Shown: positions 1 through 64,000 of the stretch, one piece after another
How positions within the stretch are numbered: the first letter of the stretch is position 1
Layout of the letters: each line of letters begins with the position of its first letter
The notes under the pieces: generated by a model
What the model was told of the DNA's origin: nothing
The model's database searches: none
What the model saw: only the letters and a program-made list of their open reading frames with translations
Translations under genes and position numbers: made by a program
DNA from: an uncultured Clostridia bacterium
Lineage (GTDB): Bacteria > Bacillota > Clostridia > Christensenellales > Borkfalkiaceae
Assembly (NCBI GenBank): GCA_964447305.1
Contig: CAYURN010000007.1
Span: forward strand, 15,423 to 79,422
DNA length: 64,000 nt
Direction: 5' to 3'

Positions 1-1197
1 CTGTATGACGCTGTCGTCGGGGATGAAGTAGGGCGTCATGATATATATCTTCTCCTTTGCGGAGGAGATGACGTTTTCGAACACGCTCTTGCCGATGGTA
101 AGTTCGTACTCCGGGCCGTCGACATAGGGGATTGCCACGCTGCCGTTTTGAAGCTGCTCATAGTGGCCGAAATAGGGCGAATAATCAAACTTCTTTTTTG
201 TAATAAATTCCCACTGCCTGAGGAAGAAGAGCGTCATGGAATCGACGGCCTCCCCTTCTATCTTTAAGCCGGTATCCTTCCAATAGCCGTGCATGTGCTT
301 TTCGTTGACGTATTCATCGGCGATATTGCTGCCGCCCGTAAAGGCAATCTTGCCGTCCACCACTATTATCTTGCGGTGGTCGCGGTAGTTCATGGCAAAG
401 GTGAAGCGCGAGAGCAGGCGGTTGAACACGCGCACCTGCGCGCCGCACTTTTTCATCTCTGCGCGCATCGCGCGCGAAAATGCACGGCTGCCCACGTCGT
501 CATATATAAAGCGCACATCCACGCCTGAAAGGGCCTTTTCCCTGAGAACATCCCAGATGCGGCTGAGAAGAACTCCGTCGGCAATGGCATAATATTCTAT
601 AAATACGAAAGATTGGGCGGATTTAAGACATTCTATGACTTCATCAAACACCTGCGCGCCCGACGGATAGTATTGCAGGCGGGTGTTGTTGTATGCGTTG
701 AAATTGCCGGCATTGCGCAGGTATGCGCAGTGCGGTTCCATTTCCGCAGAACAGACCGCGGGGGAGTGTTCGGGCAGATACTGTTCGCTGCGGGCAAAGA
801 TGGCCTTGTGCCTGCGGCGCGAGCGGGCGTACATATATCTGTCGTTGGACATGAAATATATGATGAATCCGCAGAAAAAGAATACGAGTATGAACAGAAC
901 CCAGACGGCCTTGGCCTGATTGTTGCGGTGAGAGGACAGCACCGAGAGAGCCGTAAACAGACTGATGACAACCAATACGACGAGGTACCAACTGAGCGCG
1001 ACGAGCGCTGGCAGGAAAGACAGGCTGACGATTATCGCGAGCTGGATGAGAATGAGCAGGGCGGCAAAGAAGGTTCTGAATACGCCTATGTTGTTGCGCT
1101 CCGTGCGGATCTTGACAAGTTTATCTTCGGTGAAGCGCTTTCTGCGACGGCGCGACCTGTCCTCCAAAGAATGCGTCCCGCGCACAGATTTAGCCAT
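1..1197 (-). CDS. cls: cardiolipin synthase (phospholipase D family); C-terminal part lies outside the window
   Basis: Absent from the ORF track because it runs off the left edge. Minus-strand translation from the ATG at 1195-1197 reads MAKSVRGTHSLEDRSRRRRKRF..., followed by two N-terminal TM helices. A PLD HKD motif 'NYRDHRKIIVVDGKIAFTGGSNI' lies at approx 330-400. The frame stays open to position 1 (399 codons). Confidence 0.85.
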   Translation of the reverse strand, partial: MAKSVRGTHSLEDRSRRRRKRFTEDKLVKIRTERNNIGVFRTFFAALLILIQLAIIVSLSFLPALVALSWYLVVLVVISLFTALSVLSSHRNNQAKAVWVLFILVFFFCGFIIYFMSNDRYMYARSRRRHKAIFARSEQYLPEHSPAVCSAEMEPHCAYLRNAGNFNAYNNTRLQYYPSGAQVFDEVIECLKSAQSFVFIEYYAIADGVLLSRIWDVLREKALSGVDVRFIYDDVGSRAFSRAMRAEMKKCGAQVRVFNRLLSRFTFAMNYRDHRKIIVVDGKIAFTGGSNIADEYVNEKHMHGYWKDTGLKIEGEAVDSMTLFFLRQWEFITKKKFDYSPYFGHYEQLQNGSVAIPYVDGPEYELTIGKSVFENVISSAKEKIYIMTPYFIPDDSVIQ

Positions 1198-1768
1198 TTT
1201 CCGCCTCCTCTACCAGATCATACAGTCCTTCGCTGGCCTCGGTGACGGCGGGAATAAGCGTCGACGCCTCCTCCATAAGGGTCTGAATGAATCTGAGCTT
1301 TTCGATTATTTTGCCTGTGGCCGTCTTTTTTTCACGGCGGTGCATGATAGTGCATATAACAGCCGCCGCTATGGTGAGCGCAGCGGCGAGGCCTATACCC
1401 GTCCAGCCGAGGATAGCCCAGACCCCGTCGCAGGCAATGACGAGCCAGAGGCTGAGCGCTATGAGCGCAAGCACAAGTACGACGCTGATTGCAATGACGG
1501 AATTGCTTTTTATATGCGCGCGCTTTGTTATGGAAACGAGAGAATTGACAGAGCTTTCCATGCGCACCTGAAGATATTGCAGCCTGTCCTTGTTTTCTAT
1601 TTTATGCGGACGGCGCAGACGGACATAGTTCATGCCGTAGTATTGCCTGTCCTCCTCCGTCTTGATCTCCGTCCAGCCAAGCGCGCGGTAACACTGAAGA
1701 ATACGGCTGAGCTGGTCGCTGTTGACCGATACGGATAAATAATCGTAGTTGTTGTAATCCCTTTCCAT
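1190..1768 (-). CDS. hypothetical membrane protein (soluble N-domain plus 2 TM helices)
   Basis: 192-aa ORF with an N-terminal soluble part (..YRALGWTEI..) and then two long hydrophobic helices. Its stop overlaps the cls start by 8 nt. It gives a DUF2812-like impression only. Confidence 0.5.
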   Translation of the reverse strand: MERDYNNYDYLSVSVNSDQLSRILQCYRALGWTEIKTEEDRQYYGMNYVRLRRPHKIENKDRLQYLQVRMESSVNSLVSITKRAHIKSNSVIAISVVLVLALIALSLWLVIACDGVWAILGWTGIGLAAALTIAAAVICTIMHRREKKTATGKIIEKLRFIQTLMEEASTLIPAVTEASEGLYDLVEEAENG

Positions 1769-1771
1769 AAA

Positions 1772-2674
1772 TCAAACCCCGTTATTCATGGCGCGGCGAC
1801 CACTGATTATCATATATATACCCATAAAAATGATTATTACACACACCAATGTACCTGAAACCGCACCCGATAAGGTGACAGCTGTTTCGTCGCCATAAGC
1901 ACCTAAAAGCGAAACCTGCAGCGAATAAAGCGCGACGAGAGCGTCTGCAAAGCCGATGTTCCTGAGGGCTTTAGTGCTGAAATCGCGATACTTTCTGGCT
2001 CTGCCGATATTGTATAAAGAAAATATGAAGCGGATGAATGTGTAAATACCCGAACCTGCTATAAGGTACTGCGAACGGCTTTCGTTATCGAATACTGTTA
2101 GGATAATCATCGAGGCAACGATGAGCAGCGTGAAAACGATAAGCAATATGCCGCAGCTGAAGTAAATTTTTATACTCTTCATCCTGCGTTCGTCCGCAGA
2201 AGTCGCTCTGCCGTTGTTGCGCGTGCCGACTATCATGCCGCTGCGGAGGGCGCATAAAGACAGGTAGTACAGCGCCACGAGCATATTGCCCCACGACAGA
2301 TAGTGAGCGGCGATTGCGCCGTTATATACGGCGTATATCGCATTGAGGGCTATGGAAAAGCACGTTATGGCCATGGTGCGGTAGCCATAATTTTTGATTA
2401 AGCTGTCGGTAAATTCATACCGGGAGGCAAACTCGATAGTGCGCTGTTTTACGCGCGGAAAGCCATAAAAAATTATATAGCCTATGTAAAGGAGAGCCGC
2501 CAATGAAAGGGCGTAGCATACATACGCGCCGACATCATGCACTCCGCTCATAGATATGACAATAGCGGCCGCAATAAAGATACAGCCCACTACCGTTGCT
2601 ATTGACGCCTGAACTATGGAGGGGTTCAGCACCCTGTGCCAGAGGCGTTTGAAAAAATACTTCACCTTGTTCAT
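1772..2674 (-). CDS. hypothetical polytopic membrane protein (300 aa)
   Basis: Long ORF, hydrophobic throughout with multiple predicted TM helices, sitting 3 nt upstream of the previous gene. No family recognised. Confidence 0.5.
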   Translation of the reverse strand: MNKVKYFFKRLWHRVLNPSIVQASIATVVGCIFIAAAIVISMSGVHDVGAYVCYALSLAALLYIGYIIFYGFPRVKQRTIEFASRYEFTDSLIKNYGYRTMAITCFSIALNAIYAVYNGAIAAHYLSWGNMLVALYYLSLCALRSGMIVGTRNNGRATSADERRMKSIKIYFSCGILLIVFTLLIVASMIILTVFDNESRSQYLIAGSGIYTFIRFIFSLYNIGRARKYRDFSTKALRNIGFADALVALYSLQVSLLGAYGDETAVTLSGAVSGTLVCVIIIFMGIYMIISGRRAMNNGV

Positions 2675-2825
2675 GATATATTATATTTGCAATATTAACA
2701 GAGTATAAAAAACGTGTAAAATGTCTGTAAAAAATAGCGGATACAACAAAAAAACTCTGTTATTTAATAATTATAACACATATATTTCCAAAAATCAACA
2801 GTACGCGAAAAAACTGTTACGAATG

Positions 2826-2854
2826 TTGACTTAGGCGCAGGTATATATTATAAT
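2826..2854 (+). promoter_or_regulatory. sigma-A-type promoter TTGACT-17 nt-TATAAT ending 6 nt before the 2861 ATG
   Basis: TTGACT at 2826-2831, 17-nt spacer, TATAAT at 2849-2854. There is no Shine-Dalgarno between the -10 box and the ATG. Confidence 0.55.
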
Positions 2855-2860
2855 GTTCTC

Positions 2861-4273
2861 ATGAGAGACGCATACCTGAAGCGGGTCGAACAGGTGCTGT
2901 GCGCAATAGTGCTTTTGTGCGCACTGGTGCTGACATTCACGGTTTCGGACTATTACATATTCAACCGTATAGGCTCGTTCAACGCGCTGTTTGTGCTGAG
3001 TCAATGGGTAAAAAAGGGCGCGCTGCTGTTGCTGCCATTGGCGGTATTCTATAACCGCCGCGGCTGCGCGGACGCCGCCAAGTACATACTGCCCCTGTTC
3101 ATCATACTGAGTTGTACTTTGTTCGGACAATTTTTTGACATAACAAAGGTCGCGGACAGTCCTGCCCAGGAGATTTATAACCGGATAAACCTGTTCATTC
3201 CCAAGTGGCTGAACATGGTGCTGTATTTTGTTCAGAGCGGCTGCATGCTGGCGCTATGCGCAATATTTTTTATCCGCGACGGCTTTAAGACAGAGGCGAA
3301 GCACATTACCTATATTCTGCCGGCAATGATAGCCTGTATGCCGCTGAATATCTTTGAAAACTTTTTCGATATAAACGACATTGCGGCCGACAGCTTTCTG
3401 AGGTTCAGAAATTTTACCGTATGGCACGCGCTGGCGATAGTCATACTTGCAGCATTTACCATTGCGGCATACTATTTTTTGAGAAACAGGGACGAACGCG
3501 ACAAGAACGCTTACCTTGGCGCAGCCGCCATTGTTCTGCTTGTGCAGTATCATTCAAAGGACAGTGTGGTCATGGGCGACGGGTACAACGTGTATCAGAC
3601 CGTGCTGGCTTGCGTTCCGCTCTTTATATGCAATATCGGCGTGTACATAGCCTCACTTTCGGTATTTACGCACAAAAAATTCTTTTACCGCACGTCTTTT
3701 TTTGTACATGCGGCGGGAGCGCTGAGTGTGTTTGTATATTTCGGCAGGGACGAGATGAGCAACTTCGGAATCTTTTGCAGTTACTCCATTTTATACTTCG
3801 TTCTCACCCACACGATACTGTTTGCGCTGTGCGTGCTGCCTTCTGCGTTGGGACAGTATAAATTCCGAATGAAGGACTGCATTGTGCCGCTCATATACTA
3901 CTTTGCGCTAATTATACTTGCCTCGGTGTGCAGCGCGCTTGTCACCTCCGCCTCCATGACGTGGCACACGGACGATGGGTACTATTTAAGTGAAACGGAA
4001 TGGATATTGCCCAACTACGCATTCACGCAAATAAATCCTCTGCCATTTAAAGTGCCTGACGCGTGGATGCTGAGGATATGGAATTATGATTTGAACGTGC
4101 TGTATATATTGGGACTGTACGCTGTGTATGTGGCGATATTCTTTGCCTTTACGGCAGCGTATTATATCTTCCTATATCTGCGGTCAAAGTGGCTTAACCG
4201 CAACATATATGCGGGGCAATTAGCTGCCGAGGGTGAAATTGCCGCCTCCGGCGACGGAGATGAAGATTCCTGA
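2861..4273 (+). CDS. hypothetical polytopic membrane protein (470 aa)
   Basis: Long ORF with many hydrophobic helices and an acidic C-terminal tail (GDGDEDS). No family recognised. Confidence 0.55.
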   Translation: MRDAYLKRVEQVLCAIVLLCALVLTFTVSDYYIFNRIGSFNALFVLSQWVKKGALLLLPLAVFYNRRGCADAAKYILPLFIILSCTLFGQFFDITKVADSPAQEIYNRINLFIPKWLNMVLYFVQSGCMLALCAIFFIRDGFKTEAKHITYILPAMIACMPLNIFENFFDINDIAADSFLRFRNFTVWHALAIVILAAFTIAAYYFLRNRDERDKNAYLGAAAIVLLVQYHSKDSVVMGDGYNVYQTVLACVPLFICNIGVYIASLSVFTHKKFFYRTSFFVHAAGALSVFVYFGRDEMSNFGIFCSYSILYFVLTHTILFALCVLPSALGQYKFRMKDCIVPLIYYFALIILASVCSALVTSASMTWHTDDGYYLSETEWILPNYAFTQINPLPFKVPDAWMLRIWNYDLNVLYILGLYAVYVAIFFAFTAAYYIFLYLRSKWLNRNIYAGQLAAEGEIAASGDGDEDS

Positions 4274-4288
4274 ATAATAACCATGCAA

Positions 4289-4321
4289 GCGCGCCGCGCG
4301 GCTTAAAGCCGCGCGGCGCGC
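4289..4321. terminator. bidirectional GC-rich hairpin between convergent genes
   Basis: Perfect 14-bp stem GCGCGCCGCGCGGC / GCCGCGCGGCGCGC with loop TTAAA, lying between the 2861-4273 (+) gene and the Fur-family gene (-). Confidence 0.7.
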
Positions 4322-4385
4322 AAAGTTTTAAATGCTATTACATTAAATTCTTATTTGTTCTTTATTGCAAGATTTTAAACAGGAA

Positions 4386-4778
4386 TCAATTGTCCTTTGA
4401 AAGACATTGGGGGCAGACGCCGTTGAACTCGATTTCGGTAGAGAGAATTTTAAACCCGTCGATTTCGTCGATATGGAGGACGTTTGCGGAGGCAAAGTCG
4501 CCTTCAAATATGTCGGTCACCCTTCCGCAACGCACACAATGGCAATGCGCATGGGGCGCAGTGCGGGCGTCGAAACGGGTGTCGCTGCCGAGGAGATTGA
4601 GCTTGCGGACGACGCCGTCGTCGGCAAATTGCCCAAGCACCCTGAACACGGTGGCACGGGAAAGACGGGGATTATCCCCCTTTATCTGTTCGTACAGTTC
4701 TGACGCGGTGGGATGATCGGCCCGCATAAGCGCATCAAGAATTATTCGTTTTTGTTCGGTATTCCGCTTGTTTTCCAT
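4386..4778 (-). CDS. Fur family transcriptional regulator (Fur/PerR/Zur type)
   Basis: 130 aa with an N-terminal winged-helix region (RIILDAL...HPTASELYEQI). It carries the metal-site motif HAHCHCVRCGRV and a second CxxC (CPQC). Confidence 0.85.
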   Translation of the reverse strand: MENKRNTEQKRIILDALMRADHPTASELYEQIKGDNPRLSRATVFRVLGQFADDGVVRKLNLLGSDTRFDARTAPHAHCHCVRCGRVTDIFEGDFASANVLHIDEIDGFKILSTEIEFNGVCPQCLSKDN

Positions 4779-4784
4779 ATTGAT

Positions 4785-4813
4785 ATTATATCTTAATAAT
4801 ATTTATTTGTCAA
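4785..4813 (-). promoter_or_regulatory. consensus promoter (TTGACA-17-TATAAT on minus strand) abutting the Fur-family start codon
   Basis: On the plus strand, TGTCAA at 4808-4813 and ATTATA at 4785-4790 with a 17-nt spacer. The ATG A at 4778 is the 7th nt after the -10 box. A 7-6-7 inverted repeat ATATTAT/ATAATAT (4783-4802) overlaps the -10 box. Confidence 0.55.
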
Positions 4814-5190
4814 CACTTTGAGCCGTTTTTTGCAATATCCGCGTCGAGGGCGTTGCACGCGCGCCCTCGACGCGGTCATGTACAGATATGCGGACTTTAT
4901 TTTTATTGCAAAAAATAAATTAAGCGCCGGCAAGATGCCAACGCCTAATTTATTGCTATGGGGTCAAGAGTGAGCGAAAATTGTATTTGCAGCCGCGGGC
5001 GGAACGGGATGAAAAATTAAAAATTTTATTCCCTGCTCACGTTGATTGCGACTGACTTTACTTATAATACAATGGCAGAAGCAAAAAACTGACACATGAC
5101 GAAAAACTTTTTTATTATAAATTTCCGACAAACATAATAATTGCTTGCTTTGCACGAAATTTTCAGTTATAATATTGCTACAATATTTTT

Positions 5191-5266
5191 GGGGTTATAG
5201 CGCAGTTGGTAGCGCGTTTGAATGGCATTCAAAAGGTCAGGGGTTCGACTCCCCTTAGCTCCACCA
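5191..5266 (+). tRNA. tRNA-Ala (anticodon GGC), CCA encoded
   Basis: 76-nt cloverleaf: acceptor GGGGTTA/TAGCTCC with the G3:U70 pair, D arm GCGC-AGTTGGTA-GCGC, and anticodon stem TTTGA/TCAAA with loop ATGGCAT. T arm is AGGGG-TTCGACT-CCCCT, followed by a 3' ACCA. Confidence 0.9.
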
Positions 5267-5276
5267 AAGTAAAAAT

Positions 5277-5314
5277 AATCCGAACCTTTTGGCAACAGCC
5301 GATTGGTTCGGATT
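5277..5314 (+). terminator. hairpin downstream of the tRNA
   Basis: 10-bp stem AATCCGAACC / GGTTCGGATT with an 18-nt loop, followed by TGTCGTTT. Confidence 0.45.
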
Positions 5315-5330
5315 TGTCGTTTATACGAAA

Positions 5331-5365
5331 CAAAATTAAAAGGGCTTGCGGTTTTCCGCAAGCCC
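5331..5365 (-). terminator. rho-independent terminator after recO
   Basis: Stem GGGCTTGCGG / CCGCAAGCCC (5342-5365), followed on the minus strand by TTTTAATTTT. Confidence 0.65.
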
Positions 5366-5425
5366 CCCCGTGCCGTTGTTCAGATATTATATGTTAAACG
5401 GCGGAGGGTTTAGATTGGTGTGAAA

Positions 5426-6148
5426 TTACAGCAGCCTTATGTATTCCGTGAGGCTGGCGGTGCGGGCGTCGGTTTTATACGCAAAATATTCGCGCAGCAG
5501 TCTGAGCGCGCGCTTCTGGCCGTCCGCAGTTATGTAGGAGGCGTCGTATGTACGGCCCGAACACATTCTTAATACATTATAAGTGACGCCCGAAGTGCCA
5601 ACGCCTGTACCGCAGTCCCAACAAGTGAACGTGCCCGTGTTCATATCGAAGCGCATTTTATCGGCAGAAATAAGACGGGCGCCGCACTCCGAACAGCTGT
5701 CAAGCCCGATGGTATACCCCGAAGCAGAGAGCGCGGAGAGCAGAAAGGCGATGAGGGCGGGACTTTCGGCGGAGTTGCATATATTTGAAAGCGCCTGAAC
5801 GGCGGGCGTGAAGAGAGCGCTGTCCTCTGCCCCGCCGAACGTGAGCGCGTTTGCCGCCTCGCACACGGCCGAAGCGGCATAGAACTTGTTGATATCGGTG
5901 CGGATATCGTAAAAACTTTCAGTTTCGGAGGCCTGGGTGACGGTGTACTTTCCGCCGCGGCTGGCAAGGATATATTCGGCAAAGCAAAAAGGCTGGGCGG
6001 CAAACCTGAGTTTTGCGCCCGCCTTTTTTACGCCCTTTATGCCGGCCGTAATTTTACCGAGTTCGGCCGTGAGAAGGGTGAGAATTTTATCGTTTTCGCC
6101 ATAATCGACAGCGCGCAGCATGAGCGCGTTGACACATATACCTTCCAT
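5426..6148 (-). CDS. recO: DNA repair protein RecO
   Basis: 240 aa with an N-terminal OB-fold region (ALMLRAVDYGENDKILTLLT) and a C-terminal Cys-rich zinc motif (CSECG...CWDCG). Its position downstream of era-yqzL matches Bacillus. Confidence 0.85.
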   Translation of the reverse strand: MEGICVNALMLRAVDYGENDKILTLLTAELGKITAGIKGVKKAGAKLRFAAQPFCFAEYILASRGGKYTVTQASETESFYDIRTDINKFYAASAVCEAANALTFGGAEDSALFTPAVQALSNICNSAESPALIAFLLSALSASGYTIGLDSCSECGARLISADKMRFDMNTGTFTCWDCGTGVGTSGVTYNVLRMCSGRTYDASYITADGQKRALRLLREYFAYKTDARTASLTEYIRLL

Positions 6149-6249
6149 TATTTACCCTTTAAATGTTTATAAAGCATGTAATAACTTATTGAACCCGTCT
6201 TTTTGAACATCTTCCATGCGAGTTCGGCGGCGTCGTCATCCCTCTTCAT
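6148..6249 (-). CDS. yqzL: YqzL-like small protein (33 aa)
   Basis: Below the ORF-track size cutoff. Minus-strand ATG at 6247-6249 gives MKRDDDAAELAWKMFKKTGSISYYMLYKHLKGK. Its stop overlaps the recO ATG (TAATG). The era-yqzL-recO order matches Bacillus subtilis. Confidence 0.6.
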   Translation of the reverse strand: MKRDDDAAELAWKMFKKTGSISYYMLYKHLKGK

Positions 6250-6291
6250 GCACAACCTCCTTAATGACAGTTTGCGCAGGGAAGGGCGGTT

Positions 6292-7185
6292 TTATGAATT
6301 TTTTTTGAAGTCGTAGCCGTAGTCGCGCATGAGGTCGGGGCGGTCACGCCAATCTTCCTTGACCTTGACATACGTTGTGAGGTAGACCTTACCGCCGAGG
6401 AATTTTTCCATATCCTTGCGCGCGTAGGAGGCGACTTCTTTGAGGGCGCCGCCCTGTTTGCCGATTAAAATTGCCTTATGGTTGGGTTTTTCGCAGACTA
6501 TGTCAAGATTTATGTCCCACACGCCGTTTTCGCCGCGTTCGAATGTATTGACGACTATTGCCACGCCGTGGGGGATTTCCTTATCGTACTTTAAGAGTAT
6601 CTTTTCGCGCATGATTTCAGCGACCATGAATTTTGCGCTCTTATCGGACACAATATCCTCGGCGATGACTCTTTCGCCTTCGGGGAGACGGGAGGCGAGT
6701 TCGCGTTCGAGATTTTTAATATTTATACCCTTGCGTGCGGACACGGGGAATACGTCGCAGTCGATACCTGCTTCATACAGCTTTTTAATGTCCGCAGGGA
6801 TATTTTCCCTGGGCATGATATCAATCTTTGTATAGGCGATTACCATGGGAATATCCCCCGACGAATAGCGTTTCATGAGGGCGATATCCTCCTCCTTCAG
6901 GCCCGCGTGGCCGTCGTGGACGTATAAGATAAGGTCGGCGTCGCGCGCGGCGGTCTGCGCGGTTTTCATCATGCCCTGGGAGAGGGCGTTTTTGGCCCTG
7001 TAAAGGCCGGGAGTATCGACAAAGACAATCTGATACTCCTCGCGCGTGAGAACGCCCAGAATGGCGTTGCGCGTGGTCTGGGGCTTGGGCGAAACGATTG
7101 CCACCTTTTCGCCGACGAGTACGTTTATCAAAGTTGATTTGCCCGCATTTGCGCGGCCGATGACGCCTATATATCCGCTGTTCAT
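6292..7185 (-). CDS. era: GTPase Era
   Basis: 297 aa with G1 GRANAGKST, G3 DTPG and a C-terminal KH domain. It overlaps the ybeY stop by 4 nt. Confidence 0.9.
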   Translation of the reverse strand: MNSGYIGVIGRANAGKSTLINVLVGEKVAIVSPKPQTTRNAILGVLTREEYQIVFVDTPGLYRAKNALSQGMMKTAQTAARDADLILYVHDGHAGLKEEDIALMKRYSSGDIPMVIAYTKIDIMPRENIPADIKKLYEAGIDCDVFPVSARKGINIKNLERELASRLPEGERVIAEDIVSDKSAKFMVAEIMREKILLKYDKEIPHGVAIVVNTFERGENGVWDINLDIVCEKPNHKAILIGKQGGALKEVASYARKDMEKFLGGKVYLTTYVKVKEDWRDRPDLMRDYGYDFKKNS

Positions 7186-7655
7186 GAGTCCTCCCTGGTC
7201 AGATTGATTTTTGCAAGCACGCGCTCTTCGGCCGCGCGCATGACCGACTTATCCGATTCGGTCATGTGGTCGTACCCCAAAAGATGGCAGACGCCGTGAG
7301 CGGCAAGGTAATTTATTTCGCGCTCGACAGAGTGGCCGTACTCGGCAGCCTGGTCTTCCGCGCGGCGGCGGCAGATGACTATTGAGCCGATGAAAATGCT
7401 GCCGTCCTCCTCCCGTTCATAGGGGTGTTCGGCGGCACATATACAGCTTTGAGGGTCGTTATCGAAGGACGGATAGGACAGAACGTCGGTGACGGCGTCG
7501 ACCGAGCGGGTGCGGGCGTTAAGACTGCGGATGCCCTCCTCGTCGGTAAAAATTACCTCGGCAGACAGCGTGCAATCGCTTTTGACCTCGCCGCCGAATG
7601 CGGCGGCGAGGTCGGAAAAATTGTAATCTTCGCAGAAGATCTTTAAATCGTTCAT
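7182..7655 (-). CDS. ybeY: rRNA maturation endoribonuclease YbeY
   Basis: 157 aa with the zinc motif HGVCHLLGYDH. Confidence 0.9.
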   Translation of the reverse strand: MNDLKIFCEDYNFSDLAAAFGGEVKSDCTLSAEVIFTDEEGIRSLNARTRSVDAVTDVLSYPSFDNDPQSCICAAEHPYEREEDGSIFIGSIVICRRRAEDQAAEYGHSVEREINYLAAHGVCHLLGYDHMTESDKSVMRAAEERVLAKINLTREDS

Positions 7656-7659
7656 TTAA

Positions 7660-9150
7660 TCATTGCCCTCTTTTTGAAATTTTAAGCTTGGGATAAGCAA
7701 TTCTGTTGTGGTACACGCCCGACAGAGCAACTGCCACGGTGTGGGAAACAATTGTCAGTTCGCGCATGGTTATGTCGCAATCGGCAAACTGGTCCATATC
7801 CAGCCTCTCTTCCACGATGGAAGTTACAAGCTCCTCCACCGCCTTAGGCGACCTGTCCTTGAGCGAGCGGGAAGCCGCCTCCGACGCGTCGACTATCATG
7901 AGAATGGCAGCTATTTTGCTGCGCGGCGTCGGCCCTGCATAGGAATAGTTGGCTATGTTTATTTCGCCGTCGCTCATGCGCAGAGCCTTGGCATAGAAAT
8001 ATTTTATGGGCATGGTGCCGTGGTGCTGTATGGCACATTCGGCGAAAAATTCGGGTAAGCGGTTCTTGCGGATGAGCTGTGCGCCGTCGCGCGTGTGCGA
8101 GCGGATGATATCCGCCGAAAGTTCGGGCGAAAGCTCGTTGTGCATGTTGTAATCGGACTGATTTTCGGTAAACATTTCGGGATTTTTGAGCTTGCCCATA
8201 TCGTGATAGTAGGCGGCGGCACGGGCGAGTTCGCCGTCTTCGCCGATAGCTATTGCGCAGGTCTGGGCGAGCTGGGCGACCACTATGGAGTGGTTGTAAG
8301 TGCCGGGCGCCTCCTCCCTGAGTTTTTTGATGAGTTTGGAATCGTCGCTGGTCAGTTCGCGCAGACGGAACACGGTGAGTTCGGAGAACAGCACTTCGAA
8401 TATGGGCAAAATCAGCATGTAGCCCATTACGCTGAAGAAACAGCCGAGCGCGCCGTATGCGAGAAGGATGAGATTTGACGAAACATCGACGAAGAGCAGC
8501 TCCATTATGCCGATTATGAGTTCGGCAGGAATGAGCAGGACGATGACCATGAGTATGGCCTGTATTCTTGTTTTCAGCGCAGGCGTTGTGAAGATGACCG
8601 TCATGCCGCCGCAGAAAGTGACCATAAGGTGGACGCAGCTCATCCACATATAATAATTGTTGTTGCCGACAGTAAAATTGATGTCTATTATGAACAGAAT
8701 GAGCGCATAGACTATGTTGAGGAAAACCGCCTCGCGCCTGCCGAGGAGCGTGGCCGCCATGAGTGCAAGCAAGGCGAACGGGCGGGCGTTTATGTCGATT
8801 GTAATGCCTATTATAAACGACAGCAGGAGCGACAAATCGAGCAAGACAAAGCACTCGATTATTTTGGACATGTCGCGCAGAATTTCTGTACACTCAAAGT
8901 AATAATAGGCGTACATCAGCATTGACAAGATTATAACTGCCGAGGCAACAAAGAGAATATTATTGTAATTTTCGACTATATAATCGAGAACTTCTACGCC
9001 GTAATTAACTTCAAGCAACAAAAATATCATTGCCGCCAGAAGTATAATATTCAGCACAAACATCAGCAAGCTCAGGCTAATCGTCTTTTTTGATAGCTTC
9101 TTTTTCATCTTTTTCACCTTTTGTTTCAGCGCGCTCGTAGGCACGGACAA
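7660..9150 (-). CDS. membrane HD/HDIG-domain phosphohydrolase (PgpH/YqfF-like); start uncertain
   Basis: N-terminal multi-TM region followed by an HD domain (YNHSIVVAQLA...AAYYHDMGK). It sits between phoH and ybeY as in Bacillus. The annotated start overlaps phoH by 74 nt; in-frame Met codons at 9108 and 9063 are alternatives. Confidence 0.75.
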   Translation of the reverse strand: MSVPTSALKQKVKKMKKKLSKKTISLSLLMFVLNIILLAAMIFLLLEVNYGVEVLDYIVENYNNILFVASAVIILSMLMYAYYYFECTEILRDMSKIIECFVLLDLSLLLSFIIGITIDINARPFALLALMAATLLGRREAVFLNIVYALILFIIDINFTVGNNNYYMWMSCVHLMVTFCGGMTVIFTTPALKTRIQAILMVIVLLIPAELIIGIMELLFVDVSSNLILLAYGALGCFFSVMGYMLILPIFEVLFSELTVFRLRELTSDDSKLIKKLREEAPGTYNHSIVVAQLAQTCAIAIGEDGELARAAAYYHDMGKLKNPEMFTENQSDYNMHNELSPELSADIIRSHTRDGAQLIRKNRLPEFFAECAIQHHGTMPIKYFYAKALRMSDGEINIANYSYAGPTPRSKIAAILMIVDASEAASRSLKDRSPKAVEELVTSIVEERLDMDQFADCDITMRELTIVSHTVAVALSGVYHNRIAYPKLKISKRGQ

Positions 9151-10069
9151 TATTCATGACCAACGGATTGCGCACTACGTCCTTGGCTGTGAGGTTGATA
9201 ATACCCACGCCGTCTATGCCGCGGAGGATGGCCGTGGACTGGATAAGTCCGCTGCTTTTGCCCTGGGGCAAGTCCACCTGGGTGACGTCGCCCGTTATGA
9301 CCATCTTACTGCCATAACCGAGGCGGGTAAGGAACATCTTCATCTGTTCGACGGTGGTGTTCTGCGCTTCATCGAGTATTATGAACGCGTTTGACAGCGT
9401 TCTGCCGCGCATATAGGCCAAAGGGGCTATTTCGATGGAGCCGCGCTCCATGAGTTTTGTGTATGTTTCGAGGCCGAGCAATTCCTGCAAAGCGTCGTAC
9501 AAGGGCCGAAGATAGGGGTCGACCTTGGTCTGGAGGTCGCCGGGGAGAAAGCCGAGTTTTTCGCCCGCTTCCACCGCGGGGCGGGTGAGTATTATTTTAT
9601 CGACCTGTTTTTGCTTCATGGCCTGAACGGCGAGGCAGACGGCAAGATAGGTCTTGCCCGTACCGGCGGGGCCGACGCCGAACACGACGGTGTTGTTCTT
9701 TATGGAGTCCACATACACCTTTTGGCCGACGGTTTTGCATTTGACGGGCTTGCCGCGCGAGGTTATTGCAACCGTATCTGAGGACAGTTTGGTTATGTCC
9801 GAAGCCTTGCCCTCCTTGGCAAGTTCTATGCAGTAGATGACCCTGCCCTTATCTATCTTTTCGCCGCCGACGGAGAGCAACGCAAGATTTTTTATGACTT
9901 CCGAAGCCTGATGAACAGCCTCGTCCTCGCCCGTTATTACGGCGTCGAGCCCGTCCACGCGTATGCTTACGGGCAGCTCGTGCATGATAGTATTTATGTT
10001 TTCATCGAAATTGCCGAGGACGCGCGATAGTCTGTCCACTCCGCCCAGATTTACTTTTTTTGTCGTCAT
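9077..10069 (-). CDS. phoH: PhoH family ATPase (YbeZ-like)
   Basis: 330 aa with Walker A GPAGTGKT and PhoH signature LTRPAVEAGEKLGFLPGDL. Confidence 0.9.
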   Translation of the reverse strand: MTTKKVNLGGVDRLSRVLGNFDENINTIMHELPVSIRVDGLDAVITGEDEAVHQASEVIKNLALLSVGGEKIDKGRVIYCIELAKEGKASDITKLSSDTVAITSRGKPVKCKTVGQKVYVDSIKNNTVVFGVGPAGTGKTYLAVCLAVQAMKQKQVDKIILTRPAVEAGEKLGFLPGDLQTKVDPYLRPLYDALQELLGLETYTKLMERGSIEIAPLAYMRGRTLSNAFIILDEAQNTTVEQMKMFLTRLGYGSKMVITGDVTQVDLPQGKSSGLIQSTAILRGIDGVGIINLTAKDVVRNPLVMNIVRAYERAETKGEKDEKEAIKKDD

Positions 10070-10084
10070 TAAATCACCGCAAAT

Positions 10085-10978
10085 TTATTGCATGTTTATG
10101 CTTACTGTATGAATATATGTGAAATCGACCGTGTACATAACGCCCTGCGAGGACTGCCTTACGCTGTAAGAGATGATCTCCGCCTCCTGAGAGTAGAGAT
10201 TGACTGCGGCAAGCGCGGCGGTGAGAGCGGTTTGGCTCTCCTCCTCTGCGGCCGACGTGACCGAGGCGCTGACGCGTATGCTGACATAGCCGACGCACAG
10301 GCAGTCTGACGAAGTGCCGTCCGGCAGGGTGTAGCGCGGGGAAATAAGCTCGTCGCCGACGCTGACATAATCGCCCACAGCAAAACACGGAGTGCCGCAG
10401 ACTGCGACTATGGCAGTTATTTCACCCGAAACGGGCGAATAGAGGGGCGTGTACACCGAGGCAGACACCCCGCCTTGGGAACACTCGACGTCGACAATGA
10501 GCGAAGTGCCGCGCTTTTCGACCGAGCAGAACGTGACCAAAGGCAGAGCCATTACATCGGCGATGAACACCCGTTTATCCAGACCGCGGTAGAACCTGCC
10601 CTCTCCCACTCCCTGGTCGTTGAGAAGGGACACTATCTGGGAAGACAGATAGGAGCCGCTGCCGACGACTTCGATTTTAAAGACCATGCACTGCGCGAGC
10701 GCAACGGCGGCGGCAAAGAGCGCGCAGCCGACGCACAGACCCGCACGCGAGAGTGCGCGCACGGCGGCAGAATACAGAGCGCCGTATTTTACTACACATA
10801 CATTATAACACGGGTGAGTAAAAATTGCAAAAACTTTTTGTATAGTTTTGCCTTTGACGAAAAAAGTTGTGGTTGCGCCCTTTTTTTTGAGAGTATAGAG
10901 GGCGATATTTGCCTTTGAAAGTTTTTTTATTACAGTTTCCGGCGGGGCGGTGACGGAAATCATGGCCAGATTATTCAA
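10085..10978 (-). CDS. yqfD: sporulation protein YqfD
   Basis: 297 aa with one central TM helix. It lies downstream of yqfC and upstream of phoH, the conserved yqfC-yqfD-phoH order of endospore formers. Confidence 0.7.
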   Translation of the reverse strand: MNNLAMISVTAPPETVIKKLSKANIALYTLKKKGATTTFFVKGKTIQKVFAIFTHPCYNVCVVKYGALYSAAVRALSRAGLCVGCALFAAAVALAQCMVFKIEVVGSGSYLSSQIVSLLNDQGVGEGRFYRGLDKRVFIADVMALPLVTFCSVEKRGTSLIVDVECSQGGVSASVYTPLYSPVSGEITAIVAVCGTPCFAVGDYVSVGDELISPRYTLPDGTSSDCLCVGYVSIRVSASVTSAAEEESQTALTAALAAVNLYSQEAEIISYSVRQSSQGVMYTVDFTYIHTVSINMQ

Positions 10979-11216
10979 TTGCTACCCCCCTCACTCTGCC
11001 CGAAACAAACAAATCGCCCTCATAAAAGCGGCCGACGCACAGACCTTCGCCCGTGACGGCGACGGTCATTTTGCCGACGGTGAGCAGTATTTTTTGTTCG
11101 GAATATTCATTTACCCCCTTTACGCCCCTGAAATAACAGCCGAAATCCGGCACGATGGTGACGGCGTAGAGCATGTCGGCCCCGGCGGCGCTCAATACTT
11201 CATGCAAAAATTCCAT
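10971..11216 (-). CDS. yqfC: YabP/YqfC family sporulation protein
   Basis: 81 aa, small beta-rich protein overlapping the yqfD start by 8 nt. Call rests on synteny. Confidence 0.65.
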   Translation of the reverse strand: MEFLHEVLSAAGADMLYAVTIVPDFGCYFRGVKGVNEYSEQKILLTVGKMTVAVTGEGLCVGRFYEGDLFVSGRVRGVAIE

Positions 11217-11371
11217 ACACTAATTTATGCAATTGCCCGCCATAACATGCGGAGAGCGCAGTTCCGACAAAAAAAGATGTATGACGGCGGCTTTCTGCCT
11301 TTTTTTTGCGGCCGCACAACTTACAATAAAAAAAACGATCAAGGCGGCACGCAATGCCGCAAGGTGGTAAT

Positions 11372-12103
11372 ATGGCCAAAAAAATTTATTTTGCCTCGGC
11401 CGGGGGCGGCGCGGGCGCGACGACATGCGCCGTAGGCGTTGGGCTTGCACTGTCGGACGCGGGCGAACGGGTGCTGATTGTGGACGGCGACGCGCGCTAT
11501 CCCGCGGCGCTGAACATAGCAGGCTGCGCAGGCTTGCAGGTGTATTCGCTGGAGGAGGCGCGGCGGGGCGCATGCCGCGCAAGGCAGACGATAGTAGAAC
11601 ACCCGCGCTCGCCCAATCTGTACATAATGCCGTGCGCAGGCTGTGCCGAGAGGAAATACCCCGCGGCGGCCGTGAAAGAAGTTGAGAGCGCCTTTGACTA
11701 TGTGCTGTGCGACAGGGCGGCAAGGGACGCCTGCACACAGGCGGCGGTGGTGTGCCAACCATACCCGCTCAGCCTGAAAGGTGCGGATATATGCCTCAAC
11801 GAACTGCATGACGACGCGATTGCCGATGTCGGCGTGATAGTAAACAAAGTTAACGGCGGACTGATTTATGACGGCAAAATAATGACGCCGAAGGACATAG
11901 CGGGACTGCTGCACATTCCGCTTTGGGGAGTTATTCCCGAAGATCTGGGAATGCCGTTGGGCAGTATGCGCGCGGACAGCGTGAAGGCGTTCAGGATGAC
12001 GGCGGCGCGCATTGCGGGAAGATCGGACAGAGTTTATTCGCCTGCCGTTAAATATTTTGGCGCGGGCGGATATATAAAACGTAAAATGAGGGAAAGAATA
12101 TGA
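11372..12103 (+). CDS. MinD/ParA-like protein with degenerate Walker A (probable pseudo-ATPase)
   Basis: Aligns by eye to MinD: IYFASAGGGAGATT...VLIVDGD versus IVITSGKGGVGKTT...VCLVDTD, and DYVLCD versus the DYVIID Walker B. It has a basic amphipathic C-terminus (YFGAGGYIKRKMRERI). Start chosen at the ATG 11372 after AAGGTGG; the ORF track begins at 11354. Confidence 0.65.
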   Translation: MAKKIYFASAGGGAGATTCAVGVGLALSDAGERVLIVDGDARYPAALNIAGCAGLQVYSLEEARRGACRARQTIVEHPRSPNLYIMPCAGCAERKYPAAAVKEVESAFDYVLCDRAARDACTQAAVVCQPYPLSLKGADICLNELHDDAIADVGVIVNKVNGGLIYDGKIMTPKDIAGLLHIPLWGVIPEDLGMPLGSMRADSVKAFRMTAARIAGRSDRVYSPAVKYFGAGGYIKRKMRERI

Positions 12104-12312
12104 ATGGAAACATGGCTGAAAACATTGTATTTGACCGTGAGGAGATGACCGACGGAGAGAAACAGCTGTTTTTGAGGGACTTTAAAAGGGTGTGCGACGA
12201 ATACTTCGAGTGCGAGGACAAACCCGACATCAACGTTACTCATACGGCAGACGGATTTTCCGTGTGCATAATCTTTTTTGCCAGAAGAATAAAGCGCTTC
12301 AAAAAGATATGA
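12100..12312 (+). CDS. small protein, weakly MinE-like (topological-specificity-domain-like)
   Basis: 70 aa with an ATGA overlap onto the MinD-like stop. The segment KQLFLRDFKRVCDEYFECEDKPDINV resembles the MinE C-terminal beta-alpha-beta region. No MinE N-terminal membrane or MinD-binding helix is recognisable. Confidence 0.35.
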   Translation: MNGNMAENIVFDREEMTDGEKQLFLRDFKRVCDEYFECEDKPDINVTHTADGFSVCIIFFARRIKRFKKI

Positions 12313-12336
12313 TTGCATTTTTTTAAGACGCAGTAT

Positions 12337-12379
12337 GCGCAGGGCGCGCGGGCGGCAATGCCGCCCGCGCGCCCTGCGC
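12337..12379. terminator. bidirectional GC hairpin
   Basis: 19-bp stem GCGCAGGGCGCGCGGGCGG / CCGCCCGCGCGCCCTGCGC with loop CAAT, followed by TTT, between convergent genes. Confidence 0.75.
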
Positions 12380-12425
12380 TTTAAATATCGCCGCCGAAGC
12401 CCCAGGCAAAGCTGAGAAACAGCGG

Positions 12426-13772
12426 CTAATTGCCCGAAAGCAGACTGCACACGGCCTGAAGCTCTTCATCGCCGTAAGTTATCGACCATTTTGTTTTGAC
12501 CGTATTGCAGTCTTCATTTACGCCTATACCTACATCGTGAATACACGTTTCGTTATCGGGCCATAATATCCTTGCAACGGTCAGTTTGAGCGCCTCGCCC
12601 GTAACAAAATAAGTATAAGTGGACTGCATGATGCCCTTGCCGTAGGTGCGGCAGTTTTTATCCGCCGTGCCTGTGGCGTTGAGATAGACCTGCTCAAAGT
12701 CGCTGACATAGATATCCGAATAATCAATCACGCCGTTAGAGATCAAAGCACCGATCAGAGCTTCGGAAGCGCTGGCCGTGCCGTTGTTGGCGAGAACGGT
12801 AACGGGCGTTCCCGCGGGGAGATAGCAGGACGAATCGCTTGTAAACTTATCGACGTAATAGCCCACGGTGCTGCCGTCCTTGTATTGGGCATACATAGCT
12901 ACGTCGTACGGGCTTTCCAAATCGGCAGTGAACAGATAAGTAAGCGCCTGCATGACGCTGACGAGTCCGCCGCCGTTGCTGCGCAGGTCAAAGATGAGCG
13001 AAGTACAGCCCGACGCATTGAACTGCTTGATGAGCGCCGCCATTTCGTTGGCGGCATTGCCGTAGAATTGTGAGAGCTTGATATACGCGGTGCCTTCAGG
13101 GAGATAGGAATAGGCATTGCTTTCAATATATTCGACGGTCATGCTGGACGACGAATCGTAACTTATGCTCCACTCCCCTTCGTTTGTAGCCATGAAGCAG
13201 TAACTCATGACATACTCCGCCTTTGCCATTGTGAATGCGCCGTGGTCGGTTATTAAGGTAAAATATTCGCCGTCGTCAAAGCTTTCAAGAAATTCCGATA
13301 AACTGCTGTTGTCCGCTATTTCGACAACGGTGCCGTCAGCCGCAATACCGTCCGTGATGAACATGCCGGGGCGCAGGCCGCTTTTATATGCAGGGGAATT
13401 GCCGAGTACTGACACTATATATACGCCGCTGCCCATACCGAGTTCTTCGCCGACCGCAGGGGAAATATACTGATAGCTTATGCCTATACCGCTGCGGTTG
13501 CCCGCGTTAGAGGACACGACGGCGCTGTATTCATCCGCCGTGTAATATGCGGAATAGGCGTCGAGTATATCGTCAAGGCCGTCCAGCCCGGCGTTGCGGA
13601 TATCCTCTTCGGATACGTCCCAATAATAATATGCCTGTATTACGGCAACCGCCCAGTCGAGCGTGGAGAAATATATGCCGCAGGAGGCGCTGCAACCGCA
13701 TGTGAACAGCAGAACGAGCGCGAGGCATATATTCAACCCCGAAAGTATAAGTTTTTTTGAGAATTTTTTCAT
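12426..13772 (-). CDS. S41 family C-terminal processing peptidase, lipoprotein
   Basis: 448 aa with signal peptide and lipobox (LLFTCGC). PDZ-like segment GVYIVSVLGNSPAYKSGLRPG, and S41 motifs DLRSNGGG and NNGTASASEA. Confidence 0.8.
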   Translation of the reverse strand: MKKFSKKLILSGLNICLALVLLFTCGCSASCGIYFSTLDWAVAVIQAYYYWDVSEEDIRNAGLDGLDDILDAYSAYYTADEYSAVVSSNAGNRSGIGISYQYISPAVGEELGMGSGVYIVSVLGNSPAYKSGLRPGMFITDGIAADGTVVEIADNSSLSEFLESFDDGEYFTLITDHGAFTMAKAEYVMSYCFMATNEGEWSISYDSSSSMTVEYIESNAYSYLPEGTAYIKLSQFYGNAANEMAALIKQFNASGCTSLIFDLRSNGGGLVSVMQALTYLFTADLESPYDVAMYAQYKDGSTVGYYVDKFTSDSSCYLPAGTPVTVLANNGTASASEALIGALISNGVIDYSDIYVSDFEQVYLNATGTADKNCRTYGKGIMQSTYTYFVTGEALKLTVARILWPDNETCIHDVGIGVNEDCNTVKTKWSITYGDEELQAVCSLLSGN

Positions 13773-13815
13773 CTATAACAACCTTAGATTTATTGTGCCT
13801 GCAGATACTCTATTA

Positions 13816-14136
13816 TCACTTTGCCCTATAGAGGGCGACGAGAATGAGCAGCTCGACGGCGTCGCCGAACGAACAGGGGTCCAGACCTGTAATGGCGCGC
13901 ACTTTGTCAAGGCGATAGTTGAGCGTGTTGCGGTGCATAAAGAGAGCGCGGGCAGTTTTTGAGATGTTGAGGTCGTTTTTGAAAAGGCTGTCGAGCGTGG
14001 ACATAAGTTCCTTATCTTCAAAAATTTTGACGAAATTTTTGAGTTCGTAGCCTTCGAGCAATTTTTCACGAACCGGCTTTTCGAGCGCGCGCGTGAGCGT
14101 GCTCAGAGTGAGGCCGTTGGCCTTTGAACAGGACAT
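13816..14136 (-). CDS. small PucR-type helix-turn-helix protein (106 aa)
   Basis: C-terminal HTH segment KTARALFMHRNTLNYRLDKVRAITGLD. Start moved to the ATG at 14136, which is preceded by AGGAGG with an 8-nt spacer. The 154-aa version in the ORF track has no RBS. Confidence 0.65.
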   Translation of the reverse strand: MSCSKANGLTLSTLTRALEKPVREKLLEGYELKNFVKIFEDKELMSTLDSLFKNDLNISKTARALFMHRNTLNYRLDKVRAITGLDPCSFGDAVELLILVALYRAK

Positions 14137-14429
14137 GAGATTTAACCTCCTTTGAATTTGATATATGCGCCTTTGTTGCGGCGGTATATGAAAGACTTTT
14201 TCGCAGACGATAATTTTATGCTTAACCGGCGAACTGCCGTGCGCTGATAGTATTATACTATAATCGAGAAAAAATTTCAACAGCTTTTAGATAAGAACCA
14301 TGTGAAATAACTTTACCGCTCACACGGGCGCAAACGGCGATTTTGCCATTTAAAACCGCGCAAGGCACACACGAACTGCAAAAGCTTTACAAAATAGTGT
14401 GGTCAAACAACAAAATTTTCATATTGACC

Positions 14430-14458
14430 TTGACATATTATTATTTTTGTATTAAAAT
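14430..14458 (+). promoter_or_regulatory. promoter TTGACA-17-TAAAAT
   Basis: TTGACA at 14430-14435 and TAAAAT at 14453-14458. This would give a ~115-nt 5' UTR before the 14581 ATG. Confidence 0.45.
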
Positions 14459-14580
14459 AAATAAAGTAAAAGCGTTAATACCTGACGCGCTTTTACCCGA
14501 TTTGCATAAACAAGGCTTTGACGGGCGCGCTTGCGCAACGGAAGTCTAAGACCCATCAGGAACAGTTACGGAGATTTATT

Positions 14581-16170
14581 ATGACAACAACTGTTAATCA
14601 AGAAAAGAAATCTATAAAGTTTGCCGTCGTGGTGACTTATGCCATAGCGACCGTGATGCTGATAGCGGGTTGGATAATTCCTGCATTTGGTTACGGACAG
14701 GGGCTTGCCGTGGGCGACATGATACTTCTGCTGTATTTGCCCGCCGTTATAAACGCTTTGTTCGGAGGAATAATACCCGAAAGCGTTATTGGCAGCAGAA
14801 CGCTGCCCGACTTCCTTGTTAAGGAGAGCGGATTCAACGCAGCGGCACTGCTGATAGTAATCTACCTTGTAGTGACCGTGCTGGCCATAGTCTTCCTGAT
14901 TCCCGTGCTTACAGGCAAGAAGACAAAGAGAACGAGCTTAGTTACCGCATATATAATAGAGGGCGTATCCCTTGTTGCGTTCGGACTGCTCTTTCTCTTT
15001 ACGGCATGGGATGTAGATTTGTACACCACCGTTACAGGATTTTTGAATATATCCATCATTTCCGCAGCCATACTGATACTGCTGTTTATACAGTGTATCT
15101 TTGAAAAGGGCTCTTACGGAGTGATAAAGATGTTCCTGTTCCTTATGTCCTACCTTGCATTCATGTTTGCGATGTTCAAAATCGACGACTGGCTCGATTT
15201 GGTGCTGACGGCAATGGGTGCAGAGAGCGCATGGGAGAACGCATTAGCCACGATAAACGTAGGCCCCGGCCTGTTCAACGGCACGGGCGGACTTGCAACA
15301 ATAAAAGCTTTTGTCGACGGCCAGGCGGTAGTAAGTTCGGAATACACTTCATATCTCAACTTAATAAACGTCTGCACGATAATATTGTTCTTTATCCTGT
15401 TGCTGAACGTAATATTAGACTTTGCAGGACTTGTATCGGGCAGCCAGTGTGACAAAGACGGTTACCTCCTCCCCCACACCAAAGGTAAGATTTTCGGCAT
15501 AGTAAGGAACGGCATACCCCTGCTGCTGCTTATAATAATGCTTATAAGTCTGGTAATAGACCCTGCAAAAGTCGGCATGTGCATATACTTTGCCATACTG
15601 TTCGTATCGGTCGGACTTGAATTGGATGTAATAAGGCTGGCGCTTGTGCCTTCGCAGAAGCGCAAGACGGAGGAACAGAGAGAGGCCGACAGGCTTGCCG
15701 CAGAAAAGGCCGCCAAAGAACGGCTGCTTATGGACGAGGATCCCGAACAGTTCTATGCCAAGGCAGGCAAAGCTCCTGAAAATCAGCCCATTGCGGAAAA
15801 TCTGCCCGAAATGCACATACCCGAAATGCGCAACGACAGCGGCGAACAGCTTTTAATAAACACCATACCTTTAGAGGAGCCTGAAGAGGAACCCAAGGCC
15901 GAGCCGATAGTATATACGCCCAGACCTTTGATTTACAACGGGCCGACGGATGAATTTATTGATACGCTGGCAACCGAAGAGAAGATTGAGTTCAGCAAGG
16001 CCTTCCTTGACAAGACAAAGGGCGACCTGCCCACCGATATGCCTGAATATGAGTTGGGCGGAAATAACGAGGAGTTCTTCCTTGCGATATTCATGAACCT
16101 CGGCAAATTCAGAACTATACTTTCTGCAAAGCTGTTGAGAAAGGTATATAAGTATCTGAACGACAAATAA
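14581..16170 (+). CDS. hypothetical membrane protein with long acidic cytoplasmic tail (529 aa)
   Basis: Start set at ATG 14581 (MTTTVNQEKK), preceded by ACGGAG. About 10 hydrophobic helices are followed by a charged, E/P-rich C-terminal ~170 aa. No family recognised. Confidence 0.55.
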   Translation: MTTTVNQEKKSIKFAVVVTYAIATVMLIAGWIIPAFGYGQGLAVGDMILLLYLPAVINALFGGIIPESVIGSRTLPDFLVKESGFNAAALLIVIYLVVTVLAIVFLIPVLTGKKTKRTSLVTAYIIEGVSLVAFGLLFLFTAWDVDLYTTVTGFLNISIISAAILILLFIQCIFEKGSYGVIKMFLFLMSYLAFMFAMFKIDDWLDLVLTAMGAESAWENALATINVGPGLFNGTGGLATIKAFVDGQAVVSSEYTSYLNLINVCTIILFFILLLNVILDFAGLVSGSQCDKDGYLLPHTKGKIFGIVRNGIPLLLLIIMLISLVIDPAKVGMCIYFAILFVSVGLELDVIRLALVPSQKRKTEEQREADRLAAEKAAKERLLMDEDPEQFYAKAGKAPENQPIAENLPEMHIPEMRNDSGEQLLINTIPLEEPEEEPKAEPIVYTPRPLIYNGPTDEFIDTLATEEKIEFSKAFLDKTKGDLPTDMPEYELGGNNEEFFLAIFMNLGKFRTILSAKLLRKVYKYLNDK

Positions 16171-16185
16171 TGACATAAAACCAAA

Positions 16186-16213
16186 GCGCCGCAGCTTAAA
16201 AAAGCTGCGGCGC
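16186..16213 (+). terminator. rho-independent terminator
   Basis: Stem GCGCCGCAGCTT / AAGCTGCGGCGC followed by ATGTTTT. Confidence 0.7.
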
Positions 16214-16224
16214 ATGTTTTGACA

Positions 16225-16268
16225 ATATTGACGCAGGCGGCGCATTTTGCGCCGCCTGCGTCAATATT
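16225..16268. terminator. second long hairpin between convergent genes
   Basis: Near-perfect palindrome AATATTGACGCAGGCGGCGCA TTTT GCGCCGCCTGCGTCAATATT. Confidence 0.6.
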
Positions 16269-16326
16269 ATAAGAAGAATATCGGATGAGCAATATTGATA
16301 ATTTGTACCGGATAAGGCCAGACCTT

Positions 16327-16701
16327 TTACAACTTCGGACCGTTGATTTTTATTTTTGCAGTGACGGCGCCGCCTTCAAAGGAAATATTGCCGCCGCAGA
16401 CAACGTTTACAATGTACAGCCCCCTGCCGCTTTCGGCAAGCGAGTCGGGCAAATCGGGACAGAGTTTAAAGGACTTTCCTCCTGCAGACGACACGGTTAT
16501 GACTATGGCGTCCCCTTCCACCCCGCCGCAGAAACTGGCCAGAACGCCGCAATGGCGTATGACGTTTGATATGAGTTCGCACCCGACAAGACGGCCGTAG
16601 AATACATCGTCGTCGTCGATTCCGCAGGCGCGGAGATATTCGACAAAGTTTTGCAATGACGAGTGCATATCCTTTAAGTTGTCTACGTTAAAGGTCATCA
16701 T
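16327..16701 (-). CDS. HATPase_c-like anti-sigma regulatory factor (RsbW/SpoIIAB-like, 124 aa)
   Basis: N-box-like ELISNVIRH and G2-like ESGRGLYIV. The DxGxG G1 box is not evident (VSSAGGKSF). It overlaps the sigma gene stop by 4 nt. Confidence 0.55.
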   Translation of the reverse strand: MMTFNVDNLKDMHSSLQNFVEYLRACGIDDDDVFYGRLVGCELISNVIRHCGVLASFCGGVEGDAIVITVSSAGGKSFKLCPDLPDSLAESGRGLYIVNVVCGGNISFEGGAVTAKIKINGPKL

Positions 16702-17426
16702 TTTGTAAGAGCTTCCTTCAATTTGCCTATGATTTTACGCTCCGCACGCGACACGAACATCTGGCTGACGCCGAGTATTTTGCCCGTTTCGGCCTGGGAC
16801 TTGCCCTGAACGAAACGCAGGTCGATGACGCGCTGTTCGGTGGGATCGAGTTTTTTTATTTCCGTGCGCAGGGCGTCGGCGTCCTCGAACCTTTCAAACG
16901 ACGAAGAGTCGTCGGCGATCACCTCGTACAGGGGGATATCCGATTCGCCGCCCTTGACGGGGGCGTCGAGCGACACGGGGGTCTTGCTTTCCATTGCTTC
17001 GATTATGGATTCCTCGTCCTCGCCCAGAATTTCCGAAAGCTGTTTAACCGTGGGTTTGACGCCGTGTTCCTTATAGTAGTCGTTAATGGCAGACTTGACG
17101 CGGGCGGACAGGGCGTAAATTTTTCTGGGCAGACGGATCGAGCGGGAATAATCGCGGAAATAGTTGCGGATTATGCCCGTTATGGTGGGAGTTATGTATG
17201 TGGTGAACTGATTGCCGAGGTCGGGATCGAATTTTTCGACGCCTGAAATGAGCGCTTCGGACGCGACCTGCAACAGGTCGTCGTACTCCACACCCCTGCC
17301 CGCAAATTTTTTTGCGAGAATTTCTGCCACATACATGTAGTTTTCTACCAGCTCGTTGCGTATTTTTATGTCGCCCGTGCGGCGGTATTCACGAAACAGC
17401 CCGGCTGCCTTTTCGTTAGATATCAT
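16698..17426 (-). CDS. RNA polymerase sigma factor, sigma-B/F/G subfamily
   Basis: 242 aa. Region 2 is DDLLQVASEALISGVEKFDP...FTTYITPTITGIIRNYFRD and region 4 HTH is SQAETGKILGVSQMFVSRAERKI. It lies downstream of a STAS gene. Confidence 0.85.
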   Translation of the reverse strand: MISNEKAAGLFREYRRTGDIKIRNELVENYMYVAEILAKKFAGRGVEYDDLLQVASEALISGVEKFDPDLGNQFTTYITPTITGIIRNYFRDYSRSIRLPRKIYALSARVKSAINDYYKEHGVKPTVKQLSEILGEDEESIIEAMESKTPVSLDAPVKGGESDIPLYEVIADDSSSFERFEDADALRTEIKKLDPTEQRVIDLRFVQGKSQAETGKILGVSQMFVSRAERKIIGKLKEALTK

Positions 17427-17776
17427 ACCTTTAAAACGACTTTTGTGACGGCTTTGTCGTCCCTTTCGATTTTACAGGATGAAACGAGAGCCGAGATGAG
17501 CGCAAGTGAAAATTCGTTTTCGCCCGCGCCGAGTATGCCGGCGTCGGTACCGGTTATTTCGGCGCTTACGCCGTCGGATGTGTTGAGAACAATTTCGGCG
17601 CTGCCGAAACCGCAGTTTTTTAAGATAAGGCAGCTTTCGGTGACGCTGACTTTAAAATCTTCCGTTGCGTCGATATCCAGATCAGCCGCAGCGCACACCC
17701 CTCCCACGGCAAGGCGCAGGGCGGTGAAGTATTTACTGTCCGAAAGGCTGAACATCAATTTGAAATCTTTCATCAT
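17423..17776 (-). CDS. degenerate SpoIIAB-like protein (117 aa) in the anti-sigma position
   Basis: Colinear by eye with the SpoIIAB N-terminal two thirds (LMFSLSDSKYFTALRLAVGGV...ATEDFKVSVTESCLILKNCGF). The N-box Asn/His and the G boxes are missing. It overlaps both neighbouring genes by 4 nt. Confidence 0.4.
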   Translation of the reverse strand: MMKDFKLMFSLSDSKYFTALRLAVGGVCAAADLDIDATEDFKVSVTESCLILKNCGFGSAEIVLNTSDGVSAEITGTDAGILGAGENEFSLALISALVSSCKIERDDKAVTKVVLKV

Positions 17777-18087
17777 TCAAACTCCATAAGTCTGTCTATT
17801 GCGCATATTTCAAACAGTTTTTTCTGGCGGGGTTTCATGTTCCTGATTATCAGTTTGTTGCCGTCCGCCACGACGAGCTTGTAAAGCTTGACTATGGCGC
17901 CGATGGCAGTGCTGTCGATATAGTCGAGCTGCTCGCAGTCCAGAACGACATCGCCCTTGGCCGCGTTGTAGGCCGTGCTGACAATGCTGTAGAAGTCGTC
18001 CGCGCTGTAGATGTCTATGTCGCTGCTGAGCGCAGCAACTACGGGAGCGCCGCTCGATACGATAGTTATATTGTTGTTTGTCATCAT
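17773..18087 (-). CDS. STAS-domain anti-sigma factor antagonist (SpoIIAA/RsbV-like, 104 aa)
   Basis: Conserved DYIDSTAIG segment carrying the phosphorylatable Ser position. Start set at ATG 18087 after the CGGAG RBS. The ORF-track N-terminal extension has no RBS. Confidence 0.8.
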   Translation of the reverse strand: MMTNNNITIVSSGAPVVAALSSDIDIYSADDFYSIVSTAYNAAKGDVVLDCEQLDYIDSTAIGAIVKLYKLVVADGNKLIIRNMKPRQKKLFEICAIDRLMEFE

Positions 18088-18145
18088 TAAAACTCCGTTA
18101 CTTGCTTTAAGATATATATAAACACTTTTACCGTGCCGCAAAACC

Positions 18146-18174
18146 ATTTTAGCACAACTTTTACGGCCTTGCAA
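18146..18174 (-). promoter_or_regulatory. promoter TTGCAA-17-TAAAAT for the STAS-sigma operon
   Basis: On the minus strand, TTGCAA at 18169-18174, a 17-nt spacer ending in TGC, and TAAAAT at 18146-18151. Confidence 0.5.
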
Positions 18175-18250
18175 CTGCTATTTATTTAATGAAGGCGCGG
18201 GCGGGTGATTTTTTTGATTTTATTGACATTTGCGGAGAAAATTTTTTTAT

Positions 18251-18279
18251 TTGACAAGAACATGAAATTATGGTATAAT
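18251..18279 (+). promoter_or_regulatory. consensus promoter TTGACA-17-TATAAT upstream of citrate synthase
   Basis: TTGACA at 18251-18256 and TATAAT at 18274-18279, with a TGG just upstream of the -10 box. Confidence 0.6.
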
Positions 18280-18359
18280 TATCCAAATATACATTATGTG
18301 CTTTTAGGCGTTGTCGCAGTTGACGCGCTGATAAAAAATATTAACGGAAGTGATTTGAT

Positions 18360-19730
18360 TTGGATTTTAATGCAGCTAATTTGATTGTAAAGTATTCACA
18401 CCTGATTTCGGAGCTGGCGAAGATAGAAAAAGCCGACAAAATTGCTCCCGAGCTGTACGAACAGTATGACGTGAAGAGAGGCCTGCGCGACAAGAACGGC
18501 AAGGGCGTTTTGTGCGGACTGACGGAGATATCGGAAGTCAGCAGCTGGGCTGTTGAAGGGGGCGAAAAGAAGCCCATCCCCGGCGAATTGTATTACAGGG
18601 GATATAATATTAGAGATTTGATATCAAACTGCGTGAGAGAAAACAGATTCGGTTTTGAAGAAACAGTGTATCTGTTGCTGTTCGGCAAACTGCCCGACGA
18701 AGAGAGTTTGAAATCTTTCAGCGAGATGCTGACGGAGTTCATGGTGCTGCCGCGCAATTTTGTGCGCGACGTTATCATGAAAAACCCTTCAAGCGACATA
18801 ATGAACATGCTTGCAAGGTGTGTGCTTTCGCTGTACAGCTATGACCCCGACCCCGACAATATAATGATTTCTAATGTACTGAGGCAGAGTCTGCAACTGA
18901 TAGCGCAGTTCCCCATGCTGGCGGCATACTCTTTCCGCGCGTACAAATACTATGACGTCAGCGACGCTTCGCTTATAATTCACAAGCCTCAGCCCGAATA
19001 CTCGATGGCGCAGAACCTTTTGCATATTCTGCGCAAGGATAACCACTTTTCTGACCTTGAAGCAAAAGTTCTGGATATATGCCTGACGTTGCACGCCGAC
19101 CACGGCGGCGGTAACAACTCGACATTTACGACGCACGTTGTTACGTCTTCCGGCACGGATACATACTCTTCCACCGTTGCTTCGCTCGGCTCGCTGAAAG
19201 GACCCAAGCACGGCGGCGCGAACATAAAAGTAAAGCAAATGTTCAACAACATTAAGGAAAATATTCCCGATTGGAAAGAGAGTACCGTGCGCGACTATAT
19301 GAATAAGATTCTCGCCAAAAAGGCGTTTGACCGCAGCGGACTTATCTACGGCGTGGGTCATGCCGTTTACACCATTTCCGATCCGAGGGCGGAGGTTTTA
19401 AAACTGTACGCAGGCAAACTTGCCGCCGAAAAGGGGCTTGAGGAAGAGTTTGAACTGTATAACACCGTGGCGAAAGTAGCGTCCGAGCTGATAAGCGAAC
19501 AGCGGCACACGGATAAGCCCGTAAACCCCAACGTAGACTTCTATTCGGGATTTGTATATTCCATGCTCAACATACCCGACGCGCTGTACACACCGCTCTT
19601 TGCCATAGCGAGGATCGGGGGTTGGTCGGCACATCGCATAGAGGAGCTGGTAAACGGCAACAAGATTATACGACCGGCTTATCAGTGCGTACAGCCCAGG
19701 CGCGAATATGTTAAACTGACTGACAGATGA
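18360..19730 (+). CDS. citrate synthase
   Basis: 456 aa starting at TTG. Family motifs HADHGGGNNSTF and GVGHAVY are present, and the C-terminal region is typical of citrate/2-methylcitrate synthases. Confidence 0.85.
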   Translation: MDFNAANLIVKYSHLISELAKIEKADKIAPELYEQYDVKRGLRDKNGKGVLCGLTEISEVSSWAVEGGEKKPIPGELYYRGYNIRDLISNCVRENRFGFEETVYLLLFGKLPDEESLKSFSEMLTEFMVLPRNFVRDVIMKNPSSDIMNMLARCVLSLYSYDPDPDNIMISNVLRQSLQLIAQFPMLAAYSFRAYKYYDVSDASLIIHKPQPEYSMAQNLLHILRKDNHFSDLEAKVLDICLTLHADHGGGNNSTFTTHVVTSSGTDTYSSTVASLGSLKGPKHGGANIKVKQMFNNIKENIPDWKESTVRDYMNKILAKKAFDRSGLIYGVGHAVYTISDPRAEVLKLYAGKLAAEKGLEEEFELYNTVAKVASELISEQRHTDKPVNPNVDFYSGFVYSMLNIPDALYTPLFAIARIGGWSAHRIEELVNGNKIIRPAYQCVQPRREYVKLTDR

Positions 19731-19770
19731 CGCCGCGCAACAGATTATTGTAAACGAACGGCAAAAGCCG

Positions 19771-19810
19771 AGGAGCCGCATTGCAGATTGCAATCTGCAA
19801 TGCGGCTCCT
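19771..19810. terminator. long hairpin between convergent genes
   Basis: AGGAGCCGCATTGCAGATTG / CAATCTGCAATGCGGCTCCT, a near-perfect 40-nt palindrome. Confidence 0.7.
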
Positions 19811-19830
19811 TAAATTTCTGCGACAGGAGG

Positions 19831-20634
19831 CTACTGCTCATCCGGAAAGTCGGGAGCGAGCGAACTTTTAAAACGCCGCTTTATGCCGCCATATTCAAAC
19901 GCAAGCTCATAAGCACATAACTGCTGCCGCTTTATGCCGTATTTTTTATTCAGAACTTCATCGCCGTACTTTTCGTCGCCGAGGACAGGACAGCCGATAT
20001 GAGCCATGTGAGCGCGTATCTGATGGGTTTTGCCCGTATGCAGGGTGACATTGACCTTTGCAAGGCCGCCCCGCCTTTCGATTACTTTATACTCCGTGCG
20101 GATGGGCGCGCAGCCCTTTGCGGGGACGTCCGATATTCTGACGACGCCGCGAACTTCGTCCTTGGCTAGGTACGCCGTCATATCGGCGGAGTCGGCGCGG
20201 AAATTGTCCCTGCATATACACACATATCGCTTGGTCACGCGCCGTTCCCTGAAAAGCGTTTCGAGGGCTTGGGCAGTGCGGTCGTCGGCGGCGAACAATA
20301 TCGCGCCACAGGTGTTCCTGTCCAGACGATGAACGGGAATGAGTCCTGTTTCAGAAGCCAGCGCCTCGGTGGAAACGCCGCTGAACTTATCGGCGACGTA
20401 GATAAATTCGTCCGCATATATGGTTGAATGACTGGGTTTTGACTCCATTTTCTGCGTTGTATAATATGTCACCTCGTCGCCCGCGTTCAGGGCGGTATTG
20501 GAGCGAACCTTTGTCCCGTTCACGCGGATGTCGCCCGAACGCAACAGGGCAGAATAATAAAAACTGCCCTGGGGATAGACGGCGTCGGTAAAATCTTTGA
20601 GGTTTGAGGACTGTTTGACGATAAATTTTTTCAT
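19831..20634 (-). CDS. RluA family pseudouridine synthase with N-terminal S4-like domain (267 aa)
   Basis: Catalytic motif HRLDRNTCG and S4-like segment LLRSGDIRVNGTKV. True start is the ATG at 20632-20634 (MKKFIVKQ), which overlaps the feoB stop (ATGA). The 356-aa ORF-track version runs into feoB. Confidence 0.8.
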   Translation of the reverse strand: MKKFIVKQSSNLKDFTDAVYPQGSFYYSALLRSGDIRVNGTKVRSNTALNAGDEVTYYTTQKMESKPSHSTIYADEFIYVADKFSGVSTEALASETGLIPVHRLDRNTCGAILFAADDRTAQALETLFRERRVTKRYVCICRDNFRADSADMTAYLAKDEVRGVVRISDVPAKGCAPIRTEYKVIERRGGLAKVNVTLHTGKTHQIRAHMAHIGCPVLGDEKYGDEVLNKKYGIKRQQLCAYELAFEYGGIKRRFKSSLAPDFPDEQ

Positions 20635-22271
20635 GACAGTGAGAACATAAATTTGGTTATATAAGCCAACAGAAAGGCGAGCGCCAGCTGGGCGACATTG
20701 ACGAGCAAAGTGCGCTTCCAACCGATTTCGCGGCAGGACGAGGCATAGGCCGATATGCAGGCGGGGCATGTGAGCACAAACACACAGCAGGCCGCGGCGG
20801 TGGACAGCGGCAGAGCAAGTTCGCCGATAAGCATGGAAATTGTAGCCGCAACGTTTTCCTTTGCGGCAAAGCCCGTGATAAAGGCATACGCCAACCGCCA
20901 ATCACTTACGCCCATGGGTTCGAACAGCGGCAATATGGCGCGGCATATATGCGAGAGAATGCTCTCCTCCACCTCGCACAGGCGCAGGTCGGCGCCAAGG
21001 TGCGACAACAGCCAGCCCGCCATGCAGAAGACCGCCACCGTGGTGGTCACCTTTATTATAAACGATGCGAGCTGAAAAAACAACTTGTTTTTTACCGAAG
21101 CAATCGAAGGGAAAGTTATGGGCGCGATTTCGGTTATGAGCCCCTCGCCGTCACCGCGCTGAACAAAGGACAGCGCGACAGCCATGGCTATGCCCGAAAA
21201 ATATAGCAGGCACACGGCGGGAAACGGGTTGGCGAACAGCGGAGAAAGAAAGGTTAAAAAGACGGGGAGCTTTGCGCCGCAGGGTATGTACGGCAGAATG
21301 GCTATGGTGCGGGCGCGGGCGGTACGGGTGGTAAAACCGCGCGTGGTGCTGATGGCGGCGGCTGTGCATCCGAAGCCTGATATGAGCGAAAAGGCCGCCC
21401 GACCCGAAAGGCGCACTTTGGCGAACAGTCCGTCCGTGACAAAACAGAGCGCGCTCATGGCACCGCTTTCATCAAGCAAAATAAGAGCCAGCCACAGCAT
21501 GGCAAGCTGGGGCGCAAAGGAGAGTACGCCGCCCACGCCGCCGAGCAGACCTTCACAGAAGAACGAGCGGAGCATGTCGTCGGAAATATCGGAGGACAAC
21601 AGTCCCGCCAGCTTTACGGCGACAAGCTCCTCCACCCACGCCTTTAAAAGGGCGCCGGGCATGGCGGGATGGAAGGTCATAAAGAAAGTAAAAACCATGA
21701 CCGCGGCAAAGATAAGCGGAGCCAGAAGTTTACTGCAAAAGGGTCTTTCGAGCCTGCGGATAGCGCAATTGCCCGCATAATATGCCCTGTCTAACGAGGT
21801 CTGACCGCGCTCGGCGAGGCGCAGCAGGCCGCCAGAAAGGGCGAGCTTTTTTAACTGCCTGACAGGGCAGTCGTAGACGGGCAGGCCGAGGAACTTTTCA
21901 AGTTCGGCAGCGTCTACACGGCCGCCGCGCGCGGCTAAAGCTTTAGTCTTTGTGAGGTAGACGACGACATTTTTGTTGAGCGAGGCGAGTTTATGCGTGA
22001 GGCGCAGGGAATTTTCCAAAGTAAGGCTGTCGACGACGTTTATAATCGCGTCGGCGGAGCGTATGCTTTCGGCCGCCTCCCCCTCCTCCATGGTATAGGC
22101 TTCAAATGAGTACAGGCCTGGACTGTCGGTAAAGGTGATTTTACCGACCGACTTTGAAGAGGAAACTGTGGTTACGCCGTGGAAGTTGCCCGTTCTGAGG
22201 CGGCTGTGCGTGAGGCGGTTGAACAGAGTGGTCTTGCCCGCATTGGGGTTGCCTGCGAGAACTATTTGCAA
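20631..22271 (-). CDS. feoB: ferrous iron transporter FeoB (short, 546 aa)
   Basis: N-terminal G domain (GNPNAGKTTLFN, GVTT, DSPG) followed by a polytopic membrane domain. The G4 position reads LTKTK rather than NxxD. Confidence 0.85.
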   Translation of the reverse strand: MQIVLAGNPNAGKTTLFNRLTHSRLRTGNFHGVTTVSSSKSVGKITFTDSPGLYSFEAYTMEEGEAAESIRSADAIINVVDSLTLENSLRLTHKLASLNKNVVVYLTKTKALAARGGRVDAAELEKFLGLPVYDCPVRQLKKLALSGGLLRLAERGQTSLDRAYYAGNCAIRRLERPFCSKLLAPLIFAAVMVFTFFMTFHPAMPGALLKAWVEELVAVKLAGLLSSDISDDMLRSFFCEGLLGGVGGVLSFAPQLAMLWLALILLDESGAMSALCFVTDGLFAKVRLSGRAAFSLISGFGCTAAAISTTRGFTTRTARARTIAILPYIPCGAKLPVFLTFLSPLFANPFPAVCLLYFSGIAMAVALSFVQRGDGEGLITEIAPITFPSIASVKNKLFFQLASFIIKVTTTVAVFCMAGWLLSHLGADLRLCEVEESILSHICRAILPLFEPMGVSDWRLAYAFITGFAAKENVAATISMLIGELALPLSTAAACCVFVLTCPACISAYASSCREIGWKRTLLVNVAQLALAFLLAYITKFMFSLS

Positions 22272-22489
22272 AGCTCCACCTCCACGCCCTGCGCCGCGGC
22301 GCGGCGCAGGGCGACGCGCGAAGCGCCTACACCCACTAATATGCTTGAATTAAACAGACTGAACGCGAGTACGGTGACCCGCTGCCCGCACGAAAAGCCG
22401 AGGGCGTGCAGGCGGGCGGCCGCCGCGCCGCAGACGGATATTTTTGTGATTGTGCCGCTTTCCCCTACCTTTAAGTCAAAGACGCTCAT
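22262..22489 (-). CDS. feoA: FeoA family protein
   Basis: 75 aa SH3-like protein (LKVGESGTITKI...) overlapping the feoB start. Confidence 0.8.
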   Translation of the reverse strand: MSVFDLKVGESGTITKISVCGAAAARLHALGFSCGQRVTVLAFSLFNSSILVGVGASRVALRRAAAQGVEVELCK

Positions 22490-22519
22490 AGTATAACCTA
22501 TGAGCGTCTTTGAAAGTTT

Positions 22520-22542
22520 ATGCCCGGCCGCAGGCCGGGCAT
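22520..22542 (-). terminator. hairpin after atpC
   Basis: Stem ATGCCCGGC / GCCGGGCAT with a 5-nt loop, 24 nt beyond the atpC stop. The U-tract is weak. Confidence 0.5.
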
Positions 22543-22565
22543 TCAGACAAAGTAAACAAGCCGCC

Positions 22566-22970
22566 TTAACCCTTGTAGCGCACTTTTAACTTGGCGAGCG
22601 CGCGGGCAAGCTGAGCCTGGGCGGAACGGTGTTCCTGACGGCTGCGCTTTTGAAGCAGAATTTCCCTTGCGGCGGCCTCCTCCTCGCGGGCGCGGTCGGC
22701 GTCGATTTCCTCCGGACGGAGAACATAGTCGACGAGAATGAGGACGTCGTTATCCTCCACCTTCATTATCCCGCCTGCAACGGCGACGGTGACTGACTGT
22801 TCGTCGGGAGGGGTAAAAGTCAATTCTCCCGGGACAATTGCCGTTATGATATTTGAATGTTCGGCGAGAACGCCGTACTGCCCGTCGACAGCGGGTACGA
22901 TGACGCTTACGCAATCGCCTTCGTAGAAGAGCCTGTCTGCACCCAGCAGGTGCAAAGTGAAATTTTTCAT
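22566..22970 (-). CDS. atpC: F1 ATP synthase epsilon subunit
   Basis: 134 aa with an N-terminal beta-sandwich and C-terminal helices, located directly after atpD. Confidence 0.9.
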   Translation of the reverse strand: MKNFTLHLLGADRLFYEGDCVSVIVPAVDGQYGVLAEHSNIITAIVPGELTFTPPDEQSVTVAVAGGIMKVEDNDVLILVDYVLRPEEIDADRAREEEAAAREILLQKRSRQEHRSAQAQLARALAKLKVRYKG

Positions 22971-23012
22971 AAAATACCTGTGTGCGCCCGCGGGAGGGCG
23001 GAAACGGAAAGT

Positions 23013-25294
<2,282 letters not shown>

Positions 25295-25311
25295 AAGCTG
25301 TTTGAGTGATC

Positions 25312-27090
25312 TTACTTATCCGATTTCAGGGCGTTGGACGCGGTATGTGCCGCAACGTATTGCCTTGTAAAATCTATTATCGTAGTCTTGAGTTCAGGGG
25401 AAACGGCAGCGCCCTTGCGTATTTCGCTGACGATTTCGGGATGCGCGTCGTCAAAGCTGTCCATAAGCTGCTCTGCCATGCCGGGTATGGCCTCCGGCGC
25501 GACGCCCGAAAAGGCGTGGCCGGTTGCGGCTATGAGCAGGAACACCTGCCTGTGTTCGGGCAGAGGACTGTACTGCGGCTGACGGAGGAGCATCATGAGG
25601 CTTCTGCCGTAGTCGAGCATCTTTTGAGTATTTTCATCGAGGTCGGAGGCAAACTGCATAAACACCTCCATCTCGCGGTACTGCGCAAGGTTGAGCCTGA
25701 CGGTACCCGCGGCCGATTTCATGGCCTTTGTCTGGGCGTCGCCGCCGACGCGGGATACCGAGATACCGACATTGACCGCGGGGCGCTGACCTGAATAGAA
25801 CAGATCGCTTGAAAGGAATATCTGCCCGTCGGTAATGGAAATTATGTTGGTGGGGATATATGCCGAGATGTCGCCCGCCTGAGTTTCGACTACGGGCAAG
25901 GCTGTCATACTGCCGCCGCCGCGCTCGTCGGAGAGGTGTGCGGCGCGTTCGAGAAGGCGCGAATGGAGATAGAATACGTCGCCGGGATAGGCTTCGCGGC
26001 CCGGTGATCTGCCCAACAGCAGGCTGAGCGAACGGTATGCGACGGCATGCTTTGAAAGGTCGTCATAGATGATGAGCACGTCCCTGCCGCTGTTCATGAA
26101 AAATTCGCCTATGGCGCAGCCCGAATAGGGGGCAATATATTGCAGCGAAGCCGCGTCGCCCGCCGTTGCGGACACGACGACGGTGTATTCCATGGCGCCG
26201 CGCCTTTTGAGATTTTCGACGAGGTGGGCAACCGAACTTGCCTTCTGGCCTATGGCCACATATATGCAGATGACGTTCTGACCCTTTTGGTTGAGAATGG
26301 TATCCGTAGCGATGGCCGTTTTGCCCGTCTGGCGGTCGCCGATAATCAGTTCACGCTGGCCGCGGCCGATGGGGAACATACTGTCGATAGAAAGTATGCC
26401 TGTTTTGAGCGGGGTATTGACGGGCTGGCGGTCTATTATGGAAGGTGCGGGCGATTCTATGGGCATATAGGCCTGAACATCTATGGGGCCGCCGCCGTCC
26501 ACGGGAGAGCCGAGGGCGTCGACTACCCTGCCGAGCATGCCTTTGCCGACAGGTACGCCGGCCGTTTTGCCGGTGCGGTAGACAGAAGTGCCTGACTCCA
26601 CCTCCCTGTCGTTGCCGAAGAGAATACAGCCGACGCGGTCGGGAGCAAGCTCCTGAACCATTCCGCGGAGACCGCACTCAAACTGGACTATTTCGCCGTA
26701 CTCTACCCTGTCGAGGCCGCTGACTTTGGCAATGCCGTCGCCGACGGAGAGAACTTTGCCCGCCTCGCGGGCGCCCGTGGGCATTGCCCAACTGTCTACC
26801 GTTTCGCGAAGGCTGTCTACGGCCTGGCGGAGCATTGTGGTTACGCCCGACGTGCTGTTTTTGATATCTTCCTTGAGTTTGTTTATGCGGCTCTGTGCCG
26901 ACCAATCGTACACGTTGTCGCCAAATTCAAGGCGGAAACCGCCGACTATGGCGGGGTCTTTGATAACTTCTATTTCAGGGCGGACGCCGTAAGTGCGTTC
27001 AAGAAATTTGCCGAAGCCTTCAAGCTGACGCTTGTCGGGGGGAGTAACGCAATACAGGCGGGCCACCGATTTTTTTGATTTAGCTGCCAA
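25312..27090 (-). CDS. atpA: F1 ATP synthase alpha subunit with an in-frame ~86-aa delta(OSCP)-like N-terminal extension
   Basis: 592 aa, compared with roughly 500 aa for a usual alpha. The alpha core begins near MLRQAVDSL...[16 protein letters not shown] and carries Walker A GDRQTGKT. The upstream 86 aa contain the delta C-terminal signature [28 protein letters not shown]. The start is a TTG at 27088-27090 preceded by AGAGGT. Confidence 0.85.
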
Positions 27091-27772
27091 TGTTGTTTAC
27101 CTCTTTAAGGAACTCGTCGTAAATGGCCTTGTTTGAAACTTCACCTTTTTCTATTATGGCGCTCTCTGCTGCGCCGCCGATGACATCGGCCATTTCCGCC
27201 CTGTCAAGCACGGGTCTGGCGGCCTCGCGGCTGAGTTTTTCCGCAACAAAGCGCATAGCGGCGCGCGAACGTTCCGACACGCCCTCCTGCTTATCCGAAA
27301 GACTGAGATATGCGTCATAGAGCGCGCTGTCCGTACGGGCGTTGCTTTCCATGGCAAGCAGTTTTTCGGCCGAGCGGAGAATGAGCGTTACCATCTCGTC
27401 GCTTGCCTCTGCCATATATTGCGAACGTTCCAATTCGGCTTGATGGCGGCTGCTCACGATTATTTTACCGGCCTCTGACTCGGCGGCTGCAATGATACGC
27501 TTTTTGGTGTTTTCGGCCATGGCCGCGGCCTGCTTTTCGCGCTCGGCGAGTTCGGAATCGAGCATGGATATTTTTACCTGACGCTCCTTTTCCAGAACTT
27601 CGGTTTCGCCGACTGTGCGAGTGTAGTCGTCTGCGGCCTTTTTATACTTTTCGGCGCGGGCATCCATGAATTTTTTTACGGGTTTGAACAACAAAAACGT
27701 AAGGCCTGCCGCAAGTATTATAAAGTTGAAGAGATGCAGCAGTATCTGCTGCCAATCTATGTTAAGTGGCAT
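27080..27772 (-). CDS. atpF: Fo ATP synthase b subunit, elongated (230 aa)
   Basis: One N-terminal TM helix ([20 protein letters not shown]) is followed by a long charged helix. It is ~65 aa longer than a usual b subunit. Start chosen at the second ATG (27772) after GAGGA; the ORF track begins at 27784. Confidence 0.8.
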
Positions 27773-27816
27773 AATATTCCTCATTGAACCGCGCTATACC
27801 GAGCGCGGCACGGATA

Positions 27817-28212
<396 letters not shown>

Positions 28213-28247
28213 TCAAATAAATATTTAATTGTTTTTAATTTATATTT

Positions 28248-29108
28248 TCAGACTGACGCGACAGCCTGTTTTTTTGATTTGTTTTTTACCTTTGCGGCCT
28301 TGGGCTTGTGATGTTCGGTGACTTCGCCAAAGTAAGTGGCCGTGAGCATTGTGAGTACATACGTCTGAATTATCGCGTGCAACAGGGTAAAAAGCACGCC
28401 GACGATAACGGGGATACCTACGCTGAGGTAGATGACGTAATAGACAAGCTCAGTAACGAGCAAGCCCGAAAGCAGAGCGCCGAAAAGACGGAAGCTCATT
28501 GATATCGGCAGGGAAAATTCCTTGAGCGCCCTGCCAAGACCCCTGACGCCGTTGGTGGCGATGCCGCCGCCGAGGATGACGAAATAGGACATGAAGCCCA
28601 TGGCTATAGCCGCGTTGATATCCGAAAGGGGCGCAGGCATGCTTACCGACTGGCCGCCGGAGGACAGCTGTATGCCGAACAGTTCGAACAGAGTGCCTAT
28701 ACATATATAGCAACCGGCCGAAAATATGTAGCAGCCGAGAAAACTGTTGTGTTCCGGACTATTGCTCTTGGCCATATTATCGAAGAAGCCGACGAGCTGT
28801 TCAAGGAGCATCTGGAACTTGCCAGGGATCTCCTTAAAGCGGGGGATGGCGAATATGCGCACACATGCGGCGAATATGAGCAGAACAGCTGTGACTATAA
28901 AGCCCGATATGACCGCGGGATTGACTGACATTCCGAAAAGCTCAAACTTTTTTTCTTCGTGAAGGACTGCGTCGGTGAGTTCTTCGGACAAGTCGGACTT
29001 TTCGGGAGAGCCTATGAGTATGGCCGCGACAAGCAGAGCTACCAGCACCGCGACAAGGACGGCAATGACTATTATCTTTTTATTTACAGACTTTTTGACT
29101 TGCCTCAT
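28248..29108 (-). CDS. atpB: Fo ATP synthase a subunit
   Basis: Conserved Arg motif SMSFRLFGALLSG. Start set at ATG 29108 (MRQVKKS) after GAGGT; the ORF track extends to 29168. Confidence 0.85.
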   Translation of the reverse strand: MRQVKKSVNKKIIVIAVLVAVLVALLVAAILIGSPEKSDLSEELTDAVLHEEKKFELFGMSVNPAVISGFIVTAVLLIFAACVRIFAIPRFKEIPGKFQMLLEQLVGFFDNMAKSNSPEHNSFLGCYIFSAGCYICIGTLFELFGIQLSSGGQSVSMPAPLSDINAAIAMGFMSYFVILGGGIATNGVRGLGRALKEFSLPISMSFRLFGALLSGLLVTELVYYVIYLSVGIPVIVGVLFTLLHAIIQTYVLTMLTATYFGEVTEHHKPKAAKVKNKSKKQAVASV

Positions 29109-29288
29109 TTCAACCTCGAAAAAAAATAAAACGCCGACACATATCCTGTGCCGAGCGACGAATTTCATTGTGAAAGACTGCTAGCATTTTGCCGTACACG
29201 GAACAGTTCCGAGTGCGTCGACAAATCGCCGCTCCCGACATTTACGCGCGGATAAAATGCGCGTCTGCTCCCCTCTCATCTGTAATGT

Positions 29289-29317
29289 ATTATAATCAAA
29301 TTTCACCCGACTGTCAA
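29289..29317 (-). promoter_or_regulatory. consensus promoter TTGACA-17-TATAAT of the atp operon
   Basis: On the plus strand, TGTCAA at 29312-29317 and ATTATA at 29289-29294 with a 17-nt spacer. This gives a ~175-nt leader to atpB. Confidence 0.6.
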
Positions 29318-29390
29318 CTTATATCGAGCCGCATTAGTTAAAGTTTTTAGTAGAAAAATTTATCGAAAGGTTAAAAAATAGTTATATTTT

Positions 29391-29424
29391 CAACGGCAAT
29401 CCGCGGTAATGCGGATTGCCGTTG
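29391..29424 (-). terminator. hairpin after ileS
   Basis: 14-bp stem CAACGGCAATCCGC / GCGGATTGCCGTTG, 12 nt beyond the ileS stop. Confidence 0.65.
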
Positions 29425-29435
29425 AGGGTGTGTGA

Positions 29436-32400
29436 TTACAGTTTTTTTATTGTGATTACAACCTTTTCGCCGTTGATGGACTGCTCTTTTTTGAAGCCTT
29501 CGCCCTCGCCTTCTTCAATCGATTCGGCAAGGACGTCGGCGGCGAAAGCACCATTTTTGAGTACTTTCTGCGCCCTGCCGGCGGCGGTGAAGCAGACCTT
29601 GATTCTGTCCGTTACCTCAAAGCCCGCCTCCTTGCGCATGTTCTGGATTTTGGAGACAAGCTCGCGCTCTATGCCCTCGTCTATGAGTTCTTCTGTGAGC
29701 GCGGTATCGAGGGCGACGGTTATGCCCCTGTCCTGAGCGGCGACATAGCCTTCCGCCGATTGCGTAAAGATCTGCAAGTCCTCCTGCTTTAAATATACGC
29801 CGAGGCCGTCAATTTCGTAGACTCCGCCGTCCTTTACCGCGGCGACTACCTCCCCTGCATTGCAATCGTTCAGGAAAGCCGTTATCTGGCCGAGCTTTTT
29901 ACCGTATTTGGGGCCGAGAGTTTTGAGCTGGGGTTTCAGCTTGTAGCTGATATATTTTGTTGCGTCGTCGGCAACAGAAAACGTTTTGACGTTGAGTTCG
30001 TCCAGCACTATGCGCTCTTCATCGGGCGTGAGCGAGAATTTACGCGAAGTGACGACGACCATCTTTGCAAGGGGCTGACGGTTCTTTAAGTTGCCCGCGT
30101 TGCGAGCCGCCCTGCCGAGGACGACGATATCCATCACGCCGTCCATACCGTGTTCGAGCGTTTTATCTATATAACTTTCGTCCGCGGCGGGGAAAGAGCA
30201 GAGATGAACCGATTTGGGCGCGTCCTTGAAGAAATCGGGGACGAGATTTTTATACATCATCTCGGCAATGAAGGGCGTATAAGGCGCGGTCAGCTTTGCC
30301 AAAGTTACGAGAACGGTGTAGAGCGTTGTGTATGCCGCCGCCTTATCTTCCGTCATGTCGCTGCCCCAATAGCGTTCGCGGCCGCGGCGGACGTACCAAT
30401 TTGAAAGCACGTCCACAAAATCCTGCAGAGCGCGGGAAGATTCGGTGATTTCATATCTTGCAAGATGCTCGTCCACAAGTTTTACAAGCGAATTGAGTTT
30501 GGAGAGTATCCACTTGTCCATGAGCGAGAGCTTGCAATCCTTCAGGCAATATTCCGAAGGGTCGTATTTATCTATTTCGGCATAGAGAGTGAAGAAAGCG
30601 TAAGTGTTCCACAGCGTGCCTATATACTTGCGCTGAACTTCCGAAACGGCTTCTTCATAAAACCTTGAAGGCAGCCACGGTGCGGACGAAGTGTAGAAAT
30701 ACCACCTTACCGCATCCGCGCCCTGTTTGTCGAGGACGCTCCACGGGTCGACGACGTTGCCCTTGTGTTTGGACATTTTGACGCCGTTTTTATCGTTGAC
30801 GTGGCCCAGAACTATGCAGTTTTTGAAGGGCGCTTTGCCGAACAGAATGGTGTTTATTACGAGCAGGGTATAGAACCAGCCGCGCGTCTGGTCGACGGCT
30901 TCGGAGATGAAGTCGGCGGGGAAAGTCTGGTCGAACAGATCTTTATTTTCAAACGGGTAGTGATACTGCGCGAAGGGCATGGAACCCGAATCGAACCAGC
31001 AGTCGATAACTTCGGGTGTGCGCTTCATCTTTCCGCCGCAGGCGGGGCAGCTGCAAGTGAGGTCGTCGAGATAGGGACGGTGAAGTTCTATGTCCTTATC
31101 GGCGGGCAAGCCGCACTTTTCCTTAAGCTCTGCCTTGGAGCCGATAACTTCTATCTTTCCGCAATCGGGGCAGACCCAGACGGGCAGGGGCGTTCCCCAA
31201 TACCTGTCGCGCGAAAGACCCCAGTCGATCACGTTTTCAAGGAAGTTGCCCATTCTGCCCTCCCTGATAGTTTCGGGCATCCAATTTACCGAGCGGTTTG
31301 CGGCGATTATGTCGGACTTTACCTTTGTGACTTCTATAAACCATGACGAGCGGGCATAGTACAGAAGGGGCGTATCGCACCGCCAGCAATGGGGATAATC
31401 GTGTTCGAAGGGCAGAACTTTGAACATTTTGCCTTCGGTTTCCAATCTTTCGAGAAGGAACTTATCGGCTTTTTTGGCGAATATTCCGTCGAGCGAGGGG
31501 AAACGGCTGTCGAAACAGCCCTGTTCGTTGACGAGCTGAACGACGGGCAAGGAATAACGCTTGCCGACCTTATAGTCGTCCTCGCCGAAGGCGGGAGCAA
31601 TGTGGACTACGCCGGTGCCGTCGCCCATGGTGACGTAATTGTCGCACACGACAAAGTGTGCCTTTGCGGGCGCGGACGAAGGAGAAATGCGGGAGATTTC
31701 CGCCGTTGTTTCGGGGAAGAGAGGTTCGTATTCCAACCCCTCCCACTCGCTGCCTTTCTTTTCGGCGACGACGGAGTATTCTTCAAAGAAATTGGCGACG
31801 AGCGCCTTTGCAAGGATATATTCCGCGCCGTCGCTTTCGATCTGAACATAAGGTTCATCGGGATTCATGCAGAGCGCGACGTTGGAAGGAAGCGTCCACG
31901 GCGTGGTCGTCCACGCAAGGATATACAGGTTTTCCTTACCCTTGACCTTGAAACGGGCGACAGCCGAATTTTCCTTGACGGTTTTGTAGCCCTGAGCTAC
32001 TTCGTGCGAGGAGAGGGCCGTGCCGCAGCGGGGGCAATAGGGAACGATTTTGTGACCTTTATATAAAAGGCCCTTTTTGTGCATCTCTTTCAGCGCCCAC
32101 CACTCCGACTCGATATAGTTATCGTCGTAAGTTACATAGGGGTTGTCCATATCCACCCAATAGCCGACGCGGTCGGACATTTTTTCCCACTCCGACTTAT
32201 ACTTCCAGACCGACTGCTTGCACTGCTTGATAAACGGCTCTATGCCGTAGCCTTCTATCTGATGCTTGCCGTCTATGCCGAGAGATTTTTCGACTTCGAG
32301 TTCGACGGGCAGGCCGTGGGTATCCCAGCCGGCTTTTCTTAAAACGTGCTTGCCCTTCATGGTCTGATAGCGGGGAATGATGTCCTTCATTACCCTCGTC

Positions 32401-32579
32401 AATATATGGCCGATATGGGGCTTGCCGTTGGCCGTGGGGGGGCCGTCGTAGAACGAAAATTCCTCGCCGCCATCGTTTTTGGCGACGGACTTTTCAAAGA
32501 TATGGTTTTGTTTCCAGAACTCGCTGACCGATTTTTCGCGCTCAACGAAGTTTAAAGAAGTATCTACCTTTTCGTACAT
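29436..32579 (-). CDS. ileS: isoleucine--tRNA ligase
   Basis: 1047 aa with HIGH motif PTANGKPHIGH, KMSKS motif KMSKHKGN, the editing domain and a C-terminal Cys cluster. Confidence 0.95.
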   Translation of the reverse strand: MYEKVDTSLNFVEREKSVSEFWKQNHIFEKSVAKNDGGEEFSFYDGPPTANGKPHIGHILTRVMKDIIPRYQTMKGKHVLRKAGWDTHGLPVELEVEKSLGIDGKHQIEGYGIEPFIKQCKQSVWKYKSEWEKMSDRVGYWVDMDNPYVTYDDNYIESEWWALKEMHKKGLLYKGHKIVPYCPRCGTALSSHEVAQGYKTVKENSAVARFKVKGKENLYILAWTTTPWTLPSNVALCMNPDEPYVQIESDGAEYILAKALVANFFEEYSVVAEKKGSEWEGLEYEPLFPETTAEISRISPSSAPAKAHFVVCDNYVTMGDGTGVVHIAPAFGEDDYKVGKRYSLPVVQLVNEQGCFDSRFPSLDGIFAKKADKFLLERLETEGKMFKVLPFEHDYPHCWRCDTPLLYYARSSWFIEVTKVKSDIIAANRSVNWMPETIREGRMGNFLENVIDWGLSRDRYWGTPLPVWVCPDCGKIEVIGSKAELKEKCGLPADKDIELHRPYLDDLTCSCPACGGKMKRTPEVIDCWFDSGSMPFAQYHYPFENKDLFDQTFPADFISEAVDQTRGWFYTLLVINTILFGKAPFKNCIVLGHVNDKNGVKMSKHKGNVVDPWSVLDKQGADAVRWYFYTSSAPWLPSRFYEEAVSEVQRKYIGTLWNTYAFFTLYAEIDKYDPSEYCLKDCKLSLMDKWILSKLNSLVKLVDEHLARYEITESSRALQDFVDVLSNWYVRRGRERYWGSDMTEDKAAAYTTLYTVLVTLAKLTAPYTPFIAEMMYKNLVPDFFKDAPKSVHLCSFPAADESYIDKTLEHGMDGVMDIVVLGRAARNAGNLKNRQPLAKMVVVTSRKFSLTPDEERIVLDELNVKTFSVADDATKYISYKLKPQLKTLGPKYGKKLGQITAFLNDCNAGEVVAAVKDGGVYEIDGLGVYLKQEDLQIFTQSAEGYVAAQDRGITVALDTALTEELIDEGIERELVSKIQNMRKEAGFEVTDRIKVCFTAAGRAQKVLKNGAFAADVLAESIEEGEGEGFKKEQSINGEKVVITIKKL

Positions 32580-32604
32580 AAACTCACCTTATTATATAAA
32601 ATTA

Positions 32605-32835
32605 TATAAAAAAAGCACCATATAAGCGCCGTTTGGACACATTATATAAGTGCTTGTAAACCACCAAAACAAACTGACATTTGCCGCAATTTTGACGGGT
32701 TGCGAATCCGTGCGCCCTTACTTCTTGCGGTTGGGGGCACAGGCTGAAAGGTGATAGGCGCAAAGTTTTCCCGAACCGCTTTCACCAACCGCGGAACTCT
32801 CTGCAAGGAATTTTACGATGCGTCGCCGTCCTTTG
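32605..32835 (-). promoter_or_regulatory. T-box riboswitch leader, Ile specifier (AUC)
   Basis: On the minus strand: AGAGAG box, GGTGAAAG motif, and a specifier loop containing AUCA (ATC = 32753-32755). A T-box-like TTGGTGGTTTAC overlaps the 5' arm of the terminator AAGCAC...GTGCTT, which is followed by TTTTTT. It lies directly upstream of ileS. Confidence 0.8.
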
Positions 32836-32957
32836 TAAACGCCTTTGAAATTCAATTGTGCTTATATTATATTAAAGATTAAAAGAAAAGTAAAGCGTTT
32901 TGGGAGGCATAATTATGTATTGGCTGTTCTGCGCTTAAAAAAGCGGCGCAGGCACGA

Positions 32958-34139
32958 TCAAATGCCGAAGAGGTCGCCAGACTTTTCGCCGTTATGGACG
33001 CAGTTGATATGCAGACACATAGAGGTATTGCAAATTTTTGAGCGCTTTCCGTCCTTAATACAGAATATGCGCCTGCCGTTCGTGTAATAGACGGAGCCGT
33101 CCGGGGCGATATCGAACGCCGCGACGCCTGAGGCAAGCTCTTCACCGCGGGTGAGGTTGACGAGTTTCCAGCCTGAGGGGATTATGCCGTAATCGGAATC
33201 CTTTTTCTTTGCGTTCCGCTTTGCCTCCTTTTCAACGTCGATGAGGTTGCCTGCTATTTTTATTTTGCGCGAATCGTAGTTTCTGCCCTTGGCGGGGTTG
33301 GCGCCGGATGAGGTTATGCTCTTGCCCGCAAACACATTGACAAAAAGACTTATAAAGCCTGCTATCGCCTGCAAAATGCGGTAGGGAATGAGTACGATAT
33401 CGAGAAGCGCATTGCCCTTGTTTGCACTCTTTACAGGGGACTTGATGGCATAAAGTTCGCCACCGCGCACGACGGGGCGGAAATAGCTGAATTTTTGCGA
33501 AGATGCAACTTCTTCGAGCGACATGTTTGATAAATCGAGCTTATAGATGGCAGAGGGCGCGTACTCGACGAACTCGCCGTGCGCGTCCCTGCCGACGGCG
33601 CGCGACGAATAGTATATGACGGAGGAATTGTCGTCGCAGATGAAAGGATCCTCGTCGGCGGTGTCGCCTTCAGTGACGGTTTTGTAGTCGCCCGTAGCGC
33701 AGTTGAACAGAGCAATGTCCGAGTTGTAATAGCTCCGCGCAACCGACGCGGCCAGCTCGCCCGAAGCCGCATTGTAACTGCCGCACCCGAAGGAAAGTTC
33801 GACCGAATTTATTATGTGCGATTCGGGCAGTTTGTCGTCGCAAGCGGACAGCCTGTATATGCCTGAGGAATTATCTATCTTAAAGGAATAGATGACCTCG
33901 CCGCCGCCCGCGGGATATGCGCCCGTGATCTGACCATCAAAGGTGAGCGCCGAGGGGTCATGATAGCTTTCGCGAAAGACCGCGCCCGAACCTGAAGTTT
34001 TCCATGCCTTGGAGCGGGCTATCCCCTCCGCATTGGTCTTATAATTTGTAATAAACGCGCTCCTGAGCGTGCGCACGCTCTGCCCGTCCCAGACGCCGAT
34101 TTCCTCGCCGTCGGCAAAAGTAAAAATAATGTCTTTCAT
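32958..34139 (-). CDS. hypothetical protein (393 aa), beta-rich with one internal hydrophobic helix
   Basis: Long ORF with repetitive beta-strand-like segments (IYSFKIDNSSGIY, VIYYSSRAVG, SVYYTNGRRIF) suggesting a TolB/propeller-like fold. A TM-like stretch ILQAIAGFISLFVNVF is present. No family recognised. Confidence 0.5.
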   Translation of the reverse strand: MKDIIFTFADGEEIGVWDGQSVRTLRSAFITNYKTNAEGIARSKAWKTSGSGAVFRESYHDPSALTFDGQITGAYPAGGGEVIYSFKIDNSSGIYRLSACDDKLPESHIINSVELSFGCGSYNAASGELAASVARSYYNSDIALFNCATGDYKTVTEGDTADEDPFICDDNSSVIYYSSRAVGRDAHGEFVEYAPSAIYKLDLSNMSLEEVASSQKFSYFRPVVRGGELYAIKSPVKSANKGNALLDIVLIPYRILQAIAGFISLFVNVFAGKSITSSGANPAKGRNYDSRKIKIAGNLIDVEKEAKRNAKKKDSDYGIIPSGWKLVNLTRGEELASGVAAFDIAPDGSVYYTNGRRIFCIKDGKRSKICNTSMCLHINCVHNGEKSGDLFGI

Positions 34140-34190
34140 AATATACTCTCTGAAAATTGCAAAACTAATATAAACAAAGTAAGAAAAATC

Positions 34191-35252
34191 TTACTTTAAA
34201 GGAATTTGTGCCGTGGCATTGAGCGACATGGCAGCAAAGTCGCCCATAAGATATTTATTCAGACCCTCCGCCGCTATCATGGCGGCGTTATCCGTACAGT
34301 ACTTCACCTGCGGCAGGACGAGCTTAAGCCCCGCCCTTTTGCACCCGGCGGTAAGCCTTTGGCGCAGATAGTCGTTGGCAATCACTCCCCCGCCCGCCGT
34401 GACAGTATCCACTCCCTTTTCGAGGGCGAACCTGACGGTATTTTCCACAAGGGGATCGATTGCCGCCCTTTGGAACGAGGCCGCAACGTCGGCCGCGGGG
34501 ACGGGCCGGCCTTTTTGGGTCAGGTTGTGGCAGTAGTTTATGACCGCCGTCTTTAAACCGCTGTATGAAAAAGCGGGAGTCTGGCTGTGCCTGACCTGAG
34601 CCGACGGAAAGGCAATCGAGGGACTGCCGCCGACAGCGGCGCGCTGAATGTTCGGCCCGCCGGGATAGGGCAGACCGAGAACGCGGGCGCATTTATCGAA
34701 CGCTTCGCCCGCGGCGTCGTCAAGAGTCCTTGCGAGCACTTCAAAGTCAGAAAAGCTTTTGGTGTGCAGTATGGCGGTGTGGCCGCCGCTGGCAAGCAGC
34801 GTTATGAACGGGGGTCTGAGCGAAGGCTCATCAAGGTAGGCCGCGGCGAGGTGGCCGCGGATGTGATTGACGGCGATAAGGGGAATGTTCAAGGAATATG
34901 CCAGACCCTTTGCAAAGGACAGCCCGACGAGGAGGGCGCCCAACAGCCCCGCGCCATAGGTGACGGCGACGGCGTCGAGATCCTTGACGCTGACGCCCGC
35001 CTCCCTGAGGGCGCGCTCCGCTACCTCGTCCACGGCCTCGGTATGGGCGCGGGAGGCGATTTCCGGCACTACCCCGCCGTACTTTGCCTGTTCCGACGCG
35101 GAAGAAATTATACAGTTGGACAGAAGTTTTCTGCCCTGTATGACGGCACAGGCAGTTTCGTCGCAACTGCTTTCCAGCCCCAAAATTATTGGATTGTCTT
35201 TAATTTTATAATCTGAAATATCGTACATATAAATAAAGTACCGCGACGGCAA
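34191..35252 (-). CDS. tsaD: tRNA N6-adenosine threonylcarbamoyltransferase TsaD
   Basis: ILGLESSCDETA N-terminal motif and the Kae1/Gcp core (HIRGHL, GGVIAN). The start is uncertain: TTG at 35252 or ATG at 35228. Confidence 0.9.
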   Translation of the reverse strand: MPSRYFIYMYDISDYKIKDNPIILGLESSCDETACAVIQGRKLLSNCIISSASEQAKYGGVVPEIASRAHTEAVDEVAERALREAGVSVKDLDAVAVTYGAGLLGALLVGLSFAKGLAYSLNIPLIAVNHIRGHLAAAYLDEPSLRPPFITLLASGGHTAILHTKSFSDFEVLARTLDDAAGEAFDKCARVLGLPYPGGPNIQRAAVGGSPSIAFPSAQVRHSQTPAFSYSGLKTAVINYCHNLTQKGRPVPAADVAASFQRAAIDPLVENTVRFALEKGVDTVTAGGGVIANDYLRQRLTAGCKRAGLKLVLPQVKYCTDNAAMIAAEGLNKYLMGDFAAMSLNATAQIPLK

Positions 35253-35283
35253 CTACCGCCGCGGCAATTTGCCTGCTGAAAAA

Positions 35284-36384
35284 TTAAACTGTCTTTTTGA
35301 GGTAATCTATGATAAACGCCTGAATATCGCCGTCCATGACCGCCTGAATGTTAGTATTTTCGTAACCCGTGCGGTGATCCTTTACGAGCGTATAGGGACA
35401 GAACACATACGAGCGTATCTGGCTGCCCCACTCTATCTTTTTGATTTCGCCCTTGAGTTCGGCGTCGGCCGCCTCCCTTTCGGCAATCTGGCGTTCGAGC
35501 AACTTCGCGCGCAGATATTTGAACGCCATCTCCTTGTTCTGGAGCTGGCTGCGCTCGTTCTGACAGGTGACGACTATGCCCGTAGGGAAGTGGGTGATTC
35601 TTATGGCAGTTTCGGTCTTGTTGACCTTCTGGCCGCCTGCGCCCGACGAGCGGTAGACGTCTATGCGGATGTCCTCATCGCGTATGACGACTTCGGCTTC
35701 GTCGTCGACTTCGGGCATGACCTCGGCCGAGGCGAACGAAGTATGGCGACGCTTGTTGGAATCAAACGGGGATATTCGGACCAGACGGTGAACGCCCTTT
35801 TCGGCCTTTAAAAAGCCATAGACATTTTCGCCTTCGACTTTGAACGAAACGGACTTTATGCCCGCTTCGTCGCCGTTTTCGAGGTCGAGTTCGGTGACCT
35901 TGAAGCCCTGCTTTTCGCAATAGCGGCAGTACATGCGGTACAGCATCTGGGTCCAGTCGCAGGCCTCGGTGCCGCCTGCGCCTGCGTGCAGGCTCATGAT
36001 GGCGTTATTTGCGTCATACTTGCCCTTCAACAGGGCGCGGATACGCATGTTTTCAATGTCGTCTTCGGCGGCTTTTATCATGCCTTCAAGTTCGGGAATA
36101 AGGCTTTCGTCATCGGCTTCCTCAATGAGGTCGACAAACGTCTTTGCCTCGGCAATGGCATTTTCGCCCTTTTCGTAGGCGGCCATCTTGCCCTCTATGG
36201 AGGAAATTTCGCGGCCGATTTTTGTAGATTTTTCAAGGTCGCCCCAGACTTCGGGTTTTTCCTGTTCGGCCCTGAGTTCCGTGAGTTTGCCGCCGAGGTT
36301 TTCGATATCGAGGGCATACCCTGCTTCATTTAATGTATCAGTAAGCGATTTGAGCCTTAGCCTGTAATCATCTGCTTTAAACAT
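35284..36384 (-). CDS. prfB: peptide chain release factor 2
   Basis: SPF tripeptide (RISPFDSNKRRHTSF) and GGQ motif (SGAGGQKVNKTE). It forms a single uninterrupted ORF 3 nt after secA. Confidence 0.9.
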   Translation of the reverse strand: MFKADDYRLRLKSLTDTLNEAGYALDIENLGGKLTELRAEQEKPEVWGDLEKSTKIGREISSIEGKMAAYEKGENAIAEAKTFVDLIEEADDESLIPELEGMIKAAEDDIENMRIRALLKGKYDANNAIMSLHAGAGGTEACDWTQMLYRMYCRYCEKQGFKVTELDLENGDEAGIKSVSFKVEGENVYGFLKAEKGVHRLVRISPFDSNKRRHTSFASAEVMPEVDDEAEVVIRDEDIRIDVYRSSGAGGQKVNKTETAIRITHFPTGIVVTCQNERSQLQNKEMAFKYLRAKLLERQIAEREAADAELKGEIKKIEWGSQIRSYVFCPYTLVKDHRTGYENTNIQAVMDGDIQAFIIDYLKKTV

Positions 36385-36386
36385 TA

Positions 36387-39236
36387 TTATTCATCCTTTT
36401 TGGGTCTGTGAATACGCACATTTTCCGGCACAAAGCGGCCGTTTCCGCCCGGGGTTGCAGGACGCGCGCCTGCAGCGGGGGGCTGCGGAGCGGGCTGCGG
36501 CGTTGCGGGTTTTGCGGGCTGTGCCGCGGGACGGGGACGCGCACCCTGAACGGACTGTGCGGGAACGCGGACTATCTTGCCCTTGAGCAGGCGGGAGATT
36601 GTTATCGTTTGAATACGTTCGGTCATTTCATCGAACATGTCGTGACCTTCCTGCTTATAGGCGATGACGGGATCCTGCTGGGCGTAGCCGCGCAGACCTA
36701 TACCCTTGCGCAGCTGGTCCATTGCGTCAATATGGTCTATCCAATTGCGGTCGACGGCGCGGAGAAGTTCGTTGCGCTCTACCTGATGGTAGTCGACAAC
36801 GCCGTGCGTTTCCTTGGCGATATTTTCTATCTTGAGCTCGTAGGCCTTAGTAACTTCCTTGGAAATTTTTTCTATTGCGTACTCGTAGTCCCACTTTTCA
36901 AGCATTTCGCGAGTAATTTCAAATTCGCACTCGTCGGGGTAGACCTTCTGCCTGAGCGCAGCGTTGAGCGCTTCCTCATCCCACAGTTCGGGCATGGCGT
37001 CGATATTTACCGTTTCACGCACGATTTTTGCGACATAGTCGGGAATGAATTTGAGCATCTGGTCGTGAACGTCGCCGCCGCGGAGGACGTTAAGGCGTTC
37101 GGAATAGATGAGCTTACGCTGTTCGTTCATGACCTCGTCGTATTGCAGCGTGTGCTTACGGGCGCTGAAGTTGCGGCCCTCGATAGCCATCTGGGCGTTT
37201 TCGATCGAGCGCGAGAGCATTTTCGATTGCAGACAGTCATCGTCATCCATGAGAGTGGAATATATTGACTTGAGCTTTTCGCCGCCGAAGCGCTTTGCAA
37301 GCTCGTCTTCAAGCGAGATGAAGAATACCGACGCACCGGGGTCGCCCTGACGGCCGGCACGGCCGCGGAGCTGGTTATCTATACGGCGGGAATCGTGGCG
37401 CTCGGTACCGATTATACACAGACCGCCCGCTTCGATGACCTTGGCCTTTTCGCCGTCGGTTTCCTTTTTATACATATCGTACAGGTCGGCATACCTCTTG
37501 CGGGCGACCTGCTCCTCTTCTGTGAAAGGGCGGTCGGCGTAGGAGATTGCCACCTCTATCATGTCGTGGTCGTAACCCTCCTCCCTCATGCGCTTTTTGG
37601 CGAGATATTCGGGGTTGCCGCCCAAAAGGATGTCCGTGCCGCGGCCAGCCATGTTAGTGGCGATGGTGACGGCGCCGAACCTGCCCGCCTGTGCGACTAT
37701 TTCAGCCTCGCGGGCATGATTTTTTGCGTTGAGGATGTTGTGCTTTATGCCGTTGCGGCGAAGAAGACGGGAAATCTCTTCGGAACGGTCGACGGTGACT
37801 GTACCGATGAGTATGGGCTGACCTGCGGCGTGGCGGTCGATGACTTCCTGAACGATAGCTTTCTTTTTGCTTTCGACGGTGGAGAAAATCTTATCGGGAT
37901 AGTCGATACGCATTACGGGTCTGTTTGTAGGTATGCAGACGACGTCGAGCGAGTAGATGGTTCTGAACTCCGCCTCCTCAGTCTTTGCCGTACCCGTCAT
38001 GCCCGACAGCTTGTTGTACAGCCTGAAATAGTTCTGGAACGTGACGGTTGCGTGCGTTTTGTTTTCTTCGCGGACCTTGACATGTTCCTTGGCCTCTATT
38101 GCCTGGTGAAGGCCGTCCGAATAGCGCCTGCCGACCATAAGGCGACCTGTGAATTCGTCGACTATCATGATTTCACCCTCGTTTGTGACGATATAATTTT
38201 CGTCGCGGATGAACAGTTCGTGCGCTTTGAGCGCCTGCTGGATGTGATGGTTGAGGTCGGCGTTTTCGATATCGCCGAGGTTTTTGATATTGAAGAATTT
38301 TTCGGCCTTTCTTGCGCCGTTTTCGGTTATGGTGACGGATTTGTCCTTGCGGTCTATGATATAGTCCCAATCTTCCATATCCTTTAAAATGGCGGCGAGC
38401 TGGTCGTTAATTTTCTGCTCCTCTTCGGAAAGTTCCTGACCCTTCTTTTTGCGGACGGGAACGCGCGTTTCGGCGGCCTTTTTGTCGTCGTCGAAGCCGC
38501 CGTGAAGATTGCGGACAAACCTGTCGACGTCGACATAGAGCTGCGAACTTTCGCCGCCCTTGCCTGAAATTATGAGGGGCGTGCGCGCTTCGTCGATGAG
38601 GATGGAGTCGATTTCGTCGATTATGCAGTAATTGAGTTCGCGCTGAACCATTGCGGGGATAGAGGTTTTTAAGTTATCCCTGAGGTAATCGAAGCCAAGC
38701 TCGTTATTGGTGGCGTAAATTATATCGCACTGGTAGGCTTCCTTTTTCTGCCTGTCGTCCATGCCGGGAACGACGATGCCGACGGTAAGGCCCATAAACT
38801 TATGAACCTTGCCCATCCACTCGGCGTCGCGGCGGGCAAGATAGTCGTTGACCGTGACAATGTGTACGCCCTTACCCGTGAGTGCGTTGAGGTAGGCGGG
38901 CAGCGTTGAAACGAGCGTTTTACCTTCGCCCGTCTTCATTTCTGCAATTCTGCCCTGATGGAGGCATATACCGCCGATTATCTGAACGTGGAAGTGCTTC
39001 ATTTTGAGTACGCGCCAACTTGCTTCGCGCAGAGCGGCGAAGGCGTCGTACAGGATATCGTCCAGCGTTTCGCCCTTTGCAAGGCGGCCCTTTAAAATTG
39101 CCGTCTGGCCCTTGAGCTCGTCATCGCTCATGGCGGCGTACTTGGGTTCGAGATCTTCCACCATTCTGGCCTGCTTATCGAGCTTTCTGAGCGCTCTGCG
39201 GCTGTCGGCATTTGCAATGTACTTGAAAAGTCCCAT
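36387..39236 (-). CDS. secA: preprotein translocase ATPase SecA
   Basis: 949 aa with Walker A MKTGEGKT and a DEAD-like DEIDSILIDEARTPL motif. The C-terminal tail is P/A-rich and lacks the usual zinc-finger Cys residues. Confidence 0.95.
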   Translation of the reverse strand: MGLFKYIANADSRRALRKLDKQARMVEDLEPKYAAMSDDELKGQTAILKGRLAKGETLDDILYDAFAALREASWRVLKMKHFHVQIIGGICLHQGRIAEMKTGEGKTLVSTLPAYLNALTGKGVHIVTVNDYLARRDAEWMGKVHKFMGLTVGIVVPGMDDRQKKEAYQCDIIYATNNELGFDYLRDNLKTSIPAMVQRELNYCIIDEIDSILIDEARTPLIISGKGGESSQLYVDVDRFVRNLHGGFDDDKKAAETRVPVRKKKGQELSEEEQKINDQLAAILKDMEDWDYIIDRKDKSVTITENGARKAEKFFNIKNLGDIENADLNHHIQQALKAHELFIRDENYIVTNEGEIMIVDEFTGRLMVGRRYSDGLHQAIEAKEHVKVREENKTHATVTFQNYFRLYNKLSGMTGTAKTEEAEFRTIYSLDVVCIPTNRPVMRIDYPDKIFSTVESKKKAIVQEVIDRHAAGQPILIGTVTVDRSEEISRLLRRNGIKHNILNAKNHAREAEIVAQAGRFGAVTIATNMAGRGTDILLGGNPEYLAKKRMREEGYDHDMIEVAISYADRPFTEEEQVARKRYADLYDMYKKETDGEKAKVIEAGGLCIIGTERHDSRRIDNQLRGRAGRQGDPGASVFFISLEDELAKRFGGEKLKSIYSTLMDDDDCLQSKMLSRSIENAQMAIEGRNFSARKHTLQYDEVMNEQRKLIYSERLNVLRGGDVHDQMLKFIPDYVAKIVRETVNIDAMPELWDEEALNAALRQKVYPDECEFEITREMLEKWDYEYAIEKISKEVTKAYELKIENIAKETHGVVDYHQVERNELLRAVDRNWIDHIDAMDQLRKGIGLRGYAQQDPVIAYKQEGHDMFDEMTERIQTITISRLLKGKIVRVPAQSVQGARPRPAAQPAKPATPQPAPQPPAAGARPATPGGNGRFVPENVRIHRPKKDE

Positions 39237-39265
39237 TTTTACTTCCTTTTTAGCATATTTTAAGT

Positions 39266-39295
39266 TTAAAAAAATTTGACGCGCGCATGCGCGCG
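39266..39295 (-). terminator. terminator-like GC palindrome plus T7 inside the secA leader
   Basis: CGCGCGCATGCGCGCG (39280-39295) is followed on the minus strand by CAAATTTTTTT, about 30 nt before the secA ATG. Confidence 0.45.
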
Positions 39296-39321
39296 CAACT
39301 ATCTATTTTAATCCATTTGTA

Positions 39322-39350
39322 ATTGTACTATATTTTACCGCAGTTGTAAA
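39322..39350 (-). promoter_or_regulatory. promoter TTTACA-17-TACAAT (secA proximal)
   Basis: On the plus strand, TGTAAA at 39345-39350 and ATTGTA at 39322-39327 with a 17-nt spacer. Confidence 0.45.
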
Positions 39351-39371
39351 CGCGTTTGTTTGCCTTTTTTG

Positions 39372-39489
39372 TAAAAAAATGAGAAAAAATTAAAACCCCG
39401 CGGCGCGGGGGAAGTTTTAAAACCAAACGGGGCGGAAAAAATTTTTTCCGCCCCCCTTTGCGCGACAGAGCGCGAAAGCAATCTGATTT
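39372..39489 (-). ncRNA. candidate ~115-nt small RNA or leader transcript ending in two tandem intrinsic terminators
   Basis: Starts ~7 nt downstream of the 39496-39524 promoter. It contains hairpin GGGGCGGAAAAAATTTTTTCCGCCCC (39429-39454) followed by GTTTGGTTTT. A second hairpin CCCCGCGCCGCGGGG (39396-39410) is followed by TTTTAATTTTTT. There is no credible ORF. Confidence 0.35.
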
Positions 39490-39495
39490 TGCAGT

Positions 39496-39524
39496 ATTAT
39501 GTAAATCCGACAAATTATTGTCAA
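39496..39524 (-). promoter_or_regulatory. promoter TTGACA-17-CATAAT (distal, upstream of secA)
   Basis: On the plus strand, TGTCAA at 39519-39524 and ATTATG at 39496-39501 with a 17-nt spacer. Confidence 0.45.
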
Positions 39525-39637
39525 TAATTTCACCAAACTTTCATCAAATTTTAATTTTGCTATCATTTTGTGAAATATAATGGTGCTTTGTGATTTTCAG
39601 TTAAAATAATCACTAATTTATTTTCAGGAGAATTAAA

Positions 39638-40240
39638 ATGAAAAAACGAAAAACCCTTGTTCCGTTGATTTGCGCGGCCACAGTTACGGCAACCGTATTT
39701 GCCGCGGGATGCAGCGGATATACGCCCGAAGAAGGAACAAATTATTTTAAAGACGGCGAGGTTTACAGGGTGTTCGAACAGCTGGGCGAAGCCGAAGCGA
39801 TAGAAGATTTTGCCTTAGTTTCTTACACGATTCCCGCGCTGGACGGCACATATACCTTTACGGTATCCGACCAATATATGAAAGGTAGCATGTTTTTTGA
39901 ATCGGACAGCGCAGCGCTTATCAACGGCGATGGCGTTAAAGCAATTTACGCCGCGCTTGGAATAAGCAGTTACTTGCTTGATGAAGAGCTTAACACATGT
40001 TATCTTACAAATCTGTACACATATAACACCAGAATATCCTATTCCGCCGCGCTGATAGTAACTATGGATCCGACAAATTATCCCGACTTCACGGTGTACG
40101 GCGAAGTGGCAGACGTGAGCAAATACACGTTTACCTACACGGATTATTCGGCAAACGACGGAACAAAGACGGGCGAAGGCACGTTCAGCGTATATATAAG
40201 CGACGACTCGCACTTAGATACGTTTGTAATCTACAACTAA
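39638..40240 (+). CDS. hypothetical lipoprotein (200 aa)
   Basis: Signal peptide with lipobox VFAAGC and RBS AGGAG 7 nt upstream. The gene is AT-richer than its neighbours by eye. Confidence 0.6.
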   Translation: MKKRKTLVPLICAATVTATVFAAGCSGYTPEEGTNYFKDGEVYRVFEQLGEAEAIEDFALVSYTIPALDGTYTFTVSDQYMKGSMFFESDSAALINGDGVKAIYAALGISSYLLDEELNTCYLTNLYTYNTRISYSAALIVTMDPTNYPDFTVYGEVADVSKYTFTYTDYSANDGTKTGEGTFSVYISDDSHLDTFVIYN

Positions 40241-40258
40241 AATATAAAAAACCAATCG

Positions 40259-40284
40259 GCGGCGGAAAAAGTTTTTTCCGCCGC
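40259..40284. terminator. bidirectional terminator hairpin
   Basis: GCGGCGGAAAAAGTTTTTTCCGCCGC followed by TCTATTTTTT, between the lipoprotein gene (+) and ade (-). Confidence 0.7.
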
Positions 40285-40298
40285 TCTATTTTTTAAGA

Positions 40299-42017
40299 TC
40301 AATCTGCATTTATATCCGTAAATGAGAACTTATCTACGTCGAACAGGCCTGTATCGAGAAGTTTGACGTGAGGTATTACGGCGAGGGATAAAAACGCCAG
40401 CGTCATGAACGCGGCAAACCTTTTGTCTACGCCCATGGAATAGGCTTTTTTATATAACCGCTCACTCTCCTCTATGACGTAACCGGCGTCCCTTGCGGAC
40501 ATCAGTCCGCCCACTTCCAGCGTCAGAGAGTCGACGTCGCCCGTGGCGCTGTCGACAAGGACCATGCCGCCGCCGATCTCCTTTAATGTGTTTGCCGCCC
40601 TTGCCATGGCGGTGTTGTCGTCGCCGAGGAGAATGATATTGTGCGAATCGTGCGCGATGGTTATGCCCATTGCCCCGCCCTTAAAGCCGTAACCTTTCAG
40701 CAGTCCGCGGCCGATATTGCCCGTGTGATTGTGGCGTTCGACAACGGCAAGCTTCAACACGTCGTCAGGCAGGATGACGTCGCCGTCGCGGCTTTGAATC
40801 TGCATTACCTGACAGTCCGTGAGGATAGTGCCGTGGTTGAGCGTGATTACGCGTGCAGCTTTGCCCTTTAACTGCAATCTGAAGTCGTCCGCCGACATGT
40901 TGCGGATATGCACGGTATTTGTCACGCTTTTAGGAATATAGCGGCTGTGCCCCGTGTTGAACAGCGGCTTGCCGTTTTGGGCGACGAGAGCGCCGTTCTT
41001 AAACACATATTCGACATTGAAATCTTTTAAGTTGTCCACGACGGCAAGATCTGCAAACCAGAACGGAGCGATCGCACCACGCCATTTGAGGTTATAACAT
41101 TCGGCCGCGTTTAACGTGGCGATGGTCACCGCCCATACGGGGTCGAGCCCCGCCGCAACAACCGTGCGGAGAGCGTCGTCCATGTGGCCCACATTCATGA
41201 GGTCGGCGGCGTGACGGTCGTCCGTACACATAATAAAGCGGCGCATATTGCCGGCGTTGACAGCCTTGCAATTGGCGGCGATATCATGAATGGACGAGCT
41301 GTGGCGGAGCATGACATACATGCCGCGGTCGGCCTTTGAGGACATCTCTTCGGGGGAGTCACATTCGTGGTCGGTGACTATGCCGCCGCACAGATAGGCG
41401 TTGAGGCTGTCGCCGAGGACGCAGGGGGCGTGGCCGTCAATAATTTTGCCTGCACTGTGGGCCGCCTCCAGCTTTTTCAAGGCGTCGGCGTCGCAGTTTA
41501 TCACGCCCGGGAAATTCATAAATTCGCCCAACCCGAACACTTGGCTGCGGGATATGTGCGCTTCAACGTCCTTTGCGGAGAGAATTGCGCCGCTGTTTTC
41601 AAACGGGGTTGCAGGCACGCAGGAGGGCAACTGGAAGTGTACCTCCAACGGGGTATTTTTGGCCGCCTCCGCCATGTATTCAAAGCCGTCCATGCCGCAG
41701 ACGTTGGTTATTTCGTGCGGGTCGGCGATTATCGAAGTTGTGCCGCGCGGCACTACAAGTTCGGCAAACGGTTCGGGGGAGAGCATGGAGCTTTCTATGT
41801 GGACATGGCCGTCGATAAACCCGGGCAGGACATACTTTCCTGACATATCGTATTCGGTCTGTCCGCTGTAGCGGCCTATGCCGACTATTCTGTCGGCCGT
41901 GATGGCAATATCGCCCTCCTCCGTTCTGCCCGTCAGGGTGTTGACGAAAGTTGCGTGTTTTAACACAATATCTGCCTTGGTGCGCCCGGCAGCCGCGTTG
42001 ATGTATTTTTCAAGCAT
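40299..42017 (-). CDS. ade: adenine deaminase
   Basis: 572 aa amidohydrolase with PGFIDGHVHIESSML and SIIADPHEI motifs, typical of Ade. Confidence 0.85.
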   Translation of the reverse strand: MLEKYINAAAGRTKADIVLKHATFVNTLTGRTEEGDIAITADRIVGIGRYSGQTEYDMSGKYVLPGFIDGHVHIESSMLSPEPFAELVVPRGTTSIIADPHEITNVCGMDGFEYMAEAAKNTPLEVHFQLPSCVPATPFENSGAILSAKDVEAHISRSQVFGLGEFMNFPGVINCDADALKKLEAAHSAGKIIDGHAPCVLGDSLNAYLCGGIVTDHECDSPEEMSSKADRGMYVMLRHSSSIHDIAANCKAVNAGNMRRFIMCTDDRHAADLMNVGHMDDALRTVVAAGLDPVWAVTIATLNAAECYNLKWRGAIAPFWFADLAVVDNLKDFNVEYVFKNGALVAQNGKPLFNTGHSRYIPKSVTNTVHIRNMSADDFRLQLKGKAARVITLNHGTILTDCQVMQIQSRDGDVILPDDVLKLAVVERHNHTGNIGRGLLKGYGFKGGAMGITIAHDSHNIILLGDDNTAMARAANTLKEIGGGMVLVDSATGDVDSLTLEVGGLMSARDAGYVIEESERLYKKAYSMGVDKRFAAFMTLAFLSLAVIPHVKLLDTGLFDVDKFSFTDINAD

Positions 42018-42031
42018 GATAAAACCTCCGC

Positions 42032-44521
42032 TTATAACCTCATTTGCATATTTCCGTCAGGGAATTCGGTCTTGTATTTGAGGGAGAACACGGCCTTTAC
42101 GGCGGTTATGCCCGCGCTTTTCATAGGCTTACCCCTGGAGGGGCGGGCTTCGATGGGGATATCCTCGGTATTGATTTCCGTGACGGCGCCTTCTTCCGAG
42201 ATGACTGCAAGTTTATACGGAACGGTGACGTAGTCGGCAAACAGCACGCCCGACTTGGAGTCGGTTATCATCACGCCCTTGCGCCCGCGGGAGATGGGGT
42301 CGATGAGCGAAGATATTACGCGCTTGAACATTGACCTGTCGGTGACGATTATTATTTCGCCCTCGCCGTTTATCTGGGTGGCGAACACGACTTCATCGCT
42401 CTCGTCGACGAGCATACCCCTTACGCCTGCGGCTATGCGGCCCTGGCAGGGGATATCGTCCATGGAGGCGTTCAGGCAGATGCCGTTTTTGGTGACGAAA
42501 CACATTGTGGTGTATTCGTCGCCGACAAGCGTTTCGACGGAGAGGACTTCGTCGCCCGGTTTAAGTTTAATGGCGGGATATACCGACTTCAACAGGCCGT
42601 ATTCCGACCAATTGCTGCGCTTTACCATGCCCTGTTTCGTAAAGAACACCACGTCGCCTTCGGGGAGGGCGGAAGTTATATCGAACAGCTTGATTATGCG
42701 TTCGCCGTTCATGGCGGCGTCGTAAAAAGATTTGAGTTTCATGCCGGAGGCACGGAATTCAACGTCCGAAAACTGTTCGAGGTCAAGCTTGACGGCGTTG
42801 CCGTAGTTGGTGAAGCCGAGCAGCACGCCGTCTGAACGGCAGCCGACAATCTGTCTGAATACGACATCGGGCTTTGACGAGGCGGCAAGGGGCTTTTTAT
42901 ACTTGCCGTCGAAGTCGATTTTCTGCATGAATTTTATGCTGTCGCCCGCGGTGAGCGCCGCCACCCACTCTGCCGAGGGGCGCTTGACGTCCTGTCTGTA
43001 GACTACGATATCCTCCGCTTTGTCGACTATGGTAGTCTTGCGGGGGCAGGGGTATTTATGTTTGATTTCGCGCAGTTCAGACTTGACTATGCCCATCTGC
43101 CTTTCCTTAGAGGCAAGGATGGCGCGGTATTCTTCTATCTTCTTTTTAAGCTCCCTGAGCTCCTCTTCGAGCTTGGTCACCTCAAGCTTGGTAAGACGGG
43201 CGAGGCGCAGATCGAGAATGGCCTGGGCCTGGCGTTCGGTAAGGTCAAAGCGCGCCATCAATTTTTTGCGGGCGTCGGAAGTGGATTCGGCCTTTTTGAT
43301 AATTTCCACAACCTCGTCTATGTTGTGAACGCCTATTATAAGGCCTTCGAGAATGTGGCAGCGCGCTTCGGCCTGCTTTAAATCGTACTTGGTGCGGCGG
43401 ACTATTATGGTGCGCTGGTAGTCGACATAATACCTGAGTATTTCGCAGAGGCCGAGCTGCTGGGGCTTGCCGCCGGCTATGGCGACCATGTTTATGCCGA
43501 ACGTACATTCAAGGTCGGTGTACTTGAAAAGACAGGCCAAAATTTCGTCTACGTCGGTATTCTTTTTGCAAGAGATGACGGCGCGCATACCCGTTCGGTC
43601 CGACTCGTCAACGATTTCGGCTATGCCGGCAAGCATATCCTTTTTATCTTCGCGCAGGAGCATTATTTTGCGCAGGAGTTCGGCTTTGTTGGTCTGATAG
43701 GGAAGTTCGGTGATGACTATCAGTTTTTTGCCGCCTTCGCCGTTTTCAACCGAATACTTTGCGCGCAGGGTTATTTTGCCCTTGCCCGTTTTATAGGCCT
43801 GCTCAAGCTCGTTTTTGACGATATATCCGCCCGTGGGAAAGTCGGGGCCGGGGATGATTTTCATGAGTTGGGGCAGGGATATTTTGGGGTTATCTATCAT
43901 GGCGCACGCGCCTTCGATAACTTCGCCGAGGTTGTGGGTGGGTATGTTGGTAGCCAGACCCACAGCTATGCCGTTGGCGCCGTTGACCAGAAGGTTGGGG
44001 TATCTGCCGGGGAGTATATCCGGTTCAAGAAGGCTGTCGTCGAAATTGAAAGAAAAGGGTACCGTTTCCTTGTCGATATCCTTTAAGAGTTCGAGGGCGA
44101 GGGGTTCAAGGCGCGCTTCAGTGTACCTCATTGCGGCGGCGGGGTCGCCGTCGACCGAGCCGAAGTTGCCGTGGCCGTTGACGAGCGTCATGCGCATATT
44201 GAAGTCCTGAGCCATGCGGACCATTGCGTCGTAGACGGAGCTGTCGCCATGGGGGTGGTACTTACCCATGCAGTCGCCGACAATGCGGGCCGACTTTTTG
44301 TGAGGTTTATCGGGGGTCAGACCCATCTCTATCATGGTGTACAATATGCGGCGCTGAACGGGTTTAAGGCCGTCCTCTACCCTTGGCAGAGCCCTGTCAA
44401 GAATGACAAACTCGGCATAGGGGAGCATGGCCTGGGGCATGACCTCTTCCAGCGGGGTGACGAACACGTTGCCCTGCGGAATAGCGGTTTGAAAATTGTC
44501 GTTATCTTTCTTTCGTGCCAT
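42032..44521 (-). CDS. parC: type IIA topoisomerase subunit A (ParC-like; GyrA not excluded)
   Basis: 829 aa with [29 protein letters not shown] and [10 protein letters not shown] (active-site Tyr). I saw no QRRGGKG GyrA box. The locus is not in a dnaA-gyrB context. Confidence 0.75.
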
Positions 44522-46596
44522 CAGTCGTAGGCCTCCCCTTCATCGCGTTTGAAATTTACCTTTTCTATAAAGCCGTCAACCTTGTTGAAGTTTGCGTTTT
44601 CGGCGAGGAACTGTTTTCTGCCCTCCACCTTGTCGCCCATGAGCATTTCGATGACGTTCTTTGCGGCGGCGGCGTCCTCGATAGTTACCTGAATGAGATT
44701 GCGCGTGGCGGGGTTCATGGTAGTATCCCAAAGCTGTTCGGCGGACATTTCGCCAAGACCCTTGTAGCGCTGGATCTGATAGCCCTTGCCCACCTTTTTT
44801 ATGGCTTTGTCAAGTTCGTCGTCGTCATAGGCGTACTCCACCATATCCTTTTTGTAGACCTTGTAGAGGGGCGGCATACCTATATACACATAGCCCGCCT
44901 TTACGAGGTCGCGCATGTACTTGAAGAAGAAAGTCAAGAGTATGCAGCGTATGTGGAGGCCGTCCTGGTCGGCGTCCGACAGGATTATTACTTTTTTGTA
45001 TCGCGTTTTTTCTACGTCGAAAGAGGTATTGAAGCCCGCGCCAATGGCAGAAATGAGCGTTTTCAATTCCTCGTTCTGCAGAGTTTGCAGGGCGCTCTTC
45101 TTCTGCACGTTGAGCGGCTTGCCGCGCAGGGGCAGAATGGACTGATACTGCCTTACCCTTGCCTGTTTTGCCGTGCCGCCCGCAGAGTCGCCCTCTACGA
45201 TAAAGAGTTCGTTCATATCGGGATTTTTGCCCGAACATGCCGCCAGCTTGCCGATGAGGTTGAGATCGTCCGTATCCGACGCGGCCTTGGCTATGTCGCG
45301 CTCGGCGCGGTGCTTTATGCGGTCGTCTGCGGCGAATTTTGCCTTTTTGGCTATTTCGTCAAACACGCCCTTGTTGCCGCGGACGGATATGAGCGAGGTA
45401 AGCCCTTCCACCACCGCCTGTTCGACAGGAACCTTTACTTCGGGATTGCCGAGTTTGGTTTTGGTCTGACCTTCGAACTCGACATTGTTCATCTTGACGG
45501 TCAGGACGGCGGTAAGCCCCTCCTTTATGTCATCGACGATGAAAGGAGCGTCCTTTGCTTTGAGCACGCCGTTGTTTTTGGCGTATTCGTTGACGACCTT
45601 TAAAAGTCCGTTGTGGAAACCTGTTTCGTGATAGCCGCCTTCGACGGTGCAGATGTTGTTGACAAAGGAATATAAACTTTCCTCGTCGTCCTTGGTGTGG
45701 CATACTGCAAACTCTATCTTTATTTTGCCCGGTCCTGCGCCCTTGATATTTATATCTTTGACGGTTGAATAATAGAGCGTGTTTGAATACAGAGCGCTCT
45801 TGTCCGCGTTGAGGTAGGCGACAAAGTCGACAAGTCCGCCGTTGTATTTGTACGTTACAGGCTCGCGCTTGGGAAGAGCTATCTTTTTCAGCGTGATTTC
45901 GCCGTCGTCGGAGGCGACCTCCTCATCGCGGTAATGGGTGCGCTCGTCGACAAAGTCTATTCTCACGCCCTTGTTAAGAAACGCCAATTCCTTCAGGCGC
46001 TTGGCCACGGTATCGTAGTTCCACTCCACCGTTTCGAACACAGCCTTATCGGGCATGAAACGCACAAGCGTGCCGCGCTTGCTTGTCTTTATTCCCGTAT
46101 CTTTGAGGGGAGTATCGGGCACGCCGCACATCCACTTTTTGCGCGGCTTGTCGTAGTAGCTTTTGAAGGACATTTTAAAGACAGTTTTGCGGTAAACTTC
46201 CACCCTGAGCCATTCGGACAGGGCGTTGGTTACCGAAGCGCCGACGCCGTGGAGGCCGCCGGAGAAGGCATAATTTTCGCTGTCGAACTTGCCGCCGGCA
46301 TGAAGTTTGGTGAAGATGAGTTCGACGCCGCTCATGCGAGCTTTGCTGTTGATGTCCGTGGGCATACCCCTTCCGTTGTCCTCGACCGAGGCCGAGCCGT
46401 CGGCGTGGAGAGTTACGGTGATATGGTCGGCATAGCCGTTTGCCGCCTCGTCGATAGAGTTATCAACTATTTCCCACAGAATGTGGTGCAGGCCCTTGAC
46501 GCCCGTGGAGCCGATATACATGCCCGGACGGACGCGCACGGCTTCTAACCCTTCGAGTATTTTTAAATCATCTGCGTTATAACTTTTTTCTGACAT
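44521..46596 (-). CDS. parE: type IIA topoisomerase subunit B (ParE-like; GyrB not excluded)
   Basis: 691 aa with GHKL ATPase motifs ([30 protein letters not shown]) and Toprim motifs (EGDSAGG, DADQDG). Its stop overlaps the subunit A start by 1 nt. Confidence 0.8.
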
Positions 46597-46770
46597 GTTT
46601 TACCGCCGTAAGATTGTAGCTTATATTTATTATTATACCAAATATTGTAGAAAAACGCAACACCTATACCCTTTATTGTGTACGAAAGGCGCTATTTTTT
46701 TAAAACGATAAATAACGGCGGCAGGCGCCGCCGTGCGGTAAAACCGTACTAAAAATATTACGGATAAAAC

Positions 46771-46800
46771 AACGCGGCGCACTGTATGGTGCGCCGCGTT
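46771..46800 (-). terminator. terminator after the 796-aa gene
   Basis: Stem AACGCGGCGCAC / GTGCGCCGCGTT with a 6-nt loop, followed on the minus strand by a T-rich tract. Confidence 0.65.
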
Positions 46801-46821
46801 CATTTACTTCAAGTTTTTGCG

Positions 46822-49212
46822 TTATTTATTTTTTGAAGATTTTTTTGCTTTCTTTTTTTCCTCTACTTCGACGGCGATGGCGTCGATATCGCCCTTATCC
46901 TTGGGTTTGACAACAAGCAGGACTATGAAGGCTATAAAGAATACGCCCGCAACACAGAACAGAACTATTGCCGCGATGTTGTTTTCAAGCCAATCGTCCT
47001 CGCCGTAGATTTCGGCGGCACGCGCCGAGGCACGCACTACAAGGAAGCTGTCAGTCACCTGGTTTGATAGCCCCGTATCGGTCAAGGTGAGCCGCACGAC
47101 ATAAAATTCAGACGCGTCCTGAGGGACAAAGGTTACGTTGGAAGAACTCCACTCATAATCTTCAAACTCCTCGTCGTCGGTGACGAGAGTGAAATATTTT
47201 CTTGTGTTTTCGTATTCGTTGCCGTCGTCATCGACATATTCGTTGAAGAAGAGCGCATACGCATTATTTACTACGTCGTCGTAGGAAAGTTCCACGCCGG
47301 TATCGACATAGAAGGAGTCACGGTCGAAGATATAGAGATTGTAGACGGCCGAATATGTGCCGGATACGCCTGTTATATCAAACGACGCGCTGTTGTAAGT
47401 TGAGCCGACATAGCCGACGGACTGCACGCCGGGGTCTTCGACGGTGGCCGCCCTGTATTCGACATAAATTTCAAAGAAGGGAAGCAGTTCGGCGTAATCT
47501 TCATCCCAGATGTCGTCGGTGGAGATGGTCTGAATATTGCCGTCTTCATCGGGATAATACATCTCGTTGCCGGCCGCATCGGTAACATAGATGGTAAAGC
47601 GGTAGTATGTGTTGGCTTCGGAGATGGAGATTGCAAGGGAATCGGAACTAAGACCCGTGACAGAGCCTGTGGAGCTTGTTGTATAATAGATACTGTAAGT
47701 GAGGTCGGTGTAGCCGCCGAGATTATCTATTACATAGCCTGAGAAGTCGGGAAGATAGAGGTTTGTATCCGAACTTGCGAAAAGACCGTCGGGATATATA
47801 TTTTCATCGGCGATATACGCATCTATCTTTGCCTGATACTCCTCCTGCACCTTTGCGATATATTCCTTGTATGTTTCGAGGTCGACAACGCTTTCATCGG
47901 CATAGGTTGCGCCGAGGTTGTCTTCGAGCATCATTATGAACGTGCTGCTTGCAGTTGACTCCGTATCGTCTTTAAGGTCGCTGATATCAACCTTATACTC
48001 TTCGGGAACATACCAATCCATAAATACATAGTCGGTCTGAGCCCTTGACGAGGTGGTGTCCCTGACATATATGCAGACCTTGACCAGACCATAGACGGTG
48101 TAACCGTTTTCGTTTTCGACTATGCCGTTAACCTCGTCGAGGTCGGGAACATAGGTATATTGGTCGCGGAGAAGGCGATAGTCGGAAGAAGTGCTGACTT
48201 CCATGAACAAGTCGCTGTCGTCCGAGTAGTCGTTATAGTCATAGTCCTCGGCTTCGAACTGTTCGTTGCTGAGAACGTAATACATGACGGTGCTTCTCGG
48301 TGAAGACGCAATTACGTCGATTACGGTATATTCAATATCTACAGCGTCGCCATAGGTGAGGTAGTTGAGGCCTGAATCGAGGCATATAACGGGAGCCTGG
48401 TCATCGCGGATGGTGCCGCCCGTGAGAACGCCGTCATCGTCATAAGCTGCGTCGTAGACCTGGAAGCTCTGGCCGTTGAGCGAGTACATTATGAGGTTGA
48501 CGGAGGCGTCTTCATCAGAGTCATCAAAGTCGACCGTAAAGGTTAAGGGTGTGGCAGCCGAATCGCCCGAAGAAACGTAAGACGCGTAATTTTCGCTGAC
48601 GTTTACGAACAGACCCGCCTCCTCGCCGTTGATGAGAATGGTGTAATCGCCGCTTTCAAAATCACCGAAAGCTATGGTTATGGACGAATAATCTTCGAGC
48701 ACGACGGAAGGTTCATCTTCATCGTCCACGTCGTCGCTTTCAGAGATGTAGAGCGCGAGAGTGCCTTCCGAAGTGGGTTTGAACACGAGATAGTTATCCG
48801 AAACGCCGTTATCGGTTATATTGTACTGCTGAGATTGGAATGCAATGGTATAGCTTGAAAATTCTATACTGTCGAAACCGATGACCATTTTGAACTTTCC
48901 GTTTACGCCATAGCCGTTATCGTCAGCGGACCACCAATTATAGGCGAGGTTTTTTCTGTAAGTGACTGACTGTCCGTCGCTCATAAGAAAGGCGGTATAG
49001 TCGGTGTAGCCCTCGTCAGAATCGTCAGCGATGCGCACGGTGGCGATGGACGCGCTGTCGGTGCCGGTACCTGTGTAGAATACGTTTGTACCCGTCAGGG
49101 TTATTTCCCTGTAATCGTCATCGGCGGCGGCAACGGCCGCGAAAGACATTGCTGACGCCGCAACTGCGCATACTGCGGAGAGGGCAATTAGTGATAATCT
49201 GATTTTCTTCAT
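46822..49212 (-). CDS. large acidic secreted protein with C-terminal membrane anchor (796 aa)
   Basis: Signal peptide MKKIRLSLIALSAVCAVAASAMSFA, then a very D/E/Y/T-rich beta-type sequence. It ends in a single C-terminal TM helix (IAAIVLFCVAGVFFIAFIVLLVV) and a Lys-rich tail. No family recognised. Confidence 0.6.
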   Translation of the reverse strand: MKKIRLSLIALSAVCAVAASAMSFAAVAAADDDYREITLTGTNVFYTGTGTDSASIATVRIADDSDEGYTDYTAFLMSDGQSVTYRKNLAYNWWSADDNGYGVNGKFKMVIGFDSIEFSSYTIAFQSQQYNITDNGVSDNYLVFKPTSEGTLALYISESDDVDDEDEPSVVLEDYSSITIAFGDFESGDYTILINGEEAGLFVNVSENYASYVSSGDSAATPLTFTVDFDDSDEDASVNLIMYSLNGQSFQVYDAAYDDDGVLTGGTIRDDQAPVICLDSGLNYLTYGDAVDIEYTVIDVIASSPRSTVMYYVLSNEQFEAEDYDYNDYSDDSDLFMEVSTSSDYRLLRDQYTYVPDLDEVNGIVENENGYTVYGLVKVCIYVRDTTSSRAQTDYVFMDWYVPEEYKVDISDLKDDTESTASSTFIMMLEDNLGATYADESVVDLETYKEYIAKVQEEYQAKIDAYIADENIYPDGLFASSDTNLYLPDFSGYVIDNLGGYTDLTYSIYYTTSSTGSVTGLSSDSLAISISEANTYYRFTIYVTDAAGNEMYYPDEDGNIQTISTDDIWDEDYAELLPFFEIYVEYRAATVEDPGVQSVGYVGSTYNSASFDITGVSGTYSAVYNLYIFDRDSFYVDTGVELSYDDVVNNAYALFFNEYVDDDGNEYENTRKYFTLVTDDEEFEDYEWSSSNVTFVPQDASEFYVVRLTLTDTGLSNQVTDSFLVVRASARAAEIYGEDDWLENNIAAIVLFCVAGVFFIAFIVLLVVKPKDKGDIDAIAVEVEEKKKAKKSSKNK

Positions 49213-49346
49213 AAAATATAACCTTGTAGTTTTTTAGGTAAAAAAAGTGGCATTAAATTTATGCACACAGCAAATATTACTATAATATAATTTACTTGTC
49301 AATCAATTTAAAAAACCGCAGAGCATTTTTCACTAAAATTACTTGA

Positions 49347-50036
49347 TTAAATGCTGATTGAAAAGTTATTCCACGGCCGCTCTTCTTTGGGCGGCTCTAT
49401 TTCAAAGCGCAGTTTTTCGCCCGTGGTGGGGTGCGTGAAGCGCAATGAATACGCCCACAGCGCAAGCCTGCCCTTTACGGCAGAAGGGCCGCCGTAGCGC
49501 ATGTCGCCGTAGAGCGGACAGTTTATTGCGGCCATCTGTACGCGTATCTGATGGGTGCGGCCGGTGTGGAGCCTGACTTCCGCAAGGGTGAGCGAACCTT
49601 TGGTTTCGCGCACGGTATATTCGAGCGACGCGAACTTTGCCCCCTCCTCCGTTCTGGTACAGACATAGACCATGTTGTTGAGGGAGTTTTTCCTGAGATA
49701 GTTTTCAAGCGTGGCGCGGGGCTTTGAGGGACAGCCGCACAGTACCGCGAAGTAGAGTTTTTCAAACCCGCCCGTGCGCATCTGTTCGGAAAGCCTTGCC
49801 GCCGCCTTGGAAGTTTTTGCATAGACCATAACGCCGCCGGTGGGTCTGTCCAGCCTGTGGACAAGGCCCAGAAAGACGTTGCCAGGCTTATCGTAAGCAG
49901 TTTTTATGTACCGCTTTACACAGTCGAACAGATTGTCATCGCCGCTTTCATCGGGACAGCAGGCGACGTTCTGCGGTTTGAGAACGACAATTATGTGGTT
50001 GTCCTCGTACAATATTACCAAATCGCTATCGAGCAT
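49347..50036 (-). CDS. RluA family pseudouridine synthase
   Basis: 229 aa with catalytic motif HRLDRPTGG and HTGRTHQIRVQ. Confidence 0.85.
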   Translation of the reverse strand: MLDSDLVILYEDNHIIVVLKPQNVACCPDESGDDNLFDCVKRYIKTAYDKPGNVFLGLVHRLDRPTGGVMVYAKTSKAAARLSEQMRTGGFEKLYFAVLCGCPSKPRATLENYLRKNSLNNMVYVCTRTEEGAKFASLEYTVRETKGSLTLAEVRLHTGRTHQIRVQMAAINCPLYGDMRYGGPSAVKGRLALWAYSLRFTHPTTGEKLRFEIEPPKEERPWNNFSISI

Positions 50037-50093
50037 ACAGATACCTTATTTTATTTGATTATACCATGATTGCCCGCGAGGCAGGCAAGAGAA

Positions 50094-50969
50094 TTAGTTT
50101 TCGCCCGTGAACAGACCGCTTGCGCCGCAGGGAAGCGGTATGCCTTCCGCGGTGGGGAGAGCGACTTCATAGGCGTCGATAGCGCCCTTGAAATCTTTAA
50201 GTGTGAGTTTTAAAATATTGCCTATAACGCAGGGCTGCAAACCCGTGGTGTAGCTGTTTATAAGCACGAACAGCGGGTCGGGGACGAGAACCTTTGCACA
50301 CTGAGCGACAAAATCGAACAGGTTGTCCTCTATCTTCCACATCTCCCCGCCGGGACCCCTGCCGTAGCTGGGCGGGTCCATTATTATTGCGTCATAGCGG
50401 TTGCCGCGGCGTATCTCCCTTGCCACGAATTTTGCGCAGTCGTCGATGATATAGCGTATTCCCGAATTTATGCCGGAAAGTCTTGCGTTTTCGCCCGCGC
50501 GCTCCACCATGCTCTTGGCGGCGTCGACATGGGTGACTTCCGCGCCTGCCTTTGCGCACGCGACGGACGCTCCGCCCGTGTAGGCAAAGAGATTGAGAAC
50601 TTTAATCTTTCTTTCGGGAAACGCCCGAAGTCTGCCGGAGATGAGCGCGCGCATGGCGTCCCAATTGACGGCCTGTTCGGGGAACAGCCCCGTGTGCTTG
50701 AAGCCCATGGGCTTTATTATAAAGGACAGATCGCCGTAGCTTATGTTCCACTGTTCGGGGAAGGGCGTGAGTTTTTGCCATGCCCCGCCGCCCTTGGAAC
50801 TGCGGTGATAGACCGCGTTGATATCCGGATAGGAATACAGATCAAAGGAACTGCGCCAGATGACCTGCGGGTCGGGGCGCAAAAGGCACACGCTGCCCCA
50901 GCGTTCGAGCTTCATGCCGTCGCCCGTGGCTATTATACTGTAATCCTGCCAGCCTTCGGAAATCTTCAT
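50094..50969 (-). CDS. class I SAM-dependent (RlmI/RlmK-type) rRNA methyltransferase
   Basis: SAM motif LNLFAYTGGASV and the DPPSYGRG motif. Start set at ATG 50969 (MKISEGW); the ORF track begins at 50996. Confidence 0.75.
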   Translation of the reverse strand: MKISEGWQDYSIIATGDGMKLERWGSVCLLRPDPQVIWRSSFDLYSYPDINAVYHRSSKGGGAWQKLTPFPEQWNISYGDLSFIIKPMGFKHTGLFPEQAVNWDAMRALISGRLRAFPERKIKVLNLFAYTGGASVACAKAGAEVTHVDAAKSMVERAGENARLSGINSGIRYIIDDCAKFVAREIRRGNRYDAIIMDPPSYGRGPGGEMWKIEDNLFDFVAQCAKVLVPDPLFVLINSYTTGLQPCVIGNILKLTLKDFKGAIDAYEVALPTAEGIPLPCGASGLFTGEN

Positions 50970-51059
50970 GACAATAATTATAAAATATTCGCGCACAAAA
51001 GTAAAGCAAAAAGCGCGCAGGCTTTGCCAAAAATACGCGCGCAGGTTAAATTCGGAAAC

Positions 51060-51094
51060 GCTGAAAGGGCGGCGCGGCAGCCGCCGCGCCGCCC
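51060..51094 (-). terminator. strong GC hairpin ending the phage-like operon
   Basis: 12-bp stem GGGCGGCGCGGC / GCCGCGCCGCCC (51067-51094) with a 4-nt loop, followed on the minus strand by CTTTCAGCGTTT. It lies 5 nt after the 165-aa ORF stop. Confidence 0.65.
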
Positions 51095-51098
51095 CCGT

Positions 51099-51596
51099 TC
51101 AGGACGTAAACGTAGAAAGATAGTTGTAAAGAGTTGTATAGTAGTTGCCGAGGTAACTTTGGGCGACGGTGTCGGCCGCGTACAGCGCCAGACGCTCGGC
51201 GGGGTCCTCTATGGCGAGATAGAAATCCCTGACCTGAATGTAGCGTTCGAGGTAGCTGAGTTCGTAGTCGACTATATAGCCGGAAGAGTCGTTGCCGCTG
51301 TCGCCCGTTTCTCCGTCGTTCGTCGGCTCGTTGAGGGACATGTTGAATATGAGCTGTTCGCGCAGTATCTCCACTTCATATTCATACTCCGCCTCCAACT
51401 CAGCCTTCTTGTCGGCATACAGCGATGAGAGATGGACGTTGTTGGTGTTGCACAGACAGTAATAGACCTGAAGCTCCTGCTGAAGAGTGTGATACAGCTC
51501 GTTCTTGTTCTGCTGGGCGGTGCGCAGCAACTTGAGCTGAATGGTTGTAAGAGCTTCGGCTTCGGCCGCGCTGATATCGATTATGTCAAAATCCAT
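51099..51596 (-). CDS. phage-cluster hypothetical protein (165 aa)
   Basis: Last ORF of the cluster, 5 nt after the preceding stop. It is helical and acidic, with no family recognised. Confidence 0.5.
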   Translation of the reverse strand: MDFDIIDISAAEAEALTTIQLKLLRTAQQNKNELYHTLQQELQVYYCLCNTNNVHLSSLYADKKAELEAEYEYEVEILREQLIFNMSLNEPTNDGETGDSGNDSSGYIVDYELSYLERYIQVRDFYLAIEDPAERLALYAADTVAQSYLGNYYTTLYNYLSTFTS

Positions 51597-51601
51597 AAAC
51601 T

Positions 51602-52855
51602 CTACACCTCCGCTTTGGCCGTAAGGGCGCGCAGTCTGCCCTGCGCCGTGACCGTGAACGTGAACGACGTGCCGTACATATCGACCCTATGCACGCCGCT
51701 GTCAGTAAATGTGCGGGTGACGCCGAGCGAGCTTACTCGCACGGTAACGTCGCCGTCGCAGACGACGTTTATCTCCCTGAGAAGAGCGCGGCTGCCGCCG
51801 AACGTGACGGGCTGCGTGTAAAGCTGTATGCTGCCGCCGCCGAATACCAGCTTTATGATTATAGTACCCGTCACGGCGTACAGCCCGTCAGGCCCGGCGA
51901 ACAATGCGCGCGGAGTTATGGTAGTCTTCCACCCCGTTCCCGCCGACAGGTCAAAGCAGTACATTACATCTGAACCGACATCTTCCTCGGTACACACAAG
52001 GCAATACATATCGCCGAGCGCGGCGGCAAACTGCGGCGAGGAAAGACCTTCATCGGCAAAGTTTATAAGCCTGTCAACATCGGAACCGTCGAAGGCGTAG
52101 ATACCGTTCTGAGTGCAGAAAATTATCTTTCCGCCGCTCTCCGCGCAGGTGCGCTCGACTATGCCGTCGGCCGTAAGGCAGTTGGCCGTGGCGTCCACCT
52201 TGTAATTCTGTGGATCGCCATAGGCGCGTATGACGGTTATGCCGCGTTCGCGCACGGCTATCAGGCGGTCGTCGTAGCTGAACAGCCTGAGGATGCTGCC
52301 GCCCTCGACGGGCAGATAGGTGTAGCCGCTGCCGTAGATACCCTCCTCCCAATCGAGCGCGTGCGAGGCCGACCACCACAGTTTTAAGCCGTCTGTGTAG
52401 TCGCGGGCGAAGAATCTGCCGCAATGCACTGCGCCCGTATAGAACTGCTTTGTATCCGTGCTGCTATCCTGCGCAAGACCCGTATAGATGATTCGGTTGT
52501 AGCCGTTGCAGAATACCGTTACGGCATAGCCGTTGAAGTACATGTCGGTAAAGAAGGGCGAATCCGCGAGCGAAGTGGCTATGGCTGTATATGAACTGCC
52601 GCCCGCATTTATGCGGTAGGCCGCCGAGGACGTCAGCACATACAGCGCGCCGTTGCCCTGAGAATAGTAGGCATCGCTTACACCTGATGGCAATGTGGGA
52701 AAGGTGCTTTGCAACGTGAACGATGTGCCGGGGAGCAGACAGTCATCTACAGTGCGGGCGTTGATACTGTAATCCAGACATTCTTCCGAAAGCAGGTCCA
52801 CCGTTTGCGAAGAAGTGCTGTACAGCGAGGTAGCAGACCTTAGACGCGTTCTCAC
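51602..52855 (-). CDS. phage-cluster structural protein candidate (417 aa), beta-rich
   Basis: Start reassigned to the GTG at 52853-52855, which is preceded by GAGGAGG and overlaps the upstream stop (GTGA). The ORF-track start at 52939 would overlap the upstream gene by 88 nt. Repetitive beta-type segments are present (GIYAFDGSD, GLYAVTGT). Confidence 0.55.
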   Translation of the reverse strand: MRTRLRSATSLYSTSSQTVDLLSEECLDYSINARTVDDCLLPGTSFTLQSTFPTLPSGVSDAYYSQGNGALYVLTSSAAYRINAGGSSYTAIATSLADSPFFTDMYFNGYAVTVFCNGYNRIIYTGLAQDSSTDTKQFYTGAVHCGRFFARDYTDGLKLWWSASHALDWEEGIYGSGYTYLPVEGGSILRLFSYDDRLIAVRERGITVIRAYGDPQNYKVDATANCLTADGIVERTCAESGGKIIFCTQNGIYAFDGSDVDRLINFADEGLSSPQFAAALGDMYCLVCTEEDVGSDVMYCFDLSAGTGWKTTITPRALFAGPDGLYAVTGTIIIKLVFGGGSIQLYTQPVTFGGSRALLREINVVCDGDVTVRVSSLGVTRTFTDSGVHRVDMYGTSFTFTVTAQGRLRALTAKAEV

Positions 52856-53412
52856 AGCCACCTCCTCGGCGGGATGCGCCCGCCGGGCGGCAGCTGCGAA
52901 AGCTGCCTGTCTATTTCGGCGCGGTACCTGCTCTCCCACATTCCGGCGCTGTCCACGTCGCCGGCTATCAGCATGTATTCCGCGGCCACCCCGCAGGCGA
53001 CGAGGCTTGTTCCGACCGCGGGGTCGGGATAGGAAAACTCGTCGGTCAGGGTCAGCGCGTCAGGCACATACTCGTATTCGACGCATATCTCTTTCAGCGG
53101 GCAGATGAGTTTGGAGGGTGAATACGTCCACCCCGCCTTTTTGCCGCCGCCCGTCACGCGGAGTATGCGGTAGGGAGTGTAATCGAACGAAGAGAAGTCG
53201 TATTCGCCGTCCTCGGAAGAAAGGGTCTGAACATATCTGAGCGGGAAGTAGCCGCGGGCAAGTTCGTCGGTGACGGCGTTAAGGCACAGCAGAAGGGCGC
53301 TCTGCATACGGCTGATTTCAGTAGTGAGCGACGAGGAACCCTCCGCACTATCGGCGGCGTCAGGGCGGCCTATCATGCGCATCACATCTGCCAAAAATTG
53401 TTTTACTTGCAT
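52852..53412 (-). CDS. phage-cluster hypothetical protein (186 aa), head-completion/adaptor candidate by position
   Basis: First ORF after the capsid gene. The call is positional inference only. Confidence 0.45.
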   Translation of the reverse strand: MQVKQFLADVMRMIGRPDAADSAEGSSSLTTEISRMQSALLLCLNAVTDELARGYFPLRYVQTLSSEDGEYDFSSFDYTPYRILRVTGGGKKAGWTYSPSKLICPLKEICVEYEYVPDALTLTDEFSYPDPAVGTSLVACGVAAEYMLIAGDVDSAGMWESRYRAEIDRQLSQLPPGGRIPPRRWL

Positions 53413-53490
53413 AGTTCCTCCTTTGAAAGGGCGCCCCGCCCGCGGGCGGGGCGCCCCTCCTGAAACAATAAATTAAAGGCGGAGCAGGCT

Positions 53491-54642
53491 TCAGCTCAGC
53501 TGAATCATGCCCTGGGCATAGGGCTTTTTGCAGATGAGTTCGGCATACTTGACGAGAGTGGCCGTGTATGCGGCCTTGCCAGAAACGCGGGTGAGTATTC
53601 TGCCGCCGTCGTCCTCAAGCCATTCCCAATCGCAGAGCTGGCAGAGCACAAAGTCGTCAGGATTGAGAAGGTAGATTCTGTCACCGGGGCAGAACCTGTC
53701 GGCATAGACGGGTACGTCGTTGACGTAGACCGCGGTATATCCCGCAGTTACTTCGGGCGTGCTGATTACGCGCATGTCCTTGAACAGTGAAGCGATCTTG
53801 TTGCGGACGGAGTGCGAACACAATATCATCCCCACCTTGCCGCCGCTGCGCTCTTCGATAGTTTCTATGGCGCCTATAATATCCTCGTCCGTGAGAGATG
53901 ACGTTGCCGCAACGTAGGGGTTGAAAAAATCCTCGTCATCCTTGGAATGGCCGTAGACGGTGGCGCCGTCGAAGATGGCCGAAAGACCCGTTAGCTCCTT
54001 GCCGTAGGAGTTCGTGACGACTACAGGATAGCCCACATACGTCGAATGGTTGGATACGGCGGGCGTAACGGTGATGGTGTTGGTTGAAGAATCGACGGCA
54101 GTTATCTTGAGGCCGGACACGGCCGCGGAAGTGCCGTCGGCGCTTGCGATATCGACAACCATGCCCTTGTACCAGCCCTTGACAGACGTGAGAGTGAATG
54201 ACGTGGTGCTGTTGGCCGAGCTTATGTAGGCGAGCAGGCCGTTTCCGTCGCCGAACAGCATACGCGAAAAGTTTGACTTTGCGTCGGCGATGAGCCCTTC
54301 CATTTCGGCGTTGAGAAGATTGACGAACGCCCCTGAAGAATCCTGCGAGGCGCGTATCGCCTTGTCGGTGAGAGATATCGTGCCGTATATGTTCTTTAAA
54401 GGCATGGTCACGTCGTAATAGGTGTTGCCCGACGCGTCGGGAAGGTTGCCGTCCTCGTCGCATGTGACCACGCGCGACATGTCGCCCTTGATGAGCGCGC
54501 ACTTGGCATTCTTGCCGTAGACATATCTTGTACTCTTTTCAATTGCGCTGAGAAAGGGCGAAACGCCCTCGTTGAGCTGTTGGGTGACGGCGTCGAGGTA
54601 ATAATCCTTCAACGCGGCGTCGGCATTCTGTAATGTAATCAA
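53491..54642 (-). CDS. phage major capsid protein (383 aa)
   Basis: It follows the scaffold gene. Size and sequence style are typical of HK97-fold capsid proteins (C-terminal ...YLLNPDDFVLCQLCDWEWLEDDGGRIL...YAELICKKPYAQGMIQL). The subfamily cannot be resolved by eye. Confidence 0.7.
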   Translation of the reverse strand: MITLQNADAALKDYYLDAVTQQLNEGVSPFLSAIEKSTRYVYGKNAKCALIKGDMSRVVTCDEDGNLPDASGNTYYDVTMPLKNIYGTISLTDKAIRASQDSSGAFVNLLNAEMEGLIADAKSNFSRMLFGDGNGLLAYISSANSTTSFTLTSVKGWYKGMVVDIASADGTSAAVSGLKITAVDSSTNTITVTPAVSNHSTYVGYPVVVTNSYGKELTGLSAIFDGATVYGHSKDDEDFFNPYVAATSSLTDEDIIGAIETIEERSGGKVGMILCSHSVRNKIASLFKDMRVISTPEVTAGYTAVYVNDVPVYADRFCPGDRIYLLNPDDFVLCQLCDWEWLEDDGGRILTRVSGKAAYTATLVKYAELICKKPYAQGMIQLS

Positions 54643-54645
54643 AGT

Positions 54646-55089
54646 TTATCTCCTTTTATTTAAAAATTGTTGCGCGAGAGCGCCCGCTTCGCTTATAGTC
54701 GCGGGCGTCTTGCGCCGTGCGGGGACGTTGACCCCGCCTGTGATGAGGGGTACGCTCCTGTTTGCCGCAACAGACGCGAGGTATTCGGCGATTATTCTGT
54801 CGCGGACGGCCTCATCCGTCTGCGCCGCGGCCGCGGGCGCACTGTTTTGCTCTGCCTGCGGGGGAAGGCCGCCGCTTGCCGCCTGAGCGGGCGGGACCTC
54901 CTTTTCCGCTTTTTCCAACTCCCTCAGGCGCTGGCTGCGTCGGGTAAACTCGGCCTCGAGGTTGTTGTAGGCTTCGAGCAGGGCATCCACGTCCTTGAAT
55001 TTTCCCAGCCCTGTCGCAGGCTGTTCTCTGTTGTCTTCCGCCTCCGCGGGGGCTGCCGTGGCCGGTACTTTGGTTGTGGTGTTATCCAT
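54646..55089 (-). CDS. phage scaffolding protein (147 aa)
   Basis: Lies between the portal and capsid genes. It is low-complexity, A/P/E-rich and helical, with KFKDVDALLEAYNNLEAEFTRRSQRLRELE. It overlaps the portal stop by 8 nt. Confidence 0.6.
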   Translation of the reverse strand: MDNTTTKVPATAAPAEAEDNREQPATGLGKFKDVDALLEAYNNLEAEFTRRSQRLRELEKAEKEVPPAQAASGGLPPQAEQNSAPAAAAQTDEAVRDRIIAEYLASVAANRSVPLITGGVNVPARRKTPATISEAGALAQQFLNKRR

Positions 55090-56929
55090 TCTTTTCCTCC
55101 TTTAAAAGTTTTTTATGTTCCGCGAGGTGCCTTACAAAGACTTCCTCGGTTGCGGACGAAAGCTGATTGCTGAGAATAAACGCCGTATGTTCGGCAATGT
55201 GCAGGGCGTGGTCGTCATACGCCTTTGCCTGCACAAAGCCTTTGAGCAGGGCGGCGTTTTCTTCGGCGCAGCGCGTGCGGTGAAGTTCCTCCATATTTCT
55301 GCCCGCCGACAGACCGTTGTAGCCGAGATAAGTAAGAACTTTGTTCTTTACCCCCTCCGATATCCTTCCGTCATCGCCCGTGAGCAGGCCGCTGGAGAGC
55401 AGGTCGTACATAACCGCCCTGCGCTGGGCCGGCGTGAGGTTGATTTCGCTGTCGGCTTCGAGCACGACGTCTTCCGAGTTGATTTGTTCCGAAGTAAAGG
55501 TTATAAGCCCTGCGCCGACGTCCCTGCGGGCGCCGCGCATGACGCGCATATCGGGCGTGAATTGGCGGTAGAGGCGAAGCACCTGCCTGCCGATTGACCT
55601 TAGCGCGCTCTTTATCTGTTCATAGGATACGTTCAGGCGGGCTTCATCCTGCTCGATGAGCAGTTGCAGACCCGTGGCCGACGTGACCGAATTCAACGTG
55701 CCGGTAGTCTGCGTGATTTCACCCACGCCCGACACCTTTGCAAATTCTTCTACAAGCCTGTCCTCTTCCTCGGAAAATTCGGACGGGACGGAGCCGAGCG
55801 AGAGCATTGTGGGCGGAGTGCCGCCCTGGCGGTAGATGAGTACTTTGCCGGGCGTAAGGCCGTCGGCCATAAGCTCGTCCGTATCGACGGAGCCGTCCTC
55901 CACGGCGATTGTACCCATAGATATTCTGTTTAAAAATTCGTGCTTGCGGTTTTTGACGGCGTTGTATGCGCGCTGAACGGGAATGAGCCTGTCGACAACG
56001 CTGCCGCCGAAGAACGAGCCTGCAAGAGGCAGGCTGTTCTGCCTGACGAAGGGATATGTGCGCGAGCCGTCCTCGCCGTTGATATAGGGCAGGTCGCCGT
56101 CGAACAGCAGGGCGTCCCCCGCCACTATTGTCAGTCTGCCTTCGGGGCGGTCGGCGGTGGGGCGCTCATAGCGTTCGATGACAATTTCGTAGCCGTGCCT
56201 GACCGCCGTGACGGGGGCAATGCGGGTGACCGAATGTACGGACGCCGAATATGGCGAGAGGGAAAATTCGTCTATGTCCCTGCCGACGAGTTTTACGCCG
56301 TAGGCGGCGTAGATATCCTCCACGGCTGCCGCCCTGGCGTGAATAAGGCTGGGCTGGCCGTGCAAACTCTCCTCCGAAAGCGAGGCGGGATAAAGTTCAA
56401 ACGGGGACACGGGGGAAATTTTAACCCCGCCCTCCCTGAGTTCGCCGTCCTCGCCTTCGGCAAGACGGCTGCCCGCGCAGCTGTCCCACGACACCTTGTA
56501 GAAGGCGGTGCCGCACGTTTCAGACCAGACGGTGGCGCGCGTAATGCAGTCGTCGAGGTTCTGGCTCTCCGACACGGCGGCAAGCACGGCGGAAGATATG
56601 TGCGCCGAGCGCACGTCGTCATCGCCGTCGGTGGCAGGCAGCACGGCAAGTTTGGGACGTATGCGCGCGAGCTTTGCACAGCGCATATCTATGGTCGGAG
56701 CGATATAGTTGAACACGCGGCGGGTCTGCCAGAAGAAGCCGGGAGAGTCCTCCTCTATCTCGCCATAGGAGTTTACGTCGCAGTACTGATTGCCGCACAA
56801 AAAATTCATGTTGAGCTGCCAGCCGCGCTCGATAGTGCGTCTTTCCTCCTGACGGCGGGCAAAATCTGCCCTGACGTCCTCCACCAGCTGTTTGGCCGCC
56901 TTTTCGGCGGCAGTTGCTTTGTCAATCAA
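55082..56929 (-). CDS. phage portal protein (615 aa)
   Basis: Size and position fit (after TerL, before scaffold). The N-terminal segment WQLNMNFLCGNQY is typical of portal families. Confidence 0.7.
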   Translation of the reverse strand: MIDKATAAEKAAKQLVEDVRADFARRQEERRTIERGWQLNMNFLCGNQYCDVNSYGEIEEDSPGFFWQTRRVFNYIAPTIDMRCAKLARIRPKLAVLPATDGDDDVRSAHISSAVLAAVSESQNLDDCITRATVWSETCGTAFYKVSWDSCAGSRLAEGEDGELREGGVKISPVSPFELYPASLSEESLHGQPSLIHARAAAVEDIYAAYGVKLVGRDIDEFSLSPYSASVHSVTRIAPVTAVRHGYEIVIERYERPTADRPEGRLTIVAGDALLFDGDLPYINGEDGSRTYPFVRQNSLPLAGSFFGGSVVDRLIPVQRAYNAVKNRKHEFLNRISMGTIAVEDGSVDTDELMADGLTPGKVLIYRQGGTPPTMLSLGSVPSEFSEEEDRLVEEFAKVSGVGEITQTTGTLNSVTSATGLQLLIEQDEARLNVSYEQIKSALRSIGRQVLRLYRQFTPDMRVMRGARRDVGAGLITFTSEQINSEDVVLEADSEINLTPAQRRAVMYDLLSSGLLTGDDGRISEGVKNKVLTYLGYNGLSAGRNMEELHRTRCAEENAALLKGFVQAKAYDDHALHIAEHTAFILSNQLSSATEEVFVRHLAEHKKLLKEEKNG

Positions 56930-57194
56930 AGTTTTCCTCCTTTAACATTTTTAATAGTTTCTGCCGCTCGGCGGCAAGCTCTTCATCCGACAGACTGTCG
57001 TCGCACGGCCTGTCGTCGAGCAGCATTTTGACAGCCTTTATGTCGGGCGGGATATCCCGACGGGTGACTTTACGCTTGACGAGTCTGAGTTCGCCGTCCT
57101 GCACGGCGAATTCTTCCACCGTTTCGCTGGTGTCGAACCCGACGGCGCACTTTTTGAGCGCCTCCTGCAAATCCGTATCGTTCTTGCTTTCCAT
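56922..57194 (-). CDS. small phage protein (90 aa) resembling the C-terminal part of small terminase subunits
   Basis: The segment EALKKCAVGFDTSETVEEF..DGELRLVKRKVTRRDIPPDIKAVKMLL matches by eye a pattern recurrent in Firmicutes phage TerS C-termini. There is no HTH part. It overlaps the portal start by 8 nt. Confidence 0.35.
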   Translation of the reverse strand: MESKNDTDLQEALKKCAVGFDTSETVEEFAVQDGELRLVKRKVTRRDIPPDIKAVKMLLDDRPCDDSLSDEELAAERQKLLKMLKEENFD

Positions 57195-57230
57195 TATTCC
57201 TCCTTATGATTACTCTGCATATAAACACAT

Positions 57231-58670
57231 TCAAAGCGGGCGCCTGCGCTCGTTGCGGAGCCGCCGTATGCGCCGCGCCTTGTCGCCCGCCACGGGGGAA
57301 GCAGGGCGGTGTTCGGCGGGGCGCGGGCGGGACATTATGTAATAGCGAAGCTCGTCCATGCAGTGGTCGTCCACCTTTCTGGGACTGTCCCCCGCCGCCC
57401 ATGAATAGGTGAGAAACTCCTCTATCATGTTGGTGCAGGTATCGAAAATATAAATATCCGGCCTGCCGTTGTTCCGCCTGAGGTATTTTTTGACGCGGCA
57501 TATTCCAGCGCATACGTCCTTATTGACGTTGGTATTTACGAGTATGCCGTTGTCGCAGAACAGTTCGGCCACGCTGCGCGAAGCCGCAAGCGTGCGCTGG
57601 TTCGCCGCCGAGTCGATAAGAGCGGCATACCTGCCCTTGCTGTCGCTTTTCCACCCGATTGCCCCGCTGATATGCTTGATTGAATTTGCATGGAAGTCGA
57701 CATCCCTACCCGCGGCGAAATGTTCGGCGACGACGTAGACGTTGCCGTCCCAATCGACGGCATACCAATGCGCAGACAGAGGGTTGTTGAGTCCCGGATC
57801 TATAGAGATGGTATCCTGCCATTCGGGAGGCACGGGAAAGGGCGCAATGACATGGACGGCGGGGTCGAATTCGGGATAGACAAGCCCCTCCCCCGAAGAG
57901 AATTTGCCATAACGGCGGCTGTCGAGGGTGTGCTCGTCAAGGGCGGTTTCTAAAAGCTTTATCTCCTTTGGGGAAAGAAAGGGGTTGTCCTCCCAACTCA
58001 TGAACTGGCACCAGATTTCCGGGTTGTTCCTGCGGTTGAGGTATATTTCATTGTAGATAAAGGTCATGCCCTTGAGCGGAGTCATCGTGCCGAAGATATC
58101 CCCCTGCCTGTCCATGACGCGCATTATGCACTCCTCGTAGATGTCCTTGGGAGGTTCTTCGTCAAACCACACGAAGTCAAGCGAACTGCCCTGAAATTTT
58201 TCGCGGCCCTGGTCGCAGCTTTTGAAGCCTATAGTAGATATCCCGCCGAACACGTTCTTTATCTTGATCTGGTCTATCACGCCGCCCGCGGGGCTGTCCT
58301 TGCGGCCGGAGAGCATTGTTATTTCGGCTATCCATTCCCGCGGGAGATAGTAGAGTATTTTGCTCTGCGCCACGTCGCGCTGGACCTGCTGGGAGAGGGA
58401 AACGACCCAGCCGAACACGTCCTTTCTGTTCTTGCGCCACGGGTGATTGCCGCGCGCCAGCCAGATCGCCTCCACTGCGCCGCACTCCGTTTTGCCCGAA
58501 CGATTGCCGCCGAATACCCAGCGGTTGCGCTTTTTGCAGCGGTGAAAGGCCAGCTGCTTTTTGTGTTTTTTGCGGCCGACGTTGTAGGCGAGCAACTTGT
58601 TTTCTCTGTTGCGGGCGGCAATGATTGCGTCTATGCGCGCCAATCTTTGGATTATTTCCTGCTTAGTCAT
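57231..58670 (-). CDS. phage terminase large subunit
   Basis: Walker A GGNRSGKT and Walker B LDFVWFDEE. The RNaseH-like nuclease Asp motifs are SIDPG, LIDSAA and DDHCMDELRYY. The start is uncertain: ATG at 58670 or GTG at 58694. Confidence 0.85.
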   Translation of the reverse strand: MTKQEIIQRLARIDAIIAARNRENKLLAYNVGRKKHKKQLAFHRCKKRNRWVFGGNRSGKTECGAVEAIWLARGNHPWRKNRKDVFGWVVSLSQQVQRDVAQSKILYYLPREWIAEITMLSGRKDSPAGGVIDQIKIKNVFGGISTIGFKSCDQGREKFQGSSLDFVWFDEEPPKDIYEECIMRVMDRQGDIFGTMTPLKGMTFIYNEIYLNRRNNPEIWCQFMSWEDNPFLSPKEIKLLETALDEHTLDSRRYGKFSSGEGLVYPEFDPAVHVIAPFPVPPEWQDTISIDPGLNNPLSAHWYAVDWDGNVYVVAEHFAAGRDVDFHANSIKHISGAIGWKSDSKGRYAALIDSAANQRTLAASRSVAELFCDNGILVNTNVNKDVCAGICRVKKYLRRNNGRPDIYIFDTCTNMIEEFLTYSWAAGDSPRKVDDHCMDELRYYIMSRPRPAEHRPASPVAGDKARRIRRLRNERRRPL

Positions 58671-58730
58671 GTATATTACGACAAATCCTCCCACATTTCT
58701 GCCCGCAAAGCATTATATAATGTGCGGGAT

Positions 58731-59393
58731 ATGAAGAAATTATTATTTATAATAATCTGCACGGCGGCACTGCTGCTCTGCGGCGGGGGTCGGGCGGCGG
58801 AAGCTTCCGAACTGACCTACACCTACGCCCAGGCGATAACGACGACGGCGTATTTCTTCAGTCAGAAGGACTTGTCCACCTCACTGTTTGCCGTGCCGTA
58901 CACCTATTACGTGCGCATAGTGCGCGAGGACGGGCAATGGTACTACGTTCAGTATGCCGCCGACGAAGGCATATACCGCGCGCTGTTCGGCTATGTGCTC
59001 AAGAGCGACTTTGTAACCCTGGACGAAGCGCCCGAAACGACCTATCTGTTCAAGAGCCTGACGATAACTTACACCGCCGAAGGCGACAATTCCTCGCTGC
59101 CCGCCCTTGACGAAATAGAGATGCAGGCCGCGTTTTACGGCACATACTATTCGGGCGCGACCGCGTATTCGTATGTGCTGTGCGGCGATTCGTTCGGGTA
59201 TATTCTTGGGGCAAACGACGATTATACGCTGAACGAGATATATACCCCGGCAGAGGATACATATATTGAAGATGATAGCGGCGGCGCAAGCGACAGCGGC
59301 GGCAACATAGTGACGGCCGTGATAATAATCGCGCTGACGCTGGGAGCGATAATGCTTGTATTCCTGTCCTCCAAGAAGATAAAGACCGACTGA
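58731..59393 (+). CDS. secreted/tail-anchored protein with SH3b-like repeats (220 aa), opposite strand inside the phage cluster
   Basis: True start is ATG 58731 (MKKLLFIIICTAALLL); the ORF-track start at 58443 lies antisense within terL. SH3b-like segments are ...DGQWYYVQYAADEGIYRALFGYVLKSDF and ...YVLCGDSFGYILGAND. A C-terminal TM helix is followed by KKIKTD. Confidence 0.6.
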   Translation: MKKLLFIIICTAALLLCGGGRAAEASELTYTYAQAITTTAYFFSQKDLSTSLFAVPYTYYVRIVREDGQWYYVQYAADEGIYRALFGYVLKSDFVTLDEAPETTYLFKSLTITYTAEGDNSSLPALDEIEMQAAFYGTYYSGATAYSYVLCGDSFGYILGANDDYTLNEIYTPAEDTYIEDDSGGASDSGGNIVTAVIIIALTLGAIMLVFLSSKKIKTD

Positions 59394-59394
59394 G

Positions 59395-59796
59395 TTACCT
59401 GCCCGTGAGCGCAAAATATTCGGACACAAGCCTGACGGCCGCGGAATAACTGCCTATGTTCCAAGCCCTGCGCATAAAGCGCACCACTACCCTGCGGACG
59501 ACGTTCGCGCGGTCGCGCGGCAGGCGGGAATAACCGCCCTTGCCGAGGGCGTAGCCTTGCAGAATTGCCCTGTCCTCCACGCAGAAGCCCGACATGACGC
59601 CGTCGAGATAACCCCACAGTTCGGCGAGTTTTCCCTTGACTTCCACGAGCATGCACAACCTTTCGGCATAATACATGGCAGGCCGACCGCCCAAAGCCGA
59701 TGAACACGCCGAACGCAGTATTAAATTGTCCAAAGCGTCGTTTAATCTGTCGGCGCGAAAATAAAATTTGAGCAGTTTTTTGCTTGTGATTGCCAT
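59395..59796 (-). CDS. putative phage late-gene regulator (ArpU/RinA/sigma region-4-like, 133 aa)
   Basis: Start set at ATG 59796 (MAITSKK), preceded by GGAGG with a 5-nt spacer. The position upstream of the packaging genes and the ...VEDRAILQGYALGKGGYSRL... segment suggest a sigma-r4-like HTH. This is a weak call. Confidence 0.35.
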   Translation of the reverse strand: MAITSKKLLKFYFRADRLNDALDNLILRSACSSALGGRPAMYYAERLCMLVEVKGKLAELWGYLDGVMSGFCVEDRAILQGYALGKGGYSRLPRDRANVVRRVVVRFMRRAWNIGSYSAAVRLVSEYFALTGR

Positions 59797-59871
59797 TGGT
59801 TCCTCCGCCATGTCGTTCAACGCGCACGTTGAACATGCGAACATTTGTTTGCATGTTTATTATAAAACACT

Positions 59872-59895
59872 AAATATGACAAAAAGTTCATATTT
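59872..59895. promoter_or_regulatory. perfect 8-8-8 inverted repeat, candidate operator
   Basis: AAATATGA (59872-59879), 8-nt spacer, TCATATTT (59888-59895). It lies in the divergent region upstream of the putative regulator and is followed by the AT palindrome AAAAATATTTTT. Confidence 0.4.
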
Positions 59896-59967
59896 AAAAA
59901 ATATTTTTAATTTTATTTAAAAAAAACATGTGATATATTTGTTTAAGCACACACAGGCGGTAGGTGA

Positions 59968-60000
59968 AATTGCCCCGCAGCCTTGCGGTGCGGGGCAATT
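59968..60000 (+). terminator. orphan hairpin (terminator-like) in the intergenic region
   Basis: 11-bp stem AATTGCCCCGC / GCGGGGCAATT followed by CATTATGTTTT. There is no upstream plus-strand gene. Confidence 0.35.
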
Positions 60001-60036
60001 CATTATGTTTTGAGGCAATTAGCCGACTCAAATAAC

Positions 60037-60065
60037 TTTACAATATAATAAAAAGGTGGTATAAT
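60037..60065 (+). promoter_or_regulatory. promoter TTTACA-17-TATAAT ending 7 nt before the 60073 GTG
   Basis: TTTACA at 60037-60042 and TATAAT at 60060-60065. Confidence 0.45.
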
Positions 60066-60072
60066 TTTTAGC

Positions 60073-61446
60073 GTGAAAAAATTTATTGCGGCAACAACGG
60101 CGCTTTTGCTTACTATTTTTATAGCGCCCGCATATCTTTTTACGACAGAAAACGCCAACGGCGACGACTCTGTTGAGATATATCCTACTCAATTTATCAG
60201 CGAGCTGACATTTGACAATCTGGTCGACTACGCGTTCAACGGCGACGTAAAGGCGTTTGCCGAAAACACGTCTTCGGGCGCTGTGCTTTATATTTTGGAG
60301 CCCGACTCGTATGGCGACAATCAGTTGACGACGGTAGTATGCGAATTTCAGATATCCGACATTGAGTATGACGACGATATTCTCTATCTGCTAACTGCCG
60401 ACAACGCAATCTATTCCTACGAAAACGGAAGCTTTACCTCCGCCATTCATTTCTTTGACTCCGACATACAAGCAAGCGACTATATTTCAATTTCAGGTTA
60501 TCTGTATATATTCCCCGAAGCATCCAGCGGAGCCGGCCTCGGGTTGATGGTCTATTACAACAGCGCTTTCACAGATATTTTTATCGATAACTGCTCACAG
60601 ATTAAACAAATCGGCAGCACCTTATATGTTGTCAATGACGGTAAACTTTATTCAATCTATGAAGCTACGGCAACAGAGCTGTCTTTCAGCTATATCGACC
60701 TGACCATTGCAGACAACATTTCCTCAGGCAACGCCGCTGAAATTTTAAAAAGCGACGGCTATGAAGTGAGGATGGTGAACGTGCTTTCGCGGACAACGGA
60801 CGGCGGTGCGACATACATTACGGAGATAGATATATCCGAAATAGGCAGCACGTTTACGACATTGGGAACGACGAGGCTCAACACGTCCCGCACGGGACTT
60901 GCCATTGCCGATGTAGGCAACGCGACAATAGTTATAATGCCCGACGACGACGGCGAAGGGAGCTGCTTTATCACCCTGACCTCCGCAATAGAGGAAATAA
61001 GCTACACGCCGACGGAAAGCAGCTCGGAAGCTTACGCCACAGGCGACACGGCTATATATTCGCGGCCATACGCCAGCAACTCCACCTTCATTATGACCGT
61101 ACCCAGCGGCACGATGTTCACCACAATCCAGCAGATTGAAATTGATTTTATAGACGACGTATTTTACATGGTCACCTGTACGGTAGACGGACAGGAGATA
61201 CAGGGCTATGTGATAAGCCGCTCGCTTTCGGAATACACCTTTGCCGCCGACAACAGCGAACAGTTTACGACCGGCACGGAGGACTTCACATACGAGAACA
61301 ATGCGAGCACGGTAATAATTATATTGATAATAGTCCTGCTTGTGCTGATTGCCATAGGATATATAGTGTTCTATGTAACAGGCAAAAAGCGCAGCGATAA
61401 GTCGGACATACCTCCGCCCGACGACGATTTGTATATTAAATGGTAA
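60073..61446 (+). CDS. secreted/tail-anchored protein with C-terminal SH3b-like domain (457 aa)
   Basis: GTG start and an N-terminal hydrophobic signal or anchor. SH3b-like segment ...FYMVTCTVDGQEIQGYVISRSLSEY, then a TM helix (VIIILIIVLLVLIAIGYIVFYV) and a charged tail. The architecture parallels the 58731-59393 protein. Confidence 0.6.
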   Translation: MKKFIAATTALLLTIFIAPAYLFTTENANGDDSVEIYPTQFISELTFDNLVDYAFNGDVKAFAENTSSGAVLYILEPDSYGDNQLTTVVCEFQISDIEYDDDILYLLTADNAIYSYENGSFTSAIHFFDSDIQASDYISISGYLYIFPEASSGAGLGLMVYYNSAFTDIFIDNCSQIKQIGSTLYVVNDGKLYSIYEATATELSFSYIDLTIADNISSGNAAEILKSDGYEVRMVNVLSRTTDGGATYITEIDISEIGSTFTTLGTTRLNTSRTGLAIADVGNATIVIMPDDDGEGSCFITLTSAIEEISYTPTESSSEAYATGDTAIYSRPYASNSTFIMTVPSGTMFTTIQQIEIDFIDDVFYMVTCTVDGQEIQGYVISRSLSEYTFAADNSEQFTTGTEDFTYENNASTVIIILIIVLLVLIAIGYIVFYVTGKKRSDKSDIPPPDDDLYIKW

Positions 61447-61460
61447 AACGACAGATAAAT

Positions 61461-61496
61461 AAACAGCGCGCAAGCCCGAAAGGCTTGCGCGCTGTT
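61461..61496. terminator. bidirectional terminator
   Basis: 16-bp stem AAACAGCGCGCAAGCC / GGCTTGCGCGCTGTTT with loop CGAAA, between convergent genes. Confidence 0.75.
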
Positions 61497-61511
61497 TATT
61501 CTGACACAAAA

Positions 61512-62693
61512 TTATTTACTGTAAAGCTTGGACACGCCCGAAGCGATTGCCGCCTTGGCAACAGCCTTGGCAACGCATTGGTGCGCGCCCTTGTCGTAAG
61601 CGTAGGGAAGTATAAATTCGCAGGAGAGCTTGTCCTCGGGGACATATTCCGCCATACCCTTGGCGGCGGCAAGCATCATTTCGTCGTTGACCGTGCGGGC
61701 GCGGACGTCGAGCGCGCCGCGGAACAGACCGGGGAACACAAGCGCGTTGTTTATCTGGTTGGGGTACTGCGAAGAACCTGTGCCGACAATGAACGCGCCA
61801 GCCGCTTTGGCGGCGGCAGGGTCGATTTCAGGCACGGGGTTTGCCATTGTGAACAGAATGGGTTTGGAGGCCATGCTGCCTACCATTTCAGCCGTGACGA
61901 CGTTGGGAGCGGATACTCCGATGAATACGTCGGCGCCGCGCATTGCGTCCGCAAGGCTGCCTTTAAGCATACCACGGTTGGTGACGAGCGCTATCTGGCT
62001 GTGGGCGGAATTGAGCGCGGGGTCGCCCTGGCAGATTATACCGAACTTATCGCACATAATTATATCTTTTACGCCCAGCTTGAGGAGGAATTTGCCTATG
62101 GATATACCTGCCGCGCCTGCGCCGTTGATGACGACCTTTACCTCCTCCGCCCGCTTTTGCGCGAGCTTGAGCGCGTTTGTAAACGCCGCCGCCACCACTA
62201 TTGCCGTGCCGTGCTGGTCGTCGTGAAAGACGGGGATATCGAGTTCTGCCTTTAAACGCGTTTCGATTTCAAAACAGCGGGGCGCGGAAATATCTTCCAG
62301 ATTTATGCCGCCGAATGAGCCGGCAAGCAATTTTATGGTATTGACGATCTCGTCAGGGTCCTTGCTGTTTATACACAGAGGATATGCGTCCACGTCGCCG
62401 AAGGTCTTAAAGAGGGCGCACTTGCCCTCCATTACGGGCATGCCCGCTTCCGGCCCGATATCGCCGAGGCCGAGGACGGCTGTGCCGTCGGTTATTACGG
62501 GTACGGTATTCCAGCGGCGGGTTAGGTCGAACGACTTTTCCACGTCCTCATGAATAGCCATGCAGGGTTCGGCTACGCCGGGGGTATATGCGAGCGAAAG
62601 CTCGTCGCGGTTACTCAACGGAACGCGGCATACGCACTCTATCTTGCCGCGCCACTCGGCATGTTTTTTCAGCGATTCCTCTCTGTAATTCAT
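61512..62693 (-). CDS. NAD(P)-dependent malic enzyme (short form)
   Basis: 393 aa with LSLAYTPGVAEPC, VITDGTAVLGLGDIGP and FHDDQHGTA motifs. Confidence 0.9.
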   Translation of the reverse strand: MNYREESLKKHAEWRGKIECVCRVPLSNRDELSLAYTPGVAEPCMAIHEDVEKSFDLTRRWNTVPVITDGTAVLGLGDIGPEAGMPVMEGKCALFKTFGDVDAYPLCINSKDPDEIVNTIKLLAGSFGGINLEDISAPRCFEIETRLKAELDIPVFHDDQHGTAIVVAAAFTNALKLAQKRAEEVKVVINGAGAAGISIGKFLLKLGVKDIIMCDKFGIICQGDPALNSAHSQIALVTNRGMLKGSLADAMRGADVFIGVSAPNVVTAEMVGSMASKPILFTMANPVPEIDPAAAKAAGAFIVGTGSSQYPNQINNALVFPGLFRGALDVRARTVNDEMMLAAAKGMAEYVPEDKLSCEFILPYAYDKGAHQCVAKAVAKAAIASGVSKLYSK

Positions 62694-62782
62694 ATTGTCA
62701 CCATCCTGATATATTTGCTTATATCATTATAGCACAACTTTTTTCAAAGACAAATATTTTTTGACGCATAATGCAAATTGCG

Positions 62783-62822
62783 ACAAAAAACAGAGCGCCG
62801 CGTGCAGACTTGCACGCGGCGC
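62783..62822 (-). terminator. rho-independent terminator after cysK
   Basis: 12-bp stem GCGCCGCGTGCA / TGCACGCGGCGC (62795-62822), followed on the minus strand by TCTGTTTTTT. Confidence 0.75.
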
Positions 62823-62829
62823 CCCGGAC

Positions 62830-63759
62830 TCAATCGCAGAACAACGGCGTAGACAGATATCTGTCGCCCGTATCGGGAAGAAGAACCACAATTGTCTTGC
62901 CCCACAGTTCGGGGCGACGGGAAAGCATGGTGGCCGCATGCAGCGCCGCGCCTGAAGATATGCCCGCAAGCAGACCCTGCGTTCTGCCCAGCAACCGACC
63001 CGCAGTGTAGGCCTCCTCTTCGGTGACGGTGATTACCTCGTCATAGATATCCGTATCGAGAGCCTTTGGCACAAAGCCCGCGCCTATGCCCTGAATACCG
63101 TGGGGACCGGCCTTGCCGCCCGACAGCACGGGAGAACCCGAAGGCTCAACGGCGACTATCTTTACGTTGGCGTTGCGCTCACGCAAATATCTGCCGACGC
63201 CCGTTATAGTGCCGCCCGTGCCTACGCCCGAAACGAACACGTCGACGTCGCCGCCGGACTGTTCCCAAATCTCCGGCCCGGTAGTAAGGTAATGCGCCTG
63301 CGGATTGGCAGGGTTGGAAAACTGATCGGGGATAAAAGCCCCCTCCGTCCGTGCGGCCAGCTCCTCTGCCATCTGTATGGCGCCCGCCATACCCTTGCTG
63401 CCGTCCGTCAGAACAATTTCCGCGCCGTATGCTTTAATCAGATTGCGGCGCTCGACCGACATAGTCTGCGGCATGGTGAGTATTACCCTGTACCCGCGCG
63501 CAACGCCTATCGCGGCGAGGCCTATGCCCGTGTTGCCCGAAGTCGGCTCTATGATAGTAGCGCCCCGCTTGAGGACGCCTTGGGCTTCGGCACAATCAAT
63601 CATGTTTTTGGCAACTCTGTCCTTTACCGAACCGGCGGGATTAAAGAGTTCAACCTTGGCCAGAAGTTTTGCGCCCGCGCCAACCGCCTTTGAATAATTT
63701 TTAAGCGCAACAAGAGGCGTGTTGCCCACAAGACTTTCCATTCCGTCATAAATCATCAT
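62830..63759 (-). CDS. cysK: cysteine synthase A (O-acetylserine sulfhydrylase)
   Basis: 309 aa with the PLP-Lys motif NPAGSVKDRVA, plus TSGNTGIGLA and GTGGTITG. Confidence 0.9.
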   Translation of the reverse strand: MMIYDGMESLVGNTPLVALKNYSKAVGAGAKLLAKVELFNPAGSVKDRVAKNMIDCAEAQGVLKRGATIIEPTSGNTGIGLAAIGVARGYRVILTMPQTMSVERRNLIKAYGAEIVLTDGSKGMAGAIQMAEELAARTEGAFIPDQFSNPANPQAHYLTTGPEIWEQSGGDVDVFVSGVGTGGTITGVGRYLRERNANVKIVAVEPSGSPVLSGGKAGPHGIQGIGAGFVPKALDTDIYDEVITVTEEEAYTAGRLLGRTQGLLAGISSGAALHAATMLSRRPELWGKTIVVLLPDTGDRYLSTPLFCD

Positions 63760-63887
63760 ATATTAACCTCTGCATACATATAATCATATCGCCCATACCT
63801 GCCTGAACAGTCAACATTATTTTTATGGGCATATATGCTGACTGTTATACCGCGCATAAGGGCGCATCTGTTCTATCGGGATTAACG

Positions 63888-64000
63888 TCAAAGCCTGTTT
63901 TTATCGCCCCATTCGCACATGCCGTCAAGTATGGGCATGAGAGATTTTCCGCGTTCGGACAGGCTGTACTCGACCTTAGGGGGAATTTGCGGATATTCTT
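63888..64000 (-). CDS. HxlR-type (MarR-like) transcriptional regulator, C-terminal fragment only
   Basis: Absent from the ORF track because it runs off the right edge. Minus-strand translation gives ...[36 protein letters not shown], the typical HxlR wing and C-terminus. The stop is at 63888-63890. Confidence 0.65.

Follow-up and report, generated by a model that had tools for sequence, protein, structure and literature searches.

A conserved phage-derived head, packaging and tail-base operon in Borkfalkiaceae as a candidate gene transfer agent-type locus

Results

The window, meaning the whole 64-kb stretch of DNA that was analysed, contains eight intact and tightly coupled ORFs on the minus strand (51099-58694) with housekeeping genes on either side. 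Their order is TerL, a small TerS-like protein, portal, scaffold, coat, adaptor, hub, and one further gene (Table 1). All eight co-directional ORFs listed in the first-pass annotation were found where it had placed them, and the ORF coordinates agree with the coupling it described: neighbours overlap by 8 nt at 56922/56929 and 55082/55089 and by 4 nt at 52852-52855, and gaps of 3-78 nt separate the others. The hairpin at the end of the operon is real, but its stem is 13 bp long rather than the 12 bp (51067-51094) first described. It stands out against shuffled sequence (z = -4.1) and was missed by a simple terminator consensus scan because its T-tract is weak.

The rest of the window encodes housekeeping functions, namely RecO, Era, YbeY, PhoH, YqfD, a sigma factor, citrate synthase, FeoB, ATP synthase, IleRS, TsaD, RF2, SecA, adenine deaminase, GyrA/B, RluA, an rRNA methyltransferase, malic enzyme, and CysK. 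Integrase, repressor, replication, fibre, and lysis genes were found neither in the 64 kb nor just past the contig ends, no att-like direct repeats lie around the module, and the sole tRNA of the window is a tRNA-Ala at 5191, all of which is in line with the absences reported at first reading.

Table 1. Features of the operon and of the genes upstream of it, in window coordinates.
Feature	Position	Strand	Basis
Hairpin, probable terminator at operon end	51066-51095	-	G+C-rich 13-bp stem, dG -36.4 kcal/mol
p165, 165 aa	51099-51596	-	AlphaFold2: coiled-coil hairpin, acidic disordered linker, small helical C-terminal domain
Tail hub or nozzle, 417 aa (P22 gp10, SU10 nozzle, T7 gp12 fold)	51602-52855	-	AlphaFold2 and Foldseek
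Head-to-tail adaptor, SU10 type, 186 aa	52852-53412	-	PF24175 SU10_adaptor in family members
Major capsid protein, podovirus type	53491-54642	-	NCBIfam NF033394 capsid_maj_Podo 7.6e-60, above cutoff
Scaffolding protein, 147 aa	54646-55089	-	Position between portal and capsid genes, Ala/Glu-rich composition
Portal, P22/SU10 type	55082-56929	-	PF16510 3.8e-14, PF23899 3.3e-8, phrog_156 2e-31
p90, short TerS-like, 90 aa	56922-57194	-	Weak small-terminase PHROG matches across family
TerL, packaging ATPase and nuclease	57231-58694	-	PF03237 2.5e-14, phrog_2 9e-31
tm316, signal peptide, SH3b-like extracellular region, C-terminal membrane anchor	58731-59393	+	Start codon and sequence
p149, small helical protein, putative operon regulator	59395-59796	-	Conserved position upstream of TerL
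tm457, secreted, C-terminally membrane-anchored	60073-61446	+	N-terminal signal/TM and C-terminal TM segments in sequence

Searches with Pfam, PHROG, and NCBIfam profiles returned family matches for the three proteins that had been named TerL, portal, and capsid protein at first reading. TerL, whose probable ATG start is at 58670, is invariant at 194 of 487 residues across the 49 species compared, including Walker A (GGNRSGKT), Walker B (LDfVWfDEE), and the nuclease motifs ISIDPG and DHcMDELRY, and its dN/dS of 0.09-0.11 is similar to that of gyrB and RluA. The portal matches both the P22_portal and the SU10_portal models. Between these two genes lies p90, which had been described as a TerS-like fragment and turned out to be a complete, conserved protein of a family 60-108 aa in length, with an almost invariant core (LVKRKVTRRDIPPDIKAVKMLLD) and a dN/dS of 0.04-0.12. 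It yielded neither a Pfam nor an HTH match and no recognisable DNA-binding domain, while weak small-terminase PHROG matches among its relatives (phrog_309 in 9 of 34, phrog_23444 in 7 of 34) suggest that it may be TerS-like.

The capsid protein additionally matched phrog_14242 (4e-44) and, slightly under the cutoff, PF17236 SU10_MCP (4.4e-5), while N4-type models gave nothing at E <= 0.1. Its homologues number more than 4300 at 90% clustering and form 3402 clusters at 50%, and a relative was encoded in 137 genome stretches of the scan. Family profile searches with the putative scaffold returned no match, and an ORF of this kind is present in all loci compared.

The first-pass annotation had reported an absence of tail genes, which does not quite hold in view of two of the ORFs; its own suggestions of an adaptor and a nozzle for them are supported. 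PF24175 SU10_adaptor was matched by 15 of 37 relatives of the 186-aa protein (best E 3.6e-6; the window copy is below significance), and the same family appears in the precomputed annotation of its homologues. For the next gene, the mechanical ORF extends to 52939, and homologues of 408-426 aa favour the 417-aa start. The AlphaFold2 model of this protein (pLDDT 90, pTM 0.87) consists of a beta-propeller and a C-terminal beta-sandwich, and each of the top 14 Foldseek matches in the PDB is a chain from a podovirus tail or portal-tail complex (E about 1e-16 to 1e-11), among them Pa223 (9nwi_Y, 2.4e-16), Pan3 (9vyg_M, 3e-14), the P22 gp10-gp26 entry (8eap_D, 2e-12), and SU10 (7z4b_DW, 3e-11). Every distant lineage has a homologue of it (hhalign 97.6-99.6%). 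For p165 (AlphaFold2 pLDDT 84, pTM 0.50; dN/dS 0.07-0.15), Foldseek searches of the PDB and BFVD gave nothing significant, its sequence had neither a family-profile nor a PDB match, and it stays the accessory protein that it was first called. Its position in the slot of P22 gp26 leads me to propose a tail plug or needle-like protein.

Three genes upstream of TerL, namely p149, tm316, and tm457, travel with the operon across deep divergence. Throughout the Borkfalkiaceae loci p149 lies on the operon strand upstream of TerL; it is ~130 aa long from a conserved start (the mechanical ORF extends to 59844) and is homologous to the upstream gene in distant lineages (hhalign 95%, E 2e-8). A comparison with solved structures gave no match. 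Sub-threshold matches to Sigma70_r4_2, DUF1492, and Phage_antitermQ, found in one distant family member only (L127), hint that p149 might regulate the operon and may contain a domain resembling sigma region 4 or an HTH. The neighbouring tm316 has a true length of 220 aa, is transcribed divergently from TerL across a 60-nt intergenic region, and has stayed next to it in both Borkfalkiaceae and distant lineages. The gene for tm457 (dN/dS 0.28-0.30, no Pfam match) runs opposite to the operon and is found at the same position in Borkfalkiaceae loci; other lineages have a protein of 790-920 aa in its place, with weak homology between the C-terminal half of tm457 and the large upstream proteins of L146, L162, L119, and L130. 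Of these two membrane-anchored proteins, described as SH3b-like at first reading, at least tm316 shows a weak SH3b signal (SH3_3 in 7 of 32 family members, the best with E 0.004).

The operon genes are intact and evolve under purifying selection; they are passed on vertically, and their conservation extends to the level of the order Christensenellales. Among 80 fetched loci from species-representative GTDB genomes, 75 Borkfalkiaceae loci were long enough to show neighbours, and the same flanking genes were present in every one of them. Between species with dS ~1 all eight ORFs are intact with dN/dS of 0.04-0.41, and distances between operons follow those between flanking genes (Mantel r = 0.76, p = 0.001). 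This comparison across related genomes bears out the initial idea that an intact module reflects a retained function. Borkfalkia ceftriaxoniphila, B. excrementigallinarum, Gallimonas, and Fimimonas, the last of which belongs to a second Christensenellales family (GTDB CAG-314), carry the operon as well, and its neighbours there are differing housekeeping genes, for example IspG/RimP/NusA, GyrB/GyrA, or ValRS/RNase J. The data come almost throughout from metagenome-assembled genomes. A search of 2.9 million viral contigs produced only 7 matches, which were weak or short, and capsid identity to isolated phages reached 28% at most. The host genomes are small at 1.4-1.9 Mb (PMC8035907), and the operon is retained despite this.

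Discussion

The operon is best explained as the head, packaging, and proximal-tail genes of a domesticated short-tailed (P22/SU10-like) phage, and its most likely product is a particle of the gene transfer agent (GTA) type, as with FpGTA, the GTA of Faecalibacterium prausnitzii (Borodovich et al., Nat Commun 2026, PMC12946183). Of the readings offered at first, a GTA-like domesticated particle is backed by synteny, selection, and vertical inheritance, and a minimal podovirus-type particle by the adaptor and nozzle assignments; the two are compatible with each other. Published particle data are circumstantial: GTA-type packaging of 4-7 kb fragments was seen in 'Christensenellaceae' MAGs, the genes being unnamed (PMC12946183), and virus-like-particle fractions from mice were consistently enriched in Borkfalkiaceae DNA (bioRxiv 10.64898/2026.07.08.737213), a result that names taxa such as HGM11616 and QANA01 and not loci.

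In such a system, p149 might turn the operon on, after which scaffold and capsid protein would assemble a procapsid on the portal, as their family assignments suggest, and TerL together with p90 would fill the head with DNA, probably host DNA with no preference for particular sequences, in the manner of RcGTA and FpGTA. The SU10-type adaptor and gp10-type hub, judged by their folds, would close the portal channel, and the coiled coil of p165 may plug it, given its gene position. Receptor-binding fibres and lysis functions would be supplied from elsewhere in the genome, as from operon II of FpGTA, or not be used at all. Several observations count against this GTA reading, among them the weak matches behind the roles of p90 and p149 and the lack of any match for p165. 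The surroundings of the operon yielded no gene for a fibre, a receptor-binding protein, an ejection protein, a holin, or an endolysin in any of the lineages, and in one lineage (L114, L121, L137, L139, L147, L148) TerL is absent beside the operon while the genes from p90 onward are kept.

A neighbourhood free of fibre, ejection, and lysis genes would also suit a domesticated, DNA-filled capsid with a closed tail stub whose benefit lies outside gene transfer between cells. It might release protected extracellular DNA, act as a decoy for related phages, or have a role connected with tm316/tm457. The strong selection on the operon and the co-inheritance of two membrane-anchored surface proteins and a small putative regulator across deep divergence agree with this explanation as well. 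However, the fibre and lysis genes of FpGTA sit in a second locus 125 kb away, so that a GTA is expected to lack them in the vicinity of such an operon. There is no positive evidence for an alternative function, and rate-covariation of tm457 or p796 with the operon was not clearly above the gyrB control, which leaves a capsid with a benefit other than transfer rather unlikely.

Much less probable is the earlier suggestion of a capsid-forming phage satellite, which would make its own heads while a helper phage provided tails, lysis, and induction. Its appeal is that the module comprises head, packaging, and connector genes only; it was rejected since integrase, replication, and interference genes and att repeats were not found, the operon keeps a fixed chromosomal position and has co-diverged with its flanks in dozens of species, and adaptor and hub form a podovirus tail base rather than a connector that would fit the long tail of a helper. 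Elsewhere, HK97-type capsid proteins serve as protein-cargo compartments, and this precedent speaks for the encapsulin-like nanocompartment derived from a phage capsid that had also been considered. Here, no cargo gene is evident, and terminase ATPase-nuclease, portal, adaptor, and nozzle, which serve DNA packaging and retention, are all kept; the conserved packaging ATPase-nuclease and portal indicate DNA packaging, and a cargo compartment is very hard to credit. Least credible of all is an inert prophage remnant that is still intact by chance, as the lack of most phage functions might suggest, being contradicted by eight intact ORFs under selection at dS ~1, a block kept across at least two GTDB families, and the invariant catalytic motifs of TerL.

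Among known systems, cf-PICIs resemble the operon in having their own capsid and packaging genes and an incomplete virion; unlike it, they are mobile and helper-dependent, carry integrase and replication genes and att sites, and dock onto the long tails of their helpers. RcGTA and other alphaproteobacterial GTAs (viriforms) likewise consist of domesticated phage structural genes that are inherited with the host under purifying selection, with accessory loci elsewhere in the genome, and the small terminase of RcGTA is without DNA-binding specificity. RcGTA differs in being siphovirus-like, with a main cluster that encodes a long tail, and its hosts belong to another phylum and a sequence relationship is undetectable. 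P22-like and SU10-like podoviruses share portal, adaptor, and hub or nozzle of the same families or folds, and the gene order, with portal, scaffold, coat, gp4-like, gp10-like, and further gene in succession, corresponds to that of the P22 morphogenetic operon up to gp26, except for the order of TerL and TerS. Compared with these phages, the operon is a vertically inherited host locus without tailspike or fibre, ejection proteins, or lysis, immunity, integration, and replication modules.

FpGTA differs in several details. Its capsid protein is assigned to the N4-gp56 family (NF033394 capsid_maj_Podo in the window), a Prp-like protein takes the slot of the scaffold, TerS is upstream of TerL instead of between TerL and portal, and the host belongs to Oscillospirales instead of Christensenellales. 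It also has a second operon, which encodes a fibre, a receptor-binding protein, a holin, and an endolysin, and experimentally observed particles of 40 nm with 8.4-8.9 kb of host DNA (PMC12946183), whereas the system described here is known from genes alone. The architecture of the two, compared through the published description and a fold match, is otherwise alike: both are widely conserved chromosomal operons of 8-10 genes in gut Clostridia without replication or integration genes, and FpGTA operon I, like the operon in the window, encodes TerL and a small terminase that lacks a DNA-binding domain, along with portal, capsid protein, adaptor, and a nozzle resembling P22 gp10. For this nozzle the FpGTA authors cite PDB 8eap (PMC12946183), the entry also matched by the 417-aa model. 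Both systems moreover have a protein of coiled-coil type at the distal end or next to it, which in FpGTA is annotated as 'TolA' and abundant in particles.

Vertical inheritance of an intact operon

The eight-gene operon is a real feature that is under selection and inherited vertically. Homologues of its capsid protein number more than 4300, most of them on long contigs of chromosomal DNA. When each GTDB species was scanned in one genome, 137 genome stretches proved to carry a capsid relative, and 80 of these were fetched. The same block was found in 75 of these 80 loci, those long enough to show the neighbours: tm457, p149 and tm316 (the three upstream genes), the eight operon genes, the methyltransferase and RluA. 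The other five are short contigs that end within or just past the operon, and where contig ends cut a locus, whatever portion is present keeps the block order. The block is carried by Candidatus Coproplasma, Candidatus Borkfalkiaceae and 'Christensenella/Christensenellaceae' MAGs, with protein identities to the window of 71-87% for TerL (loci with the whole gene), 68-92% for RluA and 72-91% for gyrB.

All eight genes have low dN/dS values, which are listed with the coordinates in the table. Among 49 species, 194 of the 487 TerL residues do not vary, those of the ATPase and nuclease motifs among them, and the distances of operon and flank covary (Mantel r 0.76, p 0.001). The first-pass annotation had favoured a retained function over a decaying prophage and had proposed a comparison across related genomes; the intact genes, the kept synteny, the selection, the covariation and the presence in a second family all agree with that view.

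Coordinates of the features in the window, with dN/dS (operon and flanking housekeeping genes: window versus four relatives, dS ~1)
Feature	Position (nt)	Strand	dN/dS	Description
Operon	51099-58694	minus	0.04-0.41	eight genes
TerL			0.09-0.11	large terminase
p90			0.04-0.12	90 aa, TerS-like
Portal			0.12-0.21
Scaffold			0.33-0.41	147 aa
Capsid protein			0.09-0.26
Adaptor			0.18-0.24	186 aa
Nozzle			0.23-0.34	417 aa
p165			0.07-0.15	165 aa
Flanking housekeeping genes			0.05-0.16
Gene overlap	56922/56929	minus		8 nt
Gene overlap	55082/55089	minus		8 nt
Gene overlap	52852-52855	minus		4 nt
Operon-end hairpin	51066-51095			13-bp stem
tm316-TerL divergent region	58671-58730			60 nt
tm316	58731-59393	plus		SH3b-like, anchored
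p149	59395-59796	minus		small protein
G+C hairpin	59970-60000			GCCCCGCAGCCTTGCGGTGCGGGGC
tm457	60073-61446	plus		457 aa, secreted, anchored
p796	46822-49212	minus	0.12-0.15	796 aa, secreted
ATP synthase region	25312-27784	minus		delta-alpha ORF

Operon structure and chromosomal setting

The eight co-directional minus-strand ORFs described in the first-pass annotation were all found in place, as were the overlaps that it had reported, with remaining gaps of at most 78 nt. For the seventh gene, homologues of 408-426 aa favour the 417-aa start over a longer mechanical ORF. The expected G+C hairpin at the end of the operon is strong (dG -36.4 kcal/mol, z -4.1), and was missed by a consensus terminator scan because its T-tract is weak. 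An in-frame fusion of scaffold and capsid protein, apparent in some loci, was ruled out by a stop codon between both genes.

The remainder of the 64 kb is ordinary chromosome, as had been claimed, and encodes RecO, Era, YbeY, PhoH, YqfD, a sigma factor, citrate synthase, FeoB, ATP synthase, IleRS, TsaD, RF2, SecA, adenine deaminase, GyrA/B, RluA, the rRNA methyltransferase, malic enzyme and CysK. The absence of flanking tRNA genes also held, the sole tRNA of the window sitting 46 kb from the operon, and no other Rfam family was found in the window. Likewise, neither att-like repeats nor integrase, repressor, fibre or lysis genes were present in the 64 kb, and a search for a fibre or lysis locus just beyond both window ends met only ordinary genes and no phage-like ones.

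In the ATP synthase operon, the alpha-subunit ORF starts with the C-terminal part of delta (OSCP) in the same frame. The b-subunit ORF ahead of it, of 234 aa, continues far beyond the b domain and shares 11 nt with the delta-alpha ORF, which makes the delta gene look split or fused (b-delta, delta-alpha), or else frameshifted.

Assignment of the encoded proteins

Family searches bear out TerL (PF03237, phrog_2), the portal, of P22/SU10 type (PF16510, PF23899, phrog_156), and the capsid protein, of podovirus type (phrog_14242, 4e-44; NF033394 capsid_maj_Podo, 7.6e-60). Pfam SU10_adaptor is matched by 15 of 37 members of the 186-aa family (best E 3.6e-6), the window copy falling below significance. 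By sequence, the 417-aa protein gave weak beta-propeller signals, and sequence-profile searches against solved structures returned nothing significant for the 186-, 417-, 165-, 90- and 149-aa families and tm316; it was fold prediction that identified the nozzle. Its AlphaFold2 model is confident (pLDDT 90, pTM 0.87), and the best 14 Foldseek matches in the PDB are all podovirus tail or portal-tail chains, from Pa223, Pan3, Sf6, P22 (gp10-gp26 entry 8eap), VP1, GP4, SU10, Pam1 and PhiM1, with T7 lower down (E 2e-16 to 1e-8 over this list). The fold check that had been suggested thus yielded a podovirus tail nozzle for this protein, and the minimal podovirus-type particle, one of the options first raised, gained ground through the adaptor and nozzle assignments. 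The claim that tail genes are lacking fails for these two proteins; fibre, ejection and lysis genes were not found near the operon.

The same check was unproductive for the 165-aa protein: the model consists of a long hairpin of helices, a disordered acidic linker and a small domain, also helical, and Foldseek found no counterpart for it in PDB or BFVD. p90 has a nearly invariant core and a length of 60-108 aa across homologues; weak small-terminase PHROG matches occur in 7-9 of 34 members, and a search for an HTH match found none. For p149 and its distant homologues, Pfam gave only sub-threshold HTH or sigma-region-4 matches, in one member. With the assigned proteins from TerL to nozzle and one further protein, the operon therefore specifies a head and a proximal short tail. 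Save for the order of TerL and TerS, its genes run in parallel with those of the P22 late operon as far as the gp26 position.

Distribution beyond Borkfalkiaceae

When metagenomes were scanned with more distant capsid proteins, the same operon turned up in further lineages, on contigs of up to 299 kb. Identity falls to 42-48% for the capsid protein and 49-69% for TerL (57-69% for complete genes), and the nozzle is homologous in all of these lineages (hhalign 97.6-99.6%). The last operon gene has no detectable homology in the most distant of them, and is coiled-coil-rich there too. Each distant operon lies among other housekeeping neighbours: IspG/RimP/NusA, GyrB/GyrA, ValRS/RNase J or, judged by eye, a probable phosphoglucomutase.

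Exact-sequence look-ups placed the operon in Candidatus Borkfalkia ceftriaxoniphila (on a 1.93-Mb contig), which reportedly blooms to dominance after ceftriaxone, and in B. excrementigallinarum, Gallimonas intestinigallinarum and Fimimonas gallinarum. The taxa named by representative search and cluster look-ups are exclusively Christensenellales. GTDB puts Fimimonas in family CAG-314 and Coproplasma in Borkfalkiaceae; the two are members of this order, with genomes of 1.4-1.9 Mb (PMC8035907). Capsid proteins of isolated phages reach at most 28% identity, and 2.9 million viral contigs gave 7 weak or short matches.

One lineage, seen in six loci, keeps p90, portal, scaffold, capsid, adaptor and nozzle with no detectable TerL beside p90; lipoprotein-like genes stand at the TerL position in one locus (L114) and opposite-strand genes in another (L139). 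This lineage has two added genes after the nozzle, of 382-428 and 299-339 aa. Separately, GenBank entry DAO85956.1, deposited as 'Caudoviricetes sp.' and occurring on 207 contigs of up to 630 kb, falls into one 90%-identity cluster with the chromosomal capsid protein of a distant locus (L146); virus-prediction pipelines therefore label the domesticated operon a virus.

Upstream surface proteins and neighbouring elements

The three upstream genes hold their positions and orientation across deep divergence, in the window and in eleven distant loci. They encode a large secreted protein with a C-terminal anchor (tm457 in the window, 790-920 aa in other lineages), a small protein read from the same strand as the operon and, divergent from TerL, an anchored SH3b-like protein of 220 aa. 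This trio may belong to the particle system. In a mirror-tree analysis of 19 species, the partial correlations of tm457 or p796 with the operon were 0.57-0.73, only modestly above the gyrB control at 0.26-0.50.

p796 is an acidic protein with a signal peptide, a C-terminal membrane anchor and no Pfam match; it is encoded just past RluA in many Borkfalkiaceae loci (30-78% identity) and is missing from one subclade. In three loci of one Borkfalkiaceae species (L001-L003, ~18100-21100), an 805-aa surface protein encoded a few kb past the operon is followed by a pectate-lyase-fold protein of 960-970 aa, whose gene is not conserved at this position in other loci. Beta-helix lyases also act as phage tailspikes.

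Between tm316 and TerL in the window, a TATAAT box lies between the arms of an inverted repeat, CCCGCA...TGCGGG. Comparing this region in the window and nine related loci, ATTATA just past the tm316 start codon and TTTTGTC...AAAGGTC just ahead of the TerL start codon are conserved across species. A further G+C hairpin, with no Rfam match, lies where tm457 and p149 diverge, within AT-rich sequence.

Readings of the operon

The operon consists of chromosomal, phage-derived structural and packaging genes with no replication, integration or lysogeny-control genes, vertically inherited and under purifying selection across a host clade. I consider it probable that it encodes a domesticated podovirus-like particle into which DNA is packaged by a terminase of headful type whose small subunit is non-specific. 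The adaptor, the hub and possibly p165 would close this particle, p165 perhaps as a plug, and p149 may act as regulator. The packaged DNA would probably be that of the host, for which the enrichment of Borkfalkiaceae DNA in virus-like particle (VLP) fractions and the 4-7 kb GTA-type reads of 'Christensenellaceae' MAGs are circumstantial evidence, and the surface proteins could have a role in the particle system.

A bolder reading, which I regard as unlikely, takes this role further. It posits an ancient, order-wide domestication independent of the agent known from Faecalibacterium, in which one locus encodes both a fibre-less, podovirus-like DNA capsule (head, adaptor, nozzle and plug) and the SH3b-like surface proteins on which it docks. 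tm316 and tm457, or its 800-900-aa counterparts, would capture or dock the capsule on sister cells, and these fast-evolving, co-inherited, membrane-anchored proteins would replace phage receptor-binding proteins.

Several other explanations were rejected. A complete P22/SU10-like prophage would account for the matching portal, adaptor and nozzle, but the window has no tailspike or fibres, no ejection proteins, no lysis cassette and no integrase, repressor or att sites. The capsid-forming satellite of the first-pass annotation, a PICI, falls because the window lacks an integrase, att sites and genes for replication or interference, and because the location of the operon does not vary, and its cargo compartment of the encapsulin type is at odds with the presence and conservation of TerL and portal. 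A prophage remnant is contradicted by selection, intactness and order-level conservation.

The operon is a concrete gene candidate for the particle-borne DNA of Christensenellales, to which published particle data assign no genes, and it is conserved like a core gene set in two or more families of gut bacteria whose genomes are small (1.4-1.9 Mb). If active, it would give an abundant and for the most part uncultured gut lineage a major route of gene flow.

Comparison with known gene transfer agents

Gene transfer agents were long known almost solely from Alphaproteobacteria. A podovirus-like agent in gut Firmicutes, that of Faecalibacterium prausnitzii (FpGTA), was first described in 2026 (Borodovich et al., PMC12946183). 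For 'Christensenellaceae' MAGs, the same work noted 4-7 kb reads with packaging of the GTA type, with no genes named, and in a mouse transductomics preprint the VLP fractions were consistently enriched in Borkfalkiaceae DNA, which made up ~13% of the transductome (bioRxiv 10.64898/2026.07.08.737213). A literature search found no paper describing the window operon.

FpGTA particles are 40 nm in size and carry 8.4-8.9 kb of host DNA; operon I (10.5 kb) encodes TerL and a TerS that lacks a DNA-binding domain, together with portal, capsid protein, adaptor and a tail nozzle that its authors matched to PDB 8eap, while operon II, 125 kb away, encodes fibre, receptor-binding protein, holin and endolysin (PMC12946183). 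A second operon of this type was absent from the window, from the sequence just beyond its ends and from the flanks of related loci (up to 10 kb on each side). The differences within operon I, read from the annotation labels in the supplement of PMC12946183, lie in the capsid protein (N4-gp56 family in FpGTA, NF033394 capsid_maj_Podo in the window, where an N4-type model gave no match at E <= 0.1), in a Prp-like gene where the window has the scaffold, and in the placement of TerS; the window operon is therefore not filed as an FpGTA orthologue.

The architecture of FpGTA operon I is nonetheless that of the window operon, with a TerS or TerS-like protein, TerL, portal, capsid, adaptor and a P22 gp10-like nozzle that matches 8eap in both, FpGTA being known from particles and the window operon from its genes. 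The operon founds no new category and makes an open question directly testable; if active, it would be a second example with which to ask whether gene transfer agents of podovirus type had a single origin or several. On its gene content, it belongs as a candidate with the gene transfer agents, its closest architecture being that of FpGTA operon I.
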